Notes under the pieces: model-generated | Told to the model about the DNA's origin: nothing | Databases searched by the model: none | What the model saw: only the letters and a program-made list of their open reading frames with translations | Made by a program: the position numbers and the translations under genes | Assembly: GCA_964449435.1 (NCBI GenBank) | Contig: CAYUYR010000008.1 | Span: forward strand, 6,038-70,037 | Origin: an uncultured Planctomycetaceae bacterium | GTDB lineage: Bacteria > Planctomycetota > Phycisphaerae > Sedimentisphaerales > UBA12454 | Length of the DNA: 64,000 nucleotides | Reading direction: 5' to 3' | In this document: positions 1 through 64,000 of the stretch, one piece after another | How the letters are laid out: each line of letters starts with the position of its first letter | Position numbering within the stretch: position 1 is the stretch's first letter

Positions 1-820
1 CTGTCCCAACAAAGGCGAGTGCTGGAGCAGAGGCACCGCAACCGTCCTTATCCTCGGCAATATCTGCACCCGAAATTGCAAATTTTGTTCTGTTCCTAAG
101 GGCACCCCCGCCCCGCCGGACAAAACCGAACCGCAAAGAGTTGCCGAATTGGCAAAACAATTAAAAATCAAATATCTCGTCATCACTTCCGTCACAAGGG
201 ACGATTTACCTGACGCCGGCGCATCGCATTTCGGAGATGTAATAAATACTGTGCGTCAAAATGTCATTTCGACCGAAGTCCCGACTGGTCGGGACGAAGC
301 GGAGAAATCTAAAAAACAGATTTCTCGACTCACCTCCGGCTCGCTCGAAATGACAAGGAGTAATATCAAATTCGAACTCCTCGTTCCCGACTTTAGACAT
401 TGCCAAACAAACGCCCTTGAAATTCTCACCGATGCTTTGCCTTTTGTTTTCGGTCATAATTTGGAGACTGTGCCGAGACTATACAAAACCGCAAGAGGCG
501 GCGCAGACTATCAGGCCTCGTTGAAGCTTCTCGAAATGGCCAAAAAACTTTTGCCCCAAACAACGACAAAATCTTCGATTATGCTCGGCCTTGGCGAAAC
601 AGATAATGAAATCGAACAGGTTTTAAAAGACCTGCGAAGTGTCGATTGCGCTCGTATTGCTATCGGCCAGTATTTAAAGCCCTCGAAGGACTCTCTTGAC
701 GTTGTCGAATATATTCCGCCGGAAAAATTCGATTATTGGTCTGACTATGCCAAGCGGTTGGGTTTTACTTGGGTATTGTCTAGCCCTCTTACGCGCAGCA
801 GTTATTACGCTGAAACGTAG
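1..820 (+). CDS. lipA: Lipoyl synthase (radical SAM); 5' end truncated by window edge
   Basis: The frame from nt 2 reads CPNKGECWSRGTATVLILGNICTRNCKFCSV (CxxxCxxC radical-SAM triad). It continues without a stop into ORF 149..820 (YLVITSVTRDDL, HNLETVPRLY, MLGLGETDNEIEQVL, GQYLKPS, SSPLTRSSYYAE). Confidence 0.9.
   Translation, partial: CPNKGECWSRGTATVLILGNICTRNCKFCSVPKGTPAPPDKTEPQRVAELAKQLKIKYLVITSVTRDDLPDAGASHFGDVINTVRQNVISTEVPTGRDEAEKSKKQISRLTSGSLEMTRSNIKFELLVPDFRHCQTNALEILTDALPFVFGHNLETVPRLYKTARGGADYQASLKLLEMAKKLLPQTTTKSSIMLGLGETDNEIEQVLKDLRSVDCARIAIGQYLKPSKDSLDVVEYIPPEKFDYWSDYAKRLGFTWVLSSPLTRSSYYAET
263..354. repeat. Nested palindromic element inserted in frame within lipA
   Basis: A 10-bp terminal inverted repeat gtcatttcga (263-272) / tcgaaatgac (345-354) encloses two inner hairpins: gtcccgac/gtcgggac (278-285/288-295) and gagaaatct/agatttctc (302-310/318-326). 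The encoded peptide has no counterpart between IR..NP and IEVL..PDF in the E. coli and B. subtilis LipA sequences as I recall them. Confidence 0.6.
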
Positions 821-900
821 GCCGAAAACAGGACAAAAAAACTTCACTTTCCCCTTTTATCTTTTACTTTTCGCCTTTTAATTCTATAATATCGCCGAAA

Positions 901-1524
901 ATGAAGACCGGCAAAAACCACAATAATCATAAAGACAAAATAGACGAGCAGGAGCTGCTTCATCGTTATGTTGCTGGCGACAGGGATGCTTTTCAGCAGC
1001 TTGTAAACCGATATAAAAACCCTCTTTATGCGTTTTTAAGACGTTTTTTGAATCAAACCCAGCTCATCGAGGAAGCCTTCCAGGAGACTTTTCTCCAGCT
1101 CTATCGCAGCCGAAAAACGTTTGAAAAAGACAGGCCGCTAATGCCCTGGCTGTTCACAATAGCCGCTAATAAGGCCAAAGACGCACTAAGAAAACAACAA
1201 AGACGCGATACTATCTCATTAGGCTCTATGACAGAGACCGAAGAATTCGGCGTAGATGACGTCCTGAACTCCCTAAAGTCTTATGATATAACACCTTACG
1301 ATGAGGCGGAAAGGGCAGAAAGGGCCGAAAAAGTACGCAAAATCATCGAAAATATGCCCGAAAATCTTAAAGAAATCCTCATTTTGGCCTATTTTGAACA
1401 ATTTTCTTACAAACAAATGGCGGAGATGTTGCGTATTCCAATAGGGACGGTGAAAAGCAGGCTCCACACGGCCATAGTTCACTTTACTAGAAAATGGAAA
1501 TCTTTGAACAACGAGATTATTTGA
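901..1524 (+). CDS. ECF-type RNA polymerase sigma-70 family factor
   Basis: 207 aa. Region 2 reads LVNRYKNPLYAFLRRFL...EEAFQETFLQLYRS...PWLFTIAANKAKDALRK. The region 4 HTH reads EILILAYFEQFSYKQMAEMLRIPIGTVKSRLHTAIVHF. Its stop overlaps the next start (TGATG). Confidence 0.9.
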   Translation: MKTGKNHNNHKDKIDEQELLHRYVAGDRDAFQQLVNRYKNPLYAFLRRFLNQTQLIEEAFQETFLQLYRSRKTFEKDRPLMPWLFTIAANKAKDALRKQQRRDTISLGSMTETEEFGVDDVLNSLKSYDITPYDEAERAERAEKVRKIIENMPENLKEILILAYFEQFSYKQMAEMLRIPIGTVKSRLHTAIVHFTRKWKSLNNEII

Positions 1525-2582
1525 TGGACAAACTTAACAAGGAGCAACGCGATATTCTACTCGATTACTACTTCGAGTGCGCAGGCCAGCAGGAAAGCGA
1601 AACAGCGAAAGAACTCCTCGAAACACATCAGGGCGCCATCGAATTCTACAACCGACTCAACCACTCGCTCTCTGCGCTGGAACACCTCGACCACGAAGTA
1701 TGCGCATCCTGTCCGGACCACCTCGTCGAAAAAACACTCGATAAACTCTACTCCCATACCGCTAAAACCGAACCGGTGAGCCAACTCGATAAACTCCTTC
1801 AGGCCGAAAGCGAAAAAGTTGTTACCAAACGGCCGAGCTTCTGGCGAAACTTCGCCGAGGCCGCAGCCGTCGCCGCAGGCGTTGTAATCCTCTCGAGTAT
1901 TTTCGTTCCCGTAACAAGACAAATGCGGGCTATGGCCTGGCAGGCAGCCTGTCAGTCAAACCTTGCCAAAATCGCGCAAGGCATAACCAGATACGCAAAC
2001 GACAACAGCAACTCACTGCCCGCAGTCGCTGCAAAAGCCGGAAACCCGTGGTGGAAGGTCGGCTCGACCCAACCGCAACATCAGTCCAATACGAGACACG
2101 TATGGGTGCTCGTTAAAAACAATTACGCCGAGCCGAAACTGTTCGTATGCCCCGGCGGGACAAGAGAAAAACTGCCGATGCTCGACAAGGCACAAATCGC
2201 AAACCTCGCCGATTTTCCGAACAGAAGATATATAACGTACAGCTTTAAACTTATCAGCGAACCAAATAAGGCAAAATACCCGTTAAGCGCAGCGCCTCTG
2301 ATGTCGGATACCAATCCGATTTTCGAGACCTGCCTGCAGAACCCCGGCTGCGTCGATAAAAATGAATTCGACCCGATTACACTTAGCGAAAAATTACTGA
2401 AAATCAACAGCACAAGCCATCGCGGCAGAGGCCAGAACGTTATGTTCAGCGACGGCGCGGTCAGATTCACATCGCAAAGAGTCATCGGCTCAGACGACGA
2501 TATATTTACCGTAAAAGACAGAAAGGTCTATCGCGGCACAGAAACAACAAGCAGCGAATCCGATATTTTCCTCGTTCCGTGA
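1524..2582 (+). CDS. Putative anti-sigma factor fused to a DUF1559 (H-X9-DG, pseudopilin-like) extracytoplasmic domain
   Basis: The ATG at 1524 is translationally coupled to the sigma gene. The N-terminal domain carries a HEVCASCPDH Cys/His motif. One TM helix follows (FWRNFAEAAAVAAGVVILSSIFVPV). The C-terminal body ends in SHRGRGQNVMFSDGAVRF, an H-X10-DG variant of the DUF1559 signature. Confidence 0.7.
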   Translation: MDKLNKEQRDILLDYYFECAGQQESETAKELLETHQGAIEFYNRLNHSLSALEHLDHEVCASCPDHLVEKTLDKLYSHTAKTEPVSQLDKLLQAESEKVVTKRPSFWRNFAEAAAVAAGVVILSSIFVPVTRQMRAMAWQAACQSNLAKIAQGITRYANDNSNSLPAVAAKAGNPWWKVGSTQPQHQSNTRHVWVLVKNNYAEPKLFVCPGGTREKLPMLDKAQIANLADFPNRRYITYSFKLISEPNKAKYPLSAAPLMSDTNPIFETCLQNPGCVDKNEFDPITLSEKLLKINSTSHRGRGQNVMFSDGAVRFTSQRVIGSDDDIFTVKDRKVYRGTETTSSESDIFLVP

Positions 2583-2584
2583 TG

Positions 2585-2626
2585 AAGGAAGTAAGGATGT
2601 AAAGAAGTAAAGAAGCAAGGAAATAT
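2585..2626 (+). repeat. Purine-rich dispersed module (copy 1)
   Basis: aaggaagtaaggatgtaaagaagtaaagaagcaaggaaatat closely resembles the reverse complement of 31073-31106 (aaggaagtaaagaggtaaagaagtaaggaaatat). Confidence 0.6.
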
Positions 2627-2631
2627 GGATT

Positions 2632-2666
2632 AACATCCAACATTGAACATCGAACATTGAACTTCC
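2632..2666. repeat. 5 x 7-bp tandem repeat (AACATYS units)
   Basis: aacatcc aacattg aacatcg aacattg aacttcc, read directly from the sequence. Intergenic. Confidence 0.8.
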
Positions 2667-2700
2667 AATAAGAAGCTGCTTTGGCTGGGAAGTATAAATT

Positions 2701-2734
2701 TCACCACAGAGGCACGGAGAACTAAGAGAATATC
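2701..2734 (-). repeat. Cassette 3' tail module (copy 1)
   Basis: The minus strand reads gATATTCTCTtagttctccGTGCCTCTGTGgtga, about 35 nt after the stop of the 2769-3695 gene. It shares ATATTCTCT and a GTGCyTCTGTG core with 3819-3860. Confidence 0.45.
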
Positions 2735-2768
2735 AAAAATCAAACATTTAACAGGAGAAAATGAAAGT

Positions 2769-3695
2769 TTAATTCATAACAGTATCATATAAGTTATCAA
2801 GTTGCTTTTTATGTTTGACTGATAACCCTGAAACCGTCCATATGATTCGTTGATACATATTACTAAATCGAGGTCTTTGAGAAGGTATATCAATAAGGGT
2901 TGAAGTTGATACAACCACTGATATAATCCGGCTTTTCGAAAAATACTTTTCAAAATGCCTACTGTGTTTATTAAGAAATTTATCATTATTTTTTTGTATT
3001 ATTTCAGCTGCGATATTGGTGTTTCCGGCCTTTAAGACCATATTCTCTGGAAGAAGTTCATCAATATTTATCGCCACGATTCCGAATTCAAATCCTTTTT
3101 CTATCTGACCAACTCCTTCGGATAAAACGTTTTGGACATGTTTTTCTGAATATAATTTCTTACAAGCAATTGCAATATGAGAATCATTGTAATCTATCGT
3201 AACATCTGGTTCTTCCAACTTTACATTCTCAGTTTTTTCTCGAAGCCATGACCAAACTTCCAGTTCCCATAAGAAACTTTTAGCTTCAGACTTCTCTCTT
3301 TTAAAGAAATCAAGAGTGCCTGAAAGTAGTTTTTTGAGATATAGACATTGAGTTTGTTGGTCCTCATTTTGTAAAGGTAAAATTGCCTTTGCAACTCGGT
3401 CCAAATGAAGACAAAGAAAGAAGTTATTCCGCGAGTACTGTTTCCCTGATAATTGGAGTTCCCAACAATTTTTGGTATTTTGAATCATATGAGCAAGCTC
3501 AGACTCTGACTGCAAAACAATGTTTGCTTTTTTATAGAGATTTTCAATTTCAACAGCTTTATCTTTAAGTTTTTGAAAATCGGAAACTTCTGTATTGGCA
3601 GCACTATCGGTCACCCAGCCAGCAGGCACTAAAATTCCTGACGGTCGAATATTCCAAATTTTTTTAACTTGCTTCAATGCTAAAATAACTTTCAT
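2769..3695 (-). CDS. Hypothetical protein (308 aa), no family recognised; weak PD-(D/E)xK-like stretch
   Basis: The ORF is open 2769..3782. The ATG at 3695 (MKVILALKQ) is the first start downstream of the promoter module at 3738-3780. AT-rich. The segment FLWELEVWSWLREKTENVKLEEPDVTIDYNDSHIAIACKK resembles a nuclease core (E...PD...xCK) but lacks the acidic residue of ExK. Confidence 0.7.
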   Translation of the reverse strand: MKVILALKQVKKIWNIRPSGILVPAGWVTDSAANTEVSDFQKLKDKAVEIENLYKKANIVLQSESELAHMIQNTKNCWELQLSGKQYSRNNFFLCLHLDRVAKAILPLQNEDQQTQCLYLKKLLSGTLDFFKREKSEAKSFLWELEVWSWLREKTENVKLEEPDVTIDYNDSHIAIACKKLYSEKHVQNVLSEGVGQIEKGFEFGIVAINIDELLPENMVLKAGNTNIAAEIIQKNNDKFLNKHSRHFEKYFSKSRIISVVVSTSTLIDIPSQRPRFSNMYQRIIWTVSGLSVKHKKQLDNLYDTVMN

Positions 3696-3737
3696 TAAGG
3701 TCTTACTGAAATTATATGTTAACTTTGGGGGATGGGC

Positions 3738-3780
3738 AAAATTATATCTTTTTTTGTTTTTAAAATCAATGGGGAAAAAC
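3738..3780 (-). promoter_or_regulatory. 43-bp promoter module, copy 1 (TTGATT-N17-TATAAT)
   Basis: On the minus strand the -35 TTGATT lies at 3769..3764, the -10 TATAAT at 3746..3741, and the spacer is 17 nt. 41 of 43 positions are identical to 4647-4690. Confidence 0.7.
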
Positions 3781-3811
3781 ACGGAACGAACCCGCCAGCA
3801 GGCAGGCGGGG
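3775..3811 (-). terminator. Hairpin plus T-rich tract downstream of the Abi_C gene
   Basis: The minus strand has cccgcc-tgcctgct-ggcggg followed by ttcgttccgtgttttt. Confidence 0.4.
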
Positions 3812-3818
3812 TAAACTC

Positions 3819-3860
3819 CGAGCACAGAGAGCACAGATCGACACAGAGAATATAGAGAAC
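3819..3860 (-). repeat. Cassette 3' tail module (copy 2)
   Basis: The minus strand reads ctATATTCTCTgtgtcgatctGTGCTCTCTGTGctcgg, about 22 nt after the stop of the Abi_C gene. Confidence 0.45.
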
Positions 3861-3881
3861 GCTGAGTTATTGCCTTTTCTT

Positions 3882-4631
3882 CTATTTACTTCTTTTTTGT
3901 TCCCAAGTTGCTAAAATAAATGTTGCCATTGTTCCTGCTAAATTTACGGCCAATTCAGCATGTCGAGGTAATGGACGAACTGCGACTTTGCTACTCGCAT
4001 GCGCATCACTCAATTTGTTTCTTAAGGAACCTAATCCCTCTATAATTGAATGACATCCACCAAGAATTTGTTTAAACAATCGCTCTGTATGCTGGCTTGG
4101 AGAAAGATTAAGATGATGAGCAACAAGGCTATACAATTTTGGCAAATCGTCTTTGTCCTGATAGGTAATATTACTTTCATCCAGTACATGTTTACAAACA
4201 GCTTCTAGCAGCGTTCTGGCTGAAGTAATTGCACCCTCTGGGTCAGATATTCTTCTATCGAGAGCTTTCTTCCAAGCCATTTGTATAGATGCTGAATCAA
4301 CCGTAGTGAGTTTTTCACTATTCACACTATCGGATGGAGCATGCGAGGATTGCTCCAGAAAGGACAACACAGGATCAAATTGCGCACGTATAAATTCCCG
4401 GCGTTCATCGTAATGAGCAAATTTAGGCTTAATAAATCCCCAAAATTCATCAAGACTTCGACATGACTGGATAAAAATAGGTAATTTTTGATTTAATAAG
4501 GTATTGGCGATAAGTCTTCCTCTAATCTGTTTGTACTCAGCATCAGACGTATTTCCACCAGTTGCTCTTGCTATCAACATATTCTTGAGGCTTTCGACCT
4601 CCATCAATAAGTTTTCAATATCATCAGACAT
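3882..4631 (-). CDS. Abortive-infection-like protein with Abi_C-type C-terminal domain
   Basis: The C-terminal half matches the Abi_C pattern as I recall it: PEGAITSARTLLEAVCKHVL ... IIEGLGSLRNKLSDAHAS ... LPRHAELAVNLAGTMATFILATWE. ATG at 4631 (MSDDIENLL) is preferred as the start. The ORF track begins at TTG 4637. Confidence 0.8.
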   Translation of the reverse strand: MSDDIENLLMEVESLKNMLIARATGGNTSDAEYKQIRGRLIANTLLNQKLPIFIQSCRSLDEFWGFIKPKFAHYDERREFIRAQFDPVLSFLEQSSHAPSDSVNSEKLTTVDSASIQMAWKKALDRRISDPEGAITSARTLLEAVCKHVLDESNITYQDKDDLPKLYSLVAHHLNLSPSQHTERLFKQILGGCHSIIEGLGSLRNKLSDAHASSKVAVRPLPRHAELAVNLAGTMATFILATWEQKRSK

Positions 4632-4646
4632 TGCCAATATTCCTAA

Positions 4647-4690
4647 AAAATTATATCTCTTTTTGTTTTCAAAATCAATGGGGAAAAAAC
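4647..4690 (-). promoter_or_regulatory. 43-bp promoter module, copy 2 (TTGATT-N17-TATAAT)
   Basis: On the minus strand the -35 TTGATT lies at 4678..4673, the -10 TATAAT at 4655..4650, and the spacer is 17 nt. The ATG at 4631 is only about 12 nt from the expected transcription start. Confidence 0.7.
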
Positions 4691-4714
4691 GTGGATTCCC
4701 GCTTCCGCGGGAAT
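4684..4714 (-). terminator. Terminator-like hairpin (8-bp stem, GGAA loop, T-run)
   Basis: The minus strand reads attcccgc-ggaa-gcgggaat followed by ccacgtttttt. It abuts promoter module copy 2. Confidence 0.5.
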
Positions 4715-4848
4715 GACGGACCCTGCCATTGTAATGGCGGGGCTAACCACGAATAGCGGAAAATGTGGAAAAGGCAATAAAAATTGATAGATTCTTCACT
4801 GCGCTGCGCTCCGTTCAGAATGACAATGAGTACGTATATGCGGGATAG

Positions 4849-4873
4849 AAAAAAACATCCTCGCAAAGCGAGG
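4849..4873 (-). terminator. Rho-independent terminator of the DUF502 gene
   Basis: The minus strand reads cctcgc-ttt-gcgagg, then atg, then ttttttt, about 70 nt after the stop at 4942. Confidence 0.55.
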
Positions 4874-4941
4874 TATTCCCCTGCACCCCGATAGGACAGT
4901 TGCGACATCCCACAGGGCAGGCAGGTCAGGGGGTTAAAACA

Positions 4942-5481
4942 TTACTTTCCTGATACACCGCCGGAGACTACGAAGGCCATCGCTTTTGAAACCTTAATGT
5001 CCAACGGAACAACCCGCTCAGCAGGGAAAATCAAAACCGAACCTGCGAAATTGTACGACTGAGGAAAATAAACAGCGACACTTCCGGGCAAAGATAAAAA
5101 TCCCAAATCTTCCTGAGTGATAAAACCAATCGCCTTTGGGCCGCCGACGGTAAGCTCGACAATTACGGGCCTGTCAAAACTTTTTCTTCCGCCGGTAAAT
5201 GCGTCTATTACATCCTTGAGCGATAAATAGAGCAGTTTGACTACGGGCAGGCGAGAAAAGAGCTTGTCAATGAGGCCGAATAATCTATCGCCTATATAAT
5301 TGGAAGCCAAAAAGCCAATCAACGTAATAAAGGCGAGCGCAGCAAGCAGGCCGAGGCCGGGGATGGGGATACTTAAAAGCTGGTCGAATTTTTGGATTGC
5401 CACGACCACAACGAGTACCGTTATGGCGGCTGGGACAAAAACCAAAAGACCCTTGAGAAAATAACCTATTAATCGTTTCAT
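4942..5481 (-). CDS. DUF502 family membrane protein
   Basis: 179 aa. MKRLIGYFLKGLLVFVPAAITVLVVVVAI plus a second TM segment, the typical DUF502 layout. Confidence 0.75.
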   Translation of the reverse strand: MKRLIGYFLKGLLVFVPAAITVLVVVVAIQKFDQLLSIPIPGLGLLAALAFITLIGFLASNYIGDRLFGLIDKLFSRLPVVKLLYLSLKDVIDAFTGGRKSFDRPVIVELTVGGPKAIGFITQEDLGFLSLPGSVAVYFPQSYNFAGSVLIFPAERVVPLDIKVSKAMAFVVSGGVSGK

Positions 5482-5534
5482 AATTTGTTCCTTAACATAT
5501 AAACAAACAAACCCGCCGGATAAACCGGCGGGCT

Positions 5535-6657
5535 TTAGGACTTTTGTCTGTGTTTTTTCTCTGCTCTGTATTGCAGGTAGCTGTCTATAAATTCCTCGAT
5601 GTCGCCGTCAAGGACGGCATCAACTTTTCCGGTCTGGCAGTCAGTTCGATGGTCTTTTACCAACTGGTAAGGCTGAAGGACGTAGCTGCGAATCTGATTT
5701 CCCCATGCGATTTCGCCTTTTGCGCCGTAAAGTTTCGCAACTTCGGCGTCGCGCTTCTGCTGCTCCAACATATACAATTTAGCCTTTAACATTTTGAATG
5801 CTTCGGCCTTGTTGCGGTGCTGCGAGCGGTCGCTTTGGCACTGGGTAACAATTCCGGTAGGCGCGTGGGTGATGCGGACGGCTGAACTTGTTTTGTTGAC
5901 GTGCTGGCCGCCTGCGCCGCCTGCACGGTAAAAATCGATTCGCAAATCCTTTTCGTCAATTTCGATATCTATGTCTTCATCGTATTCGGGCAAACAATCA
6001 ACGGCGGCAAAACTCGTATGGCGTCTTTTGTTGGCATCGAAAGGACTGATTCTGACGAGACGATGGACGCCTGCCTCACAGGAAAGTTTGCCGAAAGCAA
6101 AGGGGCCGGCGACTTTGAGCGTAACGGAACGCAGGCCCGCCTCTTCGCCGGGGGTCATATCAAGCTCTTCGTAAGTGAATTTGTTCTGCTGGAAAAATCT
6201 GGTGTACATCCGCAGGAGCATACTGACCCAGTCGCAGCTTTCCGTACCGCCTGCGCCGGCGTGGATACTGAAAAAGCAATTTTTCGTATCGTCGGGGCCG
6301 CTGAGCAGGCCCGTAAGCTCGATTCGGGCACAATCTTTTTCAAGCCGGATAAGCTCCTGCTCGGAATCGGCGATGATTTGTGCGTCATTTTCGGCAAGGG
6401 CCACCTCAAAAAGCTCGGCGAGGTCGGTGATTTTCTTTTCTGCATCTATTACAGGCTCAATAACGGCTTTTAATGCGCTGAGCCTGGAGACGACCGGTTT
6501 TGCGGAGTCGGGATTATCCCAAAAACCCTGATGAGACATCTGCTCCTGGAGGTTTTGCCTATCGGCGAGTTTGCCGGACAAGTCAAAGCCAGTCCCGGAT
6601 TTTTGTTATCCGGGCCCTGAGGTCGTTAATTCTCTGCTTAAGCTGGGCTAATTCCAT
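5535..6657 (-). CDS. prfB: Peptide chain release factor 2, expressed via programmed +1 frameshift
   Basis: ATG at 6657 opens 24 codons (MELAQLKQRINDLRARITKIRDWL) that end at CTT TGA C. The +1 frame then continues DLSGKLADRQ... into ORF 5535..6581, which carries SPF (SPFDANKRRHTSFA) and GGQ (AGGAGGQHVNKT) motifs. Confidence 0.95.
6582..6588 (-). other. RF2 autoregulatory +1 frameshift site CTT TGA C
   Basis: The minus-strand heptamer cttTGAc contains the in-frame stop at 6585..6583, which is codon 25 from the ATG at 6657. Confidence 0.9.
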
Positions 6658-6793
6658 AATTTATCCCGATTTAATACCGCTCTGAACCCTAAACAATCGA
6701 ATCGTTTTATAACAAATAAAAGGGTCATTTGCAATTGCCAAAAAAAGTTTGCTGTGATAGACTAAACGGCGTGGTTCAGTAAGGAAGCGAAAG

Positions 6794-7750
6794 ATGAAAA
6801 CGGCAAGACTGGGAAATTCGGAACTCGAAATAACAAAGGTGGGCCTTGGGACGTGGGCGATTGGCGGGCCTTGGCTTTACGGATGGGGGCCGCAGGACGA
6901 TAACGATTCGATAAAGGCGATTATCGAGGCGATGGAAGTCGGGGTGAACTGGCTGGATACGGCGCCGATTTACGGGTTCGGACACAGCGAAGAAATCGTC
7001 GCAAAGGCGCTGTCGCAAACAAATATCAAACCAATCATCGCAACTAAGTGCGGGATTGTCTGGAGCAAGACGGTGCAAAGGCAGACCTGCCTGAAGACTG
7101 AAAGCATTATCGCTGAATGCGAGGCATCGCTGAAACGATTGAAAGTCGATGTAATCGATTTGTATCAGATGCACTGGGGCGACCCGGACGAAGATATAGA
7201 AGAAGGCTTCGAGGCAATGGCGAAATGCGTCAAGGCGGGGAAGGTTCGGTATCTGGGCGTTTCAAATTTCAGCGTCGAGCAAATGAAACGCGTGATGAAA
7301 ATTCATCCAATTACATCGCTTCAGCCTCCGTACAGTATGCTGCGGCGGGATATCGAAGATGAAATTCTACCGTTCTGCAAAGAAAATAATATCGGGGTAA
7401 TCGTTTACAGTCCGCTGCTGAAAGGAATGCTGAGCGGCAAGTTCACGGCTGAAAAAGTCGCGGCGCTTGCGGCAGACGATGTGAGACATAAGGACGCGAA
7501 TTTTAAGCCGCCGCTGCTGGATGTTAATCTTAAGATTGTCGAAGGACTGAAAGAGATTGCAAAGCAAAACGGAATTACAACGGCACAACTTGCGATAGCG
7601 TGGACGCTGCGAAATCCGGAAGTAACGGCGGCGATAGCAGGGGCAAGACGAGAAGGACAAATCAAAGAAACGGCGCTGGCGGCAGATATAACGCTATCGA
7701 ACGACGATATAGCTGAAATTGAAGAGCTTTTAAAAACGAGAAAAAGTTAA
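6794..7750 (+). CDS. Aldo/keto reductase family oxidoreductase
   Basis: 318 aa with [26 protein letters not shown] and GVSNFS motifs. Confidence 0.85.
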
Positions 7751-7770
7751 AATTTTCAAGAGGTCTAAAG

Positions 7771-9204
7771 ATGGCCAAAAATAACGATATTTACACGAGT
7801 CCGCTGGTCGAGCGCAACGCATCGAAAGAGATGTCGGAGCTTTTCAGTAATCAGACGAAGTTTTCGACGTGGCGAAAACTCTGGCTTGATCTCGCCAAGG
7901 CGGAAAAGAGGCTCGGTCTGAAAATTTCATCGGCACAAATCAGTCAGATGGCAAAACATCTCGACAATATCAAGTTCGACAAGGCGGCTGAATACGAGAA
8001 GAAATTCCGGCACGATGTAATGGCGCATATTCATACGTTCGGCGATTCTGCGCCGAAGGCTGCGCCGATAATTCACCTCGGAGCGACGAGCTGCTATGTC
8101 GGCGATAACGCGGATTTGATAATTATGCGAAATGCGATGCAGATTATCGCAGGCAAGACAGCGTGTCTCGTAAATTCGCTGGCGGGATTTGCAAAACAAT
8201 ACCGTAATTTGCCGACATTGGGCTTTACACATTTTCAGCCGGCACAATTGACGACTGTCGGCAAACGCGCGGCACTTTGGTGCAATGATTTTGTCAATGA
8301 TTTATACGAAATGGAGTACCGCATCGCAGATATTCCATTCAGAGGAGTGAAAGGCACGACGGGAACGCAGGCATCGTTTCTCGAACTGTTCGGTGGAAAT
8401 CATAATAAGGTCAAACAGCTCGATAAAATGGTCGCAAAGGCGTTCGGATTCGAAAAACTCTGCGCTGTTACGGGCCAGACATATTCGCGAAAGATAGATT
8501 CGCTTGTGATAAATACGCTTGTACAGATTGGGCTGTCGGCTCATAAGATGTGCAACGATATCCGGCTGCTGGCGAGTCTGAAGGAAATCGAAGAGCCTTT
8601 CGAGAAATCACAAATCGGCTCAAGCGCGATGGCATATAAGAGAAATCCGATGCGGTGCGAACGTGTTACCGCCCTTTCGAGATTTTTGATAAGCCTGTCG
8701 AGCAGCCCGCAGATGACGGCGGCGGAGCAATGGCTCGAAAGGACGCTGGACGATTCGGCGAACCGTAGAATTGTAATACCGGAGGCGTTTCTTGCGGCGG
8801 ACGGGATTTTGGAAATTCTGATTAACGTCGCGAGCGGACTTGTGGTTTATCCGAAAGTTATAGCGGCGAGAATAGATTCCGAACTGCCGTTTATGGCGAC
8901 TGAAAATATTCTTATGGCCGCTGTTAAGGCGGGCGGGAACAGACAGAAACTGCACGAGAAAATCAGGGTGCATTCTCAAGCGGCGGCGGCACAGGTTAAA
9001 AAATTCGGAAAGCCGAACGATTTAATCGAACGACTGAAAAACGATGCGGCTTTCGCAAAAGTTGATTTCAAAAAAGTTTTAAACGCAGGCAATTATGTCG
9101 GCAGAGCGCCGCAACAGGTCGATGAATTTATTAAAGAAGTCGTTTCCGGGGCATTGAAAAAATACCGTGGAAAACTCAATAAAAAAACGACACTGAAAGT
9201 ATAA
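7771..9204 (+). CDS. purB: Adenylosuccinate lyase
   Basis: 477 aa with [13 protein letters not shown] and the fumarate-lyase signature [10 protein letters not shown]. Confidence 0.9.
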
Positions 9205-9220
9205 AAGAAAGACGTAAACT

Positions 9221-9745
9221 ATGACCAAGCAAGAACTTGCGAAACGGATAAAAGAGACGGCATATCTTGAGGGAGACTTCACGCTTCGAAGCGGCAAGAA
9301 GAGCAAATACTATATGGATAAATATCTGTTCGAGACGCAGCCGGATATTTTAGAGGCTCTCGGCGCCGAATTCGCAAAGTACGTCAGCGGCGATGTTACG
9401 CTGATTGCGGGGGCCGAGCTTGGCGGTGTTGCGCTGGCGGCGGCAACGGCGATGCATACGGGCAAGAGATGGATAATCGTCCGCAACAGTAAAAAAGACT
9501 ACGGCACGAGCAAGATGATTGAGGGGATATTAAATAAAAATGATGTCGTTCTGCTTGTCGAGGATATCGCAACAACCGGCGGACAGGTTCTTGAGGCGGC
9601 AAAGATAATTACCGAGGCTGGCGCAAAGATAAAAAAGATTGTTTCCGTGATTGACCGCAAACAAGGCGCGGGCGAAAATATCACAAAGGCAGGCTACGAA
9701 TTCGAGAGCATTTTGACTAAAGACGATTTAGGAATAAAAGATTAA
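9221..9745 (+). CDS. pyrE: Orotate phosphoribosyltransferase
   Basis: 174 aa with the PRPP-binding motif VLLVEDIATTGGQ. Confidence 0.85.
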   Translation: MTKQELAKRIKETAYLEGDFTLRSGKKSKYYMDKYLFETQPDILEALGAEFAKYVSGDVTLIAGAELGGVALAAATAMHTGKRWIIVRNSKKDYGTSKMIEGILNKNDVVLLVEDIATTGGQVLEAAKIITEAGAKIKKIVSVIDRKQGAGENITKAGYEFESILTKDDLGIKD

Positions 9746-10358
9746 CAATTCTTTTCGCCAAAAAAGATTTGTCCGCCTTCGGCAAAATAAGCCAATCGCT
9801 GTTTCTGCGTTTGATTTGAACGGTTGATTTTTCGCTGCCGATTGCAGCCGGAGAATTTGCGATTATCATATCGAGATTTTTATCTTTTAATTTTTTCTCG
9901 GCATTCTTTCTTAAATTTTTATCTTCAAGCGCGAAGCCAACTACAGTTTGATTTTTCTTTTTATTCTCCCCTGCCCATTTAAGAATATCAATAGTCGGTT
10001 TCAATTTCAGAACCAAATTTTTGCCGGATTTTTTCAATTTGGTTTTTGATTTTTTTGCAGGTGTATAATCGGATACGGCCGCGGCCATAATCAGGCAATT
10101 GCATTTCCCAAAATGCTCTTTTACTGCTTTAAACATTTGCGCGGCGGATTCGACATAAATAGTTTTGAGTTTTGAGTTTTTAGTTTTGAGTTTCCTGATT
10201 GTGGTTATAAGTGTAACTTTATGACCTGCTTTTACGGCGGCATCGGCGAGAGCGAAGCCCATTTTGCCGCTGCTTGCGTTGGTGATAAATCGAACGGGGT
10301 CGATGTATTCTTTTGTGCCCCCTGCTGTAATAAGGAAATGAATCCGATTAGATTTCAT
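9717..10358 (-). CDS. coaB: Phosphopantothenate--cysteine ligase (stand-alone CoaB)
   Basis: [25 protein letters not shown] motif. The ATG directly follows the coaC stop (AAATAAATG). Confidence 0.85.
10161..10195. repeat. 5 x 7-bp tandem repeat inside the coaB coding sequence
   Basis: agttttg agttttg agttttt agttttg agtttcc. On the minus strand it encodes [12 protein letters not shown], so the heptamer is read in all three phases. Confidence 0.8.
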
Positions 10359-10925
10359 TTATTTTTTCGTTATTTGGCGGAGACGATTTATGATATCGGC
10401 GGGTTCGGACATTCTGCCGATGCCTTCGGTTCCACAGGCTAATCTGCCTTTTTCAGGGCCGATTGTTTCAAAGCCCATATTCTTTAACGTATCAATATTT
10501 TTGCCGACGACGGGATTAGTCCACATTTTTTCGTTCATCGCCGGTACAAAAAGAACCTTTTTCCGCCAGCAGGCACACAAAGTCGTACTCAAAAGGTCAT
10601 CACAAATACCGTTGGCGGCCTTGGCAATGATGTTCGCGGTAGCCGGTGCAACAACGACAATATCAGCGATGTCGGTAAGATGAATATGGTCGATTTGAAA
10701 GCCGGTCGGAGTTTCCCACATACTCGTATAAACAGGACGGGCAGTTACGGCCTCGAAACTCTTTGGCAGAACGAATCTGCAGGCGTTTTCAGTCATAACA
10801 GTATCAACCAAAGCGCCGGCTGCGGTGAGTTTGCTTGCAAGGTCAACGGCTTTATAAACAGCGACGCCGCCGCTTACACCGAGCAGTACCTTCAAACCGC
10901 TGATTACAGAATCATTATGAGTCAT
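10359..10925 (-). CDS. coaC: Phosphopantothenoylcysteine decarboxylase (stand-alone CoaC flavoprotein)
   Basis: 188 aa with LLGVSGGVAVYKA and the PAMN motif (VPAMNEKMW). Confidence 0.85.
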   Translation of the reverse strand: MTHNDSVISGLKVLLGVSGGVAVYKAVDLASKLTAAGALVDTVMTENACRFVLPKSFEAVTARPVYTSMWETPTGFQIDHIHLTDIADIVVVAPATANIIAKAANGICDDLLSTTLCACWRKKVLFVPAMNEKMWTNPVVGKNIDTLKNMGFETIGPEKGRLACGTEGIGRMSEPADIINRLRQITKK

Positions 10926-10936
10926 TGCTTCGAATC

Positions 10937-11167
10937 CTATAATTTGGGGATATCGGCCTTTGGCGATTCCGGGGCATAATCGGCAGTAATTTTGTTCTGC
11001 AGAATTTCCTCGACGACTATTTCCATCATCGTTTTGCCTTCTGTGTTTTCGATAAGCGGCCTGGAGCCTTCGAGAAGTTCTGCCATTCTTTTCTGTATCA
11101 GGGCAGAGACCTTGAACGCGCCGCCGATTTTTTCGAAAATTTCCTTATTCTTCAGTTCATCTATCAT
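10937..11167 (-). CDS. rpoZ: DNA-directed RNA polymerase subunit omega (probable)
   Basis: 76 aa with FKVSALIQKRMAELLEG. It sits in the conserved gmk-rpoZ-coaBC position. Confidence 0.6.
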   Translation of the reverse strand: MIDELKNKEIFEKIGGAFKVSALIQKRMAELLEGSRPLIENTEGKTMMEIVVEEILQNKITADYAPESPKADIPKL

Positions 11168-11170
11168 ACT

Positions 11171-11785
11171 TTATTCTCCGGTTCTTTTAATTATCTGTAT
11201 AACTTCTTCCACCGCTTGTTCGAGATTATCGTTAATAACTATATGTTCATAATGCTGCCAGCCCGCGGCGATTTCAATGCCTGCGCCGGCAAGTCTTTTT
11301 TCGATGTCTTCTTCATCATCCCTGCCTCGTCCGTTTATACGGTTCTGAAGGTCTTTATGCTTCGGCGGCAATATAAAAACCAGTTCGGCTTCAGGATAAA
11401 GTTTTTTTACCTGAACGGCGCCCTGCACATCGATTTCGAGCAGCACAATTTTTCTCTGTTCGAGAGCCTCGACAAGTTTGTCTTTAGGCGTACCGTATAA
11501 ATTCCCGAAGACTTCGGCATACTCGATGAGATTACCGGCCTTTATCTGTTTTTCGAACTCGTCTCTGCTGACAAAATAATAATCTTTTCCGTCCTGTTCG
11601 CCGGTTTTTTTCGCACGTGTCGTGGCTGATATGCTCAGGCAGACGTTATCGAGCCGTTTAAGAAGCTCGCCGCAGATAGTGCTTTTACCTACACCGCTGG
11701 GTCCGCTTATAACTATCACCTGCTGTTTGACAGGGTTGTTCTCAGGATTACTCAACGTTCTGCACCTGTTCCTTAATACGTTCAA
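11171..11785 (-). CDS. gmk: Guanylate kinase
   Basis: P-loop ISGPSGVGKST. The start is uncertain: the ORF start overlaps the yicC 3' end by 38 nt, and an in-frame TTG at 11755 is an alternative. Confidence 0.85.
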   Translation of the reverse strand: MNVLRNRCRTLSNPENNPVKQQVIVISGPSGVGKSTICGELLKRLDNVCLSISATTRAKKTGEQDGKDYYFVSRDEFEKQIKAGNLIEYAEVFGNLYGTPKDKLVEALEQRKIVLLEIDVQGAVQVKKLYPEAELVFILPPKHKDLQNRINGRGRDDEEDIEKRLAGAGIEIAAGWQHYEHIVINDNLEQAVEEVIQIIKRTGE

Positions 11786-12632
11786 TGCAAGTTTTTATAT
11801 CGACGACATCAGAACAAATTTTCGCATCGGAGGCTTTGCTCGCAATGGTGTTCGCTTCGCGCAACATTTCCTGAGCGATAAAATCGAGTTTCCTGCCGGC
11901 ATATTCTTCCGACTGACAGTTCGTGAGAAATTGTTCGATATGCGAAATTAACCTGATAATTTCTTCGCTTATATCGCTTCTGTCGGCGAAAAGAGCCACT
12001 TCCCTTGCAAGAGTCGCGCTGTCAAGCTCAAGACGTGCACTGGCAAGGAGGTCCTTTACGCGTGTGGCGAGTCTTTCCTGATATTCGCCAATAACCACTT
12101 TACTGCGAGATTTAATATCAGCAAGAAGCCCTGTAATTCTATCGCACTGCTGCTTAAGGTCGTCGGCAAGAGATTGGCCTTCCTGTGCCCGCATTTTTTT
12201 GAGCTGCTCAACGGCCTGAGCGGTTACATCGAGGACGGCTTTTCGAACCGTCTGAGCCTTTTCGTTTTCCGGCTCCTGCGGCCTAACGACGCCGGGCAGC
12301 AGAAGCAAATCGGCAAGATTAATACTGCACTGCGTATCGCCGCCGCATTTTACGGAGTTTAATTTTTCCACATAACCGTTCAGAGCGGCCGAGTCGATGT
12401 CGAACATCGGTTCACCGCTGACGTTTTTATAGCGAAGCTGATAATTGGCCGCGCCGCGATAGATATTCTGTCTTAAAAGCTTTTCAATATCATGCTCGAG
12501 AAACGTAGCGGCATCGGGCAGACGGATAGACGGCTTAAAATAACGGTTATTGACCGTTTTTATCTCGACCGCATAGCTTATGCCGTCAATGTCCCGGCAT
12601 ATACGAGCAAATCCTGTCATACTGTTTAGCAT
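11748..12632 (-). CDS. yicC: YicC family stress-induced protein
   Basis: Start MLNSMTGFAR at 12632. The longer ORF extending to 12806 overlaps secG and is rejected. The C-terminal region matches the YicC/DUF1732 layout. Confidence 0.8.
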   Translation of the reverse strand: MLNSMTGFARICRDIDGISYAVEIKTVNNRYFKPSIRLPDAATFLEHDIEKLLRQNIYRGAANYQLRYKNVSGEPMFDIDSAALNGYVEKLNSVKCGGDTQCSINLADLLLLPGVVRPQEPENEKAQTVRKAVLDVTAQAVEQLKKMRAQEGQSLADDLKQQCDRITGLLADIKSRSKVVIGEYQERLATRVKDLLASARLELDSATLAREVALFADRSDISEEIIRLISHIEQFLTNCQSEEYAGRKLDFIAQEMLREANTIASKASDAKICSDVVDIKTCIERIKEQVQNVE

Positions 12633-12648
12633 ATATTTACCCTTATAT

Positions 12649-13032
12649 TCAGTTTGCCGGAGTGTTCGGCTGCGCTTCGAGCGGTATTTGCTGTTCGGCC
12701 ATAGGTGTTTCGGGCTGAGCCGAAGGTGCGGCAGGCGCCGAAGGAACCGGCCTGCTCTGGAGATATTCACTTGCCTTCGGCTTGAACCACTTTGCTGCGA
12801 CGACACTCAGCACAAGCCAAACCGCTACAAGAGAAATAGTAACCCATGTAAGAAAGTCTCCGGTCTTTGTTCCGAGCAGAGAATTGCCGATACCGCCGAA
12901 AGCGCTGCCGAGTCCGCCGCCCCGTCCTTTCTGTATCAGAACGAGAAGCACTAAAACTACTCCTATAACCGCCCAGATACCGACAACAACTTTCATTACG
13001 AACGGCACTGCCGCCAATGCAAAATCTATCAT
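12649..13032 (-). CDS. secG: Preprotein translocase subunit SecG with Pro/Ala-rich C-terminal tail
   Basis: LIQKGRGGGLGSAFGG motif between two TM helices. About 45 aa of low-complexity tail follows (PVPSAPAAPSAQPETP...). Confidence 0.8.
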   Translation of the reverse strand: MIDFALAAVPFVMKVVVGIWAVIGVVLVLLVLIQKGRGGGLGSAFGGIGNSLLGTKTGDFLTWVTISLVAVWLVLSVVAAKWFKPKASEYLQSRPVPSAPAAPSAQPETPMAEQQIPLEAQPNTPAN

Positions 13033-13074
13033 TTTATTATCCCTGAAAAATTAAATTCATTATTTTAACGGTTT

Positions 13075-13848
13075 TTATTTTTTTGTCTCTGCGGCGGCTT
13101 TAACCATCGCGGAAAAATCATCGGCCTTAAGGCTTGCGCCGCCTACCAGCAGGCCGTCAATATCCGGCTGAGACATCAGTTCAGCGGCGTTGTCGGGTTT
13201 TGCCGAGCCGCCGTACTGAATCCTTATCTGAGCGGCAAAGTCCTTATTATACGTCGAAGCGATAAGCTGTCTAATCATTAAATGAACTTCCTGCGCCTGG
13301 GCAGGTGTGGCGTTGACGCCTGTTCCGATTGCCCAGACAGGCTCATAAGCGATAGTAACGGCTTTTGCCTTTTCGACGGTTATGCCGGCCATACCCTTTT
13401 GGATTTGCTCTTTAACGACCTGTTCGGTTTTTTCGGTTTTTCTTTCTTCGAGAAGCTCGCCGACACAGAATATCGGAAGTAAGCCCGCCTCGATAGCGGC
13501 GATGAGTTTTTTGTTAATCAGTTCATCGGTTTCTTTTATAACGTGCCTTCTTTCTGAATGGCCGATGAGGACATTTTTACAGCCGATGTCATTTAACATC
13601 TGGCAGCTTATTTCGCCGGTGAAGGCTCCTTTGGCCTCGAAATAAACATCCTGAGCGCCGAGACCGATATTCGATGAGCCGAGAGCCTGTTTTACCGCCG
13701 CAAGATATACGAAAGGCGGACAGACAGAAACATCGACCTTATCAAGTATGCCGGCGCAGTTTTGGGCTACGCTTTTAGCAAGTTCGACGGCGCTTTTGCC
13801 GTCGGTATTCATTTTCCAGTTTCCGCCTATGAACGGTTTTCTCATCAT
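13075..13848 (-). CDS. tpiA: Triosephosphate isomerase
   Basis: IGGNWKMN, GHSERR and AYEPVWAIGTG motifs. Confidence 0.95.
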   Translation of the reverse strand: MMRKPFIGGNWKMNTDGKSAVELAKSVAQNCAGILDKVDVSVCPPFVYLAAVKQALGSSNIGLGAQDVYFEAKGAFTGEISCQMLNDIGCKNVLIGHSERRHVIKETDELINKKLIAAIEAGLLPIFCVGELLEERKTEKTEQVVKEQIQKGMAGITVEKAKAVTIAYEPVWAIGTGVNATPAQAQEVHLMIRQLIASTYNKDFAAQIRIQYGGSAKPDNAAELMSQPDIDGLLVGGASLKADDFSAMVKAAAETKK

Positions 13849-13863
13849 TCTGTTCTCCGAAAA

Positions 13864-14931
13864 TTATTCGAGTAATGTGTCGGTTTTAGGATAGCTCCCG
13901 AGTACGGAAAGCTGCAAACAATGCTGCTTTACTTCGTCGAGACAATCTATGATTTTCTGGTCATTACGGTGTCCCTGACAATCGACGAAGAAATAATACT
14001 CCCACTGTCTTTTCTTGCTCGGGCGGGATTCGATATTGGTAAGATTGACCTGTCTTTTCTTGAAGACGTCGAGCACATCGGCAAGCGCACCTGCCTTGTG
14101 AGCGGTACTGAACAAGAGCGAGGTTTTATCGTCGCCGCTGGGGCGGGCATCTTCCTTACTAATGATTAAGAAGCGGGTTACGTTATTCGCTATATCTTCG
14201 ATATTCTCGCAGATTACCTTTAGTCCGTAAAGCTCTGCGGCAATGTCGGAACCGATAGCGGCGGCGTATTCTTCTTCGGCGGCCATTTGCGCCGCTTTTG
14301 CCGTCGAGGCAACGGAGAACGTATTGGCCTCTTTGAAAGTTGCGCTCAGCCATTGACGGCACTGTGCGAAGACTTCCGGCTTGGAATAAACCTTCTTTAC
14401 TTCTTCGAGTTTGCAGTTGGCAAGCAGGTTATGATGAATCGGCATAAAGACTTCCGCGCGGATAAGCACATTCGTATCGATGAAGGCGTCGAGCGTCTCG
14501 ACCACCTCGCCGCCGGAAGAATTTTCGATTGGAACAACGCCCAAATCGCAATGTCCCCGGCCGACCTCTTCGAATATTCCGCGGATGTCCAGCACGGGTT
14601 CGTATTCGACGCTCTGTCCGAACTTGCGAATCGCAGCGGTATGTGTAAAACTGCCCTGCGGGCCGAGATATGAAATCCTCAACGGCCTTTCGAGAAAGAA
14701 CGAACCGCTCATCATCTCCCGCCAAACGGCGTGGAGGGTTTTGTCGGGCAAAGGGCCTTTATTCAGCTCAGCGATGCGCTGAAGGACCTTTTTTTCGCGG
14801 TCGGGAGCGTAAACGGGGCCGTCGGCCTTGAGCTTGCCGATTTCTATAACTACTTGCGCACGCTGATTTAACAGCTCAACGAGCTTCGAGTCAATTTGGT
14901 CTATCTGTTTGCGCAAGTCCTCAAGATTCAT
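13864..14931 (-). CDS. pheA: Bifunctional chorismate mutase / prephenate dehydratase (P-protein)
   Basis: Start MNLEDLRKQIDQIDSKLVELLNQRA (CM_2), then ISYLGPQGSFTH (PDT), TRFLIIS and a C-terminal ACT-like domain. Confidence 0.9.
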   Translation of the reverse strand: MNLEDLRKQIDQIDSKLVELLNQRAQVVIEIGKLKADGPVYAPDREKKVLQRIAELNKGPLPDKTLHAVWREMMSGSFFLERPLRISYLGPQGSFTHTAAIRKFGQSVEYEPVLDIRGIFEEVGRGHCDLGVVPIENSSGGEVVETLDAFIDTNVLIRAEVFMPIHHNLLANCKLEEVKKVYSKPEVFAQCRQWLSATFKEANTFSVASTAKAAQMAAEEEYAAAIGSDIAAELYGLKVICENIEDIANNVTRFLIISKEDARPSGDDKTSLLFSTAHKAGALADVLDVFKKRQVNLTNIESRPSKKRQWEYYFFVDCQGHRNDQKIIDCLDEVKQHCLQLSVLGSYPKTDTLLE

Positions 14932-15070
14932 AGAAATACAACCAAACTCCCTAAAACCCGTAGTATTTACCACAATCGGTTCTTATAGTCAAACCAAATT
15001 GGTATCATTTAATTGGGTCTAATTAAGTACCTATCTCCTCTTGAATTTCGTATTTTTGCATTTTTGCAAC

Positions 15071-16372
15071 TTACATCAGATTTTTTACGGTGTATTGGGA
15101 AAGGGTTTGTCTGTAATCATCGGTAATCTGATTTATGACGGCAGATTGCTCGCCGGGGGCGATGAACGAGGCATTTTTTACCGCATCGTAAATATCAGAC
15201 AGCTTTACATTTTCAGCCATAGTCGCCGGTGCGAAACCGGCAGCCGGGTCGGTCGTCTTTAAAAGCAGACCCGCCTTTACGAGATGCTCCAAAACCTTTT
15301 GGGTAAAATCGGGGGGCAAATTCAACTGGCTGCAAATAAGCTCGGCAGGAACAGGGGCATTTTTCTTTTCAAAGGCGGTACAGATAAACTTCATAATACC
15401 CATTACCTGCAAATCGGTGGCGAGGAAATAATCCTGCCGGAGTTTGGAAGCGGCCTTTTCAGCCTCCTCGATAGTCTTCAAATTCTGAGTCGTGAAAGTG
15501 AGCTGCAGGCCGAAAAGGACGATGAGCCAGTTAATATAAATCCACAAAACGCCGAGCGGGATAAGGCCGAGCACGCCATAAACCCTGCTGTACGGAATGA
15601 GTTTGACCATATAAAGGCCGAATGCCCATTTTGCGATGAGCCAGGCCAGCGAAGCGATAATCGCACCCCATGCGGCGGCTTTGTAGCCGACTTTGGCATT
15701 GGGCATAAGAATATAGAGAGCAAACAGGCCGATAAAGGTTATTACGAACGGCACAGCGGGACCAACGTAAGCAATGACGCTTTTGCTGAGGTTTCCGGCG
15801 ATGCTGTAACTGGTATTGACATAAACAGCGACGCCGAAGAGAAGCGGGCCAAGCGTAAGAAAAGTCCAGTAATTTGTTATCCGCCTGATAAGATTTCGGC
15901 CTCGGCTGACGCCCCAGATGGCATTAAACGAATTTTCGATGGTAACGAGCAGCGCGATTGCGGCCCAGATAATAATCGCACAGCTAATAACGGTGATAGA
16001 GCCTTTGTTGAGATTGTCGTAGAAGCCGGTTGTGAATTCGTCGATTTTCTGGGCGAGGGAGACTTTTTCGGTAGAAATATTAGGGTCCGCCGGATACTGC
16101 ACATTTTTGATGAAAGTCTGCTCATAGATAAAGTCTCTAAGTCTTGCGCCAACGTCTTCGAAAGTGCCGAGGGAATGAAAAATCAGGAGCATTACGATAG
16201 CAAGGGGCACGATGCCGAAAATGGTATTATAAGAAAGGACGGCGGCCTGCTGGCCGGCGTGGTTTTTGCGCAAAAGTTTTACGCACTGGGGCCAAAGTCT
16301 GATTTGAAAAATCAGAAAACGCGTAAATTTACCCAGCTCGCCTGTCGGAATTGAGAGTATTTTCTCAAACAT
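15071..16372 (-). CDS. YihY/BrkB family membrane protein with C-terminal soluble extension
   Basis: 433 aa. A multi-TM core follows the YihY pattern. The roughly 120-aa tail (ELICSQLNLPPDFTQKVLEHLVKAGLLLKT) looks winged-helix-like. Confidence 0.7.
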   Translation of the reverse strand: MFEKILSIPTGELGKFTRFLIFQIRLWPQCVKLLRKNHAGQQAAVLSYNTIFGIVPLAIVMLLIFHSLGTFEDVGARLRDFIYEQTFIKNVQYPADPNISTEKVSLAQKIDEFTTGFYDNLNKGSITVISCAIIIWAAIALLVTIENSFNAIWGVSRGRNLIRRITNYWTFLTLGPLLFGVAVYVNTSYSIAGNLSKSVIAYVGPAVPFVITFIGLFALYILMPNAKVGYKAAAWGAIIASLAWLIAKWAFGLYMVKLIPYSRVYGVLGLIPLGVLWIYINWLIVLFGLQLTFTTQNLKTIEEAEKAASKLRQDYFLATDLQVMGIMKFICTAFEKKNAPVPAELICSQLNLPPDFTQKVLEHLVKAGLLLKTTDPAAGFAPATMAENVKLSDIYDAVKNASFIAPGEQSAVINQITDDYRQTLSQYTVKNLM

Positions 16373-16383
16373 AATTTATTTCC

Positions 16384-19300
16384 TTATTTGAATATTTTTT
16401 CGAGGCCTCTTTTTATCTGCTGTTCGAGCTCCTGCTGGAGCTGCTGTTCGAGCAGTTTGCTCATATCGATTTCCGGTTTGTCAACTGTGCCTTTTAGAGG
16501 CAGCCTGACTCTCTGGCCGCTGCGTGTCCAGGGAAGCGTAACGGTCATCTGCATAGATTTATCGAGACCGATTTGGCCGCTGAAATTGATGCTTTTGTCG
16601 TCGATGTTCATCTGCATATCATCATACCTGAGAATTCCATCGGCCAGTACGAACCTGCAGGGCAGAACGGCAATATTTGCATCGGGCGAGACACCGGCAA
16701 GCTGAACAATCTGACCAAGAAGCGACGAACCGCCGAGACGCATATCGTCGATGGAAAAGGTGCCGGTTACTTCGATGGCATTTTTGTAGCCGGTCTGGAG
16801 CGGAAAAGCGATTTTCTCGCTGTCGAAACTCAGGATGCCTGAAATATCGGAGGCATCGGCAAAGAGCGGATTTACATATCGAAGCAGTGCATCTGTAGTT
16901 TGGCGGGTGATTTGAATCTTGTCGAATATTTTTACCGGGCCGGGAGTTCTGATTATCGCAGGCTTTTCCTTAAAATCGGCAGAGGCTGCAAAACTGAGCA
17001 TACCTTTGTTGACAGTGCTTGAAAACGGCGCGATTGTCATCATACCCTTGTCGATGTTCACATTAAATTCGCTTTTGCCGATATTCAGGCCCACATACTC
17101 GGCGGTGTCGAAGCCGAAAGATGTTTTTGTGCTGAGATTTGACGTAAAAAGAGCCGAGTTTTGTTTGGGATAGGTTGTTACAAACGATATCGAATCGCTT
17201 CTTTTGCCTGTTGCGGAAAAACCGCTCGGTAGAAACGGCGAAATAAGCGAGCTTGCCGCGGCAAGGTCGTAATCGGCCTTGAGCGAGCCTTCGGTTTTTA
17301 TGTTCCGGCCGAGCTCGGCGTTTGAGAGTTTGCCGGACAGTTTTATTTGCGGACTTACGAGCTGAAGTTTTTCGATGGTGTAAATTTTTTCGGCGGTGTC
17401 GAACCTGCCGCTGAAAGCGATGTTCATATATTCCTGAGAAAAAGGCTGCCTGTCGGGATAGGCAAGGTTGAAATTTTTTACGGTTATCTGTTTTACAATC
17501 GCATCGATAATATTTTCTTTAATATTCAGTGCGACATCGCCCTGCGCGAAGCCTGCAAGCTGCATTTTCGGGTTGAGTTTCCCGAAAGTTCGCAAATACG
17601 GCAGAGCTTTAGCAATCTCGATAGCCATATCGGCGTTTATCTGCACCTGACTGACGGTATCGGAGCCGAGAGGAATTCGAGAATCCCTCAGGTTCAGCCT
17701 GCCCGGCGAGGCGGTAATGTCTGCGGATTTGACGTAGAGCTGTTTCTTTTCGAAATCGGAAGTAAAATCGTATTTTATATTCGCGGCCGGCTCGGAGATT
17801 TCGCCGCCGTCGGGCATTTTTACTAAAACATTGCTTAACGCCCCGCTGCCCGCGCTGCTGAGTATGCCTTTTACAAAAGAGCCTCGGCCCGTAAGATTGG
17901 CATCGCCGATGAGGAGCGGTTTTATCTCGATAAACTGTCCGACGTCGCTTTGCATTTTGGCAAGGTCGAGACGGGCTGTGTAATTCATATTGTCCGTTGT
18001 GCCGCTGAGGTTTGCTTTTACGAAAGACGAATCGACGGCAAGTTTTTCAACGGTTATCTTGTCTTTCTGCGAAATGATTTTGGCGTCAACTTCGACGGGC
18101 TTGGAAAGGATAATCCGTTTTATGGGGAATTTTCCTTCGAGCGCCCAGAGCTTGATTTTGCCGGTGAGCGTTCTTTTGCCGTCCTGCGCTTCGGTATTGA
18201 TATTGCCGCTCAGCCTGCCGTAGTTTATGTCGAAATCCTCTTTGAATCCCGCTATTGTTTTCACCTGCTTGAATGTTTTAGCAACATCACAGTCAAATAT
18301 AGCGTGCAGATTATCGGTAGAATCCGGTTTTAGAAAATCCTCGAAGCTGCGCATTGTTTTCGGAATAGTTCCCTCGACATCGGCGAACAAGCCGTCGGCT
18401 TCGACTTTAAGCCGAGCGATATTTATCGCTTTGTCAGTCGTATTAAGTTTTATATCGGCCTGGAGTTTTGAGGTCTGGATTCTGTCGCCTTTTAGAAAAT
18501 CTCCTCCGACGTCAAGGGCATCAGCTTTTACTTTACCCTGAAGATTTTCAAACAATCCTTTCTGGAGTTTCGCTTCGACGGTTGCGTCGAACCTGCCTTT
18601 GGCGATGGCATTAACATCGAGGGCGGCAAACAGCGAGCCGAGCGTTGAAAGGTCGAGGTCGTTGACTTCAAGCATAATCCGGCCGCTCGTTCCCGCGAGC
18701 GACCAGCCCTTTTTGGCAGTCTTTATATCGCCGGACGCCTTGATTTGCGATTCTTCATCGGCTGATGCAACCGTCATTGAGACATCGAAATCGCTTTTGC
18801 TGCCGAGCGGTTTTATCGCAAGTTTGCTGTTTATGTCCCGAAGTTCGAGTATTTGCGCAACATCGTTGGCGTCGGCGGCAATAAATTTGAAATTACCCTC
18901 GTTTATAGTCAAATTTATCCGCTCGACAGCCAGTACAGCGGCGGCAGGCGACGGCTGCATTTGCGACTGCGATGGTTTCAGTTCAGGTGCCTGAGTTTTT
19001 CTCCTTGCACAGCGGCCGGTAGTGTCTATTGAGACTGTCGGCTGGTCTATAACGGCTTTGTTAATCGCCAGTTTTCCCGTCAGAAGCGAAAAATATCGCG
19101 GCCAAGCGGCAATCTGCCTTGCGGTAATCTTCGTACAGCCCGTGTCGTTGGTAAAATCGAATTTCTGCACCTTTACGCCGTCAAACCAGCCCATCGAGAA
19201 AGCGTCAACTTTTACTTTTCCGTCAATCGCACTGTTGACTTTGCCAAGAATCAGATTTTTTCCGCTGTCGGAAGACAGATAAACCGGCACGGCAAAGAAC

Positions 19301-19410
19301 AATATCAGCAAAATCAGAACAAGCAGCAGCGATGCCCATAGAACAACATTTTTTATGGAGACTTTACGGCCGGTCTCTTTTTGAGCATTATTTTCGGTCT
19401 GCATTTGCAA
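16384..19410 (-). CDS. AsmA/TamB-like large envelope protein
   Basis: 1008 aa. An N-terminal TM anchor (VVLWASLLLVLILLILFFAVPVYL) is followed by a long, repetitive, beta-rich body typical of AsmA-family proteins. Confidence 0.6.
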   Translation of the reverse strand: MQMQTENNAQKETGRKVSIKNVVLWASLLLVLILLILFFAVPVYLSSDSGKNLILGKVNSAIDGKVKVDAFSMGWFDGVKVQKFDFTNDTGCTKITARQIAAWPRYFSLLTGKLAINKAVIDQPTVSIDTTGRCARRKTQAPELKPSQSQMQPSPAAAVLAVERINLTINEGNFKFIAADANDVAQILELRDINSKLAIKPLGSKSDFDVSMTVASADEESQIKASGDIKTAKKGWSLAGTSGRIMLEVNDLDLSTLGSLFAALDVNAIAKGRFDATVEAKLQKGLFENLQGKVKADALDVGGDFLKGDRIQTSKLQADIKLNTTDKAINIARLKVEADGLFADVEGTIPKTMRSFEDFLKPDSTDNLHAIFDCDVAKTFKQVKTIAGFKEDFDINYGRLSGNINTEAQDGKRTLTGKIKLWALEGKFPIKRIILSKPVEVDAKIISQKDKITVEKLAVDSSFVKANLSGTTDNMNYTARLDLAKMQSDVGQFIEIKPLLIGDANLTGRGSFVKGILSSAGSGALSNVLVKMPDGGEISEPAANIKYDFTSDFEKKQLYVKSADITASPGRLNLRDSRIPLGSDTVSQVQINADMAIEIAKALPYLRTFGKLNPKMQLAGFAQGDVALNIKENIIDAIVKQITVKNFNLAYPDRQPFSQEYMNIAFSGRFDTAEKIYTIEKLQLVSPQIKLSGKLSNAELGRNIKTEGSLKADYDLAAASSLISPFLPSGFSATGKRSDSISFVTTYPKQNSALFTSNLSTKTSFGFDTAEYVGLNIGKSEFNVNIDKGMMTIAPFSSTVNKGMLSFAASADFKEKPAIIRTPGPVKIFDKIQITRQTTDALLRYVNPLFADASDISGILSFDSEKIAFPLQTGYKNAIEVTGTFSIDDMRLGGSSLLGQIVQLAGVSPDANIAVLPCRFVLADGILRYDDMQMNIDDKSINFSGQIGLDKSMQMTVTLPWTRSGQRVRLPLKGTVDKPEIDMSKLLEQQLQQELEQQIKRGLEKIFK

Positions 19411-19462
19411 CCCCTCACAAAAGAAATTAAAAACAGGAAACTAAAAAACCAAAACTGATATG

Positions 19463-20023
19463 TCAGCTTTCCATAACTTCATCTGTTTTGGCCTTTACAG
19501 CCTTGTCGATTCCGTCTGTATATTGTCTGGTAAGGTCGTCAATTTCTTTCTTGCCGTGGTCGCGGTCGTCTTCGGTAAGAGTTTTCGCTTTTTGGGCGTC
19601 GTCGAGTTTTTTGTTCGCGTCTCTCCTGATATTACGGATGCTGACCTTCGCCTGTTCGCCAAGCTGCTTGACCTGCGAGGCGAGCTGGGTTCTTCTTTCT
19701 CCGGACAGCGGCGGGACGCTGAGCCTGATAATTTTGCCGTCCGACATCGGAGCGATGGAAAGGTCGCTGCTTTTAATCGCTTTTTCGATATCCTTTATGG
19801 ATGCGGGGTCGAACGGTTTGATGACGAGCATATTCGACTCAGGTATGGAAATAGTCGCAAGCTGCTTGAGCGGGGTCGGAGAGCCGTAATAATCGACTTT
19901 TAGATTTTCGACAAGACCTGTGGACGCCCTGCCTGTTCTGACCGTTCTGAATTCGCTGTGGAGAAACTCGAACGCTTTTTCCATAAGCTGTTTGTGCTCG
20001 CTTACAATTTTTTGTGTCGGCAT
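19463..20023 (-). CDS. frr: Ribosome recycling factor
   Basis: 186 aa with VRTGRASTGLVENLKVDYYG. Confidence 0.95.
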   Translation of the reverse strand: MPTQKIVSEHKQLMEKAFEFLHSEFRTVRTGRASTGLVENLKVDYYGSPTPLKQLATISIPESNMLVIKPFDPASIKDIEKAIKSSDLSIAPMSDGKIIRLSVPPLSGERRTQLASQVKQLGEQAKVSIRNIRRDANKKLDDAQKAKTLTEDDRDHGKKEIDDLTRQYTDGIDKAVKAKTDEVMES

Positions 20024-20041
20024 AACCTGCTCCTGTCAAAA

Positions 20042-20758
20042 TTAAGAGATAATCGTACCGATTTTTTCGCCGAGAAGAGCCTTTGTGATATTGCCCTTCT
20101 GAAAGATGTTCAGCACAATAACCGGAATTTTGTTTTCACTGCATAAACTTACCGCGGAATGGTCCATAACCCGCAGGTTTTTGTTCAGCAAATCCTGATA
20201 TTCAAGTTTATCGAAAAGCTTTGCTTTCGGATTCTTAATCGGGTCGGCGTCATAAACGCCGTCAACTTTCGTCGCCTTGATAAGCACATCGACGTCAAGC
20301 TCGGAAGCGCGAAGTGCTGCACAGGTATCAGTGGAAAAGAACGGATTTCCCGTTCCGCCGGCGAGGATAGTAACCCTGCCCTGTTCGAGATGTCTTAACG
20401 CCCTTCTTCGAATAAACGGCTCGCAAATGGCCGAAACTTCTATCGCGCTCAAAACCCGTGTCGGCTGACCCATTTTTTCGAGCGTTTCCTGCAAGGCGCA
20501 GGCGTTGATGACCGTAGCTAACATTCCCATATAATCGGCGGTATGACGGGGGATATGGCTTGATTTACTGAAAGTTTCGCCGCGGAGAAAATTGCCCGCT
20601 CCCACGACAACGGCGATTTGAGTGCCGAGCTTCTGGATTTGCTGAATTCTTTCGGCAATCGAGGCGAGAGATTCACCTTCAATACCGAATCCGCCGCTTT
20701 TACAAAAGCTTTCGCCGCTGATTTTCAGCAGGACACGTTTGTATTTCAATTCGCCCAT
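20042..20758 (-). CDS. pyrH: UMP kinase
   Basis: 238 aa with VLLKISGE and VVGAGNFLRG. Confidence 0.95.
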   Translation of the reverse strand: MGELKYKRVLLKISGESFCKSGGFGIEGESLASIAERIQQIQKLGTQIAVVVGAGNFLRGETFSKSSHIPRHTADYMGMLATVINACALQETLEKMGQPTRVLSAIEVSAICEPFIRRRALRHLEQGRVTILAGGTGNPFFSTDTCAALRASELDVDVLIKATKVDGVYDADPIKNPKAKLFDKLEYQDLLNKNLRVMDHSAVSLCSENKIPVIVLNIFQKGNITKALLGEKIGTIIS

Positions 20759-20793
20759 CCGTGTGTTCCTGTCTTTTAACGGAGCTTATTATA

Positions 20794-21669
20794 TTATCCG
20801 ATTGCGAATCGTACAAATCTTTTTATTTTAGCTGTTCCGCCGGCCGCTTTGGCGGCGTCGGCAAGTACTTTCTCGACAGAGACTTTCTCGTCCTTTACGA
20901 AACCCTGGGACAACAGACAATTTTCAGCAAAAAATTTGTTCATCTTGCCGTCAACAATTTTGCCGATGATATTGGCGGGTTTGTCCTTTGCCTGTTCGGC
21001 GGCAATCGCTCTTTCGCGTTCGATTACATCGGCGGCAATGCCGGACTTATCCAGCGAAAGCGGATTAACGGCGGCAATGTGCATCGCGATGTCTTTCGCG
21101 ATTGTTTTGAACTGTTCATTGTCGGCAACGGCCTGCGTGCTCGTTTCGTATTCGACCATAACACCGATTTTACCGTTGAAGTGGACATAAACGGCGATAC
21201 TTCCGGCGCTTTCGAGTTTAAATTTCGCGAAATTTCCGACTTCGGTTTTTTCGCCGGTCTTGCTGACACATTCGGTTAAACAATCGGAGAATTTCTTTCC
21301 GTCTTTTTCGGTACCGAGCAGATTTTCAACGCCATCGGCCGCTTTGCAGGCAAGCAGATAACCGCCCATTACATCGGCAGCGGCGACAAAGGCATCGGTC
21401 TTGGCAACAAAATCGGTCTCACAGCAGAGCGTTGCGAGCGCGGCCTCTTTGCCGTCGGGACTTGAAACGCATATTACCTTACCTTCGGAGGCCTGCTTGT
21501 CCGCCCTTTTGGCGAGAGTCGCAAGTCCTTTTTTACGCAGAGCAGTCATCGCCTCTTCGAGATTTCCATTGTTTTCCTCAAGGGCTTTTTTGCAGTCCAT
21601 CATTCCCTGACCGCTCATTTTTCTCAATTTTACAACTAATGCAGCATCTATTTCTGCCATTTTAGACAA
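20794..21669 (-). CDS. tsf: Translation elongation factor Ts
   Basis: 291 aa with VKLRKMSGQGMMDCKKALEE. Confidence 0.95.
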   Translation of the reverse strand: MSKMAEIDAALVVKLRKMSGQGMMDCKKALEENNGNLEEAMTALRKKGLATLAKRADKQASEGKVICVSSPDGKEAALATLCCETDFVAKTDAFVAAADVMGGYLLACKAADGVENLLGTEKDGKKFSDCLTECVSKTGEKTEVGNFAKFKLESAGSIAVYVHFNGKIGVMVEYETSTQAVADNEQFKTIAKDIAMHIAAVNPLSLDKSGIAADVIERERAIAAEQAKDKPANIIGKIVDGKMNKFFAENCLLSQGFVKDEKVSVEKVLADAAKAAGGTAKIKRFVRFAIG

Positions 21670-21749
21670 TCTCCTGAATATTAAATTTTAGTATTTACAC
21701 AAAGGCCGTACTTTTTACCGCGGTACGGTCTTTTTCGCAGCGTCTAAAC

Positions 21750-22568
21750 TTATGCAGATTGGCCTGTCGTCGGGGTCTGTGCGGGTTCTTTTTCCGCTTC
21801 TGCAGCGATTTCAGCATCTGAGGCCCTTGCAAGAGAACGTCTGCGGACGCGTGGTTTTCGGCCTTCTTCGTCCTTGGCCGATGCCTTGTACATAGTTTTG
21901 CCCTCGGCAACCGCCAAAGCAAGCTCGCCGAAAATAATATCTATCGCCTTAACCGAATCGTCATTGCCCGGTATCGGAATATCGACCAAATCCGGATTCG
22001 AGTCGGTATCAATAATGCCGATTGTCGGAACTCCCATTTTTTTAGCTTCACGAAGAGCAAGAATTTCTCTTCTTGCATCAGCAACCACAATGACTCCCGG
22101 TATCTGGCTCATTTTGCGAACGCCCTCAAGATTCGATTTGACCTTGCGAAGCTCGCGTTTGAGCGTAGAAGCGCGTTTTTTGCTTTCAGATTCGATTGAG
22201 CCGTCCAGCGCCATAGCTTCAAGCTCGTCAAGCCTCTGAATTCTCGAGTGTATAGTCCTGAAATTCGTGAGTGTTCCGCCCAGCCAGCGTGTGGTAATAT
22301 AATGCATTCCGGTCGCCTCGGCGGCGGACCTGGCGGCCTTTTTCGCCTGCCGCTTGGTGCCGACAAATACGACGTCTTTGCCGCTTGTCACAATATCGCT
22401 CAAAAGCTTTTTGGCAAGAATAATGCCTTTAAGCGTTTCACGGACGTTAATAATATGAACCATACCCCTGCGGGAATAAACATACGGTTTCATTTTGGGA
22501 TTCCACCGACTGACAGTATGACCGAAATGCACACCGGCAGTAATCAGATTACGAGCCAAATCAGCCAC
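21750..22568 (-). CDS. rpsB: 30S ribosomal protein S2
   Basis: GTG start preceded by GGAGG. HFGHTVSRWNPKM motif. Charged C-terminal tail. Confidence 0.95.
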   Translation of the reverse strand: MADLARNLITAGVHFGHTVSRWNPKMKPYVYSRRGMVHIINVRETLKGIILAKKLLSDIVTSGKDVVFVGTKRQAKKAARSAAEATGMHYITTRWLGGTLTNFRTIHSRIQRLDELEAMALDGSIESESKKRASTLKRELRKVKSNLEGVRKMSQIPGVIVVADARREILALREAKKMGVPTIGIIDTDSNPDLVDIPIPGNDDSVKAIDIIFGELALAVAEGKTMYKASAKDEEGRKPRVRRRSLARASDAEIAAEAEKEPAQTPTTGQSA

Positions 22569-22632
22569 TAAATATGACCTCCAAAATATTAATTCTTTCT
22601 ATTGTTATTGACGCAAAACTAGAGAACAGAGC

Positions 22633-22661
22633 ACTTTACTTGAGAGAGGCCATACTGTCAA
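22633..22661 (-). promoter_or_regulatory. Putative sigma-70 promoter of the rpsB-tsf-pyrH-frr operon
   Basis: Minus strand: TTGACA (22661..22656), 17-nt spacer, TAAAGT (22638..22633). Confidence 0.45.
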
Positions 22662-22807
22662 GTTTTTTTGTCCGGTTTAATATAAGACCTAAAAACTCTT
22701 GTTTGCTTGTTTTTTATATCATTTTTCTATTGAATATAAATAATGCCTGAAATAGAATATAATTACTGTCTATATAACAGGTTATATAATAGGAAACGGA
22801 CTGAAAA

Positions 22808-24625
22808 ATGGCCGCTAATTCGGAAACTGAACGTGACCCGCTGGTAAGCCTCGCCTCTGCCGACAGTTCTGCTTTTCTGCTCCTGTACGACATATATTAC
22901 GAGAAAATATTTAGTCTATGTCTTGCTCGCCTGCACTCCAAACAGATTACCGAAGATATGACCAGCGTAGTTTTCGTCCAGGCGGCCCGAAATATCAGAC
23001 GTTTTCGGGGTAAAACAAGGACGGATTTCATCGATTGGCTTGCTGCCATCGCTACAGACCAAATAAATCGCAGCTTAAAAGACAAAGAATTCGCGGAACT
23101 TGTAAATAAACTGACTATCGATTCAGCTATAACGCCCGATGCCGGCCATAAAGACAAACTTCGCGCAAAGATACTTGCCGCGTTCGACTCGGCCGACAAA
23201 AATATCAGCAGGATATTTTTGTATTCTGTAATTGCCGTGGTGATTCTGATTATAGCCGGTATTCTTCTACGACCCGCCAAATCCCCTGTCCAACAGCCTG
23301 TCGCACAGAAGCATCTGAAAAAAACAACCGCTGTTTCTCCGGCTCCGATAATCGAAATAAGATCGTCGCGGGAAAGTCCGAAGTCACGGCTCGAAATAAT
23401 AGAACAGCTTGCCGATGAAGAAAATATCGATGAGCTTTTGAAGATACTCAGGCAAGGCGACGCTGCGTCGCGACTGCTGGCGGCAAAATACCTTGCGGAG
23501 CTTACGGACTCCAACGCCGCTGAAATTTTGAGACTCGGCGCTCTGCCGGAACAGATGGATGAAACAAACACTATCGGCGGGGTTGTAAAAAATCAGGAAC
23601 TCGAACCGATACAAGGCGCGGAAGTAAAAGTGCTCGCAGATACCGAAACTGCGCGTAATCAGCTTGTCGGAGTGTTTAAAACGGACGTAAACGGCCTTTG
23701 GCGATGCGAAAGTTTTCCGAAAAACGCGGCCGGAGCGTCTATAACGGCGGTGCATCCGGATTATCTTCCGATGGAAATTTATCAGCAGGCCGCAATCAAG
23801 CAGCTAAAAAACTTTTCATTCGAGACCATTCTCGAAAGCGGCGTTACGGTTGTCGGCAGAGCAATCGACCAACAGCAAAATCCTCTGCAGGCAACGATAA
23901 TCAAGGGGCCTTTTGAAAGCGGCGACGAGAATGTCCAAACCTGCGACGCGGACGGCTGGTTCCGTTTCGATAATGTTACGCCGGGCGTCGAAGTCTTTAC
24001 CGCACAGTATTCCGGATTCAGGCCGCAGGTGCTGCCGGTCGAAATTAAAACGGATATGCCGCCTGTTATTTTTACTCTCGAAACGGGAAGTATCATTCGC
24101 GGAATCGTCGTTAATACCGACAATTTTCCTTTGGAAAACGCTGCTGTTAAAGTTTCATCCTGGCAGGGAGTCAGGTCTTTAAACTTCGAAACAAAAACAG
24201 ATATGAACGGATACTTCGAGTGGCTGGACGCTCCGGAAGACGAGGTTTTGTTCGATATACAAGCTGAAGGCTATATGAGTGTCCAAAAATTTCCAATGAA
24301 AAGCAGAGACGATGATTATGTAATTACGCTTTCACTCCCGTCCACAATCGGCGGCAGTGTGACCAGCAGCGAATCGGATATACCGGTAGAAAGTTTTAAG
24401 ATAACCGTCGGCTATTACTTCGATGAGGCCAATGTCTCCTGGCAGGAATCAAACTCATCGACATTTGCCGAACTTAACTATCAACTGATAATAACCGAGC
24501 CCGTTGATTTCCAGTTAAAGGTAGAAGCAGATGGGTTCGAGCCTGCCGAATCGCCGGTTTTCTACCACGAGCAGGATATTTTCTACTATGATTTCGTTCT
24601 TGAGCCGATAAAACCACTGCCCTGA
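22808..24625 (+). CDS. Membrane protein with sigma-70 region-2-only N-domain, HEAT-like segment and CarboxypepD_reg-like repeats
   Basis: The N-terminus SAFLLLYDIYYEKIFSLCLARL...EDMTSVVFVQAARNIRRFRGKTRTDFIDWLAAIATDQINR resembles ECF region 2, and no region 4 HTH follows. One TM helix (IFLYSVIAVVILIIAGILL). At least three modules such as IRGIVVNTDNFPLENAAVKV...TDMNGYFEW. Confidence 0.7.
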   Translation: MAANSETERDPLVSLASADSSAFLLLYDIYYEKIFSLCLARLHSKQITEDMTSVVFVQAARNIRRFRGKTRTDFIDWLAAIATDQINRSLKDKEFAELVNKLTIDSAITPDAGHKDKLRAKILAAFDSADKNISRIFLYSVIAVVILIIAGILLRPAKSPVQQPVAQKHLKKTTAVSPAPIIEIRSSRESPKSRLEIIEQLADEENIDELLKILRQGDAASRLLAAKYLAELTDSNAAEILRLGALPEQMDETNTIGGVVKNQELEPIQGAEVKVLADTETARNQLVGVFKTDVNGLWRCESFPKNAAGASITAVHPDYLPMEIYQQAAIKQLKNFSFETILESGVTVVGRAIDQQQNPLQATIIKGPFESGDENVQTCDADGWFRFDNVTPGVEVFTAQYSGFRPQVLPVEIKTDMPPVIFTLETGSIIRGIVVNTDNFPLENAAVKVSSWQGVRSLNFETKTDMNGYFEWLDAPEDEVLFDIQAEGYMSVQKFPMKSRDDDYVITLSLPSTIGGSVTSSESDIPVESFKITVGYYFDEANVSWQESNSSTFAELNYQLIITEPVDFQLKVEADGFEPAESPVFYHEQDIFYYDFVLEPIKPLP

Positions 24626-24741
24626 CAAGATTTTTCTTCATAACATCCTATTTAGGTGTAAAAATGTCGCAAATCAGCTTTTACGGCATTAAAAAATATA
24701 AATATGATGCAATATCCCAAACCCCCTAAACGTCTATATTA

Positions 24742-25296
24742 GTGAAAAAACGAGAAATGGCCTCTCCAGATACAGTTAAAGACATTGTTTTACTCGCCCG
24801 CAGAGGCGATAAACAGGCTTTTTCACAACTGGTTGATATTTACTCAAGTCCTTTTTACGGCTACTTTTATAGACTGACAGGCAACAGGGACGAGGCAAAC
24901 GAACTTCTCGGTGAGCTCTTTTTAAAATTGGTTGGAAAAATCGGTTCCTGCCGGCCTGAAACCTTCGAGGCCTGGCTCTTTAAAATAGCTTCGAATCTGT
25001 TTACCGATTACTTGCGAACCAAAAAACGGCGGCAAAAAATGCTTTCGCATATCGAAGAACAGGTACAGCAAGAGGCACAAATGTCCGAAAAGGACGATTT
25101 TTTGGCCGATAAGCTGGCAAGGCAGTTGTGGAAGCTCGAGCCTGAAACAGCCGAAATTATCGTTATGCGTTATTATTCGCAGCTCAGTTTCGAAGAATTG
25201 GCTCAAATGCGAAAAGAACCTATCGGCACTGTGCTTTCAAAAGTGCACCGCGGCCTTAAAAAGCTGCGGCAGTTAATGGAAGATTCAGATGACTGA
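24742..25296 (+). CDS. ECF-type RNA polymerase sigma factor
   Basis: 184 aa from GTG 24742 (ATG 24757 is an alternative). Region 2 reads FSQLVDIYSSPFYGYFYRLTGNRDEANELLGELFLKL...AWLFKIASNLFTDYLR. Region 4 reads IIVMRYYSQLSFEELAQMRKEPIGTVLSKVHRGLKKL. Confidence 0.9.
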   Translation: MKKREMASPDTVKDIVLLARRGDKQAFSQLVDIYSSPFYGYFYRLTGNRDEANELLGELFLKLVGKIGSCRPETFEAWLFKIASNLFTDYLRTKKRRQKMLSHIEEQVQQEAQMSEKDDFLADKLARQLWKLEPETAEIIVMRYYSQLSFEELAQMRKEPIGTVLSKVHRGLKKLRQLMEDSDD

Positions 25297-25780
25297 AAAT
25301 AAAAAAGAAAATATCGACAATTTATTATCGCGATTCTATCGGGCCGACGAACTCGAACAGATAAAAATCGACCTGACGGAAGGAGATAATCTGTTTGGAA
25401 AATATCCTGCGCCGCAGGTTTCGCAGGAAGTTATCGACGACATAAAACTAAAAATCGGAAAAAAACAAAGGCGAGCTTCTTTTTCATCTGTTCTCGTTAA
25501 AACGGCGGCTGCGGCGGCTATTGTTATTATCGGCGCCGTAATTCTAACGCAAAATATAGAGCAAAGACCTGTAAGCTATACACAAAACGGCTATCAGGCG
25601 GCTCTGGCAAAAGTTGATAATAATATAGCCTCACTCGAAAAGGAGATTGCGCTTCTCAGGGACGAGCTTATCGCTATTCGCCTTAACGAAGATAACGGCA
25701 CAAATGGACGGCTCGCCGAGGCGATTAATAATGTTGACGCTGAAATAATAGAAACTGAAAGTTTATTTTGGAAAGGATAG
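25289..25780 (+). CDS. Putative anti-sigma / single-pass membrane protein
   Basis: Overlaps the sigma gene stop by 8 nt. 163 aa with one TM helix (VKTAAAAAIVIIGAVIL). No recognisable family motif. Confidence 0.5.
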   Translation: MTENKKENIDNLLSRFYRADELEQIKIDLTEGDNLFGKYPAPQVSQEVIDDIKLKIGKKQRRASFSSVLVKTAAAAAIVIIGAVILTQNIEQRPVSYTQNGYQAALAKVDNNIASLEKEIALLRDELIAIRLNEDNGTNGRLAEAINNVDAEIIETESLFWKG

Positions 25781-25785
25781 AAAAA

Positions 25786-26655
25786 ATGAAAACGTCTGTA
25801 AAAATAATGCTGTTGTCTTTGCCTGTTTTTCTTCTTGCAGTTTACACGGTACAGGCTCAAGAAGCAGAATCTGATACTCCGCCCGGAATAAGAATAGAAC
25901 CTGCGGGCGAAGCGGACAGGCAAACAGAAATGCGAGGCGATGACTACTTTGAAAACCTTCTCGAAAAAATCAGGCAGGACGAGCCGGAGGAAGCCGCAAG
26001 GCTCGAAAAACTCCGCGATGAAGACCCAAGAACCTTTCGCAGGGAAATGCGAAACGTTATGCGGAAGCAAAGACCGTCGATAGATTCTCGCCGAGGGGCG
26101 GATATGGAAAGCGATACGGAAGGACATATTGGAATGATGAATCGGGAGAAAGTGCGCGAGCGTATGCAGGCAAGGGAAAATGAGCTCATCTCCTGGCTCG
26201 AAAAGAACGAACCGGCAAAGGCAAAGGAACTGGCTGCCCTGAAGACATCGGACCCGCCGGCCTATAGAAGAAGAATGATGTTCGAGGTGAGAACTTATCG
26301 GCAAATTCTCGAAGCCGAGCAAAGCAATCCGGCTCTGGGCGAAGTGCTCAAACAGGATATTACGCTGAGACAGAAACGCAATGAGCTGCTCGAAAAAATC
26401 AAAGGCACAACCAATGAAAAACAAAAAGCATCGCTAACAAAACAGCTCGAAGAGGTAATCGGCCAAAGATTCGATTTGATTGTTCAGAAAAAACAGCTCA
26501 AGTACGAAGAACTTCAAAAAAGACTTGAAGATTTGCAGCAAATAGTGAACAAGAGTCAGGCCGAACTCGAAACGCTGAAAAGCAAGAAAGCAGAGCAAAC
26601 AGAAAAACACCTTGAGGAACTGCTGATCCAGTCTGAAAAAATCGACTGGGATTAA
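25786..26655 (+). CDS. Secreted charged coiled-coil protein, function unknown
   Basis: Start MKTSVKIMLLSLPVFLLAVYTVQAQ (signal peptide). The remainder is highly charged and helical (E/R/K-rich). Confidence 0.6.
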   Translation: MKTSVKIMLLSLPVFLLAVYTVQAQEAESDTPPGIRIEPAGEADRQTEMRGDDYFENLLEKIRQDEPEEAARLEKLRDEDPRTFRREMRNVMRKQRPSIDSRRGADMESDTEGHIGMMNREKVRERMQARENELISWLEKNEPAKAKELAALKTSDPPAYRRRMMFEVRTYRQILEAEQSNPALGEVLKQDITLRQKRNELLEKIKGTTNEKQKASLTKQLEEVIGQRFDLIVQKKQLKYEELQKRLEDLQQIVNKSQAELETLKSKKAEQTEKHLEELLIQSEKIDWD

Positions 26656-26680
26656 AAACTCTTAATACGGTTATTCAAAA

Positions 26681-26708
26681 AGCCCCTTCGCTCGAAGGGG
26701 CTTTTTTT
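26681..26708. terminator. Bidirectional rho-independent terminator
   Basis: aaaaAGCCCCTTCgctcGAAGGGGCTtttttt lies between convergent genes ending at 26655 (+) and 26707 (-). Confidence 0.8.
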
Positions 26709-27561
26709 ATAGTCTGCTTTTCATCTGTTCGAGTTTTGTCGCTTCTTCGAGGGTCTTTTTTTCTTTTCTCGTCAGGCTGCCGATGCCCTGCTCGTTGACC
26801 TTGGCCAGAATTCTGTCCACTTCCTTTTGAAGCTGCCTGTAAGCCTCGAACTTTTTGTTCCAGTCGTCAGCGCCCGGAGAAGTTCTGCTCCTGTTTTTCC
26901 ATTTGGGCCAAAGATAAACATATCCTGCCCCTGCCACCATTCCGGCAAGATGTGCCACATCGCCTCCGGCGTTTGCCGAGCCGATAAATATATTTATAAC
27001 ATAAAGGGCCGTCAGGATTAACGCTGCCCGGCGAATAGGCATCGGAAATATAAAAAGAACCACAATAAACTGCGGGAAAAGAATCGCACAGGCGGCAAGC
27101 ATTCCGAGAATAGCGCCGGAAGCACCGATAAGGATTCCCCGACTGACTATGCCGGCGCCTGCGAGAAGAAGATAAAATACGCCGCCCGCTACGCCGCAGA
27201 GAAGATAAAAAATAAGGAACTTTTTGCCGTGCCAGAACCGCTCGAGCGTCGGCCCAAGAAAATAAAGACCGAGCATATTCAGAATAATGTGCCAGGCACC
27301 CGTCGGGTCGTGCAGAAATTGATAACTAATCAATCGCCAGGGCTGAAGCGAAGTGAAAACGCTGGTCGAATCAACACTGAACCATTCGTAAATAAGCAAT
27401 CCCAAAGGTGTTACGATAATACACAGCAGAAATACGCTGATATTTATGATTAAAAGACGCTTAACCATCGGCGTCAGTTGCGGAAATCTGAAATGCATCT
27501 GCGGCTGGCTCTGCCGGTCTTCGTAATCCGGCCGGTAATAGTCTCTGTCGTAAACGCTCAT
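26707..27561 (-). CDS. Rhomboid family intramembrane serine protease
   Basis: 284 aa. Multi-TM with the catalytic GASGAILGML motif and a conserved His (GDVAHLAGM). Charged C-terminal tail. Confidence 0.85.
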   Translation of the reverse strand: MSVYDRDYYRPDYEDRQSQPQMHFRFPQLTPMVKRLLIINISVFLLCIIVTPLGLLIYEWFSVDSTSVFTSLQPWRLISYQFLHDPTGAWHIILNMLGLYFLGPTLERFWHGKKFLIFYLLCGVAGGVFYLLLAGAGIVSRGILIGASGAILGMLAACAILFPQFIVVLFIFPMPIRRAALILTALYVINIFIGSANAGGDVAHLAGMVAGAGYVYLWPKWKNRSRTSPGADDWNKKFEAYRQLQKEVDRILAKVNEQGIGSLTRKEKKTLEEATKLEQMKSRL

Positions 27562-27644
27562 ATATTATCCAAAAATTATTGTCTTATTGTCTTTTCTCCT
27601 ATAATATCGGAAAAACCTTAGTGTTTTCAATTAGAAAACTTCAA

Positions 27645-28802
27645 ATGACCGATTTTGATTTCATTAAAAAAGAGCTTGCCGAGCTTGAACGAACAGATTT
27701 GCTCAGAGTTCCGGTCTGTATCGACTCTGCCTGCGATACGGTAATACGCATCGCAAACGCCGAAAAAACGCTGTTTTGCAGCAACAATTACCTTAATCTC
27801 GCCGGAAATCCTCGGATTATCGCCGCCGCCAAAGAAGCAATGGACAAATTCGGTTACGGCTCGGCTGCGTCGAGACTCATAAGCGGCACAATAAAACCGC
27901 ATATCGAACTTGAAAACGCACTTGCCGAAATGTTTAATAAAGAGGCCGCCATTGTTTTTCCTTCGGGCTATATGACAAACCTCGCTGTTTTGCAGACGAT
28001 TCCGCAAAAAGGCGATTTAATTTTGCTCGATAAGCTCGACCACGCCTCGATTATCGATGCGGCCAAAGCGAGCGACGCGGAATTTAGAACGTATCATAGA
28101 ACACAATCCGACAGGCTCGAAAAATTCCTCGCATCGAACGAATTCAACCGCAAATTTATCGTTAGCGAAAGCGTTTTTTCGATGGACGGTGATTTCGCGG
28201 ATTTGAAAAAACTTGTCGAGCTGAAGAAAAAATATAATGCGTATTTAATCATCGACGAGGCGCACGCTTTCGGCTGTATGGGCAAAAACGGAGCAGGGCT
28301 TGCCGAAGAACTTGGCCTGCTGAACGAAATTGATATTGTTATCGCGACATTGAGTAAATCGGCGGGATGCAGCGGCGGGTTTGCCGCAGGCGCTCAATGC
28401 GTAATCGATTATCTTATCAATAAGGCAAGGCCGTTCATTTATACAACCGCGCCTTCGGTCGCTAATTCGGCCGCCGGACTCTGCGCGGTTGAAATAATCA
28501 AAAACGCACAGGGCAAGAGAAAAAGATTAAAAGAAAATTCCGATTATCTCAGAGAGAAACTTAAAACCCTCGGCCTCGATACCGGCACAAGCACAAGCCA
28601 TATCATTCCCGTTATCATCGGCGATAATAAAAAGACACTGGAGATTTCCAAAAAACTTTTCGAGAAGGGATTTTTTGTTGTCGCGATTCGTCCGCCTACA
28701 GTTGCGCCCGGCACTTCGAGATTGAGAATTTCAGTTCAATCCGACCACACAAAAGAGCAAATCGACGGTTTGGCTGACGCTTTAAGACAACTGGTCAACT
28801 GA
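27645..28802 (+). CDS. bioF: 8-amino-7-oxononanoate synthase-like alpha-oxoamine synthase
   Basis: Start MTDFDFIKKEL. FCSNNYLNLAGNPRI, IIDEAHAFG and the PLP-Lys motif ATLSKSAGCSGG. The family is certain, but substrate specificity (BioF versus Kbl/SPT) is not. Confidence 0.75.
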   Translation: MTDFDFIKKELAELERTDLLRVPVCIDSACDTVIRIANAEKTLFCSNNYLNLAGNPRIIAAAKEAMDKFGYGSAASRLISGTIKPHIELENALAEMFNKEAAIVFPSGYMTNLAVLQTIPQKGDLILLDKLDHASIIDAAKASDAEFRTYHRTQSDRLEKFLASNEFNRKFIVSESVFSMDGDFADLKKLVELKKKYNAYLIIDEAHAFGCMGKNGAGLAEELGLLNEIDIVIATLSKSAGCSGGFAAGAQCVIDYLINKARPFIYTTAPSVANSAAGLCAVEIIKNAQGKRKRLKENSDYLREKLKTLGLDTGTSTSHIIPVIIGDNKKTLEISKKLFEKGFFVVAIRPPTVAPGTSRLRISVQSDHTKEQIDGLADALRQLVN

Positions 28803-29807
28803 TAACTTGTCCGGCTTCATTCTGCCGAAAATCCAGATGAGCAAAAATCCGCCGATTACCATCGCGATACTCAGATTTTGCGAAATTGTAAGGCCGTTGG
28901 CCTGATATGGATTGTCGTCGCGTATAAATTCGATAAAGAACCGCATAAATCCGTAAACTATAAACATCAGCGCAAATGTAACGCCGGGCCTGAAAAACGC
29001 CGAGGTTGTTTTCTGTTTTTTCTGCTGTTCAATACCGTTTTTGCGATGAAGATAAAGCAGAATACAGCCCGCAAGGGCCGAGAGCGATTCGTAAAGCTGC
29101 GTCGGACAAACTTTAAGAGCACTATATTTGCCGGCGGTTACTTCGGATTTCTCCTGCTCGGTTAATCTGCCGAAAGGTTTTAAATAATAATCGTACTTGT
29201 CCGATTCGGGGGCGGCGACCCATTCGTTCGCGTCATTTATATAACCGAAAAATTCCGCCGGCAGTTCGATATAAGGCTCTTCTCTGTTTCTTGCTTTGTC
29301 CGGCCGAACCTGACCCTGATACGACAAAGAGCCGTAAGGAAATCGAATCGAAACGAACGCACACGTCGGCCTGCCATAGCAGCAGCCGTTTAAAAGACAA
29401 CCGATTCTGCCGAAGACAAGAGCCAGCAATAAACCGATTGCAAGGATATCGAGATACCGCCGGACAGGCAGTTTCTGACTCCAAAGATACAGCGCAATTA
29501 CCGCAATCGCAAAGAATACGCCGCCAAGCAGCTCGAGGCCGCCCTTCCAGACTGCGAAGAATTCGATTAATCCTTTGCCGCTGAACTGCTGCCAGTAGTG
29601 AACAACGTAAAAAATTCTCGCCCCGACAATGCCTGCGATAAGCGAATACAGCGCCGCTGTGGTTATATGCTCGGTGTTTTCCTGACCTATATCGCGTGAG
29701 AGTCTGCGGATAACGAATATGGCCGCGATAAAACCGATGACCATCATCGTACCGTAACTTTTAACCGTAAGCTCGGTAAACGGAATCCTGAAAAGTTCCG
29801 GATGCAT
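28782..29807 (-). CDS. lgt: Prolipoprotein diacylglyceryl transferase
   Basis: 341 aa with WKGGLELLGG and GRIGCLLNGCCYGRP. It carries an enlarged periplasmic head insertion. Confidence 0.85.
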   Translation of the reverse strand: MHPELFRIPFTELTVKSYGTMMVIGFIAAIFVIRRLSRDIGQENTEHITTAALYSLIAGIVGARIFYVVHYWQQFSGKGLIEFFAVWKGGLELLGGVFFAIAVIALYLWSQKLPVRRYLDILAIGLLLALVFGRIGCLLNGCCYGRPTCAFVSIRFPYGSLSYQGQVRPDKARNREEPYIELPAEFFGYINDANEWVAAPESDKYDYYLKPFGRLTEQEKSEVTAGKYSALKVCPTQLYESLSALAGCILLYLHRKNGIEQQKKQKTTSAFFRPGVTFALMFIVYGFMRFFIEFIRDDNPYQANGLTISQNLSIAMVIGGFLLIWIFGRMKPDKLSVDQLS

Positions 29808-29809
29808 AA

Positions 29810-30166
29810 TTAAAGAATCTCTTTAATACCGTTTCTCTCGTCGGCGACAATAACTTTCGGCTTAAAGCCTTTGGCCTCGTCGGCTGTAAAATACGCGAAG
29901 TTCATTATGATGATTATGTCGCCTTTGTTCATCAGCTTTGCCGCGGCGCCGAGAATTACTATCTTCCCGGAGCCTGCCTTTTCCGGCACAACATAAGTTT
30001 CCAGCCGGGCCCCGTTATTAACATCGGCCACAAGGACAGATTCGTAGGGCAAAATACCTACCGCTTCCATCAGCGCCGAATCTATACCGATACTGCCCGG
30101 ATAATCCGCAATCGAATCCGTTACTGTCGCACGATGAATCTTGCTCTTCAATATCTTTATCAGCAT
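29810..30166 (-). CDS. panD: Aspartate 1-decarboxylase
   Basis: 118 aa with KSKIHRATVT and the self-processing site YPGSIGID. Confidence 0.95.
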   Translation of the reverse strand: MLIKILKSKIHRATVTDSIADYPGSIGIDSALMEAVGILPYESVLVADVNNGARLETYVVPEKAGSGKIVILGAAAKLMNKGDIIIIMNFAYFTADEAKGFKPKVIVADERNGIKEIL

Positions 30167-30219
30167 TTCATATCACCAAAGAATAATAATTGTACAAACC
30201 ATCATATTCTAATAAAGAA

Positions 30220-31068
30220 TCACCCGACATCAAGCATAATATTGTCAATCAGCCGGGCATCGCCCAGTTTGGCCGCAACGGCAATCAGGATTTCCCCCTT
30301 AATCTTGTCAAGCTCGTCGAGCGTTTTGGCATTAACAATACTTATATACTCGATTTTGAGCTGTTTGCTTATTTTAAGGATTTTTTCCATTTCGCCGACA
30401 ATTTCACTGCTTTTTCGCATACCGCCCCCGATAAGCATTTGAGCTTCCTGCAGTGAGGCATACAACAGCGCCGCGTCTTTTCTTTCTCCGGCGCTGATAT
30501 ATTTATTTCTGCTGCTCATCGCAAGGCCGTCTTTTTCGCGAATCGTCGGACAGATGACAATTTTCAAAGGCATATTCAAATCGGCGACCATTCGCTCAAT
30601 GATTATAACCTGCTGAGCGTCTTTTTGACCGAAGAAAGCGATATCCGGCTGAACGATATTAAATAGTTTAGCGCAAACAGCGGCAACGCCCCTGAAATGG
30701 CCGGGCCTGCTTTTGCCGCACAAAGTCTCGCCGAGCTTTTCGACATTTACCCACGTAATATTCTTATCCGGATACATTTCCTTGTCCGTCGGCGCAAAAA
30801 CAACATCAACGCCCAGTTCTTTACAGGCTTTTACATCAGCGTCAAAAGGACGCGGATATTTGGCAAGGTCTTCGCCGGGTCCGAACTGTGTCGGATTTAC
30901 GAAAATACTTACCGCGACAAAATCAGTCTGTTTTTTGGCGGCCCTAATAAGCGAAAAATGTCCCTCGTGCAAAGCGCCCATCGTCGGCACAAGTCCGATT
31001 TTTTTGCCCGCCGATTTGGCAGCCGCAATTATCCTGCGAGCATTTTCTATTGGCTTAACAATTTCCAT
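30220..31068 (-). CDS. panC: Pantoate--beta-alanine ligase
   Basis: 282 aa with VPTMGALHEGHFSLI. Confidence 0.95.
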   Translation of the reverse strand: MEIVKPIENARRIIAAAKSAGKKIGLVPTMGALHEGHFSLIRAAKKQTDFVAVSIFVNPTQFGPGEDLAKYPRPFDADVKACKELGVDVVFAPTDKEMYPDKNITWVNVEKLGETLCGKSRPGHFRGVAAVCAKLFNIVQPDIAFFGQKDAQQVIIIERMVADLNMPLKIVICPTIREKDGLAMSSRNKYISAGERKDAALLYASLQEAQMLIGGGMRKSSEIVGEMEKILKISKQLKIEYISIVNAKTLDELDKIKGEILIAVAAKLGDARLIDNIMLDVG

Positions 31069-31072
31069 TACT

Positions 31073-31106
31073 ATATTTCCTTACTTCTTTACCTCTTTAC
31101 TTCCTT
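31073..31106 (-). repeat. Purine-rich dispersed module (copy 2), forms the panC translation-initiation region
   Basis: The minus strand reads aaggaagtaaagaggtaaagaagtaaggaaatat and ends 4 nt (agta) before the panC ATG. It is similar to 2585-2626. Confidence 0.6.
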
Positions 31107-31116
31107 ATCTCCTTTC

Positions 31117-32211
31117 TCAATCCCGCCCGATATAATAATTAATCTTTTCGCCGATTGCCTCGACCTGCGGCTTTTGCCGAAAATCGACCGCCTCGGCATC
31201 GAGCGTTATAACGGGACAATTACTAAACGTCTCGAAAAATTTCTCGTAGCCGATATGCAGTTTTTCGAGAAAGCCTAAATCGATATTCTGCTCGTAGGGC
31301 CTGCTGCGCTGTTTTATCCGTTCGAGAGCCTTTTTCGGCGAAATTTTAAGATATACCGTTATCAGCGGCGCAGCGGTAGTTTTGCACATCGCCGCATTGA
31401 TTTTCCTGTACAGCTCGAACTGCATCGAATCGAGCCAGAGACGGGCGTAAATCATTTCCTTGTCCATTATATAATCGCTCACCGCAATACCGCCGGGCGG
31501 AAAACTGTCCGGCCTTAACTGTTCGCATCGGCTCAAAAGAAAATACAACTGGCTGTCGAGCGCAAAAGATTTCTGGCCGGCGTAAACCTTCGGCAAAAAC
31601 GGATTGCTGTCATAGGATTCCTTTATCAGTCTAAAGCCCAGCAAATCCCGCAGTCCTTCGGCAAGCGTAGTCTTTCCTGCTCCGATTACACCGGCAATCG
31701 AGACAAGCTGCGGCCTGTCGGGGGCGAAATAAAAATCCTTTCCGCTCAATCTGCTGTAAAGAACGGAGACGCTTTCCTTAAGAACCGGATGGATAATCTC
31801 GCTGTCAAGCTCGCAAAGGCCTTTGAGCGCAAACGACCTCAAATGTATCTGCGGGTGCGGCAAACACAGGTCTTTTTTGCGGACTTTTTTATTTCCGAAC
31901 AAAAGTATATCGAGGTCGAGCGTTCTGCTCGACCATTTTTCACTTGTTTTCTTTCTGCCCAGCTTTGTTTCAATCTTTTTCAGGACATTCAGAAGTTTAT
32001 CAGCCTTCAAAGTTGTCCTGATTTCCGCGACGCGGTTGAGATAATCGCGCTGTTTTTTGTCGGCCAGAGGTTTTGTCTCCGTGATGCCGCTCGTACGGAA
32101 AAGATTTATATGCTTCTCTGACGCGAGCAGTTCGAGCGCTTTGTTCAGATTTTTTTCCCTGTCGCCCAGATTGCTGCCAAGGCCGATATATGCTGCTGTC
32201 TCACCGGACAT
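31117..32211 (-). CDS. folK: Fusion protein: HPPK (FolK) N-domain plus deoxynucleoside-kinase-like P-loop C-domain
   Basis: The N-domain has AYIGLGSNLGDREKNL and RTLDLDILLFG (HPPK). The C-domain has IAGVIGAGKTTLAEGL ... NPFLPKVY ... LDSQLYFLLSR, resembling the dNK/dCK-dGK family. Confidence 0.8.
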   Translation of the reverse strand: MSGETAAYIGLGSNLGDREKNLNKALELLASEKHINLFRTSGITETKPLADKKQRDYLNRVAEIRTTLKADKLLNVLKKIETKLGRKKTSEKWSSRTLDLDILLFGNKKVRKKDLCLPHPQIHLRSFALKGLCELDSEIIHPVLKESVSVLYSRLSGKDFYFAPDRPQLVSIAGVIGAGKTTLAEGLRDLLGFRLIKESYDSNPFLPKVYAGQKSFALDSQLYFLLSRCEQLRPDSFPPGGIAVSDYIMDKEMIYARLWLDSMQFELYRKINAAMCKTTAAPLITVYLKISPKKALERIKQRSRPYEQNIDLGFLEKLHIGYEKFFETFSNCPVITLDAEAVDFRQKPQVEAIGEKINYYIGRD

Positions 32212-32220
32212 TTTTCTTCC

Positions 32221-33447
32221 TTAAAGTTTTTTAAAGCGTTCCATCGCCTCTGCCACATTTGCCGGCTCGCCGAACGCGCTCAATCTGAAAAATCCCTCGC
32301 CTGCCGCACCGAATCCGCTGCCGGGCGTGCCGACGACATTCGCTTTTTCGAGCAGCTCATCGAAAAATTCCCACGAGCTTTTTTTGTTCGGCGTTTTCAG
32401 CCAGACATACGGCGCATTGATTCCGCCGTAAACTTCAAACCCGAGTTTTTCGAGCGTGCTTCTGATAATAGCGGCGTTGGACATATACAGTTCGATGATT
32501 TTGCGAACCTGTTTTTTGCCGGACTCGGTATAGACCGCCGCCGCCGCTGCCTGCGAAACGTAGCTTGCGCCGTTAAATTTCGTGCAGTGTCTTCTGTTCC
32601 ATATAGGATTGACTTCTATGGATTTGCCGTCTTTCGTCCAGGCCCTTAATTCTTTGGGCACAACTGTAAACGCACATCGAAGGCCGGTAAAGCCCGCCGT
32701 CTTGCTGAACGAGCGAAATTCGACCGCCACCTCTTTGGCGCCTTCGACCTCATATATCGAGTGAGGGATAATATTATCGGATATAAACGCCTCATAAGCG
32801 GCATCGAATAAAATTATTGATTTATTGTCCCGTGCGTAATCGACCCACTTTTTCAACTGTTCTTTTGTGGCAACGGCACCGGTCGGATTATTAGGAAAAC
32901 AAAGATAAATCAAATCCGCTTTTTCTTTCGGCAATTCAGGAACGAAGTTATTATCGGGCGTGCAGGGCATATAAATTATACCTGAAAAACGCCCAGTTTT
33001 GTCGGCATTCCCGCTTCTGCCTGCCATCACATTCGTATCGACATAAACAGGATATACCGGGTCCGTTACGGCTATGACATTGTCAATACCGAATATTTCC
33101 TGAAAATTTCCGGTATCGCATTTAGCGCCGTCACTGACGAAAACCTCGCTATTTTCAAGACTTACGCCTCTGCTTTTGTAGTCATTGGCTATTATGGCTT
33201 CGCTCAGAAAATCGTAGCCCTGCTCTGGGCCGTAGCCTTTAAAATCAGCCCTGTTGCCCATTTGCTCGACGGCCTTGTGCATCACCTCGATAATAGCCGG
33301 AGGTAACGGCTCGGTTACGTCTCCAATTCCAAGTCTGATAATCTTCGCATTCGGGTTTTTTGCGGAAAAAGCCCTAACCCTGCGGGAAATTTCCGGAAAA
33401 AGATAGCCGGACTGCAATTTCAGATAATTTTCGTTGATTTTAATCAT
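32221..33447 (-). CDS. dapL: LL-diaminopimelate aminotransferase
   Basis: 408 aa with [16 protein letters not shown] and PLP-Lys [13 protein letters not shown]. Confidence 0.9.
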
Positions 33448-33628
33448 AATTTTTCCACTAAAGTCAATAAAACGAACAGGTCATATTGCGGACAAAATCA
33501 GCCGATATATCCTGCGATAACGCATAAAGTGTACGTTAAATTACAAATAGTTTTAGGTACTGTCAATAAATAACGGAACTTCTTTTACGAGAAAGGGTTG
33601 CCGAAAGGGCCATAACAATGGTTTTAGC

Positions 33629-33657
33629 TTGCAATAAGGCTGAAAGTTTGATAAAAT
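33629..33657 (+). promoter_or_regulatory. Putative sigma-70 promoter of the giant gene (TTGCAA-N17-TAAAAT)
   Basis: The -35 lies at 33629-33634 and the -10 at 33652-33657. This implies a 5' leader of about 225 nt before the ATG at 33890. Confidence 0.4.
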
Positions 33658-33889
33658 CAGCAGACTGTTTGGGGCTCAAGGAAGAGGTACACTCTGCCGT
33701 TTTAGCCGGCACAACGGACAGTCGGTATATAGGCGGACAGAGTTTGCAAAACAGACTATTTTTGAAACGACTCAGCCTGATTAAATAAAAGTAGTGCGCT
33801 TAAAGTGTATAATTTTTTTGGAAAGAATTATGACCGGAACAGATAAAAAGGAAACCTGCCTAAATTTGTCAGGACGGAGCAAATTTGCT

Positions 33890-36800
33890 ATGAATAAGAA
33901 ACTTATCTTCAGTCTCGTATTAACCCTTCTATTAACCACAATCGGCTCATCAGCCACCTTGAATGTACCCGGCGGTTATGCGACCATTCAGGCGGCGATT
34001 ACCGCTGCGGCTTCGGGCGATATCATCGAAGTTGCAGACGGAACATACACCGCAGCCGGATTTTACAATATCGATTTCGGCGGCAAGCTGGTTACTGTCC
34101 GCAACTCAAGCGGAGACCCGACGAAGTGTATAATCGACTGCCAAAACGTCTCCGGCAGGCGCGGATTTTATTTCCATAATTACGAAACTCCGGCCGCCAC
34201 AGTAGAAGGCATTACAATTAAAAACGCTAATGCAGGCGGTTTATATTACGGCGGCGCTATCGAATGCGAAGAGGCCTCGCCGACCATTTCAAATTGTATT
34301 ATCACCAATAACAGCGCAGCTTTCGGCGGCGCTATCGACTGTTTCAACGCTTCGCCAGTTATCAAAAATTGCATCATTACCAATAATACCGCCACTTATG
34401 ACGGCGGCGCAATAGAGTGCAGCTACGACTCCAATCCGCAAATTATAAACTGTCTCATCGCAAACAACACCGCAGGCTATTACGGCGGCGCTATCGACAT
34501 CTATGATTCTTCTTCGCCGACTATCACAAATTGTACTATCGCCGACAATACCGGCAGCGGCGGATTCGGAGGCGTTTATGCCGCTTCCGGCTCAAGCTCT
34601 ACGATTAAAAACTCTATCCTGTGGAACAACGGCGACGATATTTACGGGCCGACAACAGTAACATATTCCTGTATTCAGGACGGCGATGCGGGAACGGGAA
34701 ACATAAATACCGACCCGATGTTTAGAACGGGCCCGCTTGGCAATTATTATTTAAGCCAGATTTCCGCAGGCCAACTGGCCGACAGCAATTGCGTCAATGC
34801 CTGTACGGATTCGGTTGACGACATCTTCGGTCCTGCAAGTACATTCACCACCAGAACCGATAATCAGGCGGACATCGAAAAGGTGGATATGGGATTTCAT
34901 TATCCGGACGGCGGACCTGCCGCACAATGTAAATTGATTGCCGAAGCCGACCCAAGCGATGCCGGAACCGTAAACCCGAATCATCCGTCTCCCGGACAGG
35001 ATTATAAACAATTCAGCGAGATTGTCATACAGGCGACGCCAAACAGCGGCAACAAATTATTCCAATGGATTGATGCAAACACCGCCACGTATAATCCGGC
35101 GGATCCGGGCACATATAATACTACTTCCGGCATAAACGATACGATTACTATAACACTCAACGACGACAAAACAGTAATCGCCGAGTTCAGCACTGTAGCA
35201 ACATATAAACTTATCACTTATGTTATCGGCGACAACGGCGTAATTTCCGATGTCGACCCTAACGACCTGCCCGACCCCTGCGACTCGAGGGCTTATTTCA
35301 TACCGCAGGGTAATTCAGCCACTATAACCGCTCATCCCGATGCGGGATATGTAGTAAAACAATGGCTAAAGGGCGAGACAGCAACTTTCGATATCAACAA
35401 TCCGGACACTTACGAAGTTATTCCAGGCGCTCTCGGAAATACATACACAACAACTATCGATGCTAATACTACCATCACAGTCGAATTTAAGTATCAGGAA
35501 TATCTGCTTACCACCAGCGTTTACAATGGAAACGGCGCAATCAGTCCCAAACGCGGTTATTATCCGGCCGGAACAACCGTCGATCTAACGGCTGCTCCCG
35601 ATGACGGCTATAGAGTCCAGGCATGGGGCGGAGATGCGGCTAATAAGCCTGCATGGAACATTACGACAAACACTGTCGTGATGGACGGCCCCAAAGATGT
35701 TAATGTGGCATTCGAACTCGGACAAAACCAACTAATTCACGTTTTCGGCGATGTGAACGGCATACAGGAGGCTATTGATATCGCAAACAACGGCGACACT
35801 ATACAAATTCATCCCGGAACTTATACAGGAGTTCCAAGTGGTTTTCTGGTAAGCAAAGTTATTACTATTGTCGGCGACCCGGAAAATCCCGAAAATGTCG
35901 TCATAGATTGTGAAACCCAAGGTGGTACTAATCTCGGATTTATTCTCTCCGGCCAATCCGTCACCCTTAACGGCATTACTATAACAGGCGTCAGAAGCCC
36001 CTTGCCAATACCTTACGACAATTACGGCGGCGCAATTTATATCACAGGCAACCATACAGTCAAAAACTGTATTATAAGAAACGCTTTAGCTGAGATAAAT
36101 CCGACGACCGACGGGAGTGCCGGCGGCGACCCAGATGACCCCAATAATCCGGATGCTAATGGCGGCAACGGCGGCGACGGCGGCAGCGCAGGCGGTGCCG
36201 GCATATACGTTCATTCGGGAAATCCATATATTCAAAATGTATTGATTGAAGACTGCTGGGCCATCGGCGGAAACGCAGGAAACGGCGCTCCAGGTTATTC
36301 AGACCAAAACGACTACAACAGTGACGACCCAAACATCATTTATTACCCGCCCGGTATTGCAGGTTATGGCGGAGACGGAGGAGACGCATTTGGAGCAGGG
36401 ATTTACACTGAGGCAGGCAGTCCATATTTTATTAATGTAACTGTCAGAAACTGCGGCGTCCGTGCGGGCAACGGCGGAAACGGAGCAGATGGGTCGGCAG
36501 ATGCAAACGGCGGAGACGGAGGACTGCCGGGAAGAGCGGCAGGGGCGGGTATATACTGCGCAGCCGGTTCGGCATCGGTTTTTTCCAATTGCGTAATTGA
36601 AAACTGCATCGGATATGGCGGCCGCGGCGGAAACGGCGGAAACGCAGGACAATTACAACTGGAAGAACACCGCACGGGCGGTTACGGCGGACTTACCACA
36701 GAAACAGCAGCAGGACAGGGAGACATAAGAATGTACAGCACAAACGGCGGAGCCGTATTCTGTGATGACAATTCAAATCCCGTATTTGATGACTGTACCT

Positions 36801-39800
36801 TCAGAAGCAATATGACTTACGGAAGCATAAGCGGCGTTGGCGGACATCACCAACCGTCCAACACACAAGAAATGCCGCGCGAAAACTACCGCATGCCGAG
36901 TTTCGGTGCAGGAGTTTTCTGCTCAAGGAATACCGCAAGCACTTTCGATAACTGCTTGTTCGAAAACAACAAAACCGCGTATAATCAGGATTTCAACGAC
37001 CCCAATTACCTGGCGGCTGTAGGTCTGGCAGATATAAACGATTACGACGGCGAATACACAGGTCAGGGCGGCGGTTTGTGTCTGTGGTATGCGGCTTCTG
37101 CTGATATTATCGACTGCAATTTCAGTCAGAACTCCGCTCCTATCGGCGGCGGTATATATAGTCTCTGGACGGATTTATATATCACAAAATCCAATATACT
37201 AAATAACGACTCCCTTTCAGGCGGCGGCATCCTCGCGCTGGACAGCGTCGTTGAAATAATAGAATCATCGATAAAGGGCAATTCTGCCGGCACTCAAACC
37301 GGAACCGTAGAAAATACTGGGTACGCTTTGTTCGGCTCAGGCGGCGGCGTATATGCACTTTCATCGTTGATTGACATTAACGACACCGTCGTAACCGAAA
37401 ACTATGCAAGATTGACCGGCGGCGGTATTTGTCTTGACGGCGATACGATATTCGCACAAAAGCCCCTTATAAAGAACTGTCTGATTACGGCCAACACCGC
37501 AGCCGACTCAGGCGGCGGAATCGCTTCGACATATTTCGCCAGGCCGACAATTCAAAACTGTACGCTCGCGGACAACCTTGCAACCGGTGTGAACGGCAGA
37601 GGAGGAGGACTTTTCGGCTCTTATGAAAGCGATACGATTGCCAAAGACTCTATATTCTGGGACAACAGCGGTATTAACGGTTCGCAAATCGCCTTAAGCG
37701 ACGGCGGACTTTTTACCGATATGCCGGCAAGCCTTACAATCTCATACAGCGATATTGACTTGAGGCTGGTGTTTGCTTTGGATTCAATTACATCCAGCTC
37801 AGGAGGTTCCGGCTCAACCTCTGCCCTAATGATTATCGATGAACAAACCATTTATAATGAAATTAACTCATCAGGTTCGGCAACAGTTATTGTAAGTCTT
37901 GACGAACCAGTTGAAGCGCAAACTACAGATTGGTCTTCACCTGATTCGGTGAGCGACCTGCAAAATAAAATCGCAACATTGCAGGACCAGACGCTTTCGA
38001 TATTTACCCCTGACGAATTTACCCTGCGACATAAGCTTACGAACGTAGCGGTTTTCAGCGGTAAGGTAACAAATTCCGGTCTCAGCAAGCTGCTTGATGA
38101 TCCGACGGTTGCTCATATCGAACCGGTAAGAACCGTCCGGCCGATGCTTGCACAGGCTATTCCCTTGGCAAACGCACTTACTACACGGCCAACCTACAAT
38201 GGCCAGGAAGTATCTATCGCCATAGTTGATACGGGTGTAGATTACACTCATCCGAGACTTGGCGGCGGAACTTTCCCGAACAGCAAAATCATCGGCGGTT
38301 ATGATACGGGCAATAATGATGCCGACCCAATACCGGCGGGCGAAGCCCACGGTACAGCCTGTGCCGGTATCGCGGCAGGTCTGCTCGGAACCGTCGGAGA
38401 TTATATCGGCGGTGTCGCTTATGACGCAAAAATATATGCCCTAAAGGCAAGTTTTGACAACACAGATAATTTCTACAACGACGCCACACTGGCTGCATGG
38501 GATTGGTGTATAACACACAGAAACGACAACCCAGAAAATCCAATCAGGGTTATGAGTAATAGTTGGGGTCTTTACGACTATCCAATAGATAACGAGGCAG
38601 AGGCGGACGTACTTTCGCCGGCACATACCATAGCGGCACAAACCGCCGTTAATGCGGGCATAACTATTCTTGCCGCATCGGGCAATGACGGCTTCGCAGG
38701 CGATGGTATCTCCTGGCCGGCAGCAATGTCAAACATAATAAGCGTCGGCGCCGTGTATGACACGACAGATATGGTTGCCGAATATTCCAACACGGCAAAC
38801 ATTCTCGATATTCTCGCTCCTGCCGACCCTGTATATACCACCGATATTGTTGGTTCCGCCGGCTACAGTACCGGTGATTATTATCCATATTTCAACGGTA
38901 CAAGCTCCGCTTGTCCGTTTGCAGCAGGTGCAGTAGCAGCTCTGCAAAGTGCTGCAAAACAAATAACGGGCGACTACTTAACTCCTGTTCAGGTTAAATC
39001 TTTACTGGCTTCAAGCGGCGACCCTGTAACAGACACTAAGGTCACAATAACGAAGCCGAGAGTAAATCTCGGCACTGCAATCACTCTGCTTAATCAGATG
39101 GTACCCGTTCATACCGAAAGAAATTGCACAATAATTGGTATTCAAAAAGACGTAAACGATATGTGGACGGTTGCCGGCGGCAGTAATATATCCGAAGACC
39201 CGAATTTCATACCGGGCATCGGTTATTACTTAAGCCATACCGATACGATGCAAGTCTATACCAGCCCCTGTTTCGACATCGGCAGCACTCCGGCCGTAAA
39301 TCTCGGTCTTGACACTTACACAACCAGAGTTGACGGCTTTAAAGATACTGGAGGTGATGTTGACCTTGGTTATCACTATCTGCAAGGCATAGCCACACGT
39401 TATCAATTAACCGTGGAAATAAGCGACTCGGGCGGTGGAACTATCAAATCGCCTTGGCTGGCCGGCTATACCTATAACATTTACGCAGGGCAAATAATAA
39501 CTTTTGAGGCAGTCCCAGATGCCAACTATAAGGTGGTCAACTGGTTCATTGATGATGTGGGCCAGCAGACCAACAATAATAATTTTACCACAATAATGGA
39601 CAGAAACAGAAAAGTCTCCGTCAGCTTTGAGCCCGTTACTGATGAGACGTATCAGCCAATCAAGCTTTATGTGCCGACTCAATATCCGGATTTAGGCTCC
39701 GCTATCGACGCAGCACAAAACGGAGACCAAATTATTCTGGACACAGGCACATATAGCTGGAACGACAGTAATTTCGATTACACGACAATTTATATAAACG

Positions 39801-42724
39801 GCAAGAATATAACCATAAGAGGCACCGCTCCTGATGACCCCTGTGTTGTCGCTCAGACAGTTATTCTCGGCAACGGGTTCTCTATTTTCAACGTAGATAG
39901 AACCATGACTATCGAAGGAATCACGTTCCAGGATGCCCATTATTACGCAGGAAATGTCGATTGCGGTGTAGAATGGGCTCATAGCGAAGGCGGAGACGGT
40001 TATAACGGCTACAGCATTTTCGGCGGGGCAATGAGGCTCTATAACGCTTCGCCGACAATACGCAATTGCAGATTTGTCAACTGCTCGGCAACGGCAAGCG
40101 ACGGCTGCAACGGAAACGATACAGGCGATGGCGGCTGGGCAGGCTGGGCATATGGCGGAGCCATCGCTATTAACTCATTCAGCAATCCGCTCATTAAAAA
40201 CTGCGACTTTATAGATTGTTATGCACAGAGCGGAAACGGCGGCGACGGCGGAACTGGAAATCCCAACGGCCACGGAGGAAACTGGGGAGACAATACTTCA
40301 AGCAGATGGGACTTCGGACCTTATCAGCCATACTGGTATTACAGCGGCAAAGGTGGTGCGATATACTGCGGCAGCGGAAGCAAGCCGGTTATTGAGAACT
40401 GCTTCTTCTCTGGAAATAACACTTATAGCGGAACAAGCGGTTTGAGTAATATCGATGGTTGGCCCAATTACCACTACGCTATCCCTGCTTTCGGCGGAGC
40501 CGTCTATATCGCCAGAGGCAGCGAAACTAAAATCACAAACTGTATATTCAGCGATAACGAAGCGGATACCCGCGGCCAAATCGGCGACCCAAACACTACA
40601 GATGATTTCGTACTCTACAGCCCGATGGTAAGCTATGGCGGTGCGATTTGTATCGAAAATACGAGCGTCGAAGAAGCCGAGGACACGATTGGGCTTATCG
40701 AAAATAGTACATTCTTCAACAATCGCGCCTGCGCCGGCGGCGGCATTTATCAAAAAGAGGCAACGGCTCACATCATCGATAGTACTTTCGAGAGTTGTAC
40801 CGCTATGACAGGCGGAGCTATGGCGATGATTTCAAACAAGTCTGCCGTCGTCGATTGCGATTTCAGAAATAACAGTGCGATACAGCCGTCAGGTAAAGGC
40901 GGTGCGATATATTCGGAAAGCGATACGATGTTCTATGACTGCCTGATTGCAGCCAATAACGCGGCTGTGGCAGGCGGCGGAGCTTACTTCACAGGTGATT
41001 TCGAGCCTAATATGCATAACTGTCTTATTACAAACAATAACGCAAACAGAGACGGCGCCGGCATATCGGCCAACTGGAACACTGAACTTACAATTTCAAA
41101 CTGTACGCTCGCAAATAATACGATTTTAGGAACCGGCTTTGCCACCGGATACGGCGGCGGTTTAAGCTGTGCCTATGAAGCGTATGTAAAGGTGAACAAC
41201 AGTATTATGTGGAACAATAACGCTGAATATGGCTCGGAAATAGCAATCGGAAATATGTTCGAGGCTGCTGATAAATACGGAGCCCAAGTGGATGTTTCAT
41301 ACAGCGACATAAAAGACGGTCAGGCTGGCATATTTGCCGATACCGAAAACGGCTGTATTCTCAATTGGGACGCAGGCAACTTCAACGGCACAAGTTTGGA
41401 AAGCCCGCTATTCGTTATTGGGCCATGGGGCAACTTCTATCTTAGCCAAACCGCAACTCCGGACGCCAACCAGACAGTGGACAGCCCTTGCGTCGATGCG
41501 GGCTTTGGCTCTGCCATAGACAATAGTATGTATAAACATACTACAAGAACCGACCATATTATTGACGTTACAGATTCAAATGTTGATATGGGTTATCACT
41601 ATACACTGGTTGCCGACCTGCTCGGAGATTTTAATTTTGACGGTATTGTAACCTTTGAAGATTTCGGTCTGTTTATACTGTTCTGGCTGGACGACGGCTG
41701 CACTTTCCCATATTACTGTGCAGGTCGAGACCTGAATAAAGACGGCAGAGTGGATTTTGAAGATTTTGCTCTCTTTGCCGAGAACTACGGCAAGACGGAG
41801 ACTATTCCGCCAAGACCGAACCCAATGACATGGGCATTATCTCCTCGTTCGGCAGACTCGAACTCAATTACAATGACCGCGACCACGGCAATAGATAATT
41901 CAAGCCCGATTATCGAATACTATTTCGAGTGCACTTCCGGCGGCGGCAATAATCGCGGCTGGAACACAGACACAAGTTATACGGATACCGGCCTAACTCA
42001 TGGACAACTGTACGGTTATCGCGTTAAGGCCAGAGACGCCAAACATAACGAAACCGGCTGGAGTGTTATTGGTTACGCAGTGCCCGGCGACGATAGTACT
42101 CCGCCGGAACCAAACCCGATGACATGGGCAACGGCGCCTTACGCTACATCGAGCAGCTCGATTCGTATGATTGCGTCAACCGCCACAGACATTTCCGACG
42201 TCGAATATTACTTCGAGGAAACAAGCGGTAATCCGGATGGAACAACCAGCGGCTGGCAGGATAGTCCGATATATGAAGACTTCGGCCTTTCGCCGAGTAC
42301 TGAATATAGTTATAGAGTCAAAGCCCGCGATAAATCGCCTGCTCAGAATCAAACCGGCTACTCAGACATAGCATCAGCTATGACTGATGATGATGATGGT
42401 ACTGAGCCGACAGAAGATACTGTCCCGCCGGAACCTAATCCGAGCCAGTGGGAAAGCACGCCACTGGCTTACTATGACGGACAATTTTATTACCATACTA
42501 TGACCGCCATCGAAGCGACGGACGACAGTCTGCCTGTTTACTACTACTTCGAATGCACTGACGGTGCCGGCACAAGCAGCAATTGGCAGACAGACCCGAC
42601 CTATACAGCAGGGCCTTACCTTGTCGAGAACTACAGCGTGTATAGGGTCTGGACAAAAGACGCTCTGGGCAATACCGGCTCGCCATCGCCCAAATACGAC
42701 ACAAACGGGCAATTAGTTCCCTGA
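33890..42724 (+). CDS. Giant secreted multidomain protein (2944 aa): parallel beta-helix repeats, Ig-like repeats, subtilase S8 domain, dockerin-like repeats, 3 FN3-like modules
   Basis: Signal peptide MNKKLIFSLVLTLLLTTIGSSA (the in-frame ATG at 33830 is an alternative start). Dozens of PbH1-type rungs (NNSAAFGGAIDC..., NNTATYDGGAIEC...). See the sub-features for the other domains. A terminator follows. Confidence 0.9.
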   Translation: MNKKLIFSLVLTLLLTTIGSSATLNVPGGYATIQAAITAAASGDIIEVADGTYTAAGFYNIDFGGKLVTVRNSSGDPTKCIIDCQNVSGRRGFYFHNYETPAATVEGITIKNANAGGLYYGGAIECEEASPTISNCIITNNSAAFGGAIDCFNASPVIKNCIITNNTATYDGGAIECSYDSNPQIINCLIANNTAGYYGGAIDIYDSSSPTITNCTIADNTGSGGFGGVYAASGSSSTIKNSILWNNGDDIYGPTTVTYSCIQDGDAGTGNINTDPMFRTGPLGNYYLSQISAGQLADSNCVNACTDSVDDIFGPASTFTTRTDNQADIEKVDMGFHYPDGGPAAQCKLIAEADPSDAGTVNPNHPSPGQDYKQFSEIVIQATPNSGNKLFQWIDANTATYNPADPGTYNTTSGINDTITITLNDDKTVIAEFSTVATYKLITYVIGDNGVISDVDPNDLPDPCDSRAYFIPQGNSATITAHPDAGYVVKQWLKGETATFDINNPDTYEVIPGALGNTYTTTIDANTTITVEFKYQEYLLTTSVYNGNGAISPKRGYYPAGTTVDLTAAPDDGYRVQAWGGDAANKPAWNITTNTVVMDGPKDVNVAFELGQNQLIHVFGDVNGIQEAIDIANNGDTIQIHPGTYTGVPSGFLVSKVITIVGDPENPENVVIDCETQGGTNLGFILSGQSVTLNGITITGVRSPLPIPYDNYGGAIYITGNHTVKNCIIRNALAEINPTTDGSAGGDPDDPNNPDANGGNGGDGGSAGGAGIYVHSGNPYIQNVLIEDCWAIGGNAGNGAPGYSDQNDYNSDDPNIIYYPPGIAGYGGDGGDAFGAGIYTEAGSPYFINVTVRNCGVRAGNGGNGADGSADANGGDGGLPGRAAGAGIYCAAGSASVFSNCVIENCIGYGGRGGNGGNAGQLQLEEHRTGGYGGLTTETAAGQGDIRMYSTNGGAVFCDDNSNPVFDDCTFRSNMTYGSISGVGGHHQPSNTQEMPRENYRMPSFGAGVFCSRNTASTFDNCLFENNKTAYNQDFNDPNYLAAVGLADINDYDGEYTGQGGGLCLWYAASADIIDCNFSQNSAPIGGGIYSLWTDLYITKSNILNNDSLSGGGILALDSVVEIIESSIKGNSAGTQTGTVENTGYALFGSGGGVYALSSLIDINDTVVTENYARLTGGGICLDGDTIFAQKPLIKNCLITANTAADSGGGIASTYFARPTIQNCTLADNLATGVNGRGGGLFGSYESDTIAKDSIFWDNSGINGSQIALSDGGLFTDMPASLTISYSDIDLRLVFALDSITSSSGGSGSTSALMIIDEQTIYNEINSSGSATVIVSLDEPVEAQTTDWSSPDSVSDLQNKIATLQDQTLSIFTPDEFTLRHKLTNVAVFSGKVTNSGLSKLLDDPTVAHIEPVRTVRPMLAQAIPLANALTTRPTYNGQEVSIAIVDTGVDYTHPRLGGGTFPNSKIIGGYDTGNNDADPIPAGEAHGTACAGIAAGLLGTVGDYIGGVAYDAKIYALKASFDNTDNFYNDATLAAWDWCITHRNDNPENPIRVMSNSWGLYDYPIDNEAEADVLSPAHTIAAQTAVNAGITILAASGNDGFAGDGISWPAAMSNIISVGAVYDTTDMVAEYSNTANILDILAPADPVYTTDIVGSAGYSTGDYYPYFNGTSSACPFAAGAVAALQSAAKQITGDYLTPVQVKSLLASSGDPVTDTKVTITKPRVNLGTAITLLNQMVPVHTERNCTIIGIQKDVNDMWTVAGGSNISEDPNFIPGIGYYLSHTDTMQVYTSPCFDIGSTPAVNLGLDTYTTRVDGFKDTGGDVDLGYHYLQGIATRYQLTVEISDSGGGTIKSPWLAGYTYNIYAGQIITFEAVPDANYKVVNWFIDDVGQQTNNNNFTTIMDRNRKVSVSFEPVTDETYQPIKLYVPTQYPDLGSAIDAAQNGDQIILDTGTYSWNDSNFDYTTIYINGKNITIRGTAPDDPCVVAQTVILGNGFSIFNVDRTMTIEGITFQDAHYYAGNVDCGVEWAHSEGGDGYNGYSIFGGAMRLYNASPTIRNCRFVNCSATASDGCNGNDTGDGGWAGWAYGGAIAINSFSNPLIKNCDFIDCYAQSGNGGDGGTGNPNGHGGNWGDNTSSRWDFGPYQPYWYYSGKGGAIYCGSGSKPVIENCFFSGNNTYSGTSGLSNIDGWPNYHYAIPAFGGAVYIARGSETKITNCIFSDNEADTRGQIGDPNTTDDFVLYSPMVSYGGAICIENTSVEEAEDTIGLIENSTFFNNRACAGGGIYQKEATAHIIDSTFESCTAMTGGAMAMISNKSAVVDCDFRNNSAIQPSGKGGAIYSESDTMFYDCLIAANNAAVAGGGAYFTGDFEPNMHNCLITNNNANRDGAGISANWNTELTISNCTLANNTILGTGFATGYGGGLSCAYEAYVKVNNSIMWNNNAEYGSEIAIGNMFEAADKYGAQVDVSYSDIKDGQAGIFADTENGCILNWDAGNFNGTSLESPLFVIGPWGNFYLSQTATPDANQTVDSPCVDAGFGSAIDNSMYKHTTRTDHIIDVTDSNVDMGYHYTLVADLLGDFNFDGIVTFEDFGLFILFWLDDGCTFPYYCAGRDLNKDGRVDFEDFALFAENYGKTETIPPRPNPMTWALSPRSADSNSITMTATTAIDNSSPIIEYYFECTSGGGNNRGWNTDTSYTDTGLTHGQLYGYRVKARDAKHNETGWSVIGYAVPGDDSTPPEPNPMTWATAPYATSSSSIRMIASTATDISDVEYYFEETSGNPDGTTSGWQDSPIYEDFGLSPSTEYSYRVKARDKSPAQNQTGYSDIASAMTDDDDGTEPTEDTVPPEPNPSQWESTPLAYYDGQFYYHTMTAIEATDDSLPVYYYFECTDGAGTSSNWQTDPTYTAGPYLVENYSVYRVWTKDALGNTGSPSPKYDTNGQLVP
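38190..39070 (+). other. Subtilisin-like (S8) peptidase domain inside the giant ORF
   Basis: Catalytic triad context: AIVDTGVDYTHP (Asp codon 38228-38230), EAHGTACAGIAAG (His codon 38348-38350) and NGTSSACPFAAGAVAAL (Ser codon 38903-38905). Confidence 0.85.
41624..41792 (+). other. Dockerin-like double EF-hand repeat inside the giant ORF
   Basis: GDFNFDGIVTFEDFGLF and DLNKDGRVDFEDFALF are a duplicated Ca-binding D-x-N/D-x-D-G motif. Confidence 0.7.
41800..42700 (+). repeat. Three tandem FN3-like modules (coding repeat) at the C-terminus of the giant ORF
   Basis: Each module starts PP(R/E)PNP(MTW/SQW) and ends Y(G/S)YRVKARD or YRVWTKD. Confidence 0.75.
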
Positions 42725-42748
42725 TATTAAAACAAGTAAAAACACAAA

Positions 42749-42776
42749 GCCCTCGTCAAAAACGAGGGCTTTTTTA
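42749..42776 (+). terminator. Rho-independent terminator of the giant gene
   Basis: GCCCTCG-tcaaaaa-CGAGGGC followed by tttttt. Confidence 0.85.
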
Positions 42777-42843
42777 TTAAATAACCTCTTATTGCCAATA
42801 TTTTGAGGTTTATTTTCCCTAAATTAAAAAAAACGCTTGATAC

Positions 42844-42872
42844 TTGACAGCAACAAGGGTAAATAATATTAT
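42844..42872 (+). promoter_or_regulatory. Putative sigma-70 promoter of the kinase operon (TTGACA-N17-TATTAT)
   Basis: The -35 TTGACA lies at 42844-42849 and the -10 TATTAT at 42867-42872. Confidence 0.5.
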
Positions 42873-43031
42873 GTGTGGTTTGGAGCAAAAGGCTTTTTCA
42901 GCAATGGCGGGCATTCCATAAGATTAGTTCAGCAGCAATGGATAAAATAGACAAAGAGCCGGGGTACCGTTTTGCCCTTTTGCTTTGAATTTTCAAGTTC
43001 AACCGGATTTTTGAGGGATATTTATAAAGCT

Positions 43032-45380
43032 ATGAAAGCAAAAAGGTTCAAGAGGCCGTTTCCGGCAGTTAAAACGGCGCTCGAATTCGTAATCATCCTT
43101 TCCGCCGCTATGGTCTTGTTCTCGATAATAGATTTTCTGGGGGGATTTGACCGGCTTTACGAGCTCCCTGCCCAGCAGCACGAGGGGGTTTATAAATGCC
43201 TATTGATTACAGCATTTCTCGCGGCGGCATTGCTCGTCTGTTCAGTCAGAAAGCTGCTTGAAGTACGAAAGGCATATAAAAAACTGGCTCAATCAGAAGA
43301 ACAGCTTCGTTTCCAATCCGTCTTGCTCGATGAAATCGGCGACGGTATTACAGCTACCGACTTCGAAGGAAATATAACTTATGTGAACAAGGCGCAATGC
43401 GACAGGGTCAAAAGGGACAGAAGCGAACTCCTCGGACAATCAACCAAAATTTACGGTGAGGACTCCGAGCTGGGCACAACGCAAAAAGAGCTTATTCAGA
43501 CTACCCTTGAAAAAGGCAGATGGTCGGGCGAAATTGTCAATACCGCATCCGACGGCAGAAAAATCACCGTTGAATGCCATACGTGGCTGATGAAAGACAA
43601 AGACGGCAAACCGACAGGAATGTGCGGTGTAGCAAGGGATATAACCGAGAAAAAACTACAAGAACGGAACATCTCGAAACACAGGCGTTATCTCGAAGCC
43701 CTTGATAAAACCACCGGCATCCTTTTGAATTCGATAACAGAGCTCAAATATGATGAATTTCTGGCCGCATTAGGACCTGCCTCCGATGCCGATAGAGTGC
43801 ACATATTTTTAAAACCTGCCGACGAGGCGAATGTTCCGCTAAGACAAAAAACGCAGTGGTGCCGCAGTGAAAAAATCCAGCCTGTACCAACCAAACTAAC
43901 TGAAAAACGCTTTCTCGCGGACATTTCCCCGCAATGGCAGAAAGTATTGGCGACAGGAAAACATTTATGCTTCAGCAAAGATAATTTTCCGCCCGAACAG
44001 CTCGACTTTTGGGAGTCGCTGAATATAAAGGCGCTGCTAATCGTCCCCATAAAAATTGACGGACAATTAAGCGGCTTTATGAGTTTCGACAACTGTACAG
44101 AAGCCCGTCAATGGACAGAATCTGAAATTGATTTTCTCAGTACTGCCGCAAATAATCTGGCAATGACGACAAAACGTCTTGATATTAAAAAAGAACTAAA
44201 ACAACAGCGGGACTTCGCTCAAAGACTGATTGAAACCGCACAAACCATTGTCCTTGTTTTGGATGCCAATGCCGATATCGTAACGTTTAATCCGTATTTT
44301 GAAAAACTGACGGGCTATAAGCTCGATGAAGTAAAGGGTAAAAACTGGTTCAATACTTTCCTGCCCGAAGAAGACAGACAAAAAATCAACCAGATATTTA
44401 AAAAAGCAATTAATGAAATATGCATAGACGGCAATGTTAATCCGATAGTTATAAAAGATGGCCGTCTTAAACAGATAGAATGGTATGCCCGAACTCTCAG
44501 AGACGAACAGGCTCAAGTTGTCGGTATTCTTTCGACTGGTCAGGATATTACCGAACGATTAAAAGCCGAAGAAGAACTCAAACAGGCTCATCTCGAACTC
44601 GAACAAAGAGTTATCCAGCGTACCGCTGCATTGCAGCAGGTAAACACTCAGCTTTTAAGAACCATCGAGGAAAAAGACCACATCCAGAAAGTTTTGCAGG
44701 AAACCGAAAAGCTGGCCGGGGCCGGCAAACTGGCGGCGCAAATAGCACACGAGATTAATAATCCGCTTGCAGGGATTAAAAATTCCTTCCTGCTCTTAAA
44801 AGACGCAATTCCGAGCGATTATAAATATTTCGAGTATGTCGGCAGAATCGAAAAGGAAATCGCTCGCGTCTCGAATATTGTCCAGCAGATGTTCGAGCTT
44901 TACCGGCCAGGCACACATCCGGCGGACAAATTCGATGTGCGTGAGGTTATCGGGGATATAATCGAACTTCTTAGAACTGCCGGCAGGGAAAAATGCATAC
45001 ATATCGAAATTTCCTGCCCCGATGACATAGTCGCTACGCTGCCGGAGGCGCTTTTCAGGCAGGTAATGTATAATCTCATTCAAAATGCCGTTCAGTTCTC
45101 GCCCTCGAAAGGCACTATTAAAATCGCCGCGTCAAAAACCGGCTCAAAACTTAAAATCGAGGTCAGCGACGAGGGTCCCGGCGTCGATGAAAAAATCAGG
45201 CAAAAGATTTTCGAGCCTTTCTTTACCACCGGCACCAGCACAAGCGGACTGGGGCTGGGACTGTCCATAACAAAAGATATTATCAACGCAATGGAAGGTA
45301 AAATACATTTTGAAAACCGAAGTCCTAAAGGCACTACATTCACTATTTTGATACCCATAATAAATGAGTCTAAAGCCTGA
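43032..45380 (+). CDS. Sensor histidine kinase (2 TM, PAS, GAF-like, PAS, HisKA, HATPase_c)
   Basis: Start MKAKRFKRP (the ORF track starts at TTG 42972). H-box AAQIAHEINNPLAGIKNS, N-box MYNLIQNAVQFSP, G-boxes VSDEGPGV and GLGLGLSITKDII. PAS-like segments include SVLLDEIGDGITATDFEGNITYVN and RLIETAQTIVLVLDANADIVTFN. Confidence 0.9.
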   Translation: MKAKRFKRPFPAVKTALEFVIILSAAMVLFSIIDFLGGFDRLYELPAQQHEGVYKCLLITAFLAAALLVCSVRKLLEVRKAYKKLAQSEEQLRFQSVLLDEIGDGITATDFEGNITYVNKAQCDRVKRDRSELLGQSTKIYGEDSELGTTQKELIQTTLEKGRWSGEIVNTASDGRKITVECHTWLMKDKDGKPTGMCGVARDITEKKLQERNISKHRRYLEALDKTTGILLNSITELKYDEFLAALGPASDADRVHIFLKPADEANVPLRQKTQWCRSEKIQPVPTKLTEKRFLADISPQWQKVLATGKHLCFSKDNFPPEQLDFWESLNIKALLIVPIKIDGQLSGFMSFDNCTEARQWTESEIDFLSTAANNLAMTTKRLDIKKELKQQRDFAQRLIETAQTIVLVLDANADIVTFNPYFEKLTGYKLDEVKGKNWFNTFLPEEDRQKINQIFKKAINEICIDGNVNPIVIKDGRLKQIEWYARTLRDEQAQVVGILSTGQDITERLKAEEELKQAHLELEQRVIQRTAALQQVNTQLLRTIEEKDHIQKVLQETEKLAGAGKLAAQIAHEINNPLAGIKNSFLLLKDAIPSDYKYFEYVGRIEKEIARVSNIVQQMFELYRPGTHPADKFDVREVIGDIIELLRTAGREKCIHIEISCPDDIVATLPEALFRQVMYNLIQNAVQFSPSKGTIKIAASKTGSKLKIEVSDEGPGVDEKIRQKIFEPFFTTGTSTSGLGLGLSITKDIINAMEGKIHFENRSPKGTTFTILIPIINESKA

Positions 45381-46125
45381 CAGTACGTCTGGAAATATCC
45401 TTCTGGCGGATGACGAAAAAACCTTTTTGTCGGCAACGGCACAATTGCTGCGAAATGAAGGTTTTTTGTGCGACTGCGCGGAAAACGCCGAGCAGGCACT
45501 TGAAAAACTCGCCAAAAAACCTTACGCTCTTTTAATTGCCGATATCAAAATGCCCGGCAATTCAAATCTCGAACTCGTTAAAAAAACCGCTGCTCACAGC
45601 CCTGCGACAAGCATTATTCTTATAACCGGCTCTCCATCTCAAAAAACAGCCATCGCGGCGGTTCAATTGCCTATCACAGCATATATACTCAAGCCGATTA
45701 ACTTTCCGGAATTTATGCAGCAAGTCAAATCGGCTGTAAAAATAAGTACGCTTTACAGAATAATATCGAAAACCAAAGATAATCTTGCCAAATGGGCAGA
45801 CGAACTGGAGAACATCGAGCTTTCTCTTGGGCATAACAGAGGCGATGTGTTCGGAGCCGCACTAAAAAGTTTTCTGGATATTACTACCGCTAAAATCGAC
45901 GAAACATTCGATAATATCCGTCTTGTTTCAGGACTACTCGACGAAGCTGAATCCCCTGCCGAAGTTTGCCAGGTTATGCAGTGTCCCATATTATTGGAAC
46001 TTACAGAAGGCATACGAACGGCAATACAATCCATAAAGAAAAGCAGAGAAATATACAAATCGAAACAGTTGGCTGAAATAAGGACAAAACTCGAAAAATT
46101 ACTCGATAATGCCCGGAAATTTTAA
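45364..46125 (+). CDS. Response regulator: REC domain plus uncharacterised helical Cys-containing C-terminal domain (paralog 1)
   Basis: ILLADDEKTF, YALLIADIKMPG (phospho-Asp context) and YILKPINF. The C-terminal roughly 120 aa carry VCQVMQCPILLELTEGIRTAIQSIKKSREIYKSKQLAEIRTKLEKLL. Overlaps the kinase stop by 17 nt. Confidence 0.85.
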   Translation: MSLKPDSTSGNILLADDEKTFLSATAQLLRNEGFLCDCAENAEQALEKLAKKPYALLIADIKMPGNSNLELVKKTAAHSPATSIILITGSPSQKTAIAAVQLPITAYILKPINFPEFMQQVKSAVKISTLYRIISKTKDNLAKWADELENIELSLGHNRGDVFGAALKSFLDITTAKIDETFDNIRLVSGLLDEAESPAEVCQVMQCPILLELTEGIRTAIQSIKKSREIYKSKQLAEIRTKLEKLLDNARKF

Positions 46126-46169
46126 TGTCTTTTTATCGGAATGACCGATAATATAGTCAGTGGCCTCTG

Positions 46170-46198
46170 TTGTGGCTAAAATAGGTTAAAGGTACAAT
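46170..46198 (+). promoter_or_regulatory. Possible promoter of the recombinase gene (TTGTGG-N17-TACAAT)
   Basis: Hexamers and spacer read directly from the sequence. The -35 is weak. Confidence 0.3.
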
Positions 46199-46261
46199 GC
46201 TCATTGCTTATAGCGTAGAACATTAAGTGTTCTGTGTTATGGAAGCGCCTGGGGGCAAATT

Positions 46262-47188
46262 TTGCGAGATTGCGACCTTGAAAATGAGTTTATTAAATTT
46301 ATCAGTTACGGCAAACATCGAGCGGAAAACACGATAAGCAGCTACAGAAGCGACCTTGAACAATTTGTAAAATTTCTGAGCTGCGATGAGATTGCCGAGG
46401 CTGAAAAGTTAGAGGATATTTTCGTCTCCGGACAAAACTCGAATCAGCGGGAATCGCTCTTGGCCGGCGCTGATACAGGGAAAATAAGGGCGTTTCTGGA
46501 CTTTTTGCAAAAAAGCAATTACTCCGCAGCCTCTATAAGACGAAAATTCGCAACCCTTATCTGCTTTTATAATTTTCTCACATCGCAGCATTGGATAAAT
46601 GATAACCCCACAACCGGCATTGAGCCGCCGCAAGTTCAAAGATGCAGACCAAAAATACTCACTGAAGAGCGAATATGGCAAATACTCCATCTGCCGAATC
46701 TTGATAACTGGGTCGGGGCAAGAGACCGGGCTATGCTCGAACTATTGTGCTGTACCGGAATCCGCATAAGCGAACTGATAAAACTCGATATAAATGATGT
46801 CGATTTGACTGATTTACGGCTTAAAATTACATCTCCCAACAGGAAAAAAAGAACTCTGGACATTACGGCAACCGCGGCCCAGACAATCAATTACTATTTA
46901 AAACTAATGCAAAGGGAAATCGGCTTCGACATTGAAAATCCCCAAAATCCTCTTTTTGTCAATAGATTCGGCAAAAGGCTCGATGCAAGAAGTGCCGACA
47001 GAAGGATTGAAAAGTATATTTCTCTGGCCGGGCTGGACAAATCAATTACCCCATACAATTTCAGACATACTTTCGCCCAAAAATTGCTGCGTCAAGGCGC
47101 AGGTATTGAGCGGCTGGAGCATCTCCTCGGCTTCGGGTCGAATTCGGCGGCACAATTATATATAGAATCCTTAAAGACAGCAAAATAA
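46262..47188 (+). CDS. Tyrosine recombinase, XerC/XerD-like but with divergent active-site histidines
   Basis: TTG start. N-terminal SAM-like domain (FIKFISYGKHRAENTISSYRSDLEQFVKFL). Box I is TGIRISELIKL. Box II is YNFRHTFAQKLL...LLGFGSNSAAQLY. Arg, Arg and Tyr are kept, while the His positions read Y and F. Confidence 0.8.
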   Translation: MRDCDLENEFIKFISYGKHRAENTISSYRSDLEQFVKFLSCDEIAEAEKLEDIFVSGQNSNQRESLLAGADTGKIRAFLDFLQKSNYSAASIRRKFATLICFYNFLTSQHWINDNPTTGIEPPQVQRCRPKILTEERIWQILHLPNLDNWVGARDRAMLELLCCTGIRISELIKLDINDVDLTDLRLKITSPNRKKRTLDITATAAQTINYYLKLMQREIGFDIENPQNPLFVNRFGKRLDARSADRRIEKYISLAGLDKSITPYNFRHTFAQKLLRQGAGIERLEHLLGFGSNSAAQLYIESLKTAK

Positions 47189-47208
47189 CTTCTTGTCTCA
47201 AAGTTTTC

Positions 47209-47246
47209 TTGCAATTATTATAATAAAGACTTAAAATGTCATTTTA
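47209..47246 (+). promoter_or_regulatory. Putative promoter of REC paralog 2 (TTGCAA-N17-TAAAAT) with a 15-bp palindrome over the -10
   Basis: The -35 lies at 47209-47214 and the -10 at 47232-47237. The palindrome taaaatg-t-catttta spans 47232-47246. Confidence 0.45.
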
Positions 47247-47288
47247 TAGAAGATTCAACTATCGGGTTTAACTCAGAAGGAGATTGTT

Positions 47289-48035
47289 ATGGCTGAAGCC
47301 GAGCGAATTCTGCTTGCAGATGATGAACAGACTTTTTGCGATTCTACGGGCGAGCTGCTCAGACGGGAAGGATATATCTGCGACTGTGTGCCGGACGCCC
47401 CTGCCGCCATTGAAAAACTTAAACAGCATTCCTACGATGTGATTATCGCGGATATAAAAATGCCCGGCAATCCGAAACTGGAGCTGATTAAAGAACTGCC
47501 CATACTGGCAAAAGGCGCTTTCGCAATTCTCGTTACCGCTTATCCGACACAAAAGACCGCTATCGAAGCCATCCGACTGCCTGTTGCGGCATATATGGTA
47601 AAACCAATCAATTTCGACGAGCTGAAGAACAATGTCGCTGCGGCAATTAAGCAGAAAAAACTTTTTCAAACTGTTTTGGAGACAAAAAATCGACTCTCGC
47701 AATGGCAAAAACAAATGCAGGGAATGGAGCAAATCCTTGCAAAACAAAATGCTCCGACTTTTTCCGCTTCTGTCAGAAATTTTTTAGATTTGACGCTATG
47801 CAACATAAGCACCGCATTTATGGATGTAAAAAATCTCGTTCAGACGCTGGCGGACGACCAAAAAAAATCGGCAGTCTGCAACCTTATGAACTGCCCAAAG
47901 CTCAATGAGATGACAGAAGGCCTGAACGAAACAATCAAAACTCTCGAACTGACAAAAAGCTCTTTCAAGTCCAAGGAATTAGGACAATTAAGAATAAAAC
48001 TCGCACAACTGCTGAAAAAGGCGAAAAAAACTTAA
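47289..48035 (+). CDS. Response regulator: REC domain plus uncharacterised helical Cys-containing C-terminal domain (paralog 2)
   Basis: ILLADDEQTF, YDVIIADIKMPG and YMVKPINF. The C-terminal VCNLMNCPKLNEMTEGLNETIKTLELTKSSFKSKELGQLRIKLAQLL is colinear with paralog 1. Confidence 0.85.
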   Translation: MAEAERILLADDEQTFCDSTGELLRREGYICDCVPDAPAAIEKLKQHSYDVIIADIKMPGNPKLELIKELPILAKGAFAILVTAYPTQKTAIEAIRLPVAAYMVKPINFDELKNNVAAAIKQKKLFQTVLETKNRLSQWQKQMQGMEQILAKQNAPTFSASVRNFLDLTLCNISTAFMDVKNLVQTLADDQKKSAVCNLMNCPKLNEMTEGLNETIKTLELTKSSFKSKELGQLRIKLAQLLKKAKKT

Positions 48036-48114
48036 ATTCCCGTCAGAATTTGCCGATAATAGAATTGAAGAGTGAAACAGCCGCCTTTGCGGACGATTTA
48101 AGATTCGTAAGTAG

Positions 48115-48152
48115 AAGGCACGACCCTGAAAAAACAAGGTTGTGCCTTTTTA
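48115..48152 (+). terminator. Rho-independent terminator after REC paralog 2
   Basis: AAGGCACGACC-ctgaaaaaacaa-GGTTGTGCCTT (one G-U pair) followed by tttt. Confidence 0.7.
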
Positions 48153-48198
48153 TTTAGTATTTTAAGACCAAAAAAAGCGACAATTAGGAGAAAGTATC

Positions 48199-48531
48199 CT
48201 GGACTTATACACAGCATTATCGGTATTCGTATCGGCCACTCCGAAGCTGATTAACAGTATTTGTGACGCGATAAAAGCAAACGATTTGGCTCAACTTGAA
48301 GAGCTAACGGCAAAATTAATCGCATACAGCCGTCAGGCTCAAATGCCGAACTTTGCCGAAAAAGTTAAAAACATAGTTATCGCCGTCAGAGAGAATAAAA
48401 CAGACACAGCGGAAAAACACGCCCATTCATTAAGGCAATGCCTCGAACAAATGGCAAGAGCAACCGGAGCCGGCTTACTTGAGGAACACGACAGAAGTCC
48501 GAACTGCTGTCCGCTTACAGCGAAAGATTAA
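48199..48531 (+). CDS. Hpt-like four-helix protein lacking the phospho-accepting His
   Basis: The frame is open from 48166. AGGAGA at 48186-48191 precedes CTG 48199, and the ORF track starts at TTG 48286. The pattern FVSATPKLINSICDAIKANDLAQLEELTAKLIAYSRQAQMPNFAEK mirrors Hpt (..AHxLKGSA..), but it reads AKLIAY. Confidence 0.5.
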   Translation: MDLYTALSVFVSATPKLINSICDAIKANDLAQLEELTAKLIAYSRQAQMPNFAEKVKNIVIAVRENKTDTAEKHAHSLRQCLEQMARATGAGLLEEHDRSPNCCPLTAKD

Positions 48532-48668
48532 GACCGCCCGGCCAATCAATGCCTGTCCCGAACCTGCCGATAAATAATAGACTTTACCGCAAAAATGGTT
48601 ATAATATACGCTTCGGTTTTCCGCGAAAAACATTAACAAAATTCTGTCCGAAATAATGGAGAAAAAAA

Positions 48669-49685
48669 ATGAACACTGACACTAAATATGCACAATTTGC
48701 CCTTGTCCGAGAAATGATGCAAACCCCTGAAATACTGCGAAAATTCAAACTCGAAAACGCTGAAAATGTCATAGGTGTAATTAAGGAAAAAGGCAAACTT
48801 TTCTTTACAGGCGAGGGGTCGAGCAGGATTTTCCCTGCCAAAAACGCTATGTATTGCGCACGAAGGGCCGGGGTAAATCTTAATCTCGCTACGGAAGGCG
48901 GGCTGCAGGCATGCAGCTATGACCTTTCGGATTTTGCCGTATTCGGCGCTTCCAACAGCGGGCAAACAAAAGAAGTCATCCGCCTGTTTGAAAGACTCAA
49001 GAATGTAAATCACAAGAACCTGTTTGCACTCACCGCAAATAAAGATACGAAACTTGAATCCATCGCGAATCAAACCTTTATCCTAAAATGCGAAAAAGAG
49101 CAGGCTGTGGCCGCCACAAAAAGCGTCGCCGAGCAAGCCCTCTTCTATCAGGAACTGCTGTCGGTCATACAAGGAACTTCTCTCGATAAAAAATTGTCTC
49201 AACTTGCCGACGCATTCGCCGCGGCTTTGACAATGCCGCTAGATAAGGCAATCACAGACGCAATAGCATCGGCGGGAACGATTTACTTTGCGGGCAAAAA
49301 CGACGGCGTAGCGGAGGAATTAACCCTAAAGACAAACGAAATTACCCGCAAGAAAAGCGATTATCTCGAAGGCACTTATGCAGTCCACGGCGTAGAAGAA
49401 GTAATGAATGCCAACGATGTTGTTATTCTGCTCGACCCGTTCAAGCGCGAATATGAAAAAATCAAACAGACGCTTGTCGATGGCGTAGGCCTGAAGGTAT
49501 TCGCTGTCAGCGATGAAGAGACTTTATTCCCGACAATCATAGTTTCCGATATCGGCGAACTGGGCAATTACGTATATCTGGCGGCGGGATGGAATATTCT
49601 CGTTGAAGTGGGCGTGAGCCTCGGAATCAATCTCGACAAGCCTCAGCGTGCACGAAAGGTCGGCAACGAATATATCGGCGGTTAA
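48669..49685 (+). CDS. SIS-domain sugar-phosphate isomerase/amidotransferase-like protein (GlmS C-terminal / AgaS-like)
   Basis: 338 aa with two SIS-like halves: FFTGEGSSRIFPA ... FGASNSGQTKEV, and a second half IYFAGKNDGVAEE. Confidence 0.7.
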   Translation: MNTDTKYAQFALVREMMQTPEILRKFKLENAENVIGVIKEKGKLFFTGEGSSRIFPAKNAMYCARRAGVNLNLATEGGLQACSYDLSDFAVFGASNSGQTKEVIRLFERLKNVNHKNLFALTANKDTKLESIANQTFILKCEKEQAVAATKSVAEQALFYQELLSVIQGTSLDKKLSQLADAFAAALTMPLDKAITDAIASAGTIYFAGKNDGVAEELTLKTNEITRKKSDYLEGTYAVHGVEEVMNANDVVILLDPFKREYEKIKQTLVDGVGLKVFAVSDEETLFPTIIVSDIGELGNYVYLAAGWNILVEVGVSLGINLDKPQRARKVGNEYIGG

Positions 49686-49688
49686 GCC

Positions 49689-51437
49689 TTATTTGCGGCT
49701 TGTAAGATAAATAGCCTGCTCGGCGAAAATATTTGGAGCGAATTTTACGGGGCTTCGGCGGTTGCTGATAAGCGGAATTTTCGTCTCGATTTTCGCCCCG
49801 ATTTCCTCGCAGAAATCGTCAAAATCCTTAAGCGACATAAAATGTATATTCGGAGTGTCGTACCATTTAAAAGGCAACTGCTTTGTACGAGGCGCCCTGC
49901 CGCCGAAGAACAGTCCCGCTCTGCACCGCCAGTACGCAAAATTCGGAAAACTGACAATAACTTTTCTGCTCACTCTCAAGAGCTCGGCAAAAACGTGATG
50001 CGGGTTTTTGAGGGTTTGCAGCGTCTGCGATAAAATAGCATAATCAAAGCTGCTGTCCGGATAAAGCTCGAGACCCCGCTCGATATCTCTGTGAATAATA
50101 TTCAGGCCGTTATTTACACCCTGCAAAACCAGTTCCTGGTCAACTTCGATACCCTCAGCGTCGATATTTTTATCGTACTGGAGATTGAGAAGCAGTTGTC
50201 CGTCTCCGCAGCCGATGTCGAGTACTCTGCTGTCTGGCTCTATGAGGGATTCGATAAGCTCATAATCGACACGAAGCCTTTTCGCCCTGTCAACACCCTT
50301 TATGCTTAAAACTTTCGAGTTTTTGCTGAACTTCGGTTTCGCGATGGTTGTCGAGAGAAAGCCGCCGAGCAGGCTGCCGAGCGCCTGCGGTTCGAGCAGA
50401 AAGGCATCGTGGCCGTAAGGCGAAAAAATATTGCAGTAGCTGACGGGCTTTCTCCCAGCAACGAGGGCATTTACCATTTCCTCGGATTGTGCGGGAGTAA
50501 AAAGCCAGTCGCTGGTGAAACTAACTATCAAAAATCTCGATTTAGTCTTGGCAAAGGCCTGAGCAAGTGAGCTGTAATCTCTTTCGAGGTCGAAATAATC
50601 CATCGCCCTGGTGATATACAAATAACTGTTAGCATCGAACCGCTCGATAAAACTTTGTCCCTGATAATCGAGATAAGTTTCGATGGAAAACTCGGAGCTG
50701 AAATCATAATTGTATTTGTCGGCGCTTTTGAGCACCCTGCCGAATTTTTCCCTCATACTTTCTTTCGAAAGATAGGTTATATGCCCTACCATTCTGGCGG
50801 TAGCAAGACCTTTTTTGGGGTCGGCCAGAATTGCGTTTCTGCCGACGGCGTCGAAAGCGATTGCCTGCGGGCCCAGGCGCGAAGTCGAGGCTATTACAAT
50901 CGCGGATTTGACAAAATCGGGATAATCGACAGCCCACTGCAAAACCTGCATACCGCCCATCGAACCGCCAACGACGCTTAAAAGCTGTTTTATGCCAAGC
51001 TTGTCCAGCAGCAATTTCTGAACCTTTACCATATCGGCAATCGTTATCAGCGGAAATTCGAGGTTGTAAGGCTTTTCTGTCCGCGGATTTATGCTCGATG
51101 GGCCGGTTGTGCCGCTGCAGCCGCCCAGAAAATTCGAGCATATTACGTAATATTTGTCGGTATCAATCGCCTTGCCGGGACCTATCATAATGTCCCACCA
51201 GCCGGGTTTTTTATCATCGGGGCCGCTGGAACCGGCAGCATGTGCGCTGCCGCTTAGGGCGTGGCAGATAAGCACGACATTATCGCCGGCAGAATTTAAC
51301 TTGCCATAAGTCTCATAGGCCACGTCTATCGGACTGAGGGTCTTGCCGCTGGTCAGCTTGAAAGTATCGTCCGCGTGGACGATGCGTATCATCTTTGTTT
51401 CGACAACGCCAACTGAATCCGCTTGCTCTTCGGTCAT
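49689..51437 (-). CDS. metX: Fusion of homoserine O-acetyltransferase (MetX) and MetW-like methyltransferase-fold domain
   Basis: 582 aa. The N-domain has [15 protein letters not shown] and [13 protein letters not shown] (alpha/beta hydrolase MetX). The C-terminal roughly 200 aa have [16 protein letters not shown] and AILSQTLQ (MetW pattern). Confidence 0.85.
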
Positions 51438-51469
51438 ATCGCACTCAACCTTATATTATTTTTTGCCTG

Positions 51470-51501
51470 TTTTTCACAACAATCACCATTGTTGTGAAAA
51501 A
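51470..51501. promoter_or_regulatory. Perfect 14-bp inverted repeat (4-nt spacer) in the metX leader / hox upstream region
   Basis: tttttcacaacaat-cacc-attgttgtgaaaaa lies 33-64 nt upstream of the metX ATG and downstream of the predicted metX promoter. Confidence 0.6.
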
Positions 51502-51522
51502 ATCGCTATTTTAGCTCTTAAG

Positions 51523-51551
51523 ATTATATACAAGGCTTTTTGGGTATGCAA
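51523..51551 (-). promoter_or_regulatory. Putative sigma-70 promoter of metX-metW (TTGCAT-N17-TATAAT)
   Basis: On the minus strand the -35 lies at 51551..51546 and the -10 at 51528..51523. Confidence 0.5.
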
Positions 51552-51568
51552 TTTTCTTTTTCGGCCTT

Positions 51569-51617
51569 GTCTGTCCGGTTTTTTTTAATAGACAGACATT
51601 CATAAAAGCACTATACT
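51569..51617 (+). promoter_or_regulatory. Putative hox promoter (TAGACA-N17-TATACT) overlapped by a 7-bp inverted repeat
   Basis: The -35 lies at 51589-51594 and the -10 at 51612-51617. The inverted repeat gtctgtc (51569-51575) / gacagac (51591-51597) spans the -35. Confidence 0.4.
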
Positions 51618-51679
51618 GCCTGTTTTAACCCCGGGCAAAAACATCAGGGGGAGTTATTAAGGTAATTATGAGGTAAAAT

Positions 51680-53497
51680 ATGAGTGAAAATCTTCAGTCA
51701 GAAATTAAGGCGATTTGCCAAAACTGCGGCAATGACCGGACGAAAATGATGGATATTGTTCTGGCCGTGCAGGAAAAATTCGAGCGGGTCGGCGGCGAAG
51801 CGCTCGACCTTATCGCCAAATTCGTCAACTGCAACCGCGTCGAGGTCGAAGGCGTCGTGTCGTTCTACGCCTTTTTGTCGAAAACTCCCAAAGGCAAAGT
51901 CGTTATCCGCTTATGCAACGACGTAGTCGATAAAATGGCAGGCGTTGACGCTGTCGCTGAGGCGTTTAAGAAAGAACTCGGCATCGATTTCGGACAGACG
52001 ACCAGCGACGGCAAAATAACGCTCGAATATACACCCTGTATCGGGATGTGCGACCAGGCACCGGCGGCGCTGATTAACGATGAAATTATCACATATCTCT
52101 CGACCGATAAGGTGAAAGAGATTGTCGCAGATATCAAAAAGCATTACGACCCGTCGAAACTCAAACATCGTCTCGGCGACGGCAATAATGCCGATGAGCT
52201 TGTTCATTCGTGCGTACACAACGGCCTGAGAAAAAAAGGGCCGGTTATTTTCGCCGATTACAAAACAGAGGCGGGACTAAAAAATGCCCTTGCTATGAGT
52301 CCTGCCGAAGTAATTAACGAAGTAAAAACCGCAAGGCTTCGCGGCCGAGGCGGCGCGGGATTTCCGACAGGAATGAAATGGCAGTTTACCCGCGCAGCAG
52401 AAGGCGGGAAGAAATTTATCCTCTGCAACGCTGATGAGGGCGAGCCGGGCACATTCAAAGACAGGGTTATCCTCACGGAACGGGCGGATATGATGTTCGA
52501 GGGTATGACTATCGGCGGCTATGCAATCGGCGCACAGGCCGGTATTCTTTATCTTCGAGCCGAATACGCATACCTGAGAAAACTGCTCGAAAAGATTTTA
52601 AAGGAAAGAAGAGACAAAAACCTGCTCGGCAACGACATACTCGGCAAGAAAGGTTTTAATTTCGATATTACAATCCAGATGGGAGCGGGCGCTTATATAT
52701 GCGGAGAAGAAACCGCTTTGATAAGCTCCTGCGAGGGACTGAGAGGCGACCCGAAAACAAGGCCGCCGTTCCCCGCTCAAAAAGGTTATCTGGGCTATCC
52801 GACAGCAGTAAATAATGTCGAAACCTTATGCTGCGCGGCAAGAATACTCGAAATGGGCGCTGCGTGGTTTGCCGAAATAGGCTCGAAAGGAAGTCCGAGC
52901 ACAAAACTTCTGAGCGTTTCCGGCGACTGCAAACAGCCGGGCGTTTACGAACTGCCGTTCGGAATAAAAGTAAAAGACCTGCTTAAGGAAGTCGGAGCCG
53001 AAGACGCTCAGGCAGTTCTCATCGGCGGGCCAAGCGGACAGATAATCGGTCAAAACGATTATAACAGAACAATCTGCTATGACGATTTGGCGACCGGCGG
53101 AGCGGTCGTTGTATTCGGGCCGGAAAGAGACCTTGTGGAAATCGCCGCCGAGTATATGGAATTCTTCGTAGAGGAAAGCTGCGGCTACTGCACACCCTGC
53201 CGAGTGGGAAATGTACTGCTGAAAAAATATCTCGATAAAATCCTCGCGGGCAAGGGCGAACCGCAGGACCTTGATTTATTGCAGGAGCTTGGCGAAAGCA
53301 TAAAAACTACCAGCCGATGCGGACTGGGACAGACTTCGCCGAATCCGGTATTAACTACCCTGAAAAACTTCCGTCAGCTATACGAAAAGAAAGTTAAAAA
53401 ATATCCGGACGGTTTACAGCCAACATTCGATATCAGAAAAGCGCTGGCGGATGCGGAAAAAATCGCGAACCGTCAATCGGTAATTTATACGAAATAA
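51680..53497 (+). CDS. hoxF: NAD-reducing [NiFe] hydrogenase diaphorase subunit HoxF (NuoE-like plus NuoF-like fusion)
   Basis: 605 aa. The N-domain is NuoE-like (PCIGMCDQAP). The remainder is NuoF-like with GRGGAGFPTGMKW (FMN/NADH) and ESCGYCTPCRVG (4Fe-4S). Confidence 0.9.
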   Translation: MSENLQSEIKAICQNCGNDRTKMMDIVLAVQEKFERVGGEALDLIAKFVNCNRVEVEGVVSFYAFLSKTPKGKVVIRLCNDVVDKMAGVDAVAEAFKKELGIDFGQTTSDGKITLEYTPCIGMCDQAPAALINDEIITYLSTDKVKEIVADIKKHYDPSKLKHRLGDGNNADELVHSCVHNGLRKKGPVIFADYKTEAGLKNALAMSPAEVINEVKTARLRGRGGAGFPTGMKWQFTRAAEGGKKFILCNADEGEPGTFKDRVILTERADMMFEGMTIGGYAIGAQAGILYLRAEYAYLRKLLEKILKERRDKNLLGNDILGKKGFNFDITIQMGAGAYICGEETALISSCEGLRGDPKTRPPFPAQKGYLGYPTAVNNVETLCCAARILEMGAAWFAEIGSKGSPSTKLLSVSGDCKQPGVYELPFGIKVKDLLKEVGAEDAQAVLIGGPSGQIIGQNDYNRTICYDDLATGGAVVVFGPERDLVEIAAEYMEFFVEESCGYCTPCRVGNVLLKKYLDKILAGKGEPQDLDLLQELGESIKTTSRCGLGQTSPNPVLTTLKNFRQLYEKKVKKYPDGLQPTFDIRKALADAEKIANRQSVIYTK

Positions 53498-53507
53498 GGG
53501 ATAACCA

Positions 53508-54215
53508 ATGAGCAAACAGATAACGTTTTCAATCGACGGCGTTGAAGTAAAAGGCAAAGAAGGCCAGACTATTCTGCAGGCCGCTGACGAGGCGGGCATT
53601 TATATACCGAGATTATGCTATATGGAAGGACTTGTCCCGCACGGAAGCTGCCGCGTTTGCACGGTTATTGTTAACGGCAAACCGCAAACCGCCTGCACCC
53701 AGCCGATTGCCGAGGGAATGACAGTTGAGAACGACACGCCCGAACTCAAGGAGCACAGACGAAACATTATCGATATGCTTTTTATCGAAGGCAATCATTT
53801 CTGTATGTTCTGCGAAAAGAGCGGCAATTGCGAACTGCAGGCGCTCGCTTACAGGCTCGGCATCCTGTCGCCGAAGTTCCCATACTTTTTCCCAAAAAAA
53901 GACATTGACGCCACGCATCCCGATATATTTCTCGACCTTAACAGATGCGTTCTGTGCGGCAGATGCGTAGAAGCATCGAAAGACATCGACGGCAAGGGTG
54001 TATTCGACTTTGTCGGCAGAAGTATAAACAAGAAAATAGCGGTTAATGCAGAGACAAACCTTAAAGACACCAATTTTGCCGCAGCCGATAAGGCCGCCGA
54101 CGTTTGCCCTGTCGGCTCGATAAATAAAAAACACACTGCATTCGCGACCCCGATAGGGAAGAGATTATATGACACAAAGCCGATTGGCTCGGAAATAGAA
54201 GAACGCAGAAAATAA
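53508..54215 (+). CDS. hoxU: Hydrogenase diaphorase Fe-S subunit HoxU (NuoG N-terminal-like)
   Basis: 235 aa with 2Fe-2S CRVCTVIVNGKPQTAC, CMFCEKSGNCELQ and CVLCGRCVEA. Confidence 0.9.
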   Translation: MSKQITFSIDGVEVKGKEGQTILQAADEAGIYIPRLCYMEGLVPHGSCRVCTVIVNGKPQTACTQPIAEGMTVENDTPELKEHRRNIIDMLFIEGNHFCMFCEKSGNCELQALAYRLGILSPKFPYFFPKKDIDATHPDIFLDLNRCVLCGRCVEASKDIDGKGVFDFVGRSINKKIAVNAETNLKDTNFAAADKAADVCPVGSINKKHTAFATPIGKRLYDTKPIGSEIEERRK

Positions 54216-54237
54216 AAATTTACAAGGATATATAGAA

Positions 54238-54783
54238 ATGTCAAAACCGAAAATCGCAACAGCATCGCTGGCAGGCTGCTTCGGCTGCCATATGTCGCTT
54301 CTCGATATTGACGAGCGGATTCTCAAGCTCATCGAGCTTGTCGATTTCGACAAATCTCCCATCGACGACATAAAGGAATTCACCGGCAGATGCGCCGTCG
54401 GGCTTATCGAGGGCGGCTGCGCGAACGAGGAAAACGTTCACGTTCTTCAGGAATTCCGCAAACACTGCGATATTCTCGTTGCCGTCGGCGATTGCGCAAT
54501 TATGGGCGATATACCGGCGATGAGAAATAATATCCCGCTGAAAGAATGTCTCGAAGAGGCGTACCTTAACGGGCCTACCGTTCACAATCCGGAAAAAGTA
54601 ATACCGAACGATAAGGAACTGCCACTATGTCTGGACAGGGTTTATCCGTGTCATGAGGTTGTGAAAATCGATTATTCGCTGCCGGGCTGTCCGCCGAATG
54701 CGGATATTATCTGGCAGGCGGTCGTAGCGATTTTGACTAATAAACCGCTCGATTTGCCTTATGAACTGATAAAATACGATTAA
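54238..54783 (+). CDS. hoxY: [NiFe] hydrogenase small subunit HoxY
   Basis: 181 aa with ASLAGCFGCHMSLLD, GDCAIMG and LPGCPP. Confidence 0.9.
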   Translation: MSKPKIATASLAGCFGCHMSLLDIDERILKLIELVDFDKSPIDDIKEFTGRCAVGLIEGGCANEENVHVLQEFRKHCDILVAVGDCAIMGDIPAMRNNIPLKECLEEAYLNGPTVHNPEKVIPNDKELPLCLDRVYPCHEVVKIDYSLPGCPPNADIIWQAVVAILTNKPLDLPYELIKYD

Positions 54784-54803
54784 TCCATTTTGGAGTACCA
54801 AAA

Positions 54804-56240
54804 GTGAGTAACAGTAAAAGAGTCATAATAGAACCGGTAACCAGAGTCGAGGGCCACGGCAAAGTCTCCCTGCTGCTGGACAAAAACAACAAGGTCAAGC
54901 AGGCAAGATTTCACGTCGTTGAATTTCGCGGCTTCGAAAGATTCATTCAGGGCAGACCCTATTGGGAAATACCCGTCCTTGTTCAGAGACTTTGCGGGAT
55001 TTGTCCGGTCAGCCATCATTTGGCGGCGGCAAAAGCGATGGACCAAATCGTCGGCGCCGACAAATTAACGCCGACCGCTGAAAAAATGCGACGCCTGATG
55101 CACTACGGCCAGATGTTCCAGTCGCACGCATTGCATTTCTTCCACCTCTGCTCGCCGGATTTGCTTTTCGGCTTTGACGCAGACCCGAAAATCAGAAACG
55201 TTATCGGCGTCGCCGCCAAATATCCCGAACTCGCCGTTCAGGGCGTTATGATGAGAAAATATGGACAGGAAATCATCAAGGCAACGGCAGGCAAGAAAAT
55301 CCACGGCACAGGAGCGATACCGGGCGGAATAAATAAAAACCTTTCAATCGCTGAAAGAGATAGTTTTCTCAAAGATATCAAGCAGATGCTTGACTGGTCG
55401 AGAAGCGCACTGAAAATCGCAAAAAATTATACCGTCGAGAATCTCGAAAAACTTACGCCGTTCGCGTCTTTCGATTCCAACCACCTGAGTCTTATCCGCA
55501 GCGACGGCGCGATGGACCTTTATCACGGCAATCTGCGGGCAATTACCGCCGACGGCGAGAAAATATTCGACCAGGTAGATTATACAAACTACCTCGATTA
55601 TATCGGCGAAGAAGTAAAATCGTGGTCTTATATGAAATTCCCGTTTATTAAATCGCTCGGCCCGCAAAACGGCTGGTATCGTGTCGGCCCGCTGGCGAGA
55701 ATAAATACCTGCGATTTCATCGACACCCCCGAAGCTGAAGCGGCAAGAAAAGAGTTTATGGCTGTTACGAGCGGAAAACCGAACAATATTACGATGGCCT
55801 ACCATTGGGCAAGAATGATTGAAACTCTGCACGCGGCAGAAAAAATAAACGAACTTTTGAACGACAAAGACCTGCAGGGCACCGACCTTGTGGTAAAGGG
55901 CAAACGCAGAAGCGAAGGTATCGGCCTTTTAGAGGCCCCGCGAGGCACATTGTTCCATCATTACAAAATTAACGATGACGACCAGATTGTTATGGCAAAC
56001 CTTATCGTATCGACGACAAACAATAATGAACCATTCAATAGAGCTGTTCAGAAAGTCGCGGCAGACCATATAGACGGTGTGCCGGAAATCACCGAAGGAC
56101 TTTTAAATCATATCGAAGTCGCGATAAGAGCTTATGACCCGTGTTTGTCCTGCGCTACGCACGCGATGGGAAAAATGCCTTTGAAAGTTTCTCTTTTCGA
56201 TGAGCAGGGCAACGAGATAGCGAGCAGAACGAAAGAATGA
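54804..56240 (+). CDS. hoxH: [NiFe] hydrogenase large subunit HoxH (group 3d-like)
   Basis: GTG start. RVEGHGKV, the N-terminal Ni-binding motif RLCGICPVSHH and the C-terminal DPCLSCATHAMG. Confidence 0.95.
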   Translation: MSNSKRVIIEPVTRVEGHGKVSLLLDKNNKVKQARFHVVEFRGFERFIQGRPYWEIPVLVQRLCGICPVSHHLAAAKAMDQIVGADKLTPTAEKMRRLMHYGQMFQSHALHFFHLCSPDLLFGFDADPKIRNVIGVAAKYPELAVQGVMMRKYGQEIIKATAGKKIHGTGAIPGGINKNLSIAERDSFLKDIKQMLDWSRSALKIAKNYTVENLEKLTPFASFDSNHLSLIRSDGAMDLYHGNLRAITADGEKIFDQVDYTNYLDYIGEEVKSWSYMKFPFIKSLGPQNGWYRVGPLARINTCDFIDTPEAEAARKEFMAVTSGKPNNITMAYHWARMIETLHAAEKINELLNDKDLQGTDLVVKGKRRSEGIGLLEAPRGTLFHHYKINDDDQIVMANLIVSTTNNNEPFNRAVQKVAADHIDGVPEITEGLLNHIEVAIRAYDPCLSCATHAMGKMPLKVSLFDEQGNEIASRTKE

Positions 56241-56725
56241 CGGTAAAAACTGAAAAAATCCTGTTAATTGGTTTCGGCAATCCGGCAAGAGGCGACGACG
56301 GCCTTGGCCCTGCCCTTGCTGAAGCGATTGAAGCTAAAAATATCGCCGGCGTTACTGTCGATACCGATTACCAATTAACCGTCGAAGATTCCGCTCGAGT
56401 TGCCGAGCACAATATCGTTATTTTCGCCGACGCCTCGATAAACGGGCCGGAGCCTTTCAGTTTCGAGCCTCTCGATGCGAAAGAATACGACAGTTTTTCA
56501 AGCCACAGCGTCGAACCGGCACAAGTTCTGGCTCTTGCTGAAAATTTATTCAACTCAAAGGCGGCAGGATATATTCTCGGAATTCGCGGATATGAATTCG
56601 ACGACTTCGGGACGCCGATTTCGGAAAAAGCGAAGGCTAATCTGGAAAAAGCAGTTGATTTTATCGGGAAATTGCTGAAAACTAAAAATTTTGATAAACC
56701 GAAAAAAACTATTGCCTATCTTTAA
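56237..56725 (+). CDS. hoxW: Hydrogenase maturation endopeptidase HoxW
   Basis: ATGA overlap with hoxH. ILLIGFGNPARGDDGLG motif. Confidence 0.85.
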   Translation: MTVKTEKILLIGFGNPARGDDGLGPALAEAIEAKNIAGVTVDTDYQLTVEDSARVAEHNIVIFADASINGPEPFSFEPLDAKEYDSFSSHSVEPAQVLALAENLFNSKAAGYILGIRGYEFDDFGTPISEKAKANLEKAVDFIGKLLKTKNFDKPKKTIAYL

Positions 56726-56737
56726 AGGAGCTTTCAA

Positions 56738-57112
56738 ATGCAGGACGGTAAATACGTAATTTTGACAATCGACGATGACGCGGATTTTCTGGCGGCTATG
56801 CGAATGGTTATCGAGGGCAGCGGTTATATTATGGCCGAGGCGAAGAGCGCAGAAGAAGGTCTGAACGTTTACAAAAAGACGAATCCAGACCTGATTCTTG
56901 TCGATTTGATGATGGAAGAAATCGATTCCGGCACAAGTTTCGTTAAGGAACTAAGACTCCTGGACAACAAAGCTCCCGTATATCTTCTAAGCGCCGCCGG
57001 CGACGAGATGGCCGACAATATCGATTACGCTCAATTCGGTTTTGCGGGTGTATTTCAAAAACCGATTAAAAATGAACGGCTGCTGAACGTAATAAAGGCC
57101 AAACTTAAATAG
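56738..57112 (+). CDS. Stand-alone CheY-like receiver domain protein
   Basis: 124 aa with ILTIDDDADF, LILVDLMM and FQKPI. Confidence 0.85.
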   Translation: MQDGKYVILTIDDDADFLAAMRMVIEGSGYIMAEAKSAEEGLNVYKKTNPDLILVDLMMEEIDSGTSFVKELRLLDNKAPVYLLSAAGDEMADNIDYAQFGFAGVFQKPIKNERLLNVIKAKLK

Positions 57113-57120
57113 ATTTTCGC

Positions 57121-59082
57121 CTAATCGGCAACAACTTCGAGCCTGCATTCTTCTATCGCTGACAGAAATTCCCTGCCGTAGTTTTTTCGGACAATCCTGC
57201 TGTCGAGCACCGCGATTATTCCCGTGTCGGTTTTGCTGCGTATCAGTCTGCCGAAACCCTGCTTGAATTTTATAACCGCCTGCGGAAGCTGATATTCGAA
57301 AAACGGATTTTGCCCCTGCGCCTTTATATGCTCGATTCTTCCCTCGATTAGCGGATGAGTCGGCACGGCAAAAGGCAGTTTGACAATTATAACATTACTC
57401 AAAGCCTGGCCCGGCACATCGACCCCCTGCCAAAAACTGTCTGTGCCGAACAGTACGCTGCCCCTGTCCATTTTAAATTGCCTCAAAAGCTCCGTTCTGT
57501 TAATCGGCCCGCCGTGTACGAGCAGCTCGATATTATTTTCGCCGAACCAGTCGGAAAGCATATTTGCGACCGTTTCGAGCATCTGATAGCTCGTAAAAAG
57601 CACGAACGCCCTGCCGCCGGTCAGTTTCACATATTTTTTGATTTTTTCCGCCGCCGCCTCTGTAAAAGCCGAACTGTCGGGCAAAGGCATATCAGGCTCG
57701 ATGTACATCGTAACCTGTCTTTGATAATCGAAAGGAGAGCCGAGCCGCAAAGGCTTAAACTTTTCAAGCCCAACCCTCTGTGCAAAGAACCCGAAACCAC
57801 TCGCATCGCCTTTATTGTTACAGCACAGCGTAGCGCTTGTTAGAATTACGGACTCGAATTTATCGAACAGACATTGTTTTATATTCGCCGCGGGATTGAG
57901 CGGCGCGCTTCGCAGCGATGCCGCCTTTTTCCTGAATTTGTCCGAAACCTCAATCCAATACACGTTTTCCTCATTCGAGCAATCCAGAAAATCCTGCAAA
58001 TCGGCCTGTAAAACCATCAGTAAATCGGAAAAGCGAAAAAGCTCGAAACGTTCATCCTCGTCATCGGTTTTCTTTATAAGTCCTGTAATTTCAAGCCGCA
58101 GATTTTTTAACGGTTCGGTTATGGTATCCTCTGCAAATTTTTTTCTGACCCTGCCGCTGCCGTTGTTGTTTTTGTACCATTGCATCGCGCAATCGAAAAA
58201 GTTTTCCGATTCTTTTTCGCATAATTTCACAAGCTCAACCGCTTTGGTATGCCCTGTGCCGGCAAAAAAACCTTTTTTCGTACTCGAATTATAAAGACTT
58301 CGCAGCAGAAAATTTACCCGCCATTGACTTATATCGAGCCCGAAATGCTCCTGCGCGACATTTTCAATATTATGAGCTTCGTCTATTATCACGAATTTAT
58401 AATCGGGCAAAATCGAGGTCTTCTGCCGTCTTAATACGAGGTCGCTGAACAAAAGGGCGTGATTTGCCACGATAATATCGGCGGTCTGAAGCCTTCGACG
58501 GCTCCTCCAATAGAAACATTTGTTAAAATGCACGCATTTTCTGCCTTTGCAGTTGCCGTGCTCGCTTTTTACCGCACCGATTACCTGCGACGAAGGAACA
58601 AACCCGAGTTCGCTGAACAGACCTTCTTTACTTTGCGGCGCCCATTCGCTTATACGCAAAAGTTCTTCCGTCGCCGAATCGAAAAGCCCCTGCTGTTTTC
58701 TTCTGGCAAATTCGAGCCTTCTCAAACATACGAAATTATTTCGTCCACGCGCAAGAGCCGCCTCGAAACATCCGCCGAGCGCCTTTGCAAGAAACGGAAT
58801 ATCCTTATTGACTAATTGTTCCTGAAGAGTGATTGTATAAGTGCTGATTAGGACTTTGCATTTCTGCTGTTTTGCCGCTTGAACCGCCCCCACAAGATAC
58901 GCAAAACTTTTGCCGATACCCGTACCTGCCTCGACAGCAAGATGATAATGTTTTTTTAACGCATCCTGCACGGCCTCGGCCATTTGCCGTTGCTGGGGCC
59001 TGTCCTCGTAATCCGAAAAACAGTCGGATAATAGACCCTGCTCGCCGAAAATCCCTTTTGTATTAAAATCGTCAATCTTCAA
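57121..59082 (-). CDS. dinG: DinG/XPD-family ATP-dependent DNA helicase (Fe-S type)
   Basis: 653 aa with Walker A AGTGIGKSFAYL, DEAH box VIIDEAHNI and the Cys cluster CLRRL...NCKGRKCVHFNKC. Confidence 0.85.
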   Translation of the reverse strand: MKIDDFNTKGIFGEQGLLSDCFSDYEDRPQQRQMAEAVQDALKKHYHLAVEAGTGIGKSFAYLVGAVQAAKQQKCKVLISTYTITLQEQLVNKDIPFLAKALGGCFEAALARGRNNFVCLRRLEFARRKQQGLFDSATEELLRISEWAPQSKEGLFSELGFVPSSQVIGAVKSEHGNCKGRKCVHFNKCFYWRSRRRLQTADIIVANHALLFSDLVLRRQKTSILPDYKFVIIDEAHNIENVAQEHFGLDISQWRVNFLLRSLYNSSTKKGFFAGTGHTKAVELVKLCEKESENFFDCAMQWYKNNNGSGRVRKKFAEDTITEPLKNLRLEITGLIKKTDDEDERFELFRFSDLLMVLQADLQDFLDCSNEENVYWIEVSDKFRKKAASLRSAPLNPAANIKQCLFDKFESVILTSATLCCNNKGDASGFGFFAQRVGLEKFKPLRLGSPFDYQRQVTMYIEPDMPLPDSSAFTEAAAEKIKKYVKLTGGRAFVLFTSYQMLETVANMLSDWFGENNIELLVHGGPINRTELLRQFKMDRGSVLFGTDSFWQGVDVPGQALSNVIIVKLPFAVPTHPLIEGRIEHIKAQGQNPFFEYQLPQAVIKFKQGFGRLIRSKTDTGIIAVLDSRIVRKNYGREFLSAIEECRLEVVAD

Positions 59083-59092
59083 TCTTAATTTT

Positions 59093-60523
59093 TCAATTGT
59101 TCTCTATCGCCTGTTTGAGTACCCTTACAGCTTCGCTGTCAGGCAGTTTTTGGGCCGAAAAATTTATCGCCCCCAATGCGAGGCCGTCATTGCCGAGTTG
59201 GTGATAAATATACGCGAGTAAAAAGCTAAGCTCCGGCGAGTCCGTTCTGTCAATCCACGTTTTAATATCGGCTATTCTGCTTTCGAGCCTGTCTTTGTCG
59301 GGTATCATAGCGTTAAGGTCTATTTTGAATTTCACATATTCAGGGAAAATATTTAAAGCCGCGGCCAGATAATATGCGCTGCTCATATATTCGCCGCTCG
59401 CGAATAATGCGTGCGCTCTGCCTGCGTGAGCCAGCGGGTCCTGCGGCTTATATATACTTGCAACCGTATAAGCGTCTGCGGCGCGATAATACTGACCCTG
59501 CTGTAAAAATTCTTCCGCTGATTTCATATAATAATTAAACTTATCTTCCGTCTGCGCGGCAAACGTCCTGTGTACGCCCACAATCGCCTCGGCAGTCTCC
59601 TTCTCTATTATCGAAAGGTCGCTCTGCATTCCGCCGACATTGGCGTCTGTAATTGCGCCGATTCGAGATTCTTTTTCGTCTTCGGCCTTCTGGTCTTCTG
59701 CAGCAGCCTTAGTCTCACCTTCCTTAATTTCTTCGAGCATCTGCTCATAAACACTTTTCGCTTTGGAGACATCTTCCCGCATTTGTCCGGGCTTGAGCGG
59801 CTCGGCAGGCTCAAAAGAGCGTTCAATCGGCTTCATCGGCTCCGGCTTTGAAAGCATATCCTTATCTTCCTGCTGAATTTGTTCCGTCGGCTGCAATGTG
59901 TCTTGTTTGTCTTTGGCCGCCTTATCCAGAGCGTCAATTAAATCCTGCTGTTTTTTACTGCGCATCAAATCATAATCGACAACCCTTTCGAGGTCGGCAG
60001 GCTTATACGATAAAGGCCTTGCAAGATTATACTCATAAAGCGGCGAAGCCGCCGGCGGAGCAGTTTTGCCCTCTACTTTTGCTATCTCGGGAACGGCAAA
60101 CTCGCCGCTGCCTTTAGTTTCCCTTACAGACGGATAAGAAACCAGCCCTGACACTCCGCCCCTTGTCATCGAACTTACCGTAGCCGAAGGCAGATAATAC
60201 GGCTGCGGCGAGGTTTGCCTCCTGCTGATATCGAGTGGAGCCGACCGTCTCAAAAACGAACTTATATCGCTGCTGCCGACATCGGCGCCGAATTCTGTCG
60301 TCGAACGGTAAGGCACAAGACCGCGAAACTCCATTCCGCCCCGAACGTTGCCCGTAACCACAAGATTTCCGCTCGTGTCTATGGGACTGGGAGACCTCCT
60401 TAGTCCGCTTTGAGTGCTGCTCGGCGGCACTGTCGGGTCGCCTATCGGGCTTTGAAGTGCCAAACAAACCGCACAAAAAATCTGAATAACAAAAAATACC
60501 TTTATTAAATTATACCTTTTCAC
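59093..60523 (-). CDS. Secreted protein with C-terminal TPR-like repeats, function unknown
   Basis: GTG start. Signal-like N-terminus (VFFVIQIFCAVCLA). The middle is disordered and Pro/Glu-rich. The C-terminus is TPR-like (GQYYRAADAYTVASIYKPQDPLAHAGRAHALFASGEY). Confidence 0.65.
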   Translation of the reverse strand: MKRYNLIKVFFVIQIFCAVCLALQSPIGDPTVPPSSTQSGLRRSPSPIDTSGNLVVTGNVRGGMEFRGLVPYRSTTEFGADVGSSDISSFLRRSAPLDISRRQTSPQPYYLPSATVSSMTRGGVSGLVSYPSVRETKGSGEFAVPEIAKVEGKTAPPAASPLYEYNLARPLSYKPADLERVVDYDLMRSKKQQDLIDALDKAAKDKQDTLQPTEQIQQEDKDMLSKPEPMKPIERSFEPAEPLKPGQMREDVSKAKSVYEQMLEEIKEGETKAAAEDQKAEDEKESRIGAITDANVGGMQSDLSIIEKETAEAIVGVHRTFAAQTEDKFNYYMKSAEEFLQQGQYYRAADAYTVASIYKPQDPLAHAGRAHALFASGEYMSSAYYLAAALNIFPEYVKFKIDLNAMIPDKDRLESRIADIKTWIDRTDSPELSFLLAYIYHQLGNDGLALGAINFSAQKLPDSEAVRVLKQAIENN

Positions 60524-60544
60524 CTTTTACCTCTTCTTCGTAAA

Positions 60545-61408
60545 TTATTTTCTTTTATATTTAGGCTTTTGCGCCCAATTCATTTTGCCCGCAAGTGTAT
60601 CCCACTGTGTATACAGAGGATTGTTTACCACAAGAAACGAGCCTTTATGCTTTTCGACCGTAATAATATCTTCGCGTTTAAGTTCGCTGAATATTTGTCC
60701 ATCCAGTATTACAGTTGTGCCTTCATTAACTCTCTGCGGACGTATTTCAATTTTGCTGTCGGCATTTATCACTATCGGCCTGAAACTCAGCGTATGCGGA
60801 CACATCGGCGTAATTACTATCGCTGAAAGATTGGCAGACAGTATCGGCCCGCCCGCTGAAAGATTATAAGCCGTAGAACCTGTCGGCGTCGATATTATAA
60901 TTCCATCGCTTACACAGTCCGCAAGATTCTGGCCGCGAACCGCTATCTTTAAATCCACCATATTAAAACGCGGACCGGCGTTTATAACGATATCGTTTAT
61001 CGCCGTAGAGACAAGTTTCTCTTTTCCCTGACTGCCGACAGTGCACTTAAGCATCATTCTTTTTTCTACCAGCTCTTTGTCGGTTGTAACCCTGTCGAAA
61101 AGCTGTTTGAGCTGGTCGAGACTGAACTCGGCCAGAAATCCGAGTCTGCCGACGTTTACTCCGATAACCGGCACATTAATTTCGCTCAAATCCCGCGCCG
61201 CAGAAAGGATTGTGCCGTCGCCTCCGAAAACGATTGCAAAATCAGCTTCTTTGGCGACATTATCGATGCAGTCTCCGCGAAAGCAGTTGGCAAGTATCTG
61301 CGCCTTGCCGGCCGCGAATTTCGTAAACTCATCTATCGCCTCGGCCACAAAATCACGCCGAGCGTCGCCAAAAATTATCAGCTTAGATTTTCGGTCTGCC
61401 TTAACCAT
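60545..61408 (-). CDS. nadK: NAD(+) kinase
   Basis: 287 aa with FGGDGTILSAAR and the TPTGSTAYNLSAGGP motif. Confidence 0.9.
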   Translation of the reverse strand: MVKADRKSKLIIFGDARRDFVAEAIDEFTKFAAGKAQILANCFRGDCIDNVAKEADFAIVFGGDGTILSAARDLSEINVPVIGVNVGRLGFLAEFSLDQLKQLFDRVTTDKELVEKRMMLKCTVGSQGKEKLVSTAINDIVINAGPRFNMVDLKIAVRGQNLADCVSDGIIISTPTGSTAYNLSAGGPILSANLSAIVITPMCPHTLSFRPIVINADSKIEIRPQRVNEGTTVILDGQIFSELKREDIITVEKHKGSFLVVNNPLYTQWDTLAGKMNWAQKPKYKRK

Positions 61409-61424
61409 CGTCTTTCCCCAAAAT

Positions 61425-63308
61425 TCAACGTGCCTTCATAATCTTTTTTACAGCGTCAGCGATACCTTCTGCGCCGATACCCAAACCGGCTATCTGGGCG
61501 GCTCTTTTATCGCGCTGTACGAACTTATCGCCTACGCCCAATATCCTGATTTTTGAAACATCCGCTCCGGCCCCGGCAGCCGCTTCAAGAACCGCCGAGC
61601 CGAAACCGCCTGCTATCGAATGATCTTCAACGGTTATTATACTATTATCGGTCTTTAATAACGAAACAATTTTTTCGTCGAGCGGTTTAGCGAATCTGGC
61701 GTTTATAACGGTTATATCGATATTATCGGCTTTAAGGCTTTCGGCGGCCTGTAAAGCCTCATTTACGATGCTTCCGTAGGCTATAACGACTATTTTATCT
61801 TTCCCATTTTTTGCAATTACGCTTCTTCCGAGCTCGAAAGGCTGCGAAAAAATTTCAGGACAAATATCGTCATTAACTTCTTCTTTAGGATATCTTATCG
61901 CCACAGGACTCTTCGATTCAGCGGCAAAACGCATCGCAAGTTCGAGCTCGACGCCGTTTGCCGGTGCGATAAGAATCATATTCGGAATCATCCGCAAAAA
62001 ACCTATATCCATAAGCCCGTGATGAGTAGGCCCGTCGGCGCCGACCAGGCCCGCTCTGTCTATGCAGAATATGACCGGCAAATTTTGCAATGCGACTTCC
62101 TGAAATATCTGGTCGAAACATCTTTGGAGAAATGTCGAATAAATACACACAAAAGGTCTAATGCCCGTCTTGGCCTGCCCTGCCGCGATGTCCACCGCAA
62201 CCGACTCGGCTATTCCGACATCGTAATAACGGGACTCGAATTTCTGCTTGAATTTTGTCAATCCTGTGCCGTCCGACATCGCCGCGGTAATCGCGACGAT
62301 TTTGTCGTTCTCGGCGGCAAGTTTTACAATCGAATCGGAAAATGAGGCTGTAAAACTTTTGCCTGTTGATTTTTCCGATTCGAGTTCGCCGTTGATTTTG
62401 AAAGGCCCCGTGGAATGAAATCTGGTCGGGTCGTCATCGGCAGGACTGAACCCCTTGCCCTTCTTCGTATAAACATGCAGAACGGCAGGCCTGTCAAGAC
62501 CCAACATCGCTTTGAAAATTTCGATAAGTGAACTTATATCGTGGCCGTCAACAGGACCGAAATAAGGAATATTAAGACTTTCAAAAAGCCTGTTCGGCGT
62601 TATCGCCATACGAAGCGTCCGCTTGAACGATTCCAGCGCATCTTCCATCTTTTTGCCGACAAGAGGCGTATGTTCGAGAATTCTGTTCGTTCTCTTGCGT
62701 AAATCCTCGTAAGTATGACTGAGCCTTACCTTCGAGAGAAACTGAGCGATAGCTCCCTGCGAGACGTCAATCGCCATCGAATTATCATTAAGCACAACAA
62801 GAAGCTGTCTTCTGACAAGCCCCATATTATTCAATGCCTCGAAACTCAAACCGTTGACAATGCTCGCATCACCGACAAAGGCGACTATCTTTTCCTGTGT
62901 CTTGAGCTTCTCGGCGGCAAGGGCAAGTCCTATTGCCGTCGGTATCGCCGTACCGGCGTGGCCCACGGTGAACTGGTCGTATTCGCTTTCGTCCGGTGAT
63001 GGGAAACCGCTTATGCCGTCTTTCTGCCTTAACTTTTTGAAAAGCTCTTTTCTGCTTGTAAGTATTTTATGAGCATAACACTGATGGCCGACATCCCAAA
63101 GAAGCCTATCCGTACTGAAATCGAATACATAATGCATCGCAATAGTCAGTTCAATCGCGCCGAGATTGCTGGCAAGATGGCCGCCCGTACAGCTTACGCA
63201 ATGAGTAATAAAATCCCGAACCTCCGCCGCAAGCCTGTTCAACTGCGCGACTGAAAGAGCCTTAATATCCTGCGGCGAATTTATTTTATCGAGTAATTCA
63301 TACTGCAT
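61425..63308 (-). CDS. dxs: 1-deoxy-D-xylulose-5-phosphate synthase
   Basis: Start MQYELLDKINSP (ATG 63308, 4 nt after the ispA stop). GHLASNLGAIELT and the GDASIVNG TPP motif. Confidence 0.95.
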   Translation of the reverse strand: MQYELLDKINSPQDIKALSVAQLNRLAAEVRDFITHCVSCTGGHLASNLGAIELTIAMHYVFDFSTDRLLWDVGHQCYAHKILTSRKELFKKLRQKDGISGFPSPDESEYDQFTVGHAGTAIPTAIGLALAAEKLKTQEKIVAFVGDASIVNGLSFEALNNMGLVRRQLLVVLNDNSMAIDVSQGAIAQFLSKVRLSHTYEDLRKRTNRILEHTPLVGKKMEDALESFKRTLRMAITPNRLFESLNIPYFGPVDGHDISSLIEIFKAMLGLDRPAVLHVYTKKGKGFSPADDDPTRFHSTGPFKINGELESEKSTGKSFTASFSDSIVKLAAENDKIVAITAAMSDGTGLTKFKQKFESRYYDVGIAESVAVDIAAGQAKTGIRPFVCIYSTFLQRCFDQIFQEVALQNLPVIFCIDRAGLVGADGPTHHGLMDIGFLRMIPNMILIAPANGVELELAMRFAAESKSPVAIRYPKEEVNDDICPEIFSQPFELGRSVIAKNGKDKIVVIAYGSIVNEALQAAESLKADNIDITVINARFAKPLDEKIVSLLKTDNSIITVEDHSIAGGFGSAVLEAAAGAGADVSKIRILGVGDKFVQRDKRAAQIAGLGIGAEGIADAVKKIMKAR

Positions 63309-63312
63309 TTTT

Positions 63313-64000
63313 TTATTTCGTCCTGTCAACAAGTGCTAAAGCGAGTTCTTTTAACGCCGCGGCCTTATCGCCGAACGCCTCGAGTATATCCACAGCCTTT
63401 TGAGCAATTTGCCTGGCGTTTTCTTCCGACTTTTCAAGGCCGAAAACAGCCGGATATGTCAATTTGCCCTGTTTTGCGTCTTTGCCCGCTGTTTTGCCGA
63501 GATGACTGCTGGTCGAGCTTACGTCTATTATATCGTCGGCCACCTGAAAACCAAGCCCGAGCGTAAGTCCGAACAAAGCGAGAACTTCCTTCTGTTTTTC
63601 ATCGGCATCGGCTGCTATCGCGCCCAGCAGCGCTGATGCGCGAAACATCTTGGCGGTTTTATTGATATGAATATCGTGAAGCTCTTTGGAGCTATTGCTG
63701 TTATTCTGCGCCGCAAGGTCATTGACCTGCCCTGCTATCATACCCGCAGGCCCGGCGGCCTCGGCCAAAACTTTAATCATCTCAACCGCTTTTTTGGTGT
63801 CGCTTATTTTTGCCGCGATAATTTCAAAAGCCATCGTCAAAAGCGCATCGCCCGCCAGAACGGCCGTCGCCTCATCGAAGGCTTTATGACAGCTCGGCCT
63901 GCCCCTGCGAAAATCGTCATCGTCCATTGCAGGCAAATCATCGTGTACCAGCGAATAAGTATGCACCATTTCTATCGCCGCCGCAGCGTTCAGCGCATCG
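63313..64000 (-). CDS. ispA: Polyprenyl (farnesyl/geranylgeranyl) diphosphate synthase; 5' end beyond window
   Basis: LVHDDLPAMDDDDFRRG (FARM) and GLGFQVADDIID (SARM). The frame remains open to the window edge. Confidence 0.9.
   Translation of the reverse strand, partial: DALNAAAAIEMVHTYSLVHDDLPAMDDDDFRRGRPSCHKAFDEATAVLAGDALLTMAFEIIAAKISDTKKAVEMIKVLAEAAGPAGMIAGQVNDLAAQNNSNSSKELHDIHINKTAKMFRASALLGAIAADADEKQKEVLALFGLTLGLGFQVADDIIDVSSTSSHLGKTAGKDAKQGKLTYPAVFGLEKSEENARQIAQKAVDILEAFGDKAAALKELALALVDRTK

Follow-up and report, generated by a model that had tools for sequence, protein, structure and literature searches.

What occupies the AT-rich interval of about 2.4 kb that separates two housekeeping genes in the genome of a Sedimentisphaerales bacterium (Planctomycetota), and do the two genes that it carries form one system or only share a location? 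Immunity of Planctomycetota has barely been studied. We analysed this variable interval (positions 2583-4941) in the context of 64 kb of the genome, referred to below as the window, whose coordinates are used throughout. No other stretch of the window is as low in G+C as this interval: its content is 0.377, against a window mean of 0.467 (sd 0.03, in 900-bp windows), and the flanks on either side have values of 0.473 and 0.484. The two genes, designated here geneU and geneA, have G+C contents of 0.338 (GC3 0.269) and 0.388 (GC3 0.284), respectively. The borders of the islet (the anti-sigma stop at 2582 and the DUF502 gene from 4942), its foreign composition and the presence of two minus-strand genes had all been proposed in the original prediction, and ORF analysis and windowed G+C agree with it in each of these points. 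Integrase, tRNA or transposase genes or a recognisable attachment site were not found in the islet or its immediate flanks, and a search of the intergenic parts for ncRNA and tRNA gave none. Short ORFs at 4643-4908 were rejected as genes, as they are translated hairpin repeats. The features of the locus are as follows.

1494-2582, plus strand: anti-sigma-like gene (ORF), the left core flank, paired with an ECF sigma gene at 901-1524.
2583-2615: final 33 nt of the left-flank similarity, where the blastn block 368-2615 versus 8847-11092 of the sister genome (L091) stops.
2683-2745: tail block, a resident element at the slot's far end, containing the dispersed repeat CACCACAGAGGCACGGAGAAC.
2735-3740, minus strand: geneU cassette as a transferred unit, i.e., the ORF, 45 nt before it (with its own promoter) and some 34 nt after it.
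2769-3695, minus strand: geneU, 308 aa, from an uncharacterised protein family, with a putative PD-(D/E)xK-like core (family alignment and AF2 model).
3711-3739, minus strand: promoter-like site of geneU, TTGCCC-17-TATAAT, found in a scan and conserved upstream of the geneU homologue in L001.
3738-3779, minus strand: putative promoter block, copy 1 (T-run, TTGATT, 17-nt spacer, TATAAT), 93% identical to L091 13751-13793.
3781-3810, minus strand: hairpins that follow geneA (CCCGCC..GGCGGG, then GCGGG..CCGT) and lead into the T-run of block copy 1.
3882-4631, minus strand: geneA, 249 aa, an 'abortive infection family protein' of Abi_C/HEPN type (Pfam PF14355).
4647-4688, minus strand: putative promoter block, copy 2, upstream of geneA (repeat, with a match in the sister genome).
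4695-4714, minus strand: GC-rich hairpin ATTCCCGCGGAAGCGGGAAT followed by a T-run, of a dispersed repeat type.
4716-4752, minus strand: REP-like element with a hairpin (GTTAGCCCCGCC...GGCAGGGTCC), which related genomes contain as a dispersed repeat.
4859-4873, minus strand: terminator-like hairpin with a T-run downstream of the DUF502 gene (fold z -2.74).
4942-5481, minus strand: DUF502 gene (ORF; Pfam PF04367, E 4.9e-27), the right core flank.

The anti-sigma gene probably starts at 1524; its homologues are of about 352 aa, covering 97% of the query, and in the sister genome the sigma and anti-sigma genes overlap by 1 nt.

The comparison with the sister genome is the most informative as to the nature of the interval. 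The gene order lipA-sigma-antisigma ... DUF502-prfB is the same in both genomes, with 91% identity between window 368-2615 and L091 8847-11092, and 89-90% identity of window 4942-11906 to both L003 and L091. The similarity to the sister genome ends about 33 nt past the anti-sigma stop, which places the left edge of the variable slot at about 2616, and resumes exactly at the stop codon of the DUF502 gene. Between these points the sister genome contains two other genes, with products of 322 aa and 214 aa. The former has an RNSVSH motif of HEPN type and weak matches to CARF_HEPN and Cas13a, and the latter has predicted membrane-spanning segments. A third relative has yet another sequence in the slot, and in more distant relatives the arrangement is altogether absent. 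The expectation that the islet would be missing or replaced in related genomes was thus borne out, and, as judged from these alignments, the locus is a variable slot with exchangeable cargo between core genes. Results of our analysis indicate that the interval 2616-4941 is probably such a slot holding two separately acquired and separately transcribed foreign genes of predicted functions within a resident promoter and tail frame. The foreign origin of the cargo is supported by its low G+C content, about 4 sd under the window mean, and by the occurrence of its homologues at other sites.

The sequences that the window and the sister genome share within the slot are solely a promoter block and a 63-nt tail. 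The block is a 42-nt direct repeat, the two copies of which are identical at 40 of 42 positions (95%), flank geneA and lie 909 nt apart. On the minus strand it reads TTGATT-N17-TATAAT. The TTGATT of copy 1 overlaps a 16-nt near-palindrome, TTGATTTTAAAAACAA. Copy 2 corresponds by position to the single copy of the sister genome (90% identity between window 4647-4706 and L091 13751-13808). Each block is preceded by a hairpin with a T-run (3781-3810 and 4695-4714), of which the hairpins at 3781-3810 look like terminators, and the fold z-score for the region 4689-4800 is -3.25. The near-identical promoter module with a hairpin and T-run ascribed to each gene by the original prediction was thereby located, whereas the similar 3' tail repeat that each gene had been said to have did not stand: only a loose CTCTGTG-type motif is common to the two, and a repeat search paired none. 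The tail block, single-copy in the window, has a 95% identical counterpart at L091 11784-11846, located there after another gene, and a 29-nt piece of the tail recurs in L001.

In the proposed explanation, the frame of the slot would consist of the 42-nt terminator-promoter block on the DUF502 side and the 63-nt tail on the anti-sigma side, and cargo joined at the 3' end of the block would be expressed whatever lands there, because the foreign ORFs begin within 6 nt of this end. The position of geneA between two block copies fits the addition of cargo by recombination at the block. A competing explanation, which we doubt but take seriously, is that the block is a REP/MITE-like dispersed repeat or a chance AT-rich duplication, and that cargo is swapped only by homologous recombination in the core flanks. 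The slot is indeed full of dispersed hairpin repeats: related copies of the ATTCCCGCGGAAGCGGGAAT hairpin type are present in L001, L027 and L052, and the REP-like element has four matches in L001 and one in L093, at the lipA insertion site. Moreover, promoter-like hexamers in this AT-rich region occur at chance level (7 found vs. 7.0 expected from shuffles), no recombinase is encoded nearby, and geneU carries a promoter of its own. What argues against a dispersed repeat is that the three instances of the block in two genomes are 90-95% conserved despite unrelated sequence on the cargo side, that each is directly 5' of a different ORF in the same orientation, with all three cargo junctions within 6 nt of its 3' end, that 10 of its 12 promoter positions agree with the consensus and its spacer is 17 nt long, and that it is present in only two copies in 64 kb (with zero matches in shuffles), the 112 loci compared containing no further site. 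The block is also missing upstream of the closest homologues of both geneU and geneA. Its interpretation as a promoter is thus based on position and conservation, not on the hexamer scan. A search of metagenome and viral collections with the strict block pattern gave 0 matches; the sole matches to a relaxed pattern, which were rejected, are two unrelated Firmicutes lgt promoters.

The slot with its putative promoter block resembles the integron platform (Pc with attI) in that a fixed resident promoter has unrelated ORFs joined immediately downstream, and one cassette lies between direct repeats of the block. It differs from integrons by the lack of an integrase ORF and of an attC-like element. 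Additionally, the repeated element of the slot would be the promoter itself, 5' of each gene, its instances are three only, and geneU brings its own promoter.

The product of geneU had been described as matching nothing that could be named, and searches of Pfam, NCBIfam and PDB and with Foldseek likewise gave no match. It represents a family of proteins of about 300 residues (179 homologues; 1,247 cluster representatives at 50% identity), which is widespread but patchy, occurring in several phyla and on conjugative plasmids. In its AF2 model (pLDDT 87.6, pTM 0.87), the predicted elements H137-154, E158-161, E164-169, E172-180, H184-197 and E204-210 follow the order helix-strand-strand-strand-helix-strand, as in PD-(D/E)xK nucleases, and the residues E144, P163-D164 and C178-K179-K180 are invariant down to 21% identity. 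Among PD-(D/E)xK nucleases, suitable comparators are solitary Type IV (modification-dependent) restriction enzymes and the Cfr10I/NgoMIV variants with the 'PD...SxK...E' motif. The geneU protein is similar to PD-(D/E)xK enzymes in the order of elements, the Glu of helix 1, the Pro-Asp that starts strand 2 and the Lys of strand 3, and, like the solitary Type IV enzymes, it is a single-gene, stand-alone unit. It differs in having Ala or Cys before the Lys instead of an acid (the acidic position of (D/E)xK corresponds to A177 or C178; E184 or D212 are possible substitutes) and in its N-terminal beta-hairpin and helical bundle, to which no counterpart was assigned. While no significant sequence or structure similarity to known PD-(D/E)xK members was detected, the predicted fold and the conserved residues suggest that the core of this protein resembles that of a PD-(D/E)xK nuclease. 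Most likely, geneU would encode a protein that cuts nucleic acids and acts by itself as an accessory or defence factor, much like a solitary modification-dependent restriction enzyme. A role as a novel defence effector, as proposed in the original prediction, is plausible on circumstantial evidence.

Matches of geneU family members to Pfam, PHROGs and PADLOC are scattered and weak, and those in PHROGs are unnamed. In the comparison with the PADLOC candidates PDC-M15A and PDC-M41A, the geneU product showed a weak alignment with PDC-M15A over its motif region, residues 131-179 (14.6 bits, E 0.005). Of 34 family members, 6 match this model; the best match has an E-value of 2.4e-4 and spans about 48 of the 260 profile positions. 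Whereas the PDC-M15 candidate comprises several genes, geneU occurs singly; with a weak HMM match and no partner gene, the assignment of geneU as a PDC-M15 system was rejected. The PDC systems are themselves candidates that await testing, put forward because they lie nested in established systems (bioRxiv 10.1101/2024.01.29.577857).

The cassette that contains geneU is 84% identical at the nucleotide level, over 1007 nt, to L001 3589-4595 of a Sedimentisphaerales MAG, where it occupies another position on the chromosome, and the promoter-like site at 3711-3739 travels with the gene. Rather unlikely, in our view, is that geneU is a non-defence accessory of mobile DNA (such as a plasmid-establishment or anti-defence protein, a toxin of the addiction type, or a nuclease acting in DNA repair or recombination) that simply ended up in this permissive slot. 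Its distant homologues (24-27% identity) are located on large conjugative plasmids of Pseudomonas, Burkholderia and Agrobacterium, amid runs of hypothetical genes and once adjoining a DnaE-like polymerase gene, several chromosomal contexts include only housekeeping genes and no defence neighbour, and phage collections contain hardly any members of the family. However, geneU shares its slot with a HEPN gene, and the cargo of the sister genome is HEPN-like too; some of its contexts are typical defence or mobile islands, with homologues among integrases, a PIN toxin-antitoxin pair and AbiEii, or adjoining TIR, DUF4238, toxin-antitoxin and integrase genes; and the weak similarity of its motif region is to PADLOC candidates. 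A stronger version of the preferred reading, which combines two proposals, would be that the block is an integrase-free, promoter-equipped capture site, geneA being surrounded by two block copies because new cargo adds by recombination at the block, and that geneU is the founding member of a novel family of defence nucleases that work alone and have a Cys/Ala-substituted PD-(D/E)xK site. We consider both to hold together improbable.

The assignment of geneA is more direct. Residues 164-240 of its product match the Pfam Abi_C domain PF14355 with an E-value of 9.5e-21 (74.1 bits vs. a cut-off of 24), in line with the C-terminal Abi_C domain predicted at 3882-4631. The protein contains the Rx4-6H catalytic motif in the form R204-NKLSDA-H211 (R-x6-H, HEPN-type), of which R204, D209 and H211 are invariant in 22 homologues of 56-84% identity. 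Judged by the domain and the motif, geneA is a genuine member of the Abi_C/HEPN family, the homologues of which number more than 5,000 and bear in NCBI just the name 'abortive infection family protein'. Like lactococcal AbiJ, an example of Abi_C/HEPN proteins, it has the R-x6-H motif and a similar C-terminal domain (117 positions of the PADLOC AbiJ model, i.e., profile positions 163-279 of 281). In contrast to AbiJ, its N-terminal part of about 125 residues has no match to this model, so that geneA was rejected as AbiJ proper, and the whole protein corresponds instead to phrog_23253 (3.7e-74, full length). A tested member with the exact architecture of geneA was not found. The predicted structure is all-alpha (pTM 0.53), with a pLDDT below 50 in the motif region, and a Foldseek search with it gave nothing at E<0.001, Csm6 HEPN proteins appearing only at ranks 14 and 19 (TM 0.24-0.30). 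This model and search did not confirm a HEPN fold for geneA. As is the case with other Abi_C/HEPN proteins, geneA homologues occur in defence islands and on plasmids: the closest one (85% identity) adjoins a Shedu SduA_C gene, and those on plasmids are among RM, DUF4435, PLD, PIN and ABC-three-component genes. By analogy with its family, the geneA product would be an Rx4-6H RNase kept inactive until an infection cue, which upon activation would cleave RNA and arrest the infected cell's growth.

HEPN toxins frequently come with partners, and geneU and geneA are adjacent and on the same strand in the window, which might suggest that they make up a single defence or toxin-antitoxin system of two genes, in which geneU serves as sensor, effector or antitoxin. 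The genes had been predicted to be separate units rather than an operon, and each has indeed its own upstream block, hairpin and T-run; the 186-nt gap between them contains two promoter-like sites as well as a hairpin and a T-run. The suggestion that geneU may be a partner of the Abi_C protein failed. Homologues of geneU stand alone in about 10 other contexts, none of them beside an Abi_C gene (L001, L002, L086, L088-90, L104-108 and three plasmids), and BLASTP of all homologue neighbours against each other and geneA revealed no conserved neighbour, on which ground the partner idea was rejected. The adjacency of Abi_C and geneU was seen solely in the window. Moreover, geneA homologues are followed by unrelated genes, the closest ones adjoining other genes, the closest relatives of geneU and geneA are in different genomes, and on the Pseudomonas plasmid pBYT1-1, which encodes distant homologues of both, these are about 60 kb apart. 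A two-gene system is thus very improbable. Hardly more credible is that the islet is a decaying remnant of an old mobile element with non-functional genes, as its AT-rich, repeat-laden sequence devoid of mobility genes might suggest, since both ORFs are intact and of full length relative to their families, catalytic-type residues are kept in both, and dN/dS values of 0.13 for geneU and 0.13-0.20 for geneA support functional cargo genes.

Taken as separate cargo genes in one slot, geneU and geneA make the locus a small defence-type hot spot of a known kind, in which one cargo family is uncharacterised and a promoter block is reused. In common with defence islands and core-flanked hot spots, the slot has a foreign composition, core flanks, cargo that varies among close relatives, and contents associated with defence (Abi_C in geneA and a HEPN-type motif in the 322-aa protein of the sister genome), geneU being assigned to no recognised defence family. 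It differs from them in being very small (about 2.4-3 kb, two genes), in lacking integrase, tRNA and transposase genes, and in that its internal frame of promoter block and tail stays while the ORFs change. As its boundaries are known exactly and two alternative sets of cargo are available, it offers a clean example of a small hot spot of this type in Planctomycetota. The reuse of the promoter block suggests that the slot may guarantee the expression of any incoming gene. Our analysis also flags a sizeable protein family, of about 1,200 clusters without Pfam or NCBIfam annotation or a PDB relative, with a confident predicted fold and invariant residues. The window contains a second low-G+C stretch (9601-10600), which was rejected as an island because it corresponds to a coaB-type gene that is collinear and present also in the sister genome.

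The AT-rich interval between an anti-sigma-like gene and a DUF502 gene is an accessory islet, and the locus as a whole is a small hot spot of the defence type, a known kind of locus found here in a little-studied phylum. The original prediction, which described this interval as an AT-rich islet with two minus-strand genes, was right for the most part. The islet and its flanks comprise the following features:

ends at 2582, anti-sigma-like gene (ORF call), left flank of the islet
2769-3695, minus strand, geneU, 308 aa
3882-4631, minus strand, geneA, 249 aa
4942-5481, minus strand, DUF502 gene (PF04367, E 4.9e-27), right flank

The G+C content is 0.377 for the whole islet, 0.338 for geneU (GC3 0.269), and 0.388 for geneA (GC3 0.284), as compared with a window mean of 0.467 (sd 0.03 in 900-bp windows) and with GC3 of 0.47-0.59 in the flanking genes; a scan of the window placed the lowest G+C anywhere in the 64 kb in the islet. 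The sole other stretch below 0.40 G+C, 9601-10600, was rejected as a second island, because the coaB-type flavoprotein gene located there is collinear with the sister genome. No Rfam families or tRNAs were found in the islet region. The start of the anti-sigma ORF, called at 1494, is probably at 1524 (MDKLNKEQ...), with a one-base overlap with the sigma stop, as in the sister genome; homologues of this protein are about 352 aa long.

The sister genome (L091, GCA_017973855.1; L092 and L003 are arranged identically) shares the gene order of the window, namely lipA, ECF sigma, anti-sigma, the slot, DUF502, prfB, aldo-keto reductase, and purB, with a nucleotide identity of 89-91% in the flanks. 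The similarity stops at 2615, 33 nt beyond the anti-sigma stop, and restarts exactly at 4942, the DUF502 stop. The key check put forward with the original prediction, replacement of the cargo in relatives, gave a positive result: the slot of the sister genome (L091 11093-14025) contains two different genes at G+C 0.35:

within L091 11896-13666, minus strand, 322 aa, RNSVSH HEPN-type motif, weak CARF_HEPN and Cas13a matches
within L091 11896-13666, minus strand, 214 aa, predicted membrane-spanning segments

The 214-aa gene follows the 322-aa gene, and the two proteins may be a pair of a HEPN protein and a membrane effector. In a third relative (anti-sigma 82% identical), yet another sequence follows the anti-sigma gene up to the contig end, and in more distant relatives the two flanks are not kept together. 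Just past the DUF502 stop, the sister genome contains a tandem repeat of about 30 nt, CCCTGCGCTGTCGCTTGGGCTCTGA (L091 13955-14013), which is also present at the end of L003; the GTDB representative assembly has its contig break at this repeat. Both slot versions have a short tandem AACATYGAACATTG motif near the anti-sigma side (window 2632-2659, L091 ~11661-11690).

The near-identical promoter module with a hairpin and T-run predicted ahead of each gene corresponds to a 42-nt direct repeat (3738-3779 and 4647-4688; 40 of 42 positions identical), which on the minus strand reads TTTTTCCCCA-TTGATT-17 nt-TATAAT-TTT. Each copy of this block is preceded by a GC-rich hairpin, the T-run of which is the start of the block; the window contains two copies, and none was found in 100 shuffles. 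The similar 3' tail repeat proposed to follow each gene is not a genuine repeat pair, as the tails share a CTCTGTG-type motif only. Hairpin repeats, which related genomes contain in dispersed copies, make up the remaining intergenic DNA of the slot. A 16-nt near-palindrome, TTGATTTTAAAAACAA, which overlaps the -35 region of the block (3754-3769 and 4663-4678), could be a binding site for a regulator or recombinase.

Only two short segments of the slot interior are common to the window and the sister genome. One is the block (4647-4706 and 3738-3780 vs. L091 13751-13808, 90-93%), which in the sister genome precedes the 322-aa gene; the other is a 63-nt tail (2683-2745 vs. L091 11784-11846, 95%), located downstream of the last cargo gene in each genome. 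In another Sedimentisphaerales MAG, a gene located between those for DUF2062 and IleRS is 84% identical to the geneU segment from 3740 to 2735 (the gene with 45 nt upstream and ~34 nt downstream); this shared segment includes the predicted TTGCCC-17-TATAAT promoter of geneU itself, but not the 42-nt block. The geneA segment from 4640 to 3891 (starting 9 nt before the ATG) is 85% identical to a Shedu-adjoining gene, likewise without the block. From these limits of homology it follows that all three known cargo junctions lie at most 6 nt from the 3' end of the block. These comparisons indicate that the cargo originates elsewhere and that the block is a property of the slot, not of the cargo. The two block copies bracket geneA, 909 nt apart; such a double block would be the expected trace of a hypothetical recombination of block-bearing DNA into the resident block. 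No recombinase gene was found near the block or slot. The conserved terminator-promoter block with differing foreign ORFs behind it deserves attention.

Equally worth attention is the uncharacterised and fairly large family of geneU, with its nuclease-like core. As predicted, the protein proved unrecognisable, with no match in Pfam, NCBIfam, or, by sequence, PDB. A word-indexed search found 179 homologues, and an exhaustive profile search 1,247 cluster representatives (E<=0.001), nearly all of them single-domain proteins of about 300 aa. Their hosts include Sedimentisphaerales, other Planctomycetota, Candidatus Manganitrophus, and Stagnimonas, and relatives of 24-27% identity are encoded by large conjugative plasmids of Pseudomonas, Burkholderia, and Agrobacterium. 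No members were found in the GenBank phage set; IMG/VR gave three matches. Residues invariant in an alignment reaching down to 21% identity (K139, W143, E144, P163, D164, C178, K179, K180, S183, Q197, G205, A208, and F240) are located on a predicted helix (137-154), strands (158-161, 164-169, and 172-180), helix (184-197), and strand (204-210). These predicted elements follow one another as in the core of PD-(D/E)xK nucleases: the helix bears the Glu, the second strand begins with Pro-Asp, and the third strand contains the Lys. Ala or Cys replaces the usual acid ahead of Lys. Because of this replacement, we only infer that geneU encodes a putative PD-(D/E)xK-type nuclease. Weak PADLOC matches cover the motif region alone (PDC-M15A in 6 of 34 members, best E 2.4e-4; PDC-M41A in 3 of 34), and PDC entries are candidate systems only (bioRxiv 10.1101/2024.01.29.577857).

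The proposal that geneU is a partner of the Abi_C protein can be rejected, as neither an Abi_C neighbour nor any conserved neighbour was found in about 10 independent contexts (L001, L002, L086, L088-90, L104-105, L106-107, L108, and three plasmids); geneU is therefore a solitary module. Some of the contexts are islands of the defence or mobile type: one combines AbiEii and a PIN toxin-antitoxin pair with three integrases, on an Agrobacterium plasmid TIR and DUF4238 genes accompany toxin-antitoxin and integrase genes, and a further context contains an HTH/ImmA pair. In others, housekeeping genes alone are present. A link of geneU to defence is suggestive, and the gene is still a candidate for the novel defence effector of the original prediction. 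The Pseudomonas conjugative plasmid pBYT1-1 (NZ_CP072560.1) encodes distant homologues of geneA and geneU (9344-10069 and 69921-70541) about 60 kb apart, as does the BYT-5 plasmid.

The Abi_C-type domain predicted in geneA was confirmed at residues 164-240 (PF14355, E 9.5e-21). The PADLOC AbiJ model matches with its C-terminal 117 positions only, and phrog_23253 matches over the full length (E 3.7e-74). The homologues, named 'abortive infection family protein' by NCBI, number >5,000, with identity still 57-60% in other phyla. R204, D209, and H211 (RNKLSDAH) are invariant, in agreement with the HEPN Rx4-6H signature. The HEPN fold remains a prediction only, because the all-alpha AlphaFold model is weak (pTM 0.53) and gave no significant Foldseek match. 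Purifying selection acts on both genes (dN/dS 0.13 for geneU and 0.13-0.20 for geneA). Neighbours of geneA homologues on plasmids and metagenome contigs include a helicase-methyltransferase pair, DUF4435, PLD, PIN, ABC-three-component, and Shedu SduA_C genes. In L111 (4766-6753), the nearest homologue (84%) follows, at a distance of 65 nt, a gene with a Shedu SduA_C domain and a G+C of 0.31.

Two further variable sites were noted. The ferredoxin-nitroreductase interval in the same genus (L091 1849-2432 vs. L093 2647-2892) is a second small variable spot, with a HepT-like/nucleotidyltransferase toxin-antitoxin pair in one genome and a GIY-YIG gene in another. The lipA gene is cut off by the left end of the window and stops at 820. 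Its in-frame insert at 256-367 (VISTEVPTGRDEAEKSKKQISRLTSGSLEMTR vs. SVSPANTLGGS), 24 codons longer than that of the sister genome, is built of a hairpin-repeat-like element and leaves the frame open; at this point the sister genome and L093 contain different repeat elements, that of L093 resembling window 4714-4751.

Follow-up and report, generated by a model that had tools for sequence, protein, structure and literature searches.

The locus lies in a 64-kb window (the whole stretch of DNA that was analysed) and consists of a giant exoprotein gene followed by genes for a sensor histidine kinase (HK), two receiver-containing paralogs (REC-X1 and REC-X2) on either side of a tyrosine recombinase gene, and a small Hpt-like protein, all on one strand (Table 1). 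The five ORFs that a preliminary description of this DNA had placed downstream of the giant gene are all present, and its domain calls were borne out by Pfam and NCBIfam matches. The gene order also recurs as it had proposed: the giant exoprotein, HK, REC-X1, and REC-X2 genes follow one another in ~17 divergent Sedimentisphaerales/Phycisphaerae lineages, with identical gene orientations in every relative compared (~20 kb of sequence per related locus). Since the arrangement recurs across lineages this divergent, it is not due to chance, and the locus appears to be a real, conserved two-component module of Sedimentisphaerales-type Phycisphaerae.

Table 1. Genes and sequence features of the signalling locus and the preceding giant gene, in window coordinates
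Feature	Position	Strand	Basis
Giant secreted protein gene	33890..42724	+	ORF list, domain matches; homologues upstream of HK in relatives
Intrinsic-terminator-like hairpin after giant gene	42746..42772	+	11-12 bp stem, T-run
Sigma-70-like promoter match upstream of HK	42844..42872	+	TTGACA-17-TATTAT, 11/12; consensus match only
Sensor histidine kinase HK	43032..45380 (alternative start 42972)	+	PAS-GAF-PAS-HisKA-HATPase_c
REC-X1	45364..46125	+	Receiver plus helical X domain
5′ region of recombinase gene, with dyad	46126..46261	+	Conserved among relatives
Xer-derived tyrosine recombinase	46262..47188	+	Phage_integrase match, catalytic residues
REC-X2	47289..48035	+	Paralog of REC-X1
Structured leader of Hpt-like gene	48047..48151	+	Supported by covariation; no Rfam match
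His-less Hpt-like protein gene	48196..48531	+	Conserved protein start ~48196; listed ORF starts at 48286

HK opens with two hydrophobic segments visible in its sequence, followed by the sensor, HisKA, and HATPase_c domains. With both defining domains found (HisKA, PF00512, 38.9 bits against a cut-off of 26.9; HATPase_c, PF02518, 92.2 bits), it is by domain content a HisKA-class histidine kinase. It would be anchored in the membrane, with its PAS-GAF-PAS sensors in the cytoplasm, and orthologs lie upstream of REC-X1 in all related loci. The first 17 nt of REC-X1 overlap the end of the HK gene, and REC-X1 is predicted to be translationally coupled to the kinase. REC-X1 and REC-X2 share 42% identity along their entire length (E = 7e-72), and the two proteins match the REC domain PF00072 with 74.3 and 70.7 bits. 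Both keep the entire phospho-acceptor set (in REC-X1, the acidic pair D16/D17, the phospho-Asp D60, T88, and K110), and these residues were invariant in a comparison of 31 REC-X sequences and in another of 101. Judged by these residues, both paralogs are intact canonical receivers, and HK would phosphorylate both.

The receivers are joined to a C-terminal domain, which we call X, of ~140 amino acids. Structure prediction gave five helices, in models of moderate confidence (pLDDT ~82, pTM 0.48-0.66) that are of low confidence around C202. Pfam and NCBIfam recognised only the REC part of these proteins: the NCBIfam matches lay far below cut-offs, the X domain had no Pfam match, and neither library revealed a DNA-binding or ATPase output. 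This agrees with the preliminary description, which had seen no recognisable DNA-binding output. Searches of Pfam, NCBIfam, and the PDB (via Foldseek) returned no relative of the X domain by sequence or fold. An ANTAR output (PF03861) was considered and rejected, as none of 26 X domains matched at E ≤ 1 and no ANTAR structure was among the Foldseek PDB matches. Two motifs, CX4CP (C202/C207 in REC-X1) and KSKxLxxxR (residues 232-240), are near-invariant, occurring in 95-101 of 101 proteins. With its two Cys so well conserved, the domain may hold a metal or redox site; phosphorylation may change not DNA binding but either the contacts of the X domain with partner proteins or the state of a metal bound by the Cys or their redox state. 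The REC-X family has 260 relatives in several phyla, including Planctomycetota, Gemmatimonadota, and FCB-group MAGs, and its genes usually lie beside a kinase gene, their only recurrent neighbour. X would thus be a new response-regulator output domain, present in no domain library, that defines a widespread family.

In neighbour-joining trees of these short proteins, which come from MAGs, the X1 and X2 clades were each monophyletic across all 14 lineages, with congruent topologies. REC-X2 is the copy nearer to the wider family, and the two genes are directly adjacent in basal lineages. X1 and X2 therefore appear to be ancient duplicates, both ancestral. One suggestion of the preliminary description, that the recombinase and the second paralog arrived as one inserted unit, does not survive this result: what varies is the recombinase alone, at times accompanied by other cargo. 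Like orthodox two-component systems that pair a HisKA kinase with a stand-alone or atypical-output receiver, the locus has HisKA and HATPase_c domains, intact receiver residues, and coupled kinase and regulator genes. It differs from them in having an undescribed helical bundle with the CX4CP and KSKxLxxxR motifs as its output domain, and two ancient regulator paralogs per kinase.

The giant gene upstream encodes a protein of 2944 amino acids, read from its ATG, with a signal-peptide-like N terminus, right-handed beta-helix repeats, and Flg_new_2, subtilase S8, and fn3 domains. Homologous giant genes of the beta-helix/S8 type lie upstream of HK in related loci (L002-L016, L019, L084, and L085), so the linkage proposed earlier extends to relatives. 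Between the giant-gene and HK transcription units lie a strong terminator and a promoter-like site. Linkage is the evidence that would point to control of the giant gene by the signalling locus, and it could possibly reflect conserved synteny only. The tight association nonetheless offers a way into the regulation of giant secreted subtilase/beta-helix proteins in uncultured planctomycetes.

At the other end of the locus, the listed small ORF encodes 81 amino acids from a TTG start and has no Hpt match. The conserved protein begins ~30 codons further upstream and is ~111 amino acids long; at this start there is no ATG, GTG, or TTG, and an AGGAG (48186-48190) is followed by in-frame ATC/CTG. 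A profile search of 1.84e9 proteins returned remote matches (P0292, P0293, P0295, and P0296) that are true Hpt proteins (PF01627, 42-55 bits; cut-off 24.6), with which the small family aligns without gaps. Five of 11 family members match PF01627 along the whole profile, below threshold. From this similarity, with E-values between 4e-4 and 8e-4 against a very large library and Pfam scores below threshold, we judge the small protein to be a genuine Hpt relative. The column of the phospho-His in true Hpt proteins holds Ala39 in the window and Ala, Thr, or Ser in the rest of the family. The extended protein is thus Hpt-like and His-less, as first described. Because the phospho-accepting His is replaced, the protein would be unable to relay phosphate. 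It most likely docks on the REC-X receivers as a non-phosphorylatable modulator, by analogy with Arabidopsis AHP6, a pseudo-Hpt that likewise has its phospho-His replaced and for which the analogy is receiver binding. Unlike AHP6-type proteins, it is bacterial, free-standing at ~110 amino acids, confined to one planctomycete clade, and encoded behind a structured, terminator-containing leader. A literature search for pseudo-Hpt proteins returned plant papers only, and the small protein would extend the histidine-less Hpt concept to bacteria.

The leader comprises a CCGATAAT box (48053-48060), a hairpin P1 (48086-48115), a terminator hairpin (48117-48146), and a T-run (48147-48151). Leader cells were paired in 97.4% of cases versus 32-50% in slid controls, six compensatory pairs supported the fold, and none of 500 shuffles matched its score. 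The leader occurs once per locus and only in loci with the small gene, which always lies behind it. Rfam 15 had no match at gathering score in the window, and only chance-level matches over 47980-48300. The leader is therefore a conserved, covariation-supported structured RNA absent from Rfam, and adds an unlisted cis-regulatory RNA leader to the known set. As in other terminator-based leaders (riboswitches, and ANTAR or other protein-dependent attenuators), the stretch from a candidate promoter box to the gene holds a covarying hairpin directly followed by an intrinsic terminator; the differences are the missing Rfam match and a REC-X output that is not ANTAR. By ending in a terminator, the leader would gate synthesis of the His-less Hpt. 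It offered no convincing antiterminator pairing as an alternative fold.

The recombinase matches Phage_integrase (PF00589) with 105.7 bits, and its orthologs retain Arg-I (R168), Lys (K195), Arg-II (R268), and Tyr (Y300), as expected of a member of the tyrosine recombinase superfamily, to which we assign it on these grounds. The preliminary description had allowed that it might simply be the genome's housekeeping XerC or XerD. The enzyme does share the fold and two-domain architecture of these dimer resolvases, its closest solved structure is E. coli XerD, and XerD and XerC are its best NCBIfam matches and closest sequence relatives. Both scores, however, fall short of the equivalog cut-offs (TIGR02225, XerD, 207.7 < 329.6; TIGR02224, XerC, 196.3 < 335.15). 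In all orthologs, His-II is replaced by Tyr or Phe and His-III by Phe (Phe291 in the window), and the XerC-type C-terminal tail is absent. The same orders carry a separate, canonical XerC group, only ~36% identical to the recombinase, with the SPHTLRH...LLGH...YTH motifs, both catalytic His, and the tail. Moreover, the recombinase is missing from many lineages and so is not a universally retained single-copy gene. A plain housekeeping role is thus scarcely credible, and the recombinase instead forms a separate clade, fixed between two response-regulator genes.

An integrative-element integrase was also rejected: the best phage and plasmid matches are ≤33% identical, the nearest relatives are chromosomal XerC/D, att repeats were not found, and divergence tracks the neighbouring genes (88, 72, 55, and 48% identity). 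The recombinase is absent or decayed in L007, L009, L011, L013, L014, L015, L016, and L017, with in-place remnants in L011 and L015; mapping of its gain and losses on the tree showed loss or in-place decay in at least five lineages that keep HK, X1, and X2 intact. It would therefore be dispensable for the signalling core. This patchy distribution, together with X1-X2 spacer cargo that differs by lineage (an S8 peptidase in L002, a MacB/FtsX permease in L007), raises the possibility that the gene remains from an old insertion at an X1-X2 hot spot, without a signalling role and kept transiently or for unrelated, possibly trans-acting, recombination. Yet its divergence parallels that of its neighbours even between deeply separated lineages, its dN/dS of 0.14-0.19 indicates purifying selection and is no higher than that of X1 and X2, conservation extends to its 5′ region, its kinship is chromosomal, and its orthologs were found solely between X1 and X2. 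We regard the leftover explanation as rather doubtful.

The 5′ region contains a dyad, TTATCGG-N5-CCGATAA (46133-46151), whose right arm includes a -10-like GATAAT; decayed copies of this region persist in recombinase-negative L011, L015, and L017. Giant surface proteins are classic targets of phase variation, and the catalytic Tyr, Lys, and both Arg are invariant, which would suit a recombinase that inverts or excises a segment controlling the giant gene or the operon. The altered His residues are compatible with this, as Cre tolerates His-II and His-III substitutions (PMC2943603). Against it, a search for sites of ~9 nt or longer with both partners in the sequence covered found no credible pair of inverted or direct repeats, be it at the locus, at the promoter of the giant gene, or in the rest of the window. 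The dyad occurs once in the window and once in each related locus, no segment is inverted among the ~17 lineages, and recombinase loss leaves everything else unchanged. Phase variation is thus very improbable, and the recombinase-controlled local switch raised in the preliminary description loses its footing. Activity may well be retained, since the nucleophile Tyr and both Arg are invariant, and given R-K-R-Y and the conserved, regulated 5′ region, a target may lie outside the ~20 kb covered per locus. Alternatively, the recombinase could be the DNA-level effector of the pathway, either through recombination controlled by phospho-REC-X or as a domesticated DNA-binding partner or repressor at CCGATAA-type sites. 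No other protein of the operon has a DNA-binding fold, the recombinase is under purifying selection and occurs strictly between the REC-X genes, and the half-site of its promoter dyad also heads the Hpt-gene leader. Precedents are ArcA, reported to assist XerCD at psi as an accessory factor, and MrpR, a recombinase-fold repressor (PMC10516654). However, the core outlasts repeated recombinase loss, the REC-X family does well in other phyla where no such recombinase accompanies it, and lineages that lack the recombinase still carry the half-site upstream of the leader. Enrichment of CCGATAAT extends to other parts of the window, coding DNA among them, and so points to a promoter-type motif. We consider an effector role unlikely. 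Its fullest version, in which phospho-REC-X, having no DNA-binding domain of its own, recruits or licenses the recombinase at CCGATAA-type sites for signal-dependent recombination or transcription control of the giant exoprotein locus, with the attenuator-gated His-less Hpt tuning the receivers, is more doubtful still.

We favour, at somewhat better than even chances, a signalling core of HK and the two REC-X proteins with two accessories and no local DNA switch. The accessories, the His-less Hpt and the recombinase, would vary independently of each other. An ancestor would have captured a Xer-derived recombinase between X1 and X2; the gene would then have been inherited vertically and lost repeatedly, and its product would neither invert nor excise a local segment as a switch. 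The protein probably remains a DNA binder, and the best candidate for its binding site is the dyad at the recombinase promoter. In its recombinase fold, altered active site, and conserved dyad at its own promoter, this putative DNA binder recalls MrpR (YopR) of phage SPbeta, from which it differs in keeping the nucleophile Tyr and both Arg invariant. As a Xer paralog that would have left chromosome maintenance and become fixed in a signalling operon, it offers a tractable case for the fate of a recombinase fold after duplication.

The five open reading frames (ORFs) of the preliminary description are all present in the window (see table), downstream of a giant gene (33890-42724) that encodes a beta-helix/S8 subtilase exoprotein. 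As the two hydrophobic segments at the N terminus of the sensor histidine kinase (HK) are only ~15 residues apart, sensing is probably cytoplasmic. Both response regulators, REC-X1 and REC-X2 (hereafter X1 and X2), which consist of a receiver and a C-terminal helical X domain, retain all phosphorylation residues (D16/D17, D60, T88, and K110).

Features of the signaling locus in the window
Feature	Position	Remarks
HK	43032-45380	PAS-GAF-PAS-HisKA-HATPase_c; upstream TTG 42972 possible
REC-X1	45364-46125	17-nt overlap with HK stop codon
Dyad TTATCGG-N5-CCGATAA	46133-46151	Conserved 5′ region a short way upstream of recombinase gene
Tyrosine recombinase	46262-47188	Between X1 and X2; Xer proteins closest
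REC-X2	47289-48035	42% full-length identity to X1
Structured RNA leader	48047-48151	X2-small gene spacer; box, hairpin P1, terminator
Small ORF	48286-48531	81 aa as listed

We fetched ~100 related loci (designated L002, L006, and so on) and mapped the window proteins onto each. The nearest public relative is the MAG HGW-Planctomycetes-1 (L006), in which X1 is 94% identical. A block consisting of the giant gene, kinase, X1, and X2 is kept in ~17 divergent lineages, with X1 identity as low as 48%, and every one of these lineages but L017 has a giant beta-helix/S8 homolog upstream. Since the downstream neighbors differ, with SIS/MetXW/NuoF at some loci and a DEAD_2 helicase at others, conservation of this block exceeds general synteny. 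Conserved gene order and linkage to giant beta-helix genes, raised as a check in the preliminary description, hold for the kinase, X1, and X2, while the recombinase and the small Hpt-like gene are variable. The recombinase varies independently of the Hpt-like gene and its leader: L010 and L012 contain the recombinase and lack the leader and Hpt-like gene, and L013, L014, and L016 show the reverse. The invariant core therefore consists of the giant gene, kinase, X1, and X2. As the giant gene and the kinase operon are divided in the window by a strong terminator hairpin at 42746-42772 and by a site at 42844-42872 that resembles a promoter, it is solely from their linkage that we infer regulation of the adjacent exoprotein by the module.

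Two AlphaFold models (pLDDT about 82) show the X domain, which comprises the C-terminal ~140 residues, as a set of five helices. Searches revealed no family in Pfam, no sequence relative among solved structures, and no significant Foldseek neighbor in the PDB (best E 0.5). A genome scan yielded 260 full-length REC-X relatives, and the architecture reaches beyond planctomycetes to Gemmatimonadota, Eisenbacteria, KSB1, Zixibacteria, Latescibacterota, and others. Among 101 relatives, the near-invariant residues of the X domain are C202 and C207 (99/101), P208, K232, S233 (101/101), K234, L236, and R240, and the receiver cysteine C36 is present in 90. The three to four strongly conserved cysteines are divided between the receiver (C36/C38) and the X domain (C202/C207), and their conservation suggests that they form a site of the metal, Fe-S, or disulfide type. 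Outside Sedimentisphaerales, a kinase directly upstream is the sole recurrent neighbor; neighborhood clustering of the distant REC-X loci uncovered no other recurrent partner. In the tree, the X1 copies of all 14 lineages are monophyletic, as are the X2 copies, and the topologies of the two clades are congruent; the duplication is therefore old and both copies are ancestral in the group. X2 joins the wider REC-X family, with X1 as the more divergent paralog.

A candidate new cis-regulatory RNA occupies the spacer that runs from X2 to the small gene. The nucleotide sequence of this spacer is conserved among lineages that share only about 50% protein identity. It consists of a CCGATAAT box, hairpin P1 (48086-48115), and, abutting P1, a terminator hairpin plus T-run (48117-48151). 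P1 is formed by the invariant box pair CCUUURCG...GUAAGYAGAAGG, and the stem sequence of the terminator varies freely. Folding of the window leader beats all 200 shuffles (z = -3.99). Across 16 distinct leader sequences, 97.4% of cells are paired, compared to 32-50% when the partners are slid; compensatory changes occur at six pairs, and none of 500 shuffles reached the observed covariation. The motif is present once per locus, solely in the X2-small gene spacer (14 loci and the window), was never found in 64 distant REC-X loci, and is missing without exception where the small gene is absent. Leaders occupy this spacer in L002, L004-L006, L008, L013, L014, L016-L019, L057, L084-L090, and L092-L102. 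A metagenome scan for the motif returned 17 matches, 16 in the same context and one a chance match in coding sequence, and Rfam contained no match. Since the Shine-Dalgarno box follows the T-run by only about 30 nt in the window, the small gene is probably expressed by read-through, which would make the leader an attenuator or a riboswitch-like element. Alternatively, the leader could be a separate small RNA.

As listed, the 81-aa small ORF has no Hpt match. However, conservation of the small protein extends ~30 codons upstream of TTG 48286 (LDLYTALS.F....P.LI..I.DA), a stretch that lacks ATG, GTG, and TTG codons in the window and L006, such that TTG 48286 is the only canonical start. An AGGAG (48186-48190) is followed by in-frame ATC and CTG codons, and the sequence suggests a non-canonical start at 48196/48199. 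Public annotations of the small protein in the window subclade are shortened accordingly, to 62-81 aa. The family has ~40 members, none annotated, all of which share contigs with the REC-X pair. For the extended proteins, Hpt (PF01627) was the commonest Pfam match (5/11 members, full length, below threshold). A comparison of the family profile with E. coli CheA P1 was not significant (Prob 0.2, with an approximate CheA query sequence) and was superseded by a profile search run exhaustively over 1.84 billion proteins. The nearest outsiders in this search (P0292, P0293, P0295, and P0296; E 4e-4 to 8e-4) were true Hpt proteins, which score 42-55 bits on PF01627 against a cut-off of 24.6 bits. In a gap-free alignment, the column of their phospho-His (TAHSL/LAHKL/SAHSL/TAHHL) contains Ala39 in the window protein and Ala, Thr, or Ser family-wide, in agreement with the initial sequence-based call of a His-less Hpt-like protein. 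In another protein from the searches, the 898-aa hybrid kinase P0294 (GAF-HisKA-HATPase-REC), the last ~80 residues match the profile of the His-less Hpt family and not PF01627; a manual alignment places Gln at the phospho-His position, so this C terminus may be a further His-less Hpt-like domain.

One explanation for the recombinase is that it is simply the housekeeping Xer of the genome, a possibility raised in the preliminary description. The protein is most closely related to chromosomal Xer proteins and not to phage or plasmid integrases, which are ≤33% identical. An exact-sequence look-up found no record, probably because the called start differs. The protein scores below the XerD and XerC equivalog cut-offs, and a profile search returned ~35 orthologs at 375-605 bits, followed by a gap down to ≤299 bits. 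Matches below the gap are ~36% identical, and several, from Sedimentisphaerales, Phycisphaerae, and Anaerohalosphaeraceae, are named XerC by NCBI. This XerC group carries the canonical motifs SPHTLRH...LLGH...YTH and a KExYxxAHPR tail, whereas the locus clade has PY/FxLRH...LGF...Y without the tail. All orthologs with visible context lie between X1 and X2, and many further orthologs come from contigs whose lengths exactly match those of contigs with X1 homologs. The separate XerC group, the divergent motifs, and this fixed position rule out a housekeeping Xer. All locus recombinases keep Arg-I, Lys, Arg-II, and the nucleophilic Tyr; at the two catalytic His positions they carry Tyr or Phe (His-II) and Phe (His-III). 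Among tyrosine recombinases, 6.8% have Tyr at His-II; in Cre, every substitution of H289 except D, E, K, R, and W is active in vivo, and W315F/Y are near wild-type in vivo (PMC2943603). As Cre tolerates the corresponding substitutions, those at His-II and His-III need not mean that the recombinase is inactive.

The recombinase gene is under selection and dispensable. Its divergence (identities of 88, 72, 55, and 48%) parallels that of the neighboring genes, and its dN/dS (0.14-0.19) is similar to those of X1 and X2. On a tree of X1 plus X2, it occurs in one large clade, several members of which lack it, as do basal lineages. In L011, a 34-aa stretch of the protein is left (68% identity to residues 242-275) together with a decayed 5′ region, and L015 and L017 retain the 5′ box of the gene. 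The X1-X2 spacer is also an insertion hot spot with differing cargo, containing an additional S8 peptidase (911 aa; L002:11091-13826) or a MacB/FtsX-type permease (466 aa; L007:10906-12306). Separately, chain 14 of PDB 9i5v, a 400-aa protein labeled RaiA in the Porphyromonas gingivalis ribosome, aligns to nearly the full length of the recombinase (E 7.5e-16); the accompanying paper modeled only 34 residues of this chain and does not mention a recombinase-like body.

The most exciting reading of the preliminary description, a recombinase-controlled switch, was not supported by our searches. The dyad upstream of the recombinase is kept in all recombinase-positive lineages examined (n = 8); the loci with a dyad at the equivalent position are L002, L006, L008, L010, L012, L084, L089, L097, and L099. 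It occurs once per locus, and the window contains no second full copy. Repeat scans covered the locus, the promoter regions, and the window as a whole; they detected no inverted or direct repeat pair on either side of the recombinase, of the operon, or of the giant-gene promoter. No change of gene orientation was seen among relatives. The dyad overlaps a -10-like GATAAT. Its right arm, CCGATAAT, also lies upstream of the Hpt-gene leader, recombinase-negative lineages included, and the octamer is enriched across the window (12 copies versus 3.4 expected), with some copies in coding DNA. Since the box is enriched window-wide and is kept upstream of the leader where the recombinase is absent, we rejected it as a recombination site, and a promoter or operator is the more economical reading. 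A search for 12-mers common to recombinase-positive lineages recovered the Hpt leader and no recombinase site. The recombinase 5′ region was also rejected as a structured RNA, as its covariation term was about zero.

We propose that the kinase would phosphorylate both REC-X proteins, whose X domains would signal through protein contacts or a cysteine-based metal/redox site, and that the His-less Hpt would dock on the receivers as a modulator, by analogy with plant AHP6. The target of the module would be the adjacent giant exoprotein. The recombinase may be a captured Xer paralog that acts on DNA, either at the dyad upstream of its gene or at a site farther away, and would not be required for the core pathway. 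The components are individually of known kinds (two-component system, Hpt relative, tyrosine recombinase, and terminator leader). By the searches made, there is no earlier description of the X output domain, of a pseudo-Hpt family in bacteria, of the leader RNA, or of a Xer paralog that has become fixed in a signaling operon, and the locus is well conserved and testable.

Other repeats were detected elsewhere in the window. A low-GC stretch (0.37) with two 42-nt direct repeats (3738-3779 and 4647-4688; 95% identity, 909 nt apart) adjoins two neighboring minus-strand ORFs (2769-3782 and 3882-4637). A 30-nt purine-rich motif, AAGGAAGTAAGGATGTAAAGAAGTAAAGAA, forms an inverted pair (2585-2614 and 31077-31106) that is 90% complementary and 28 kb apart, each copy just past the end of a gene.
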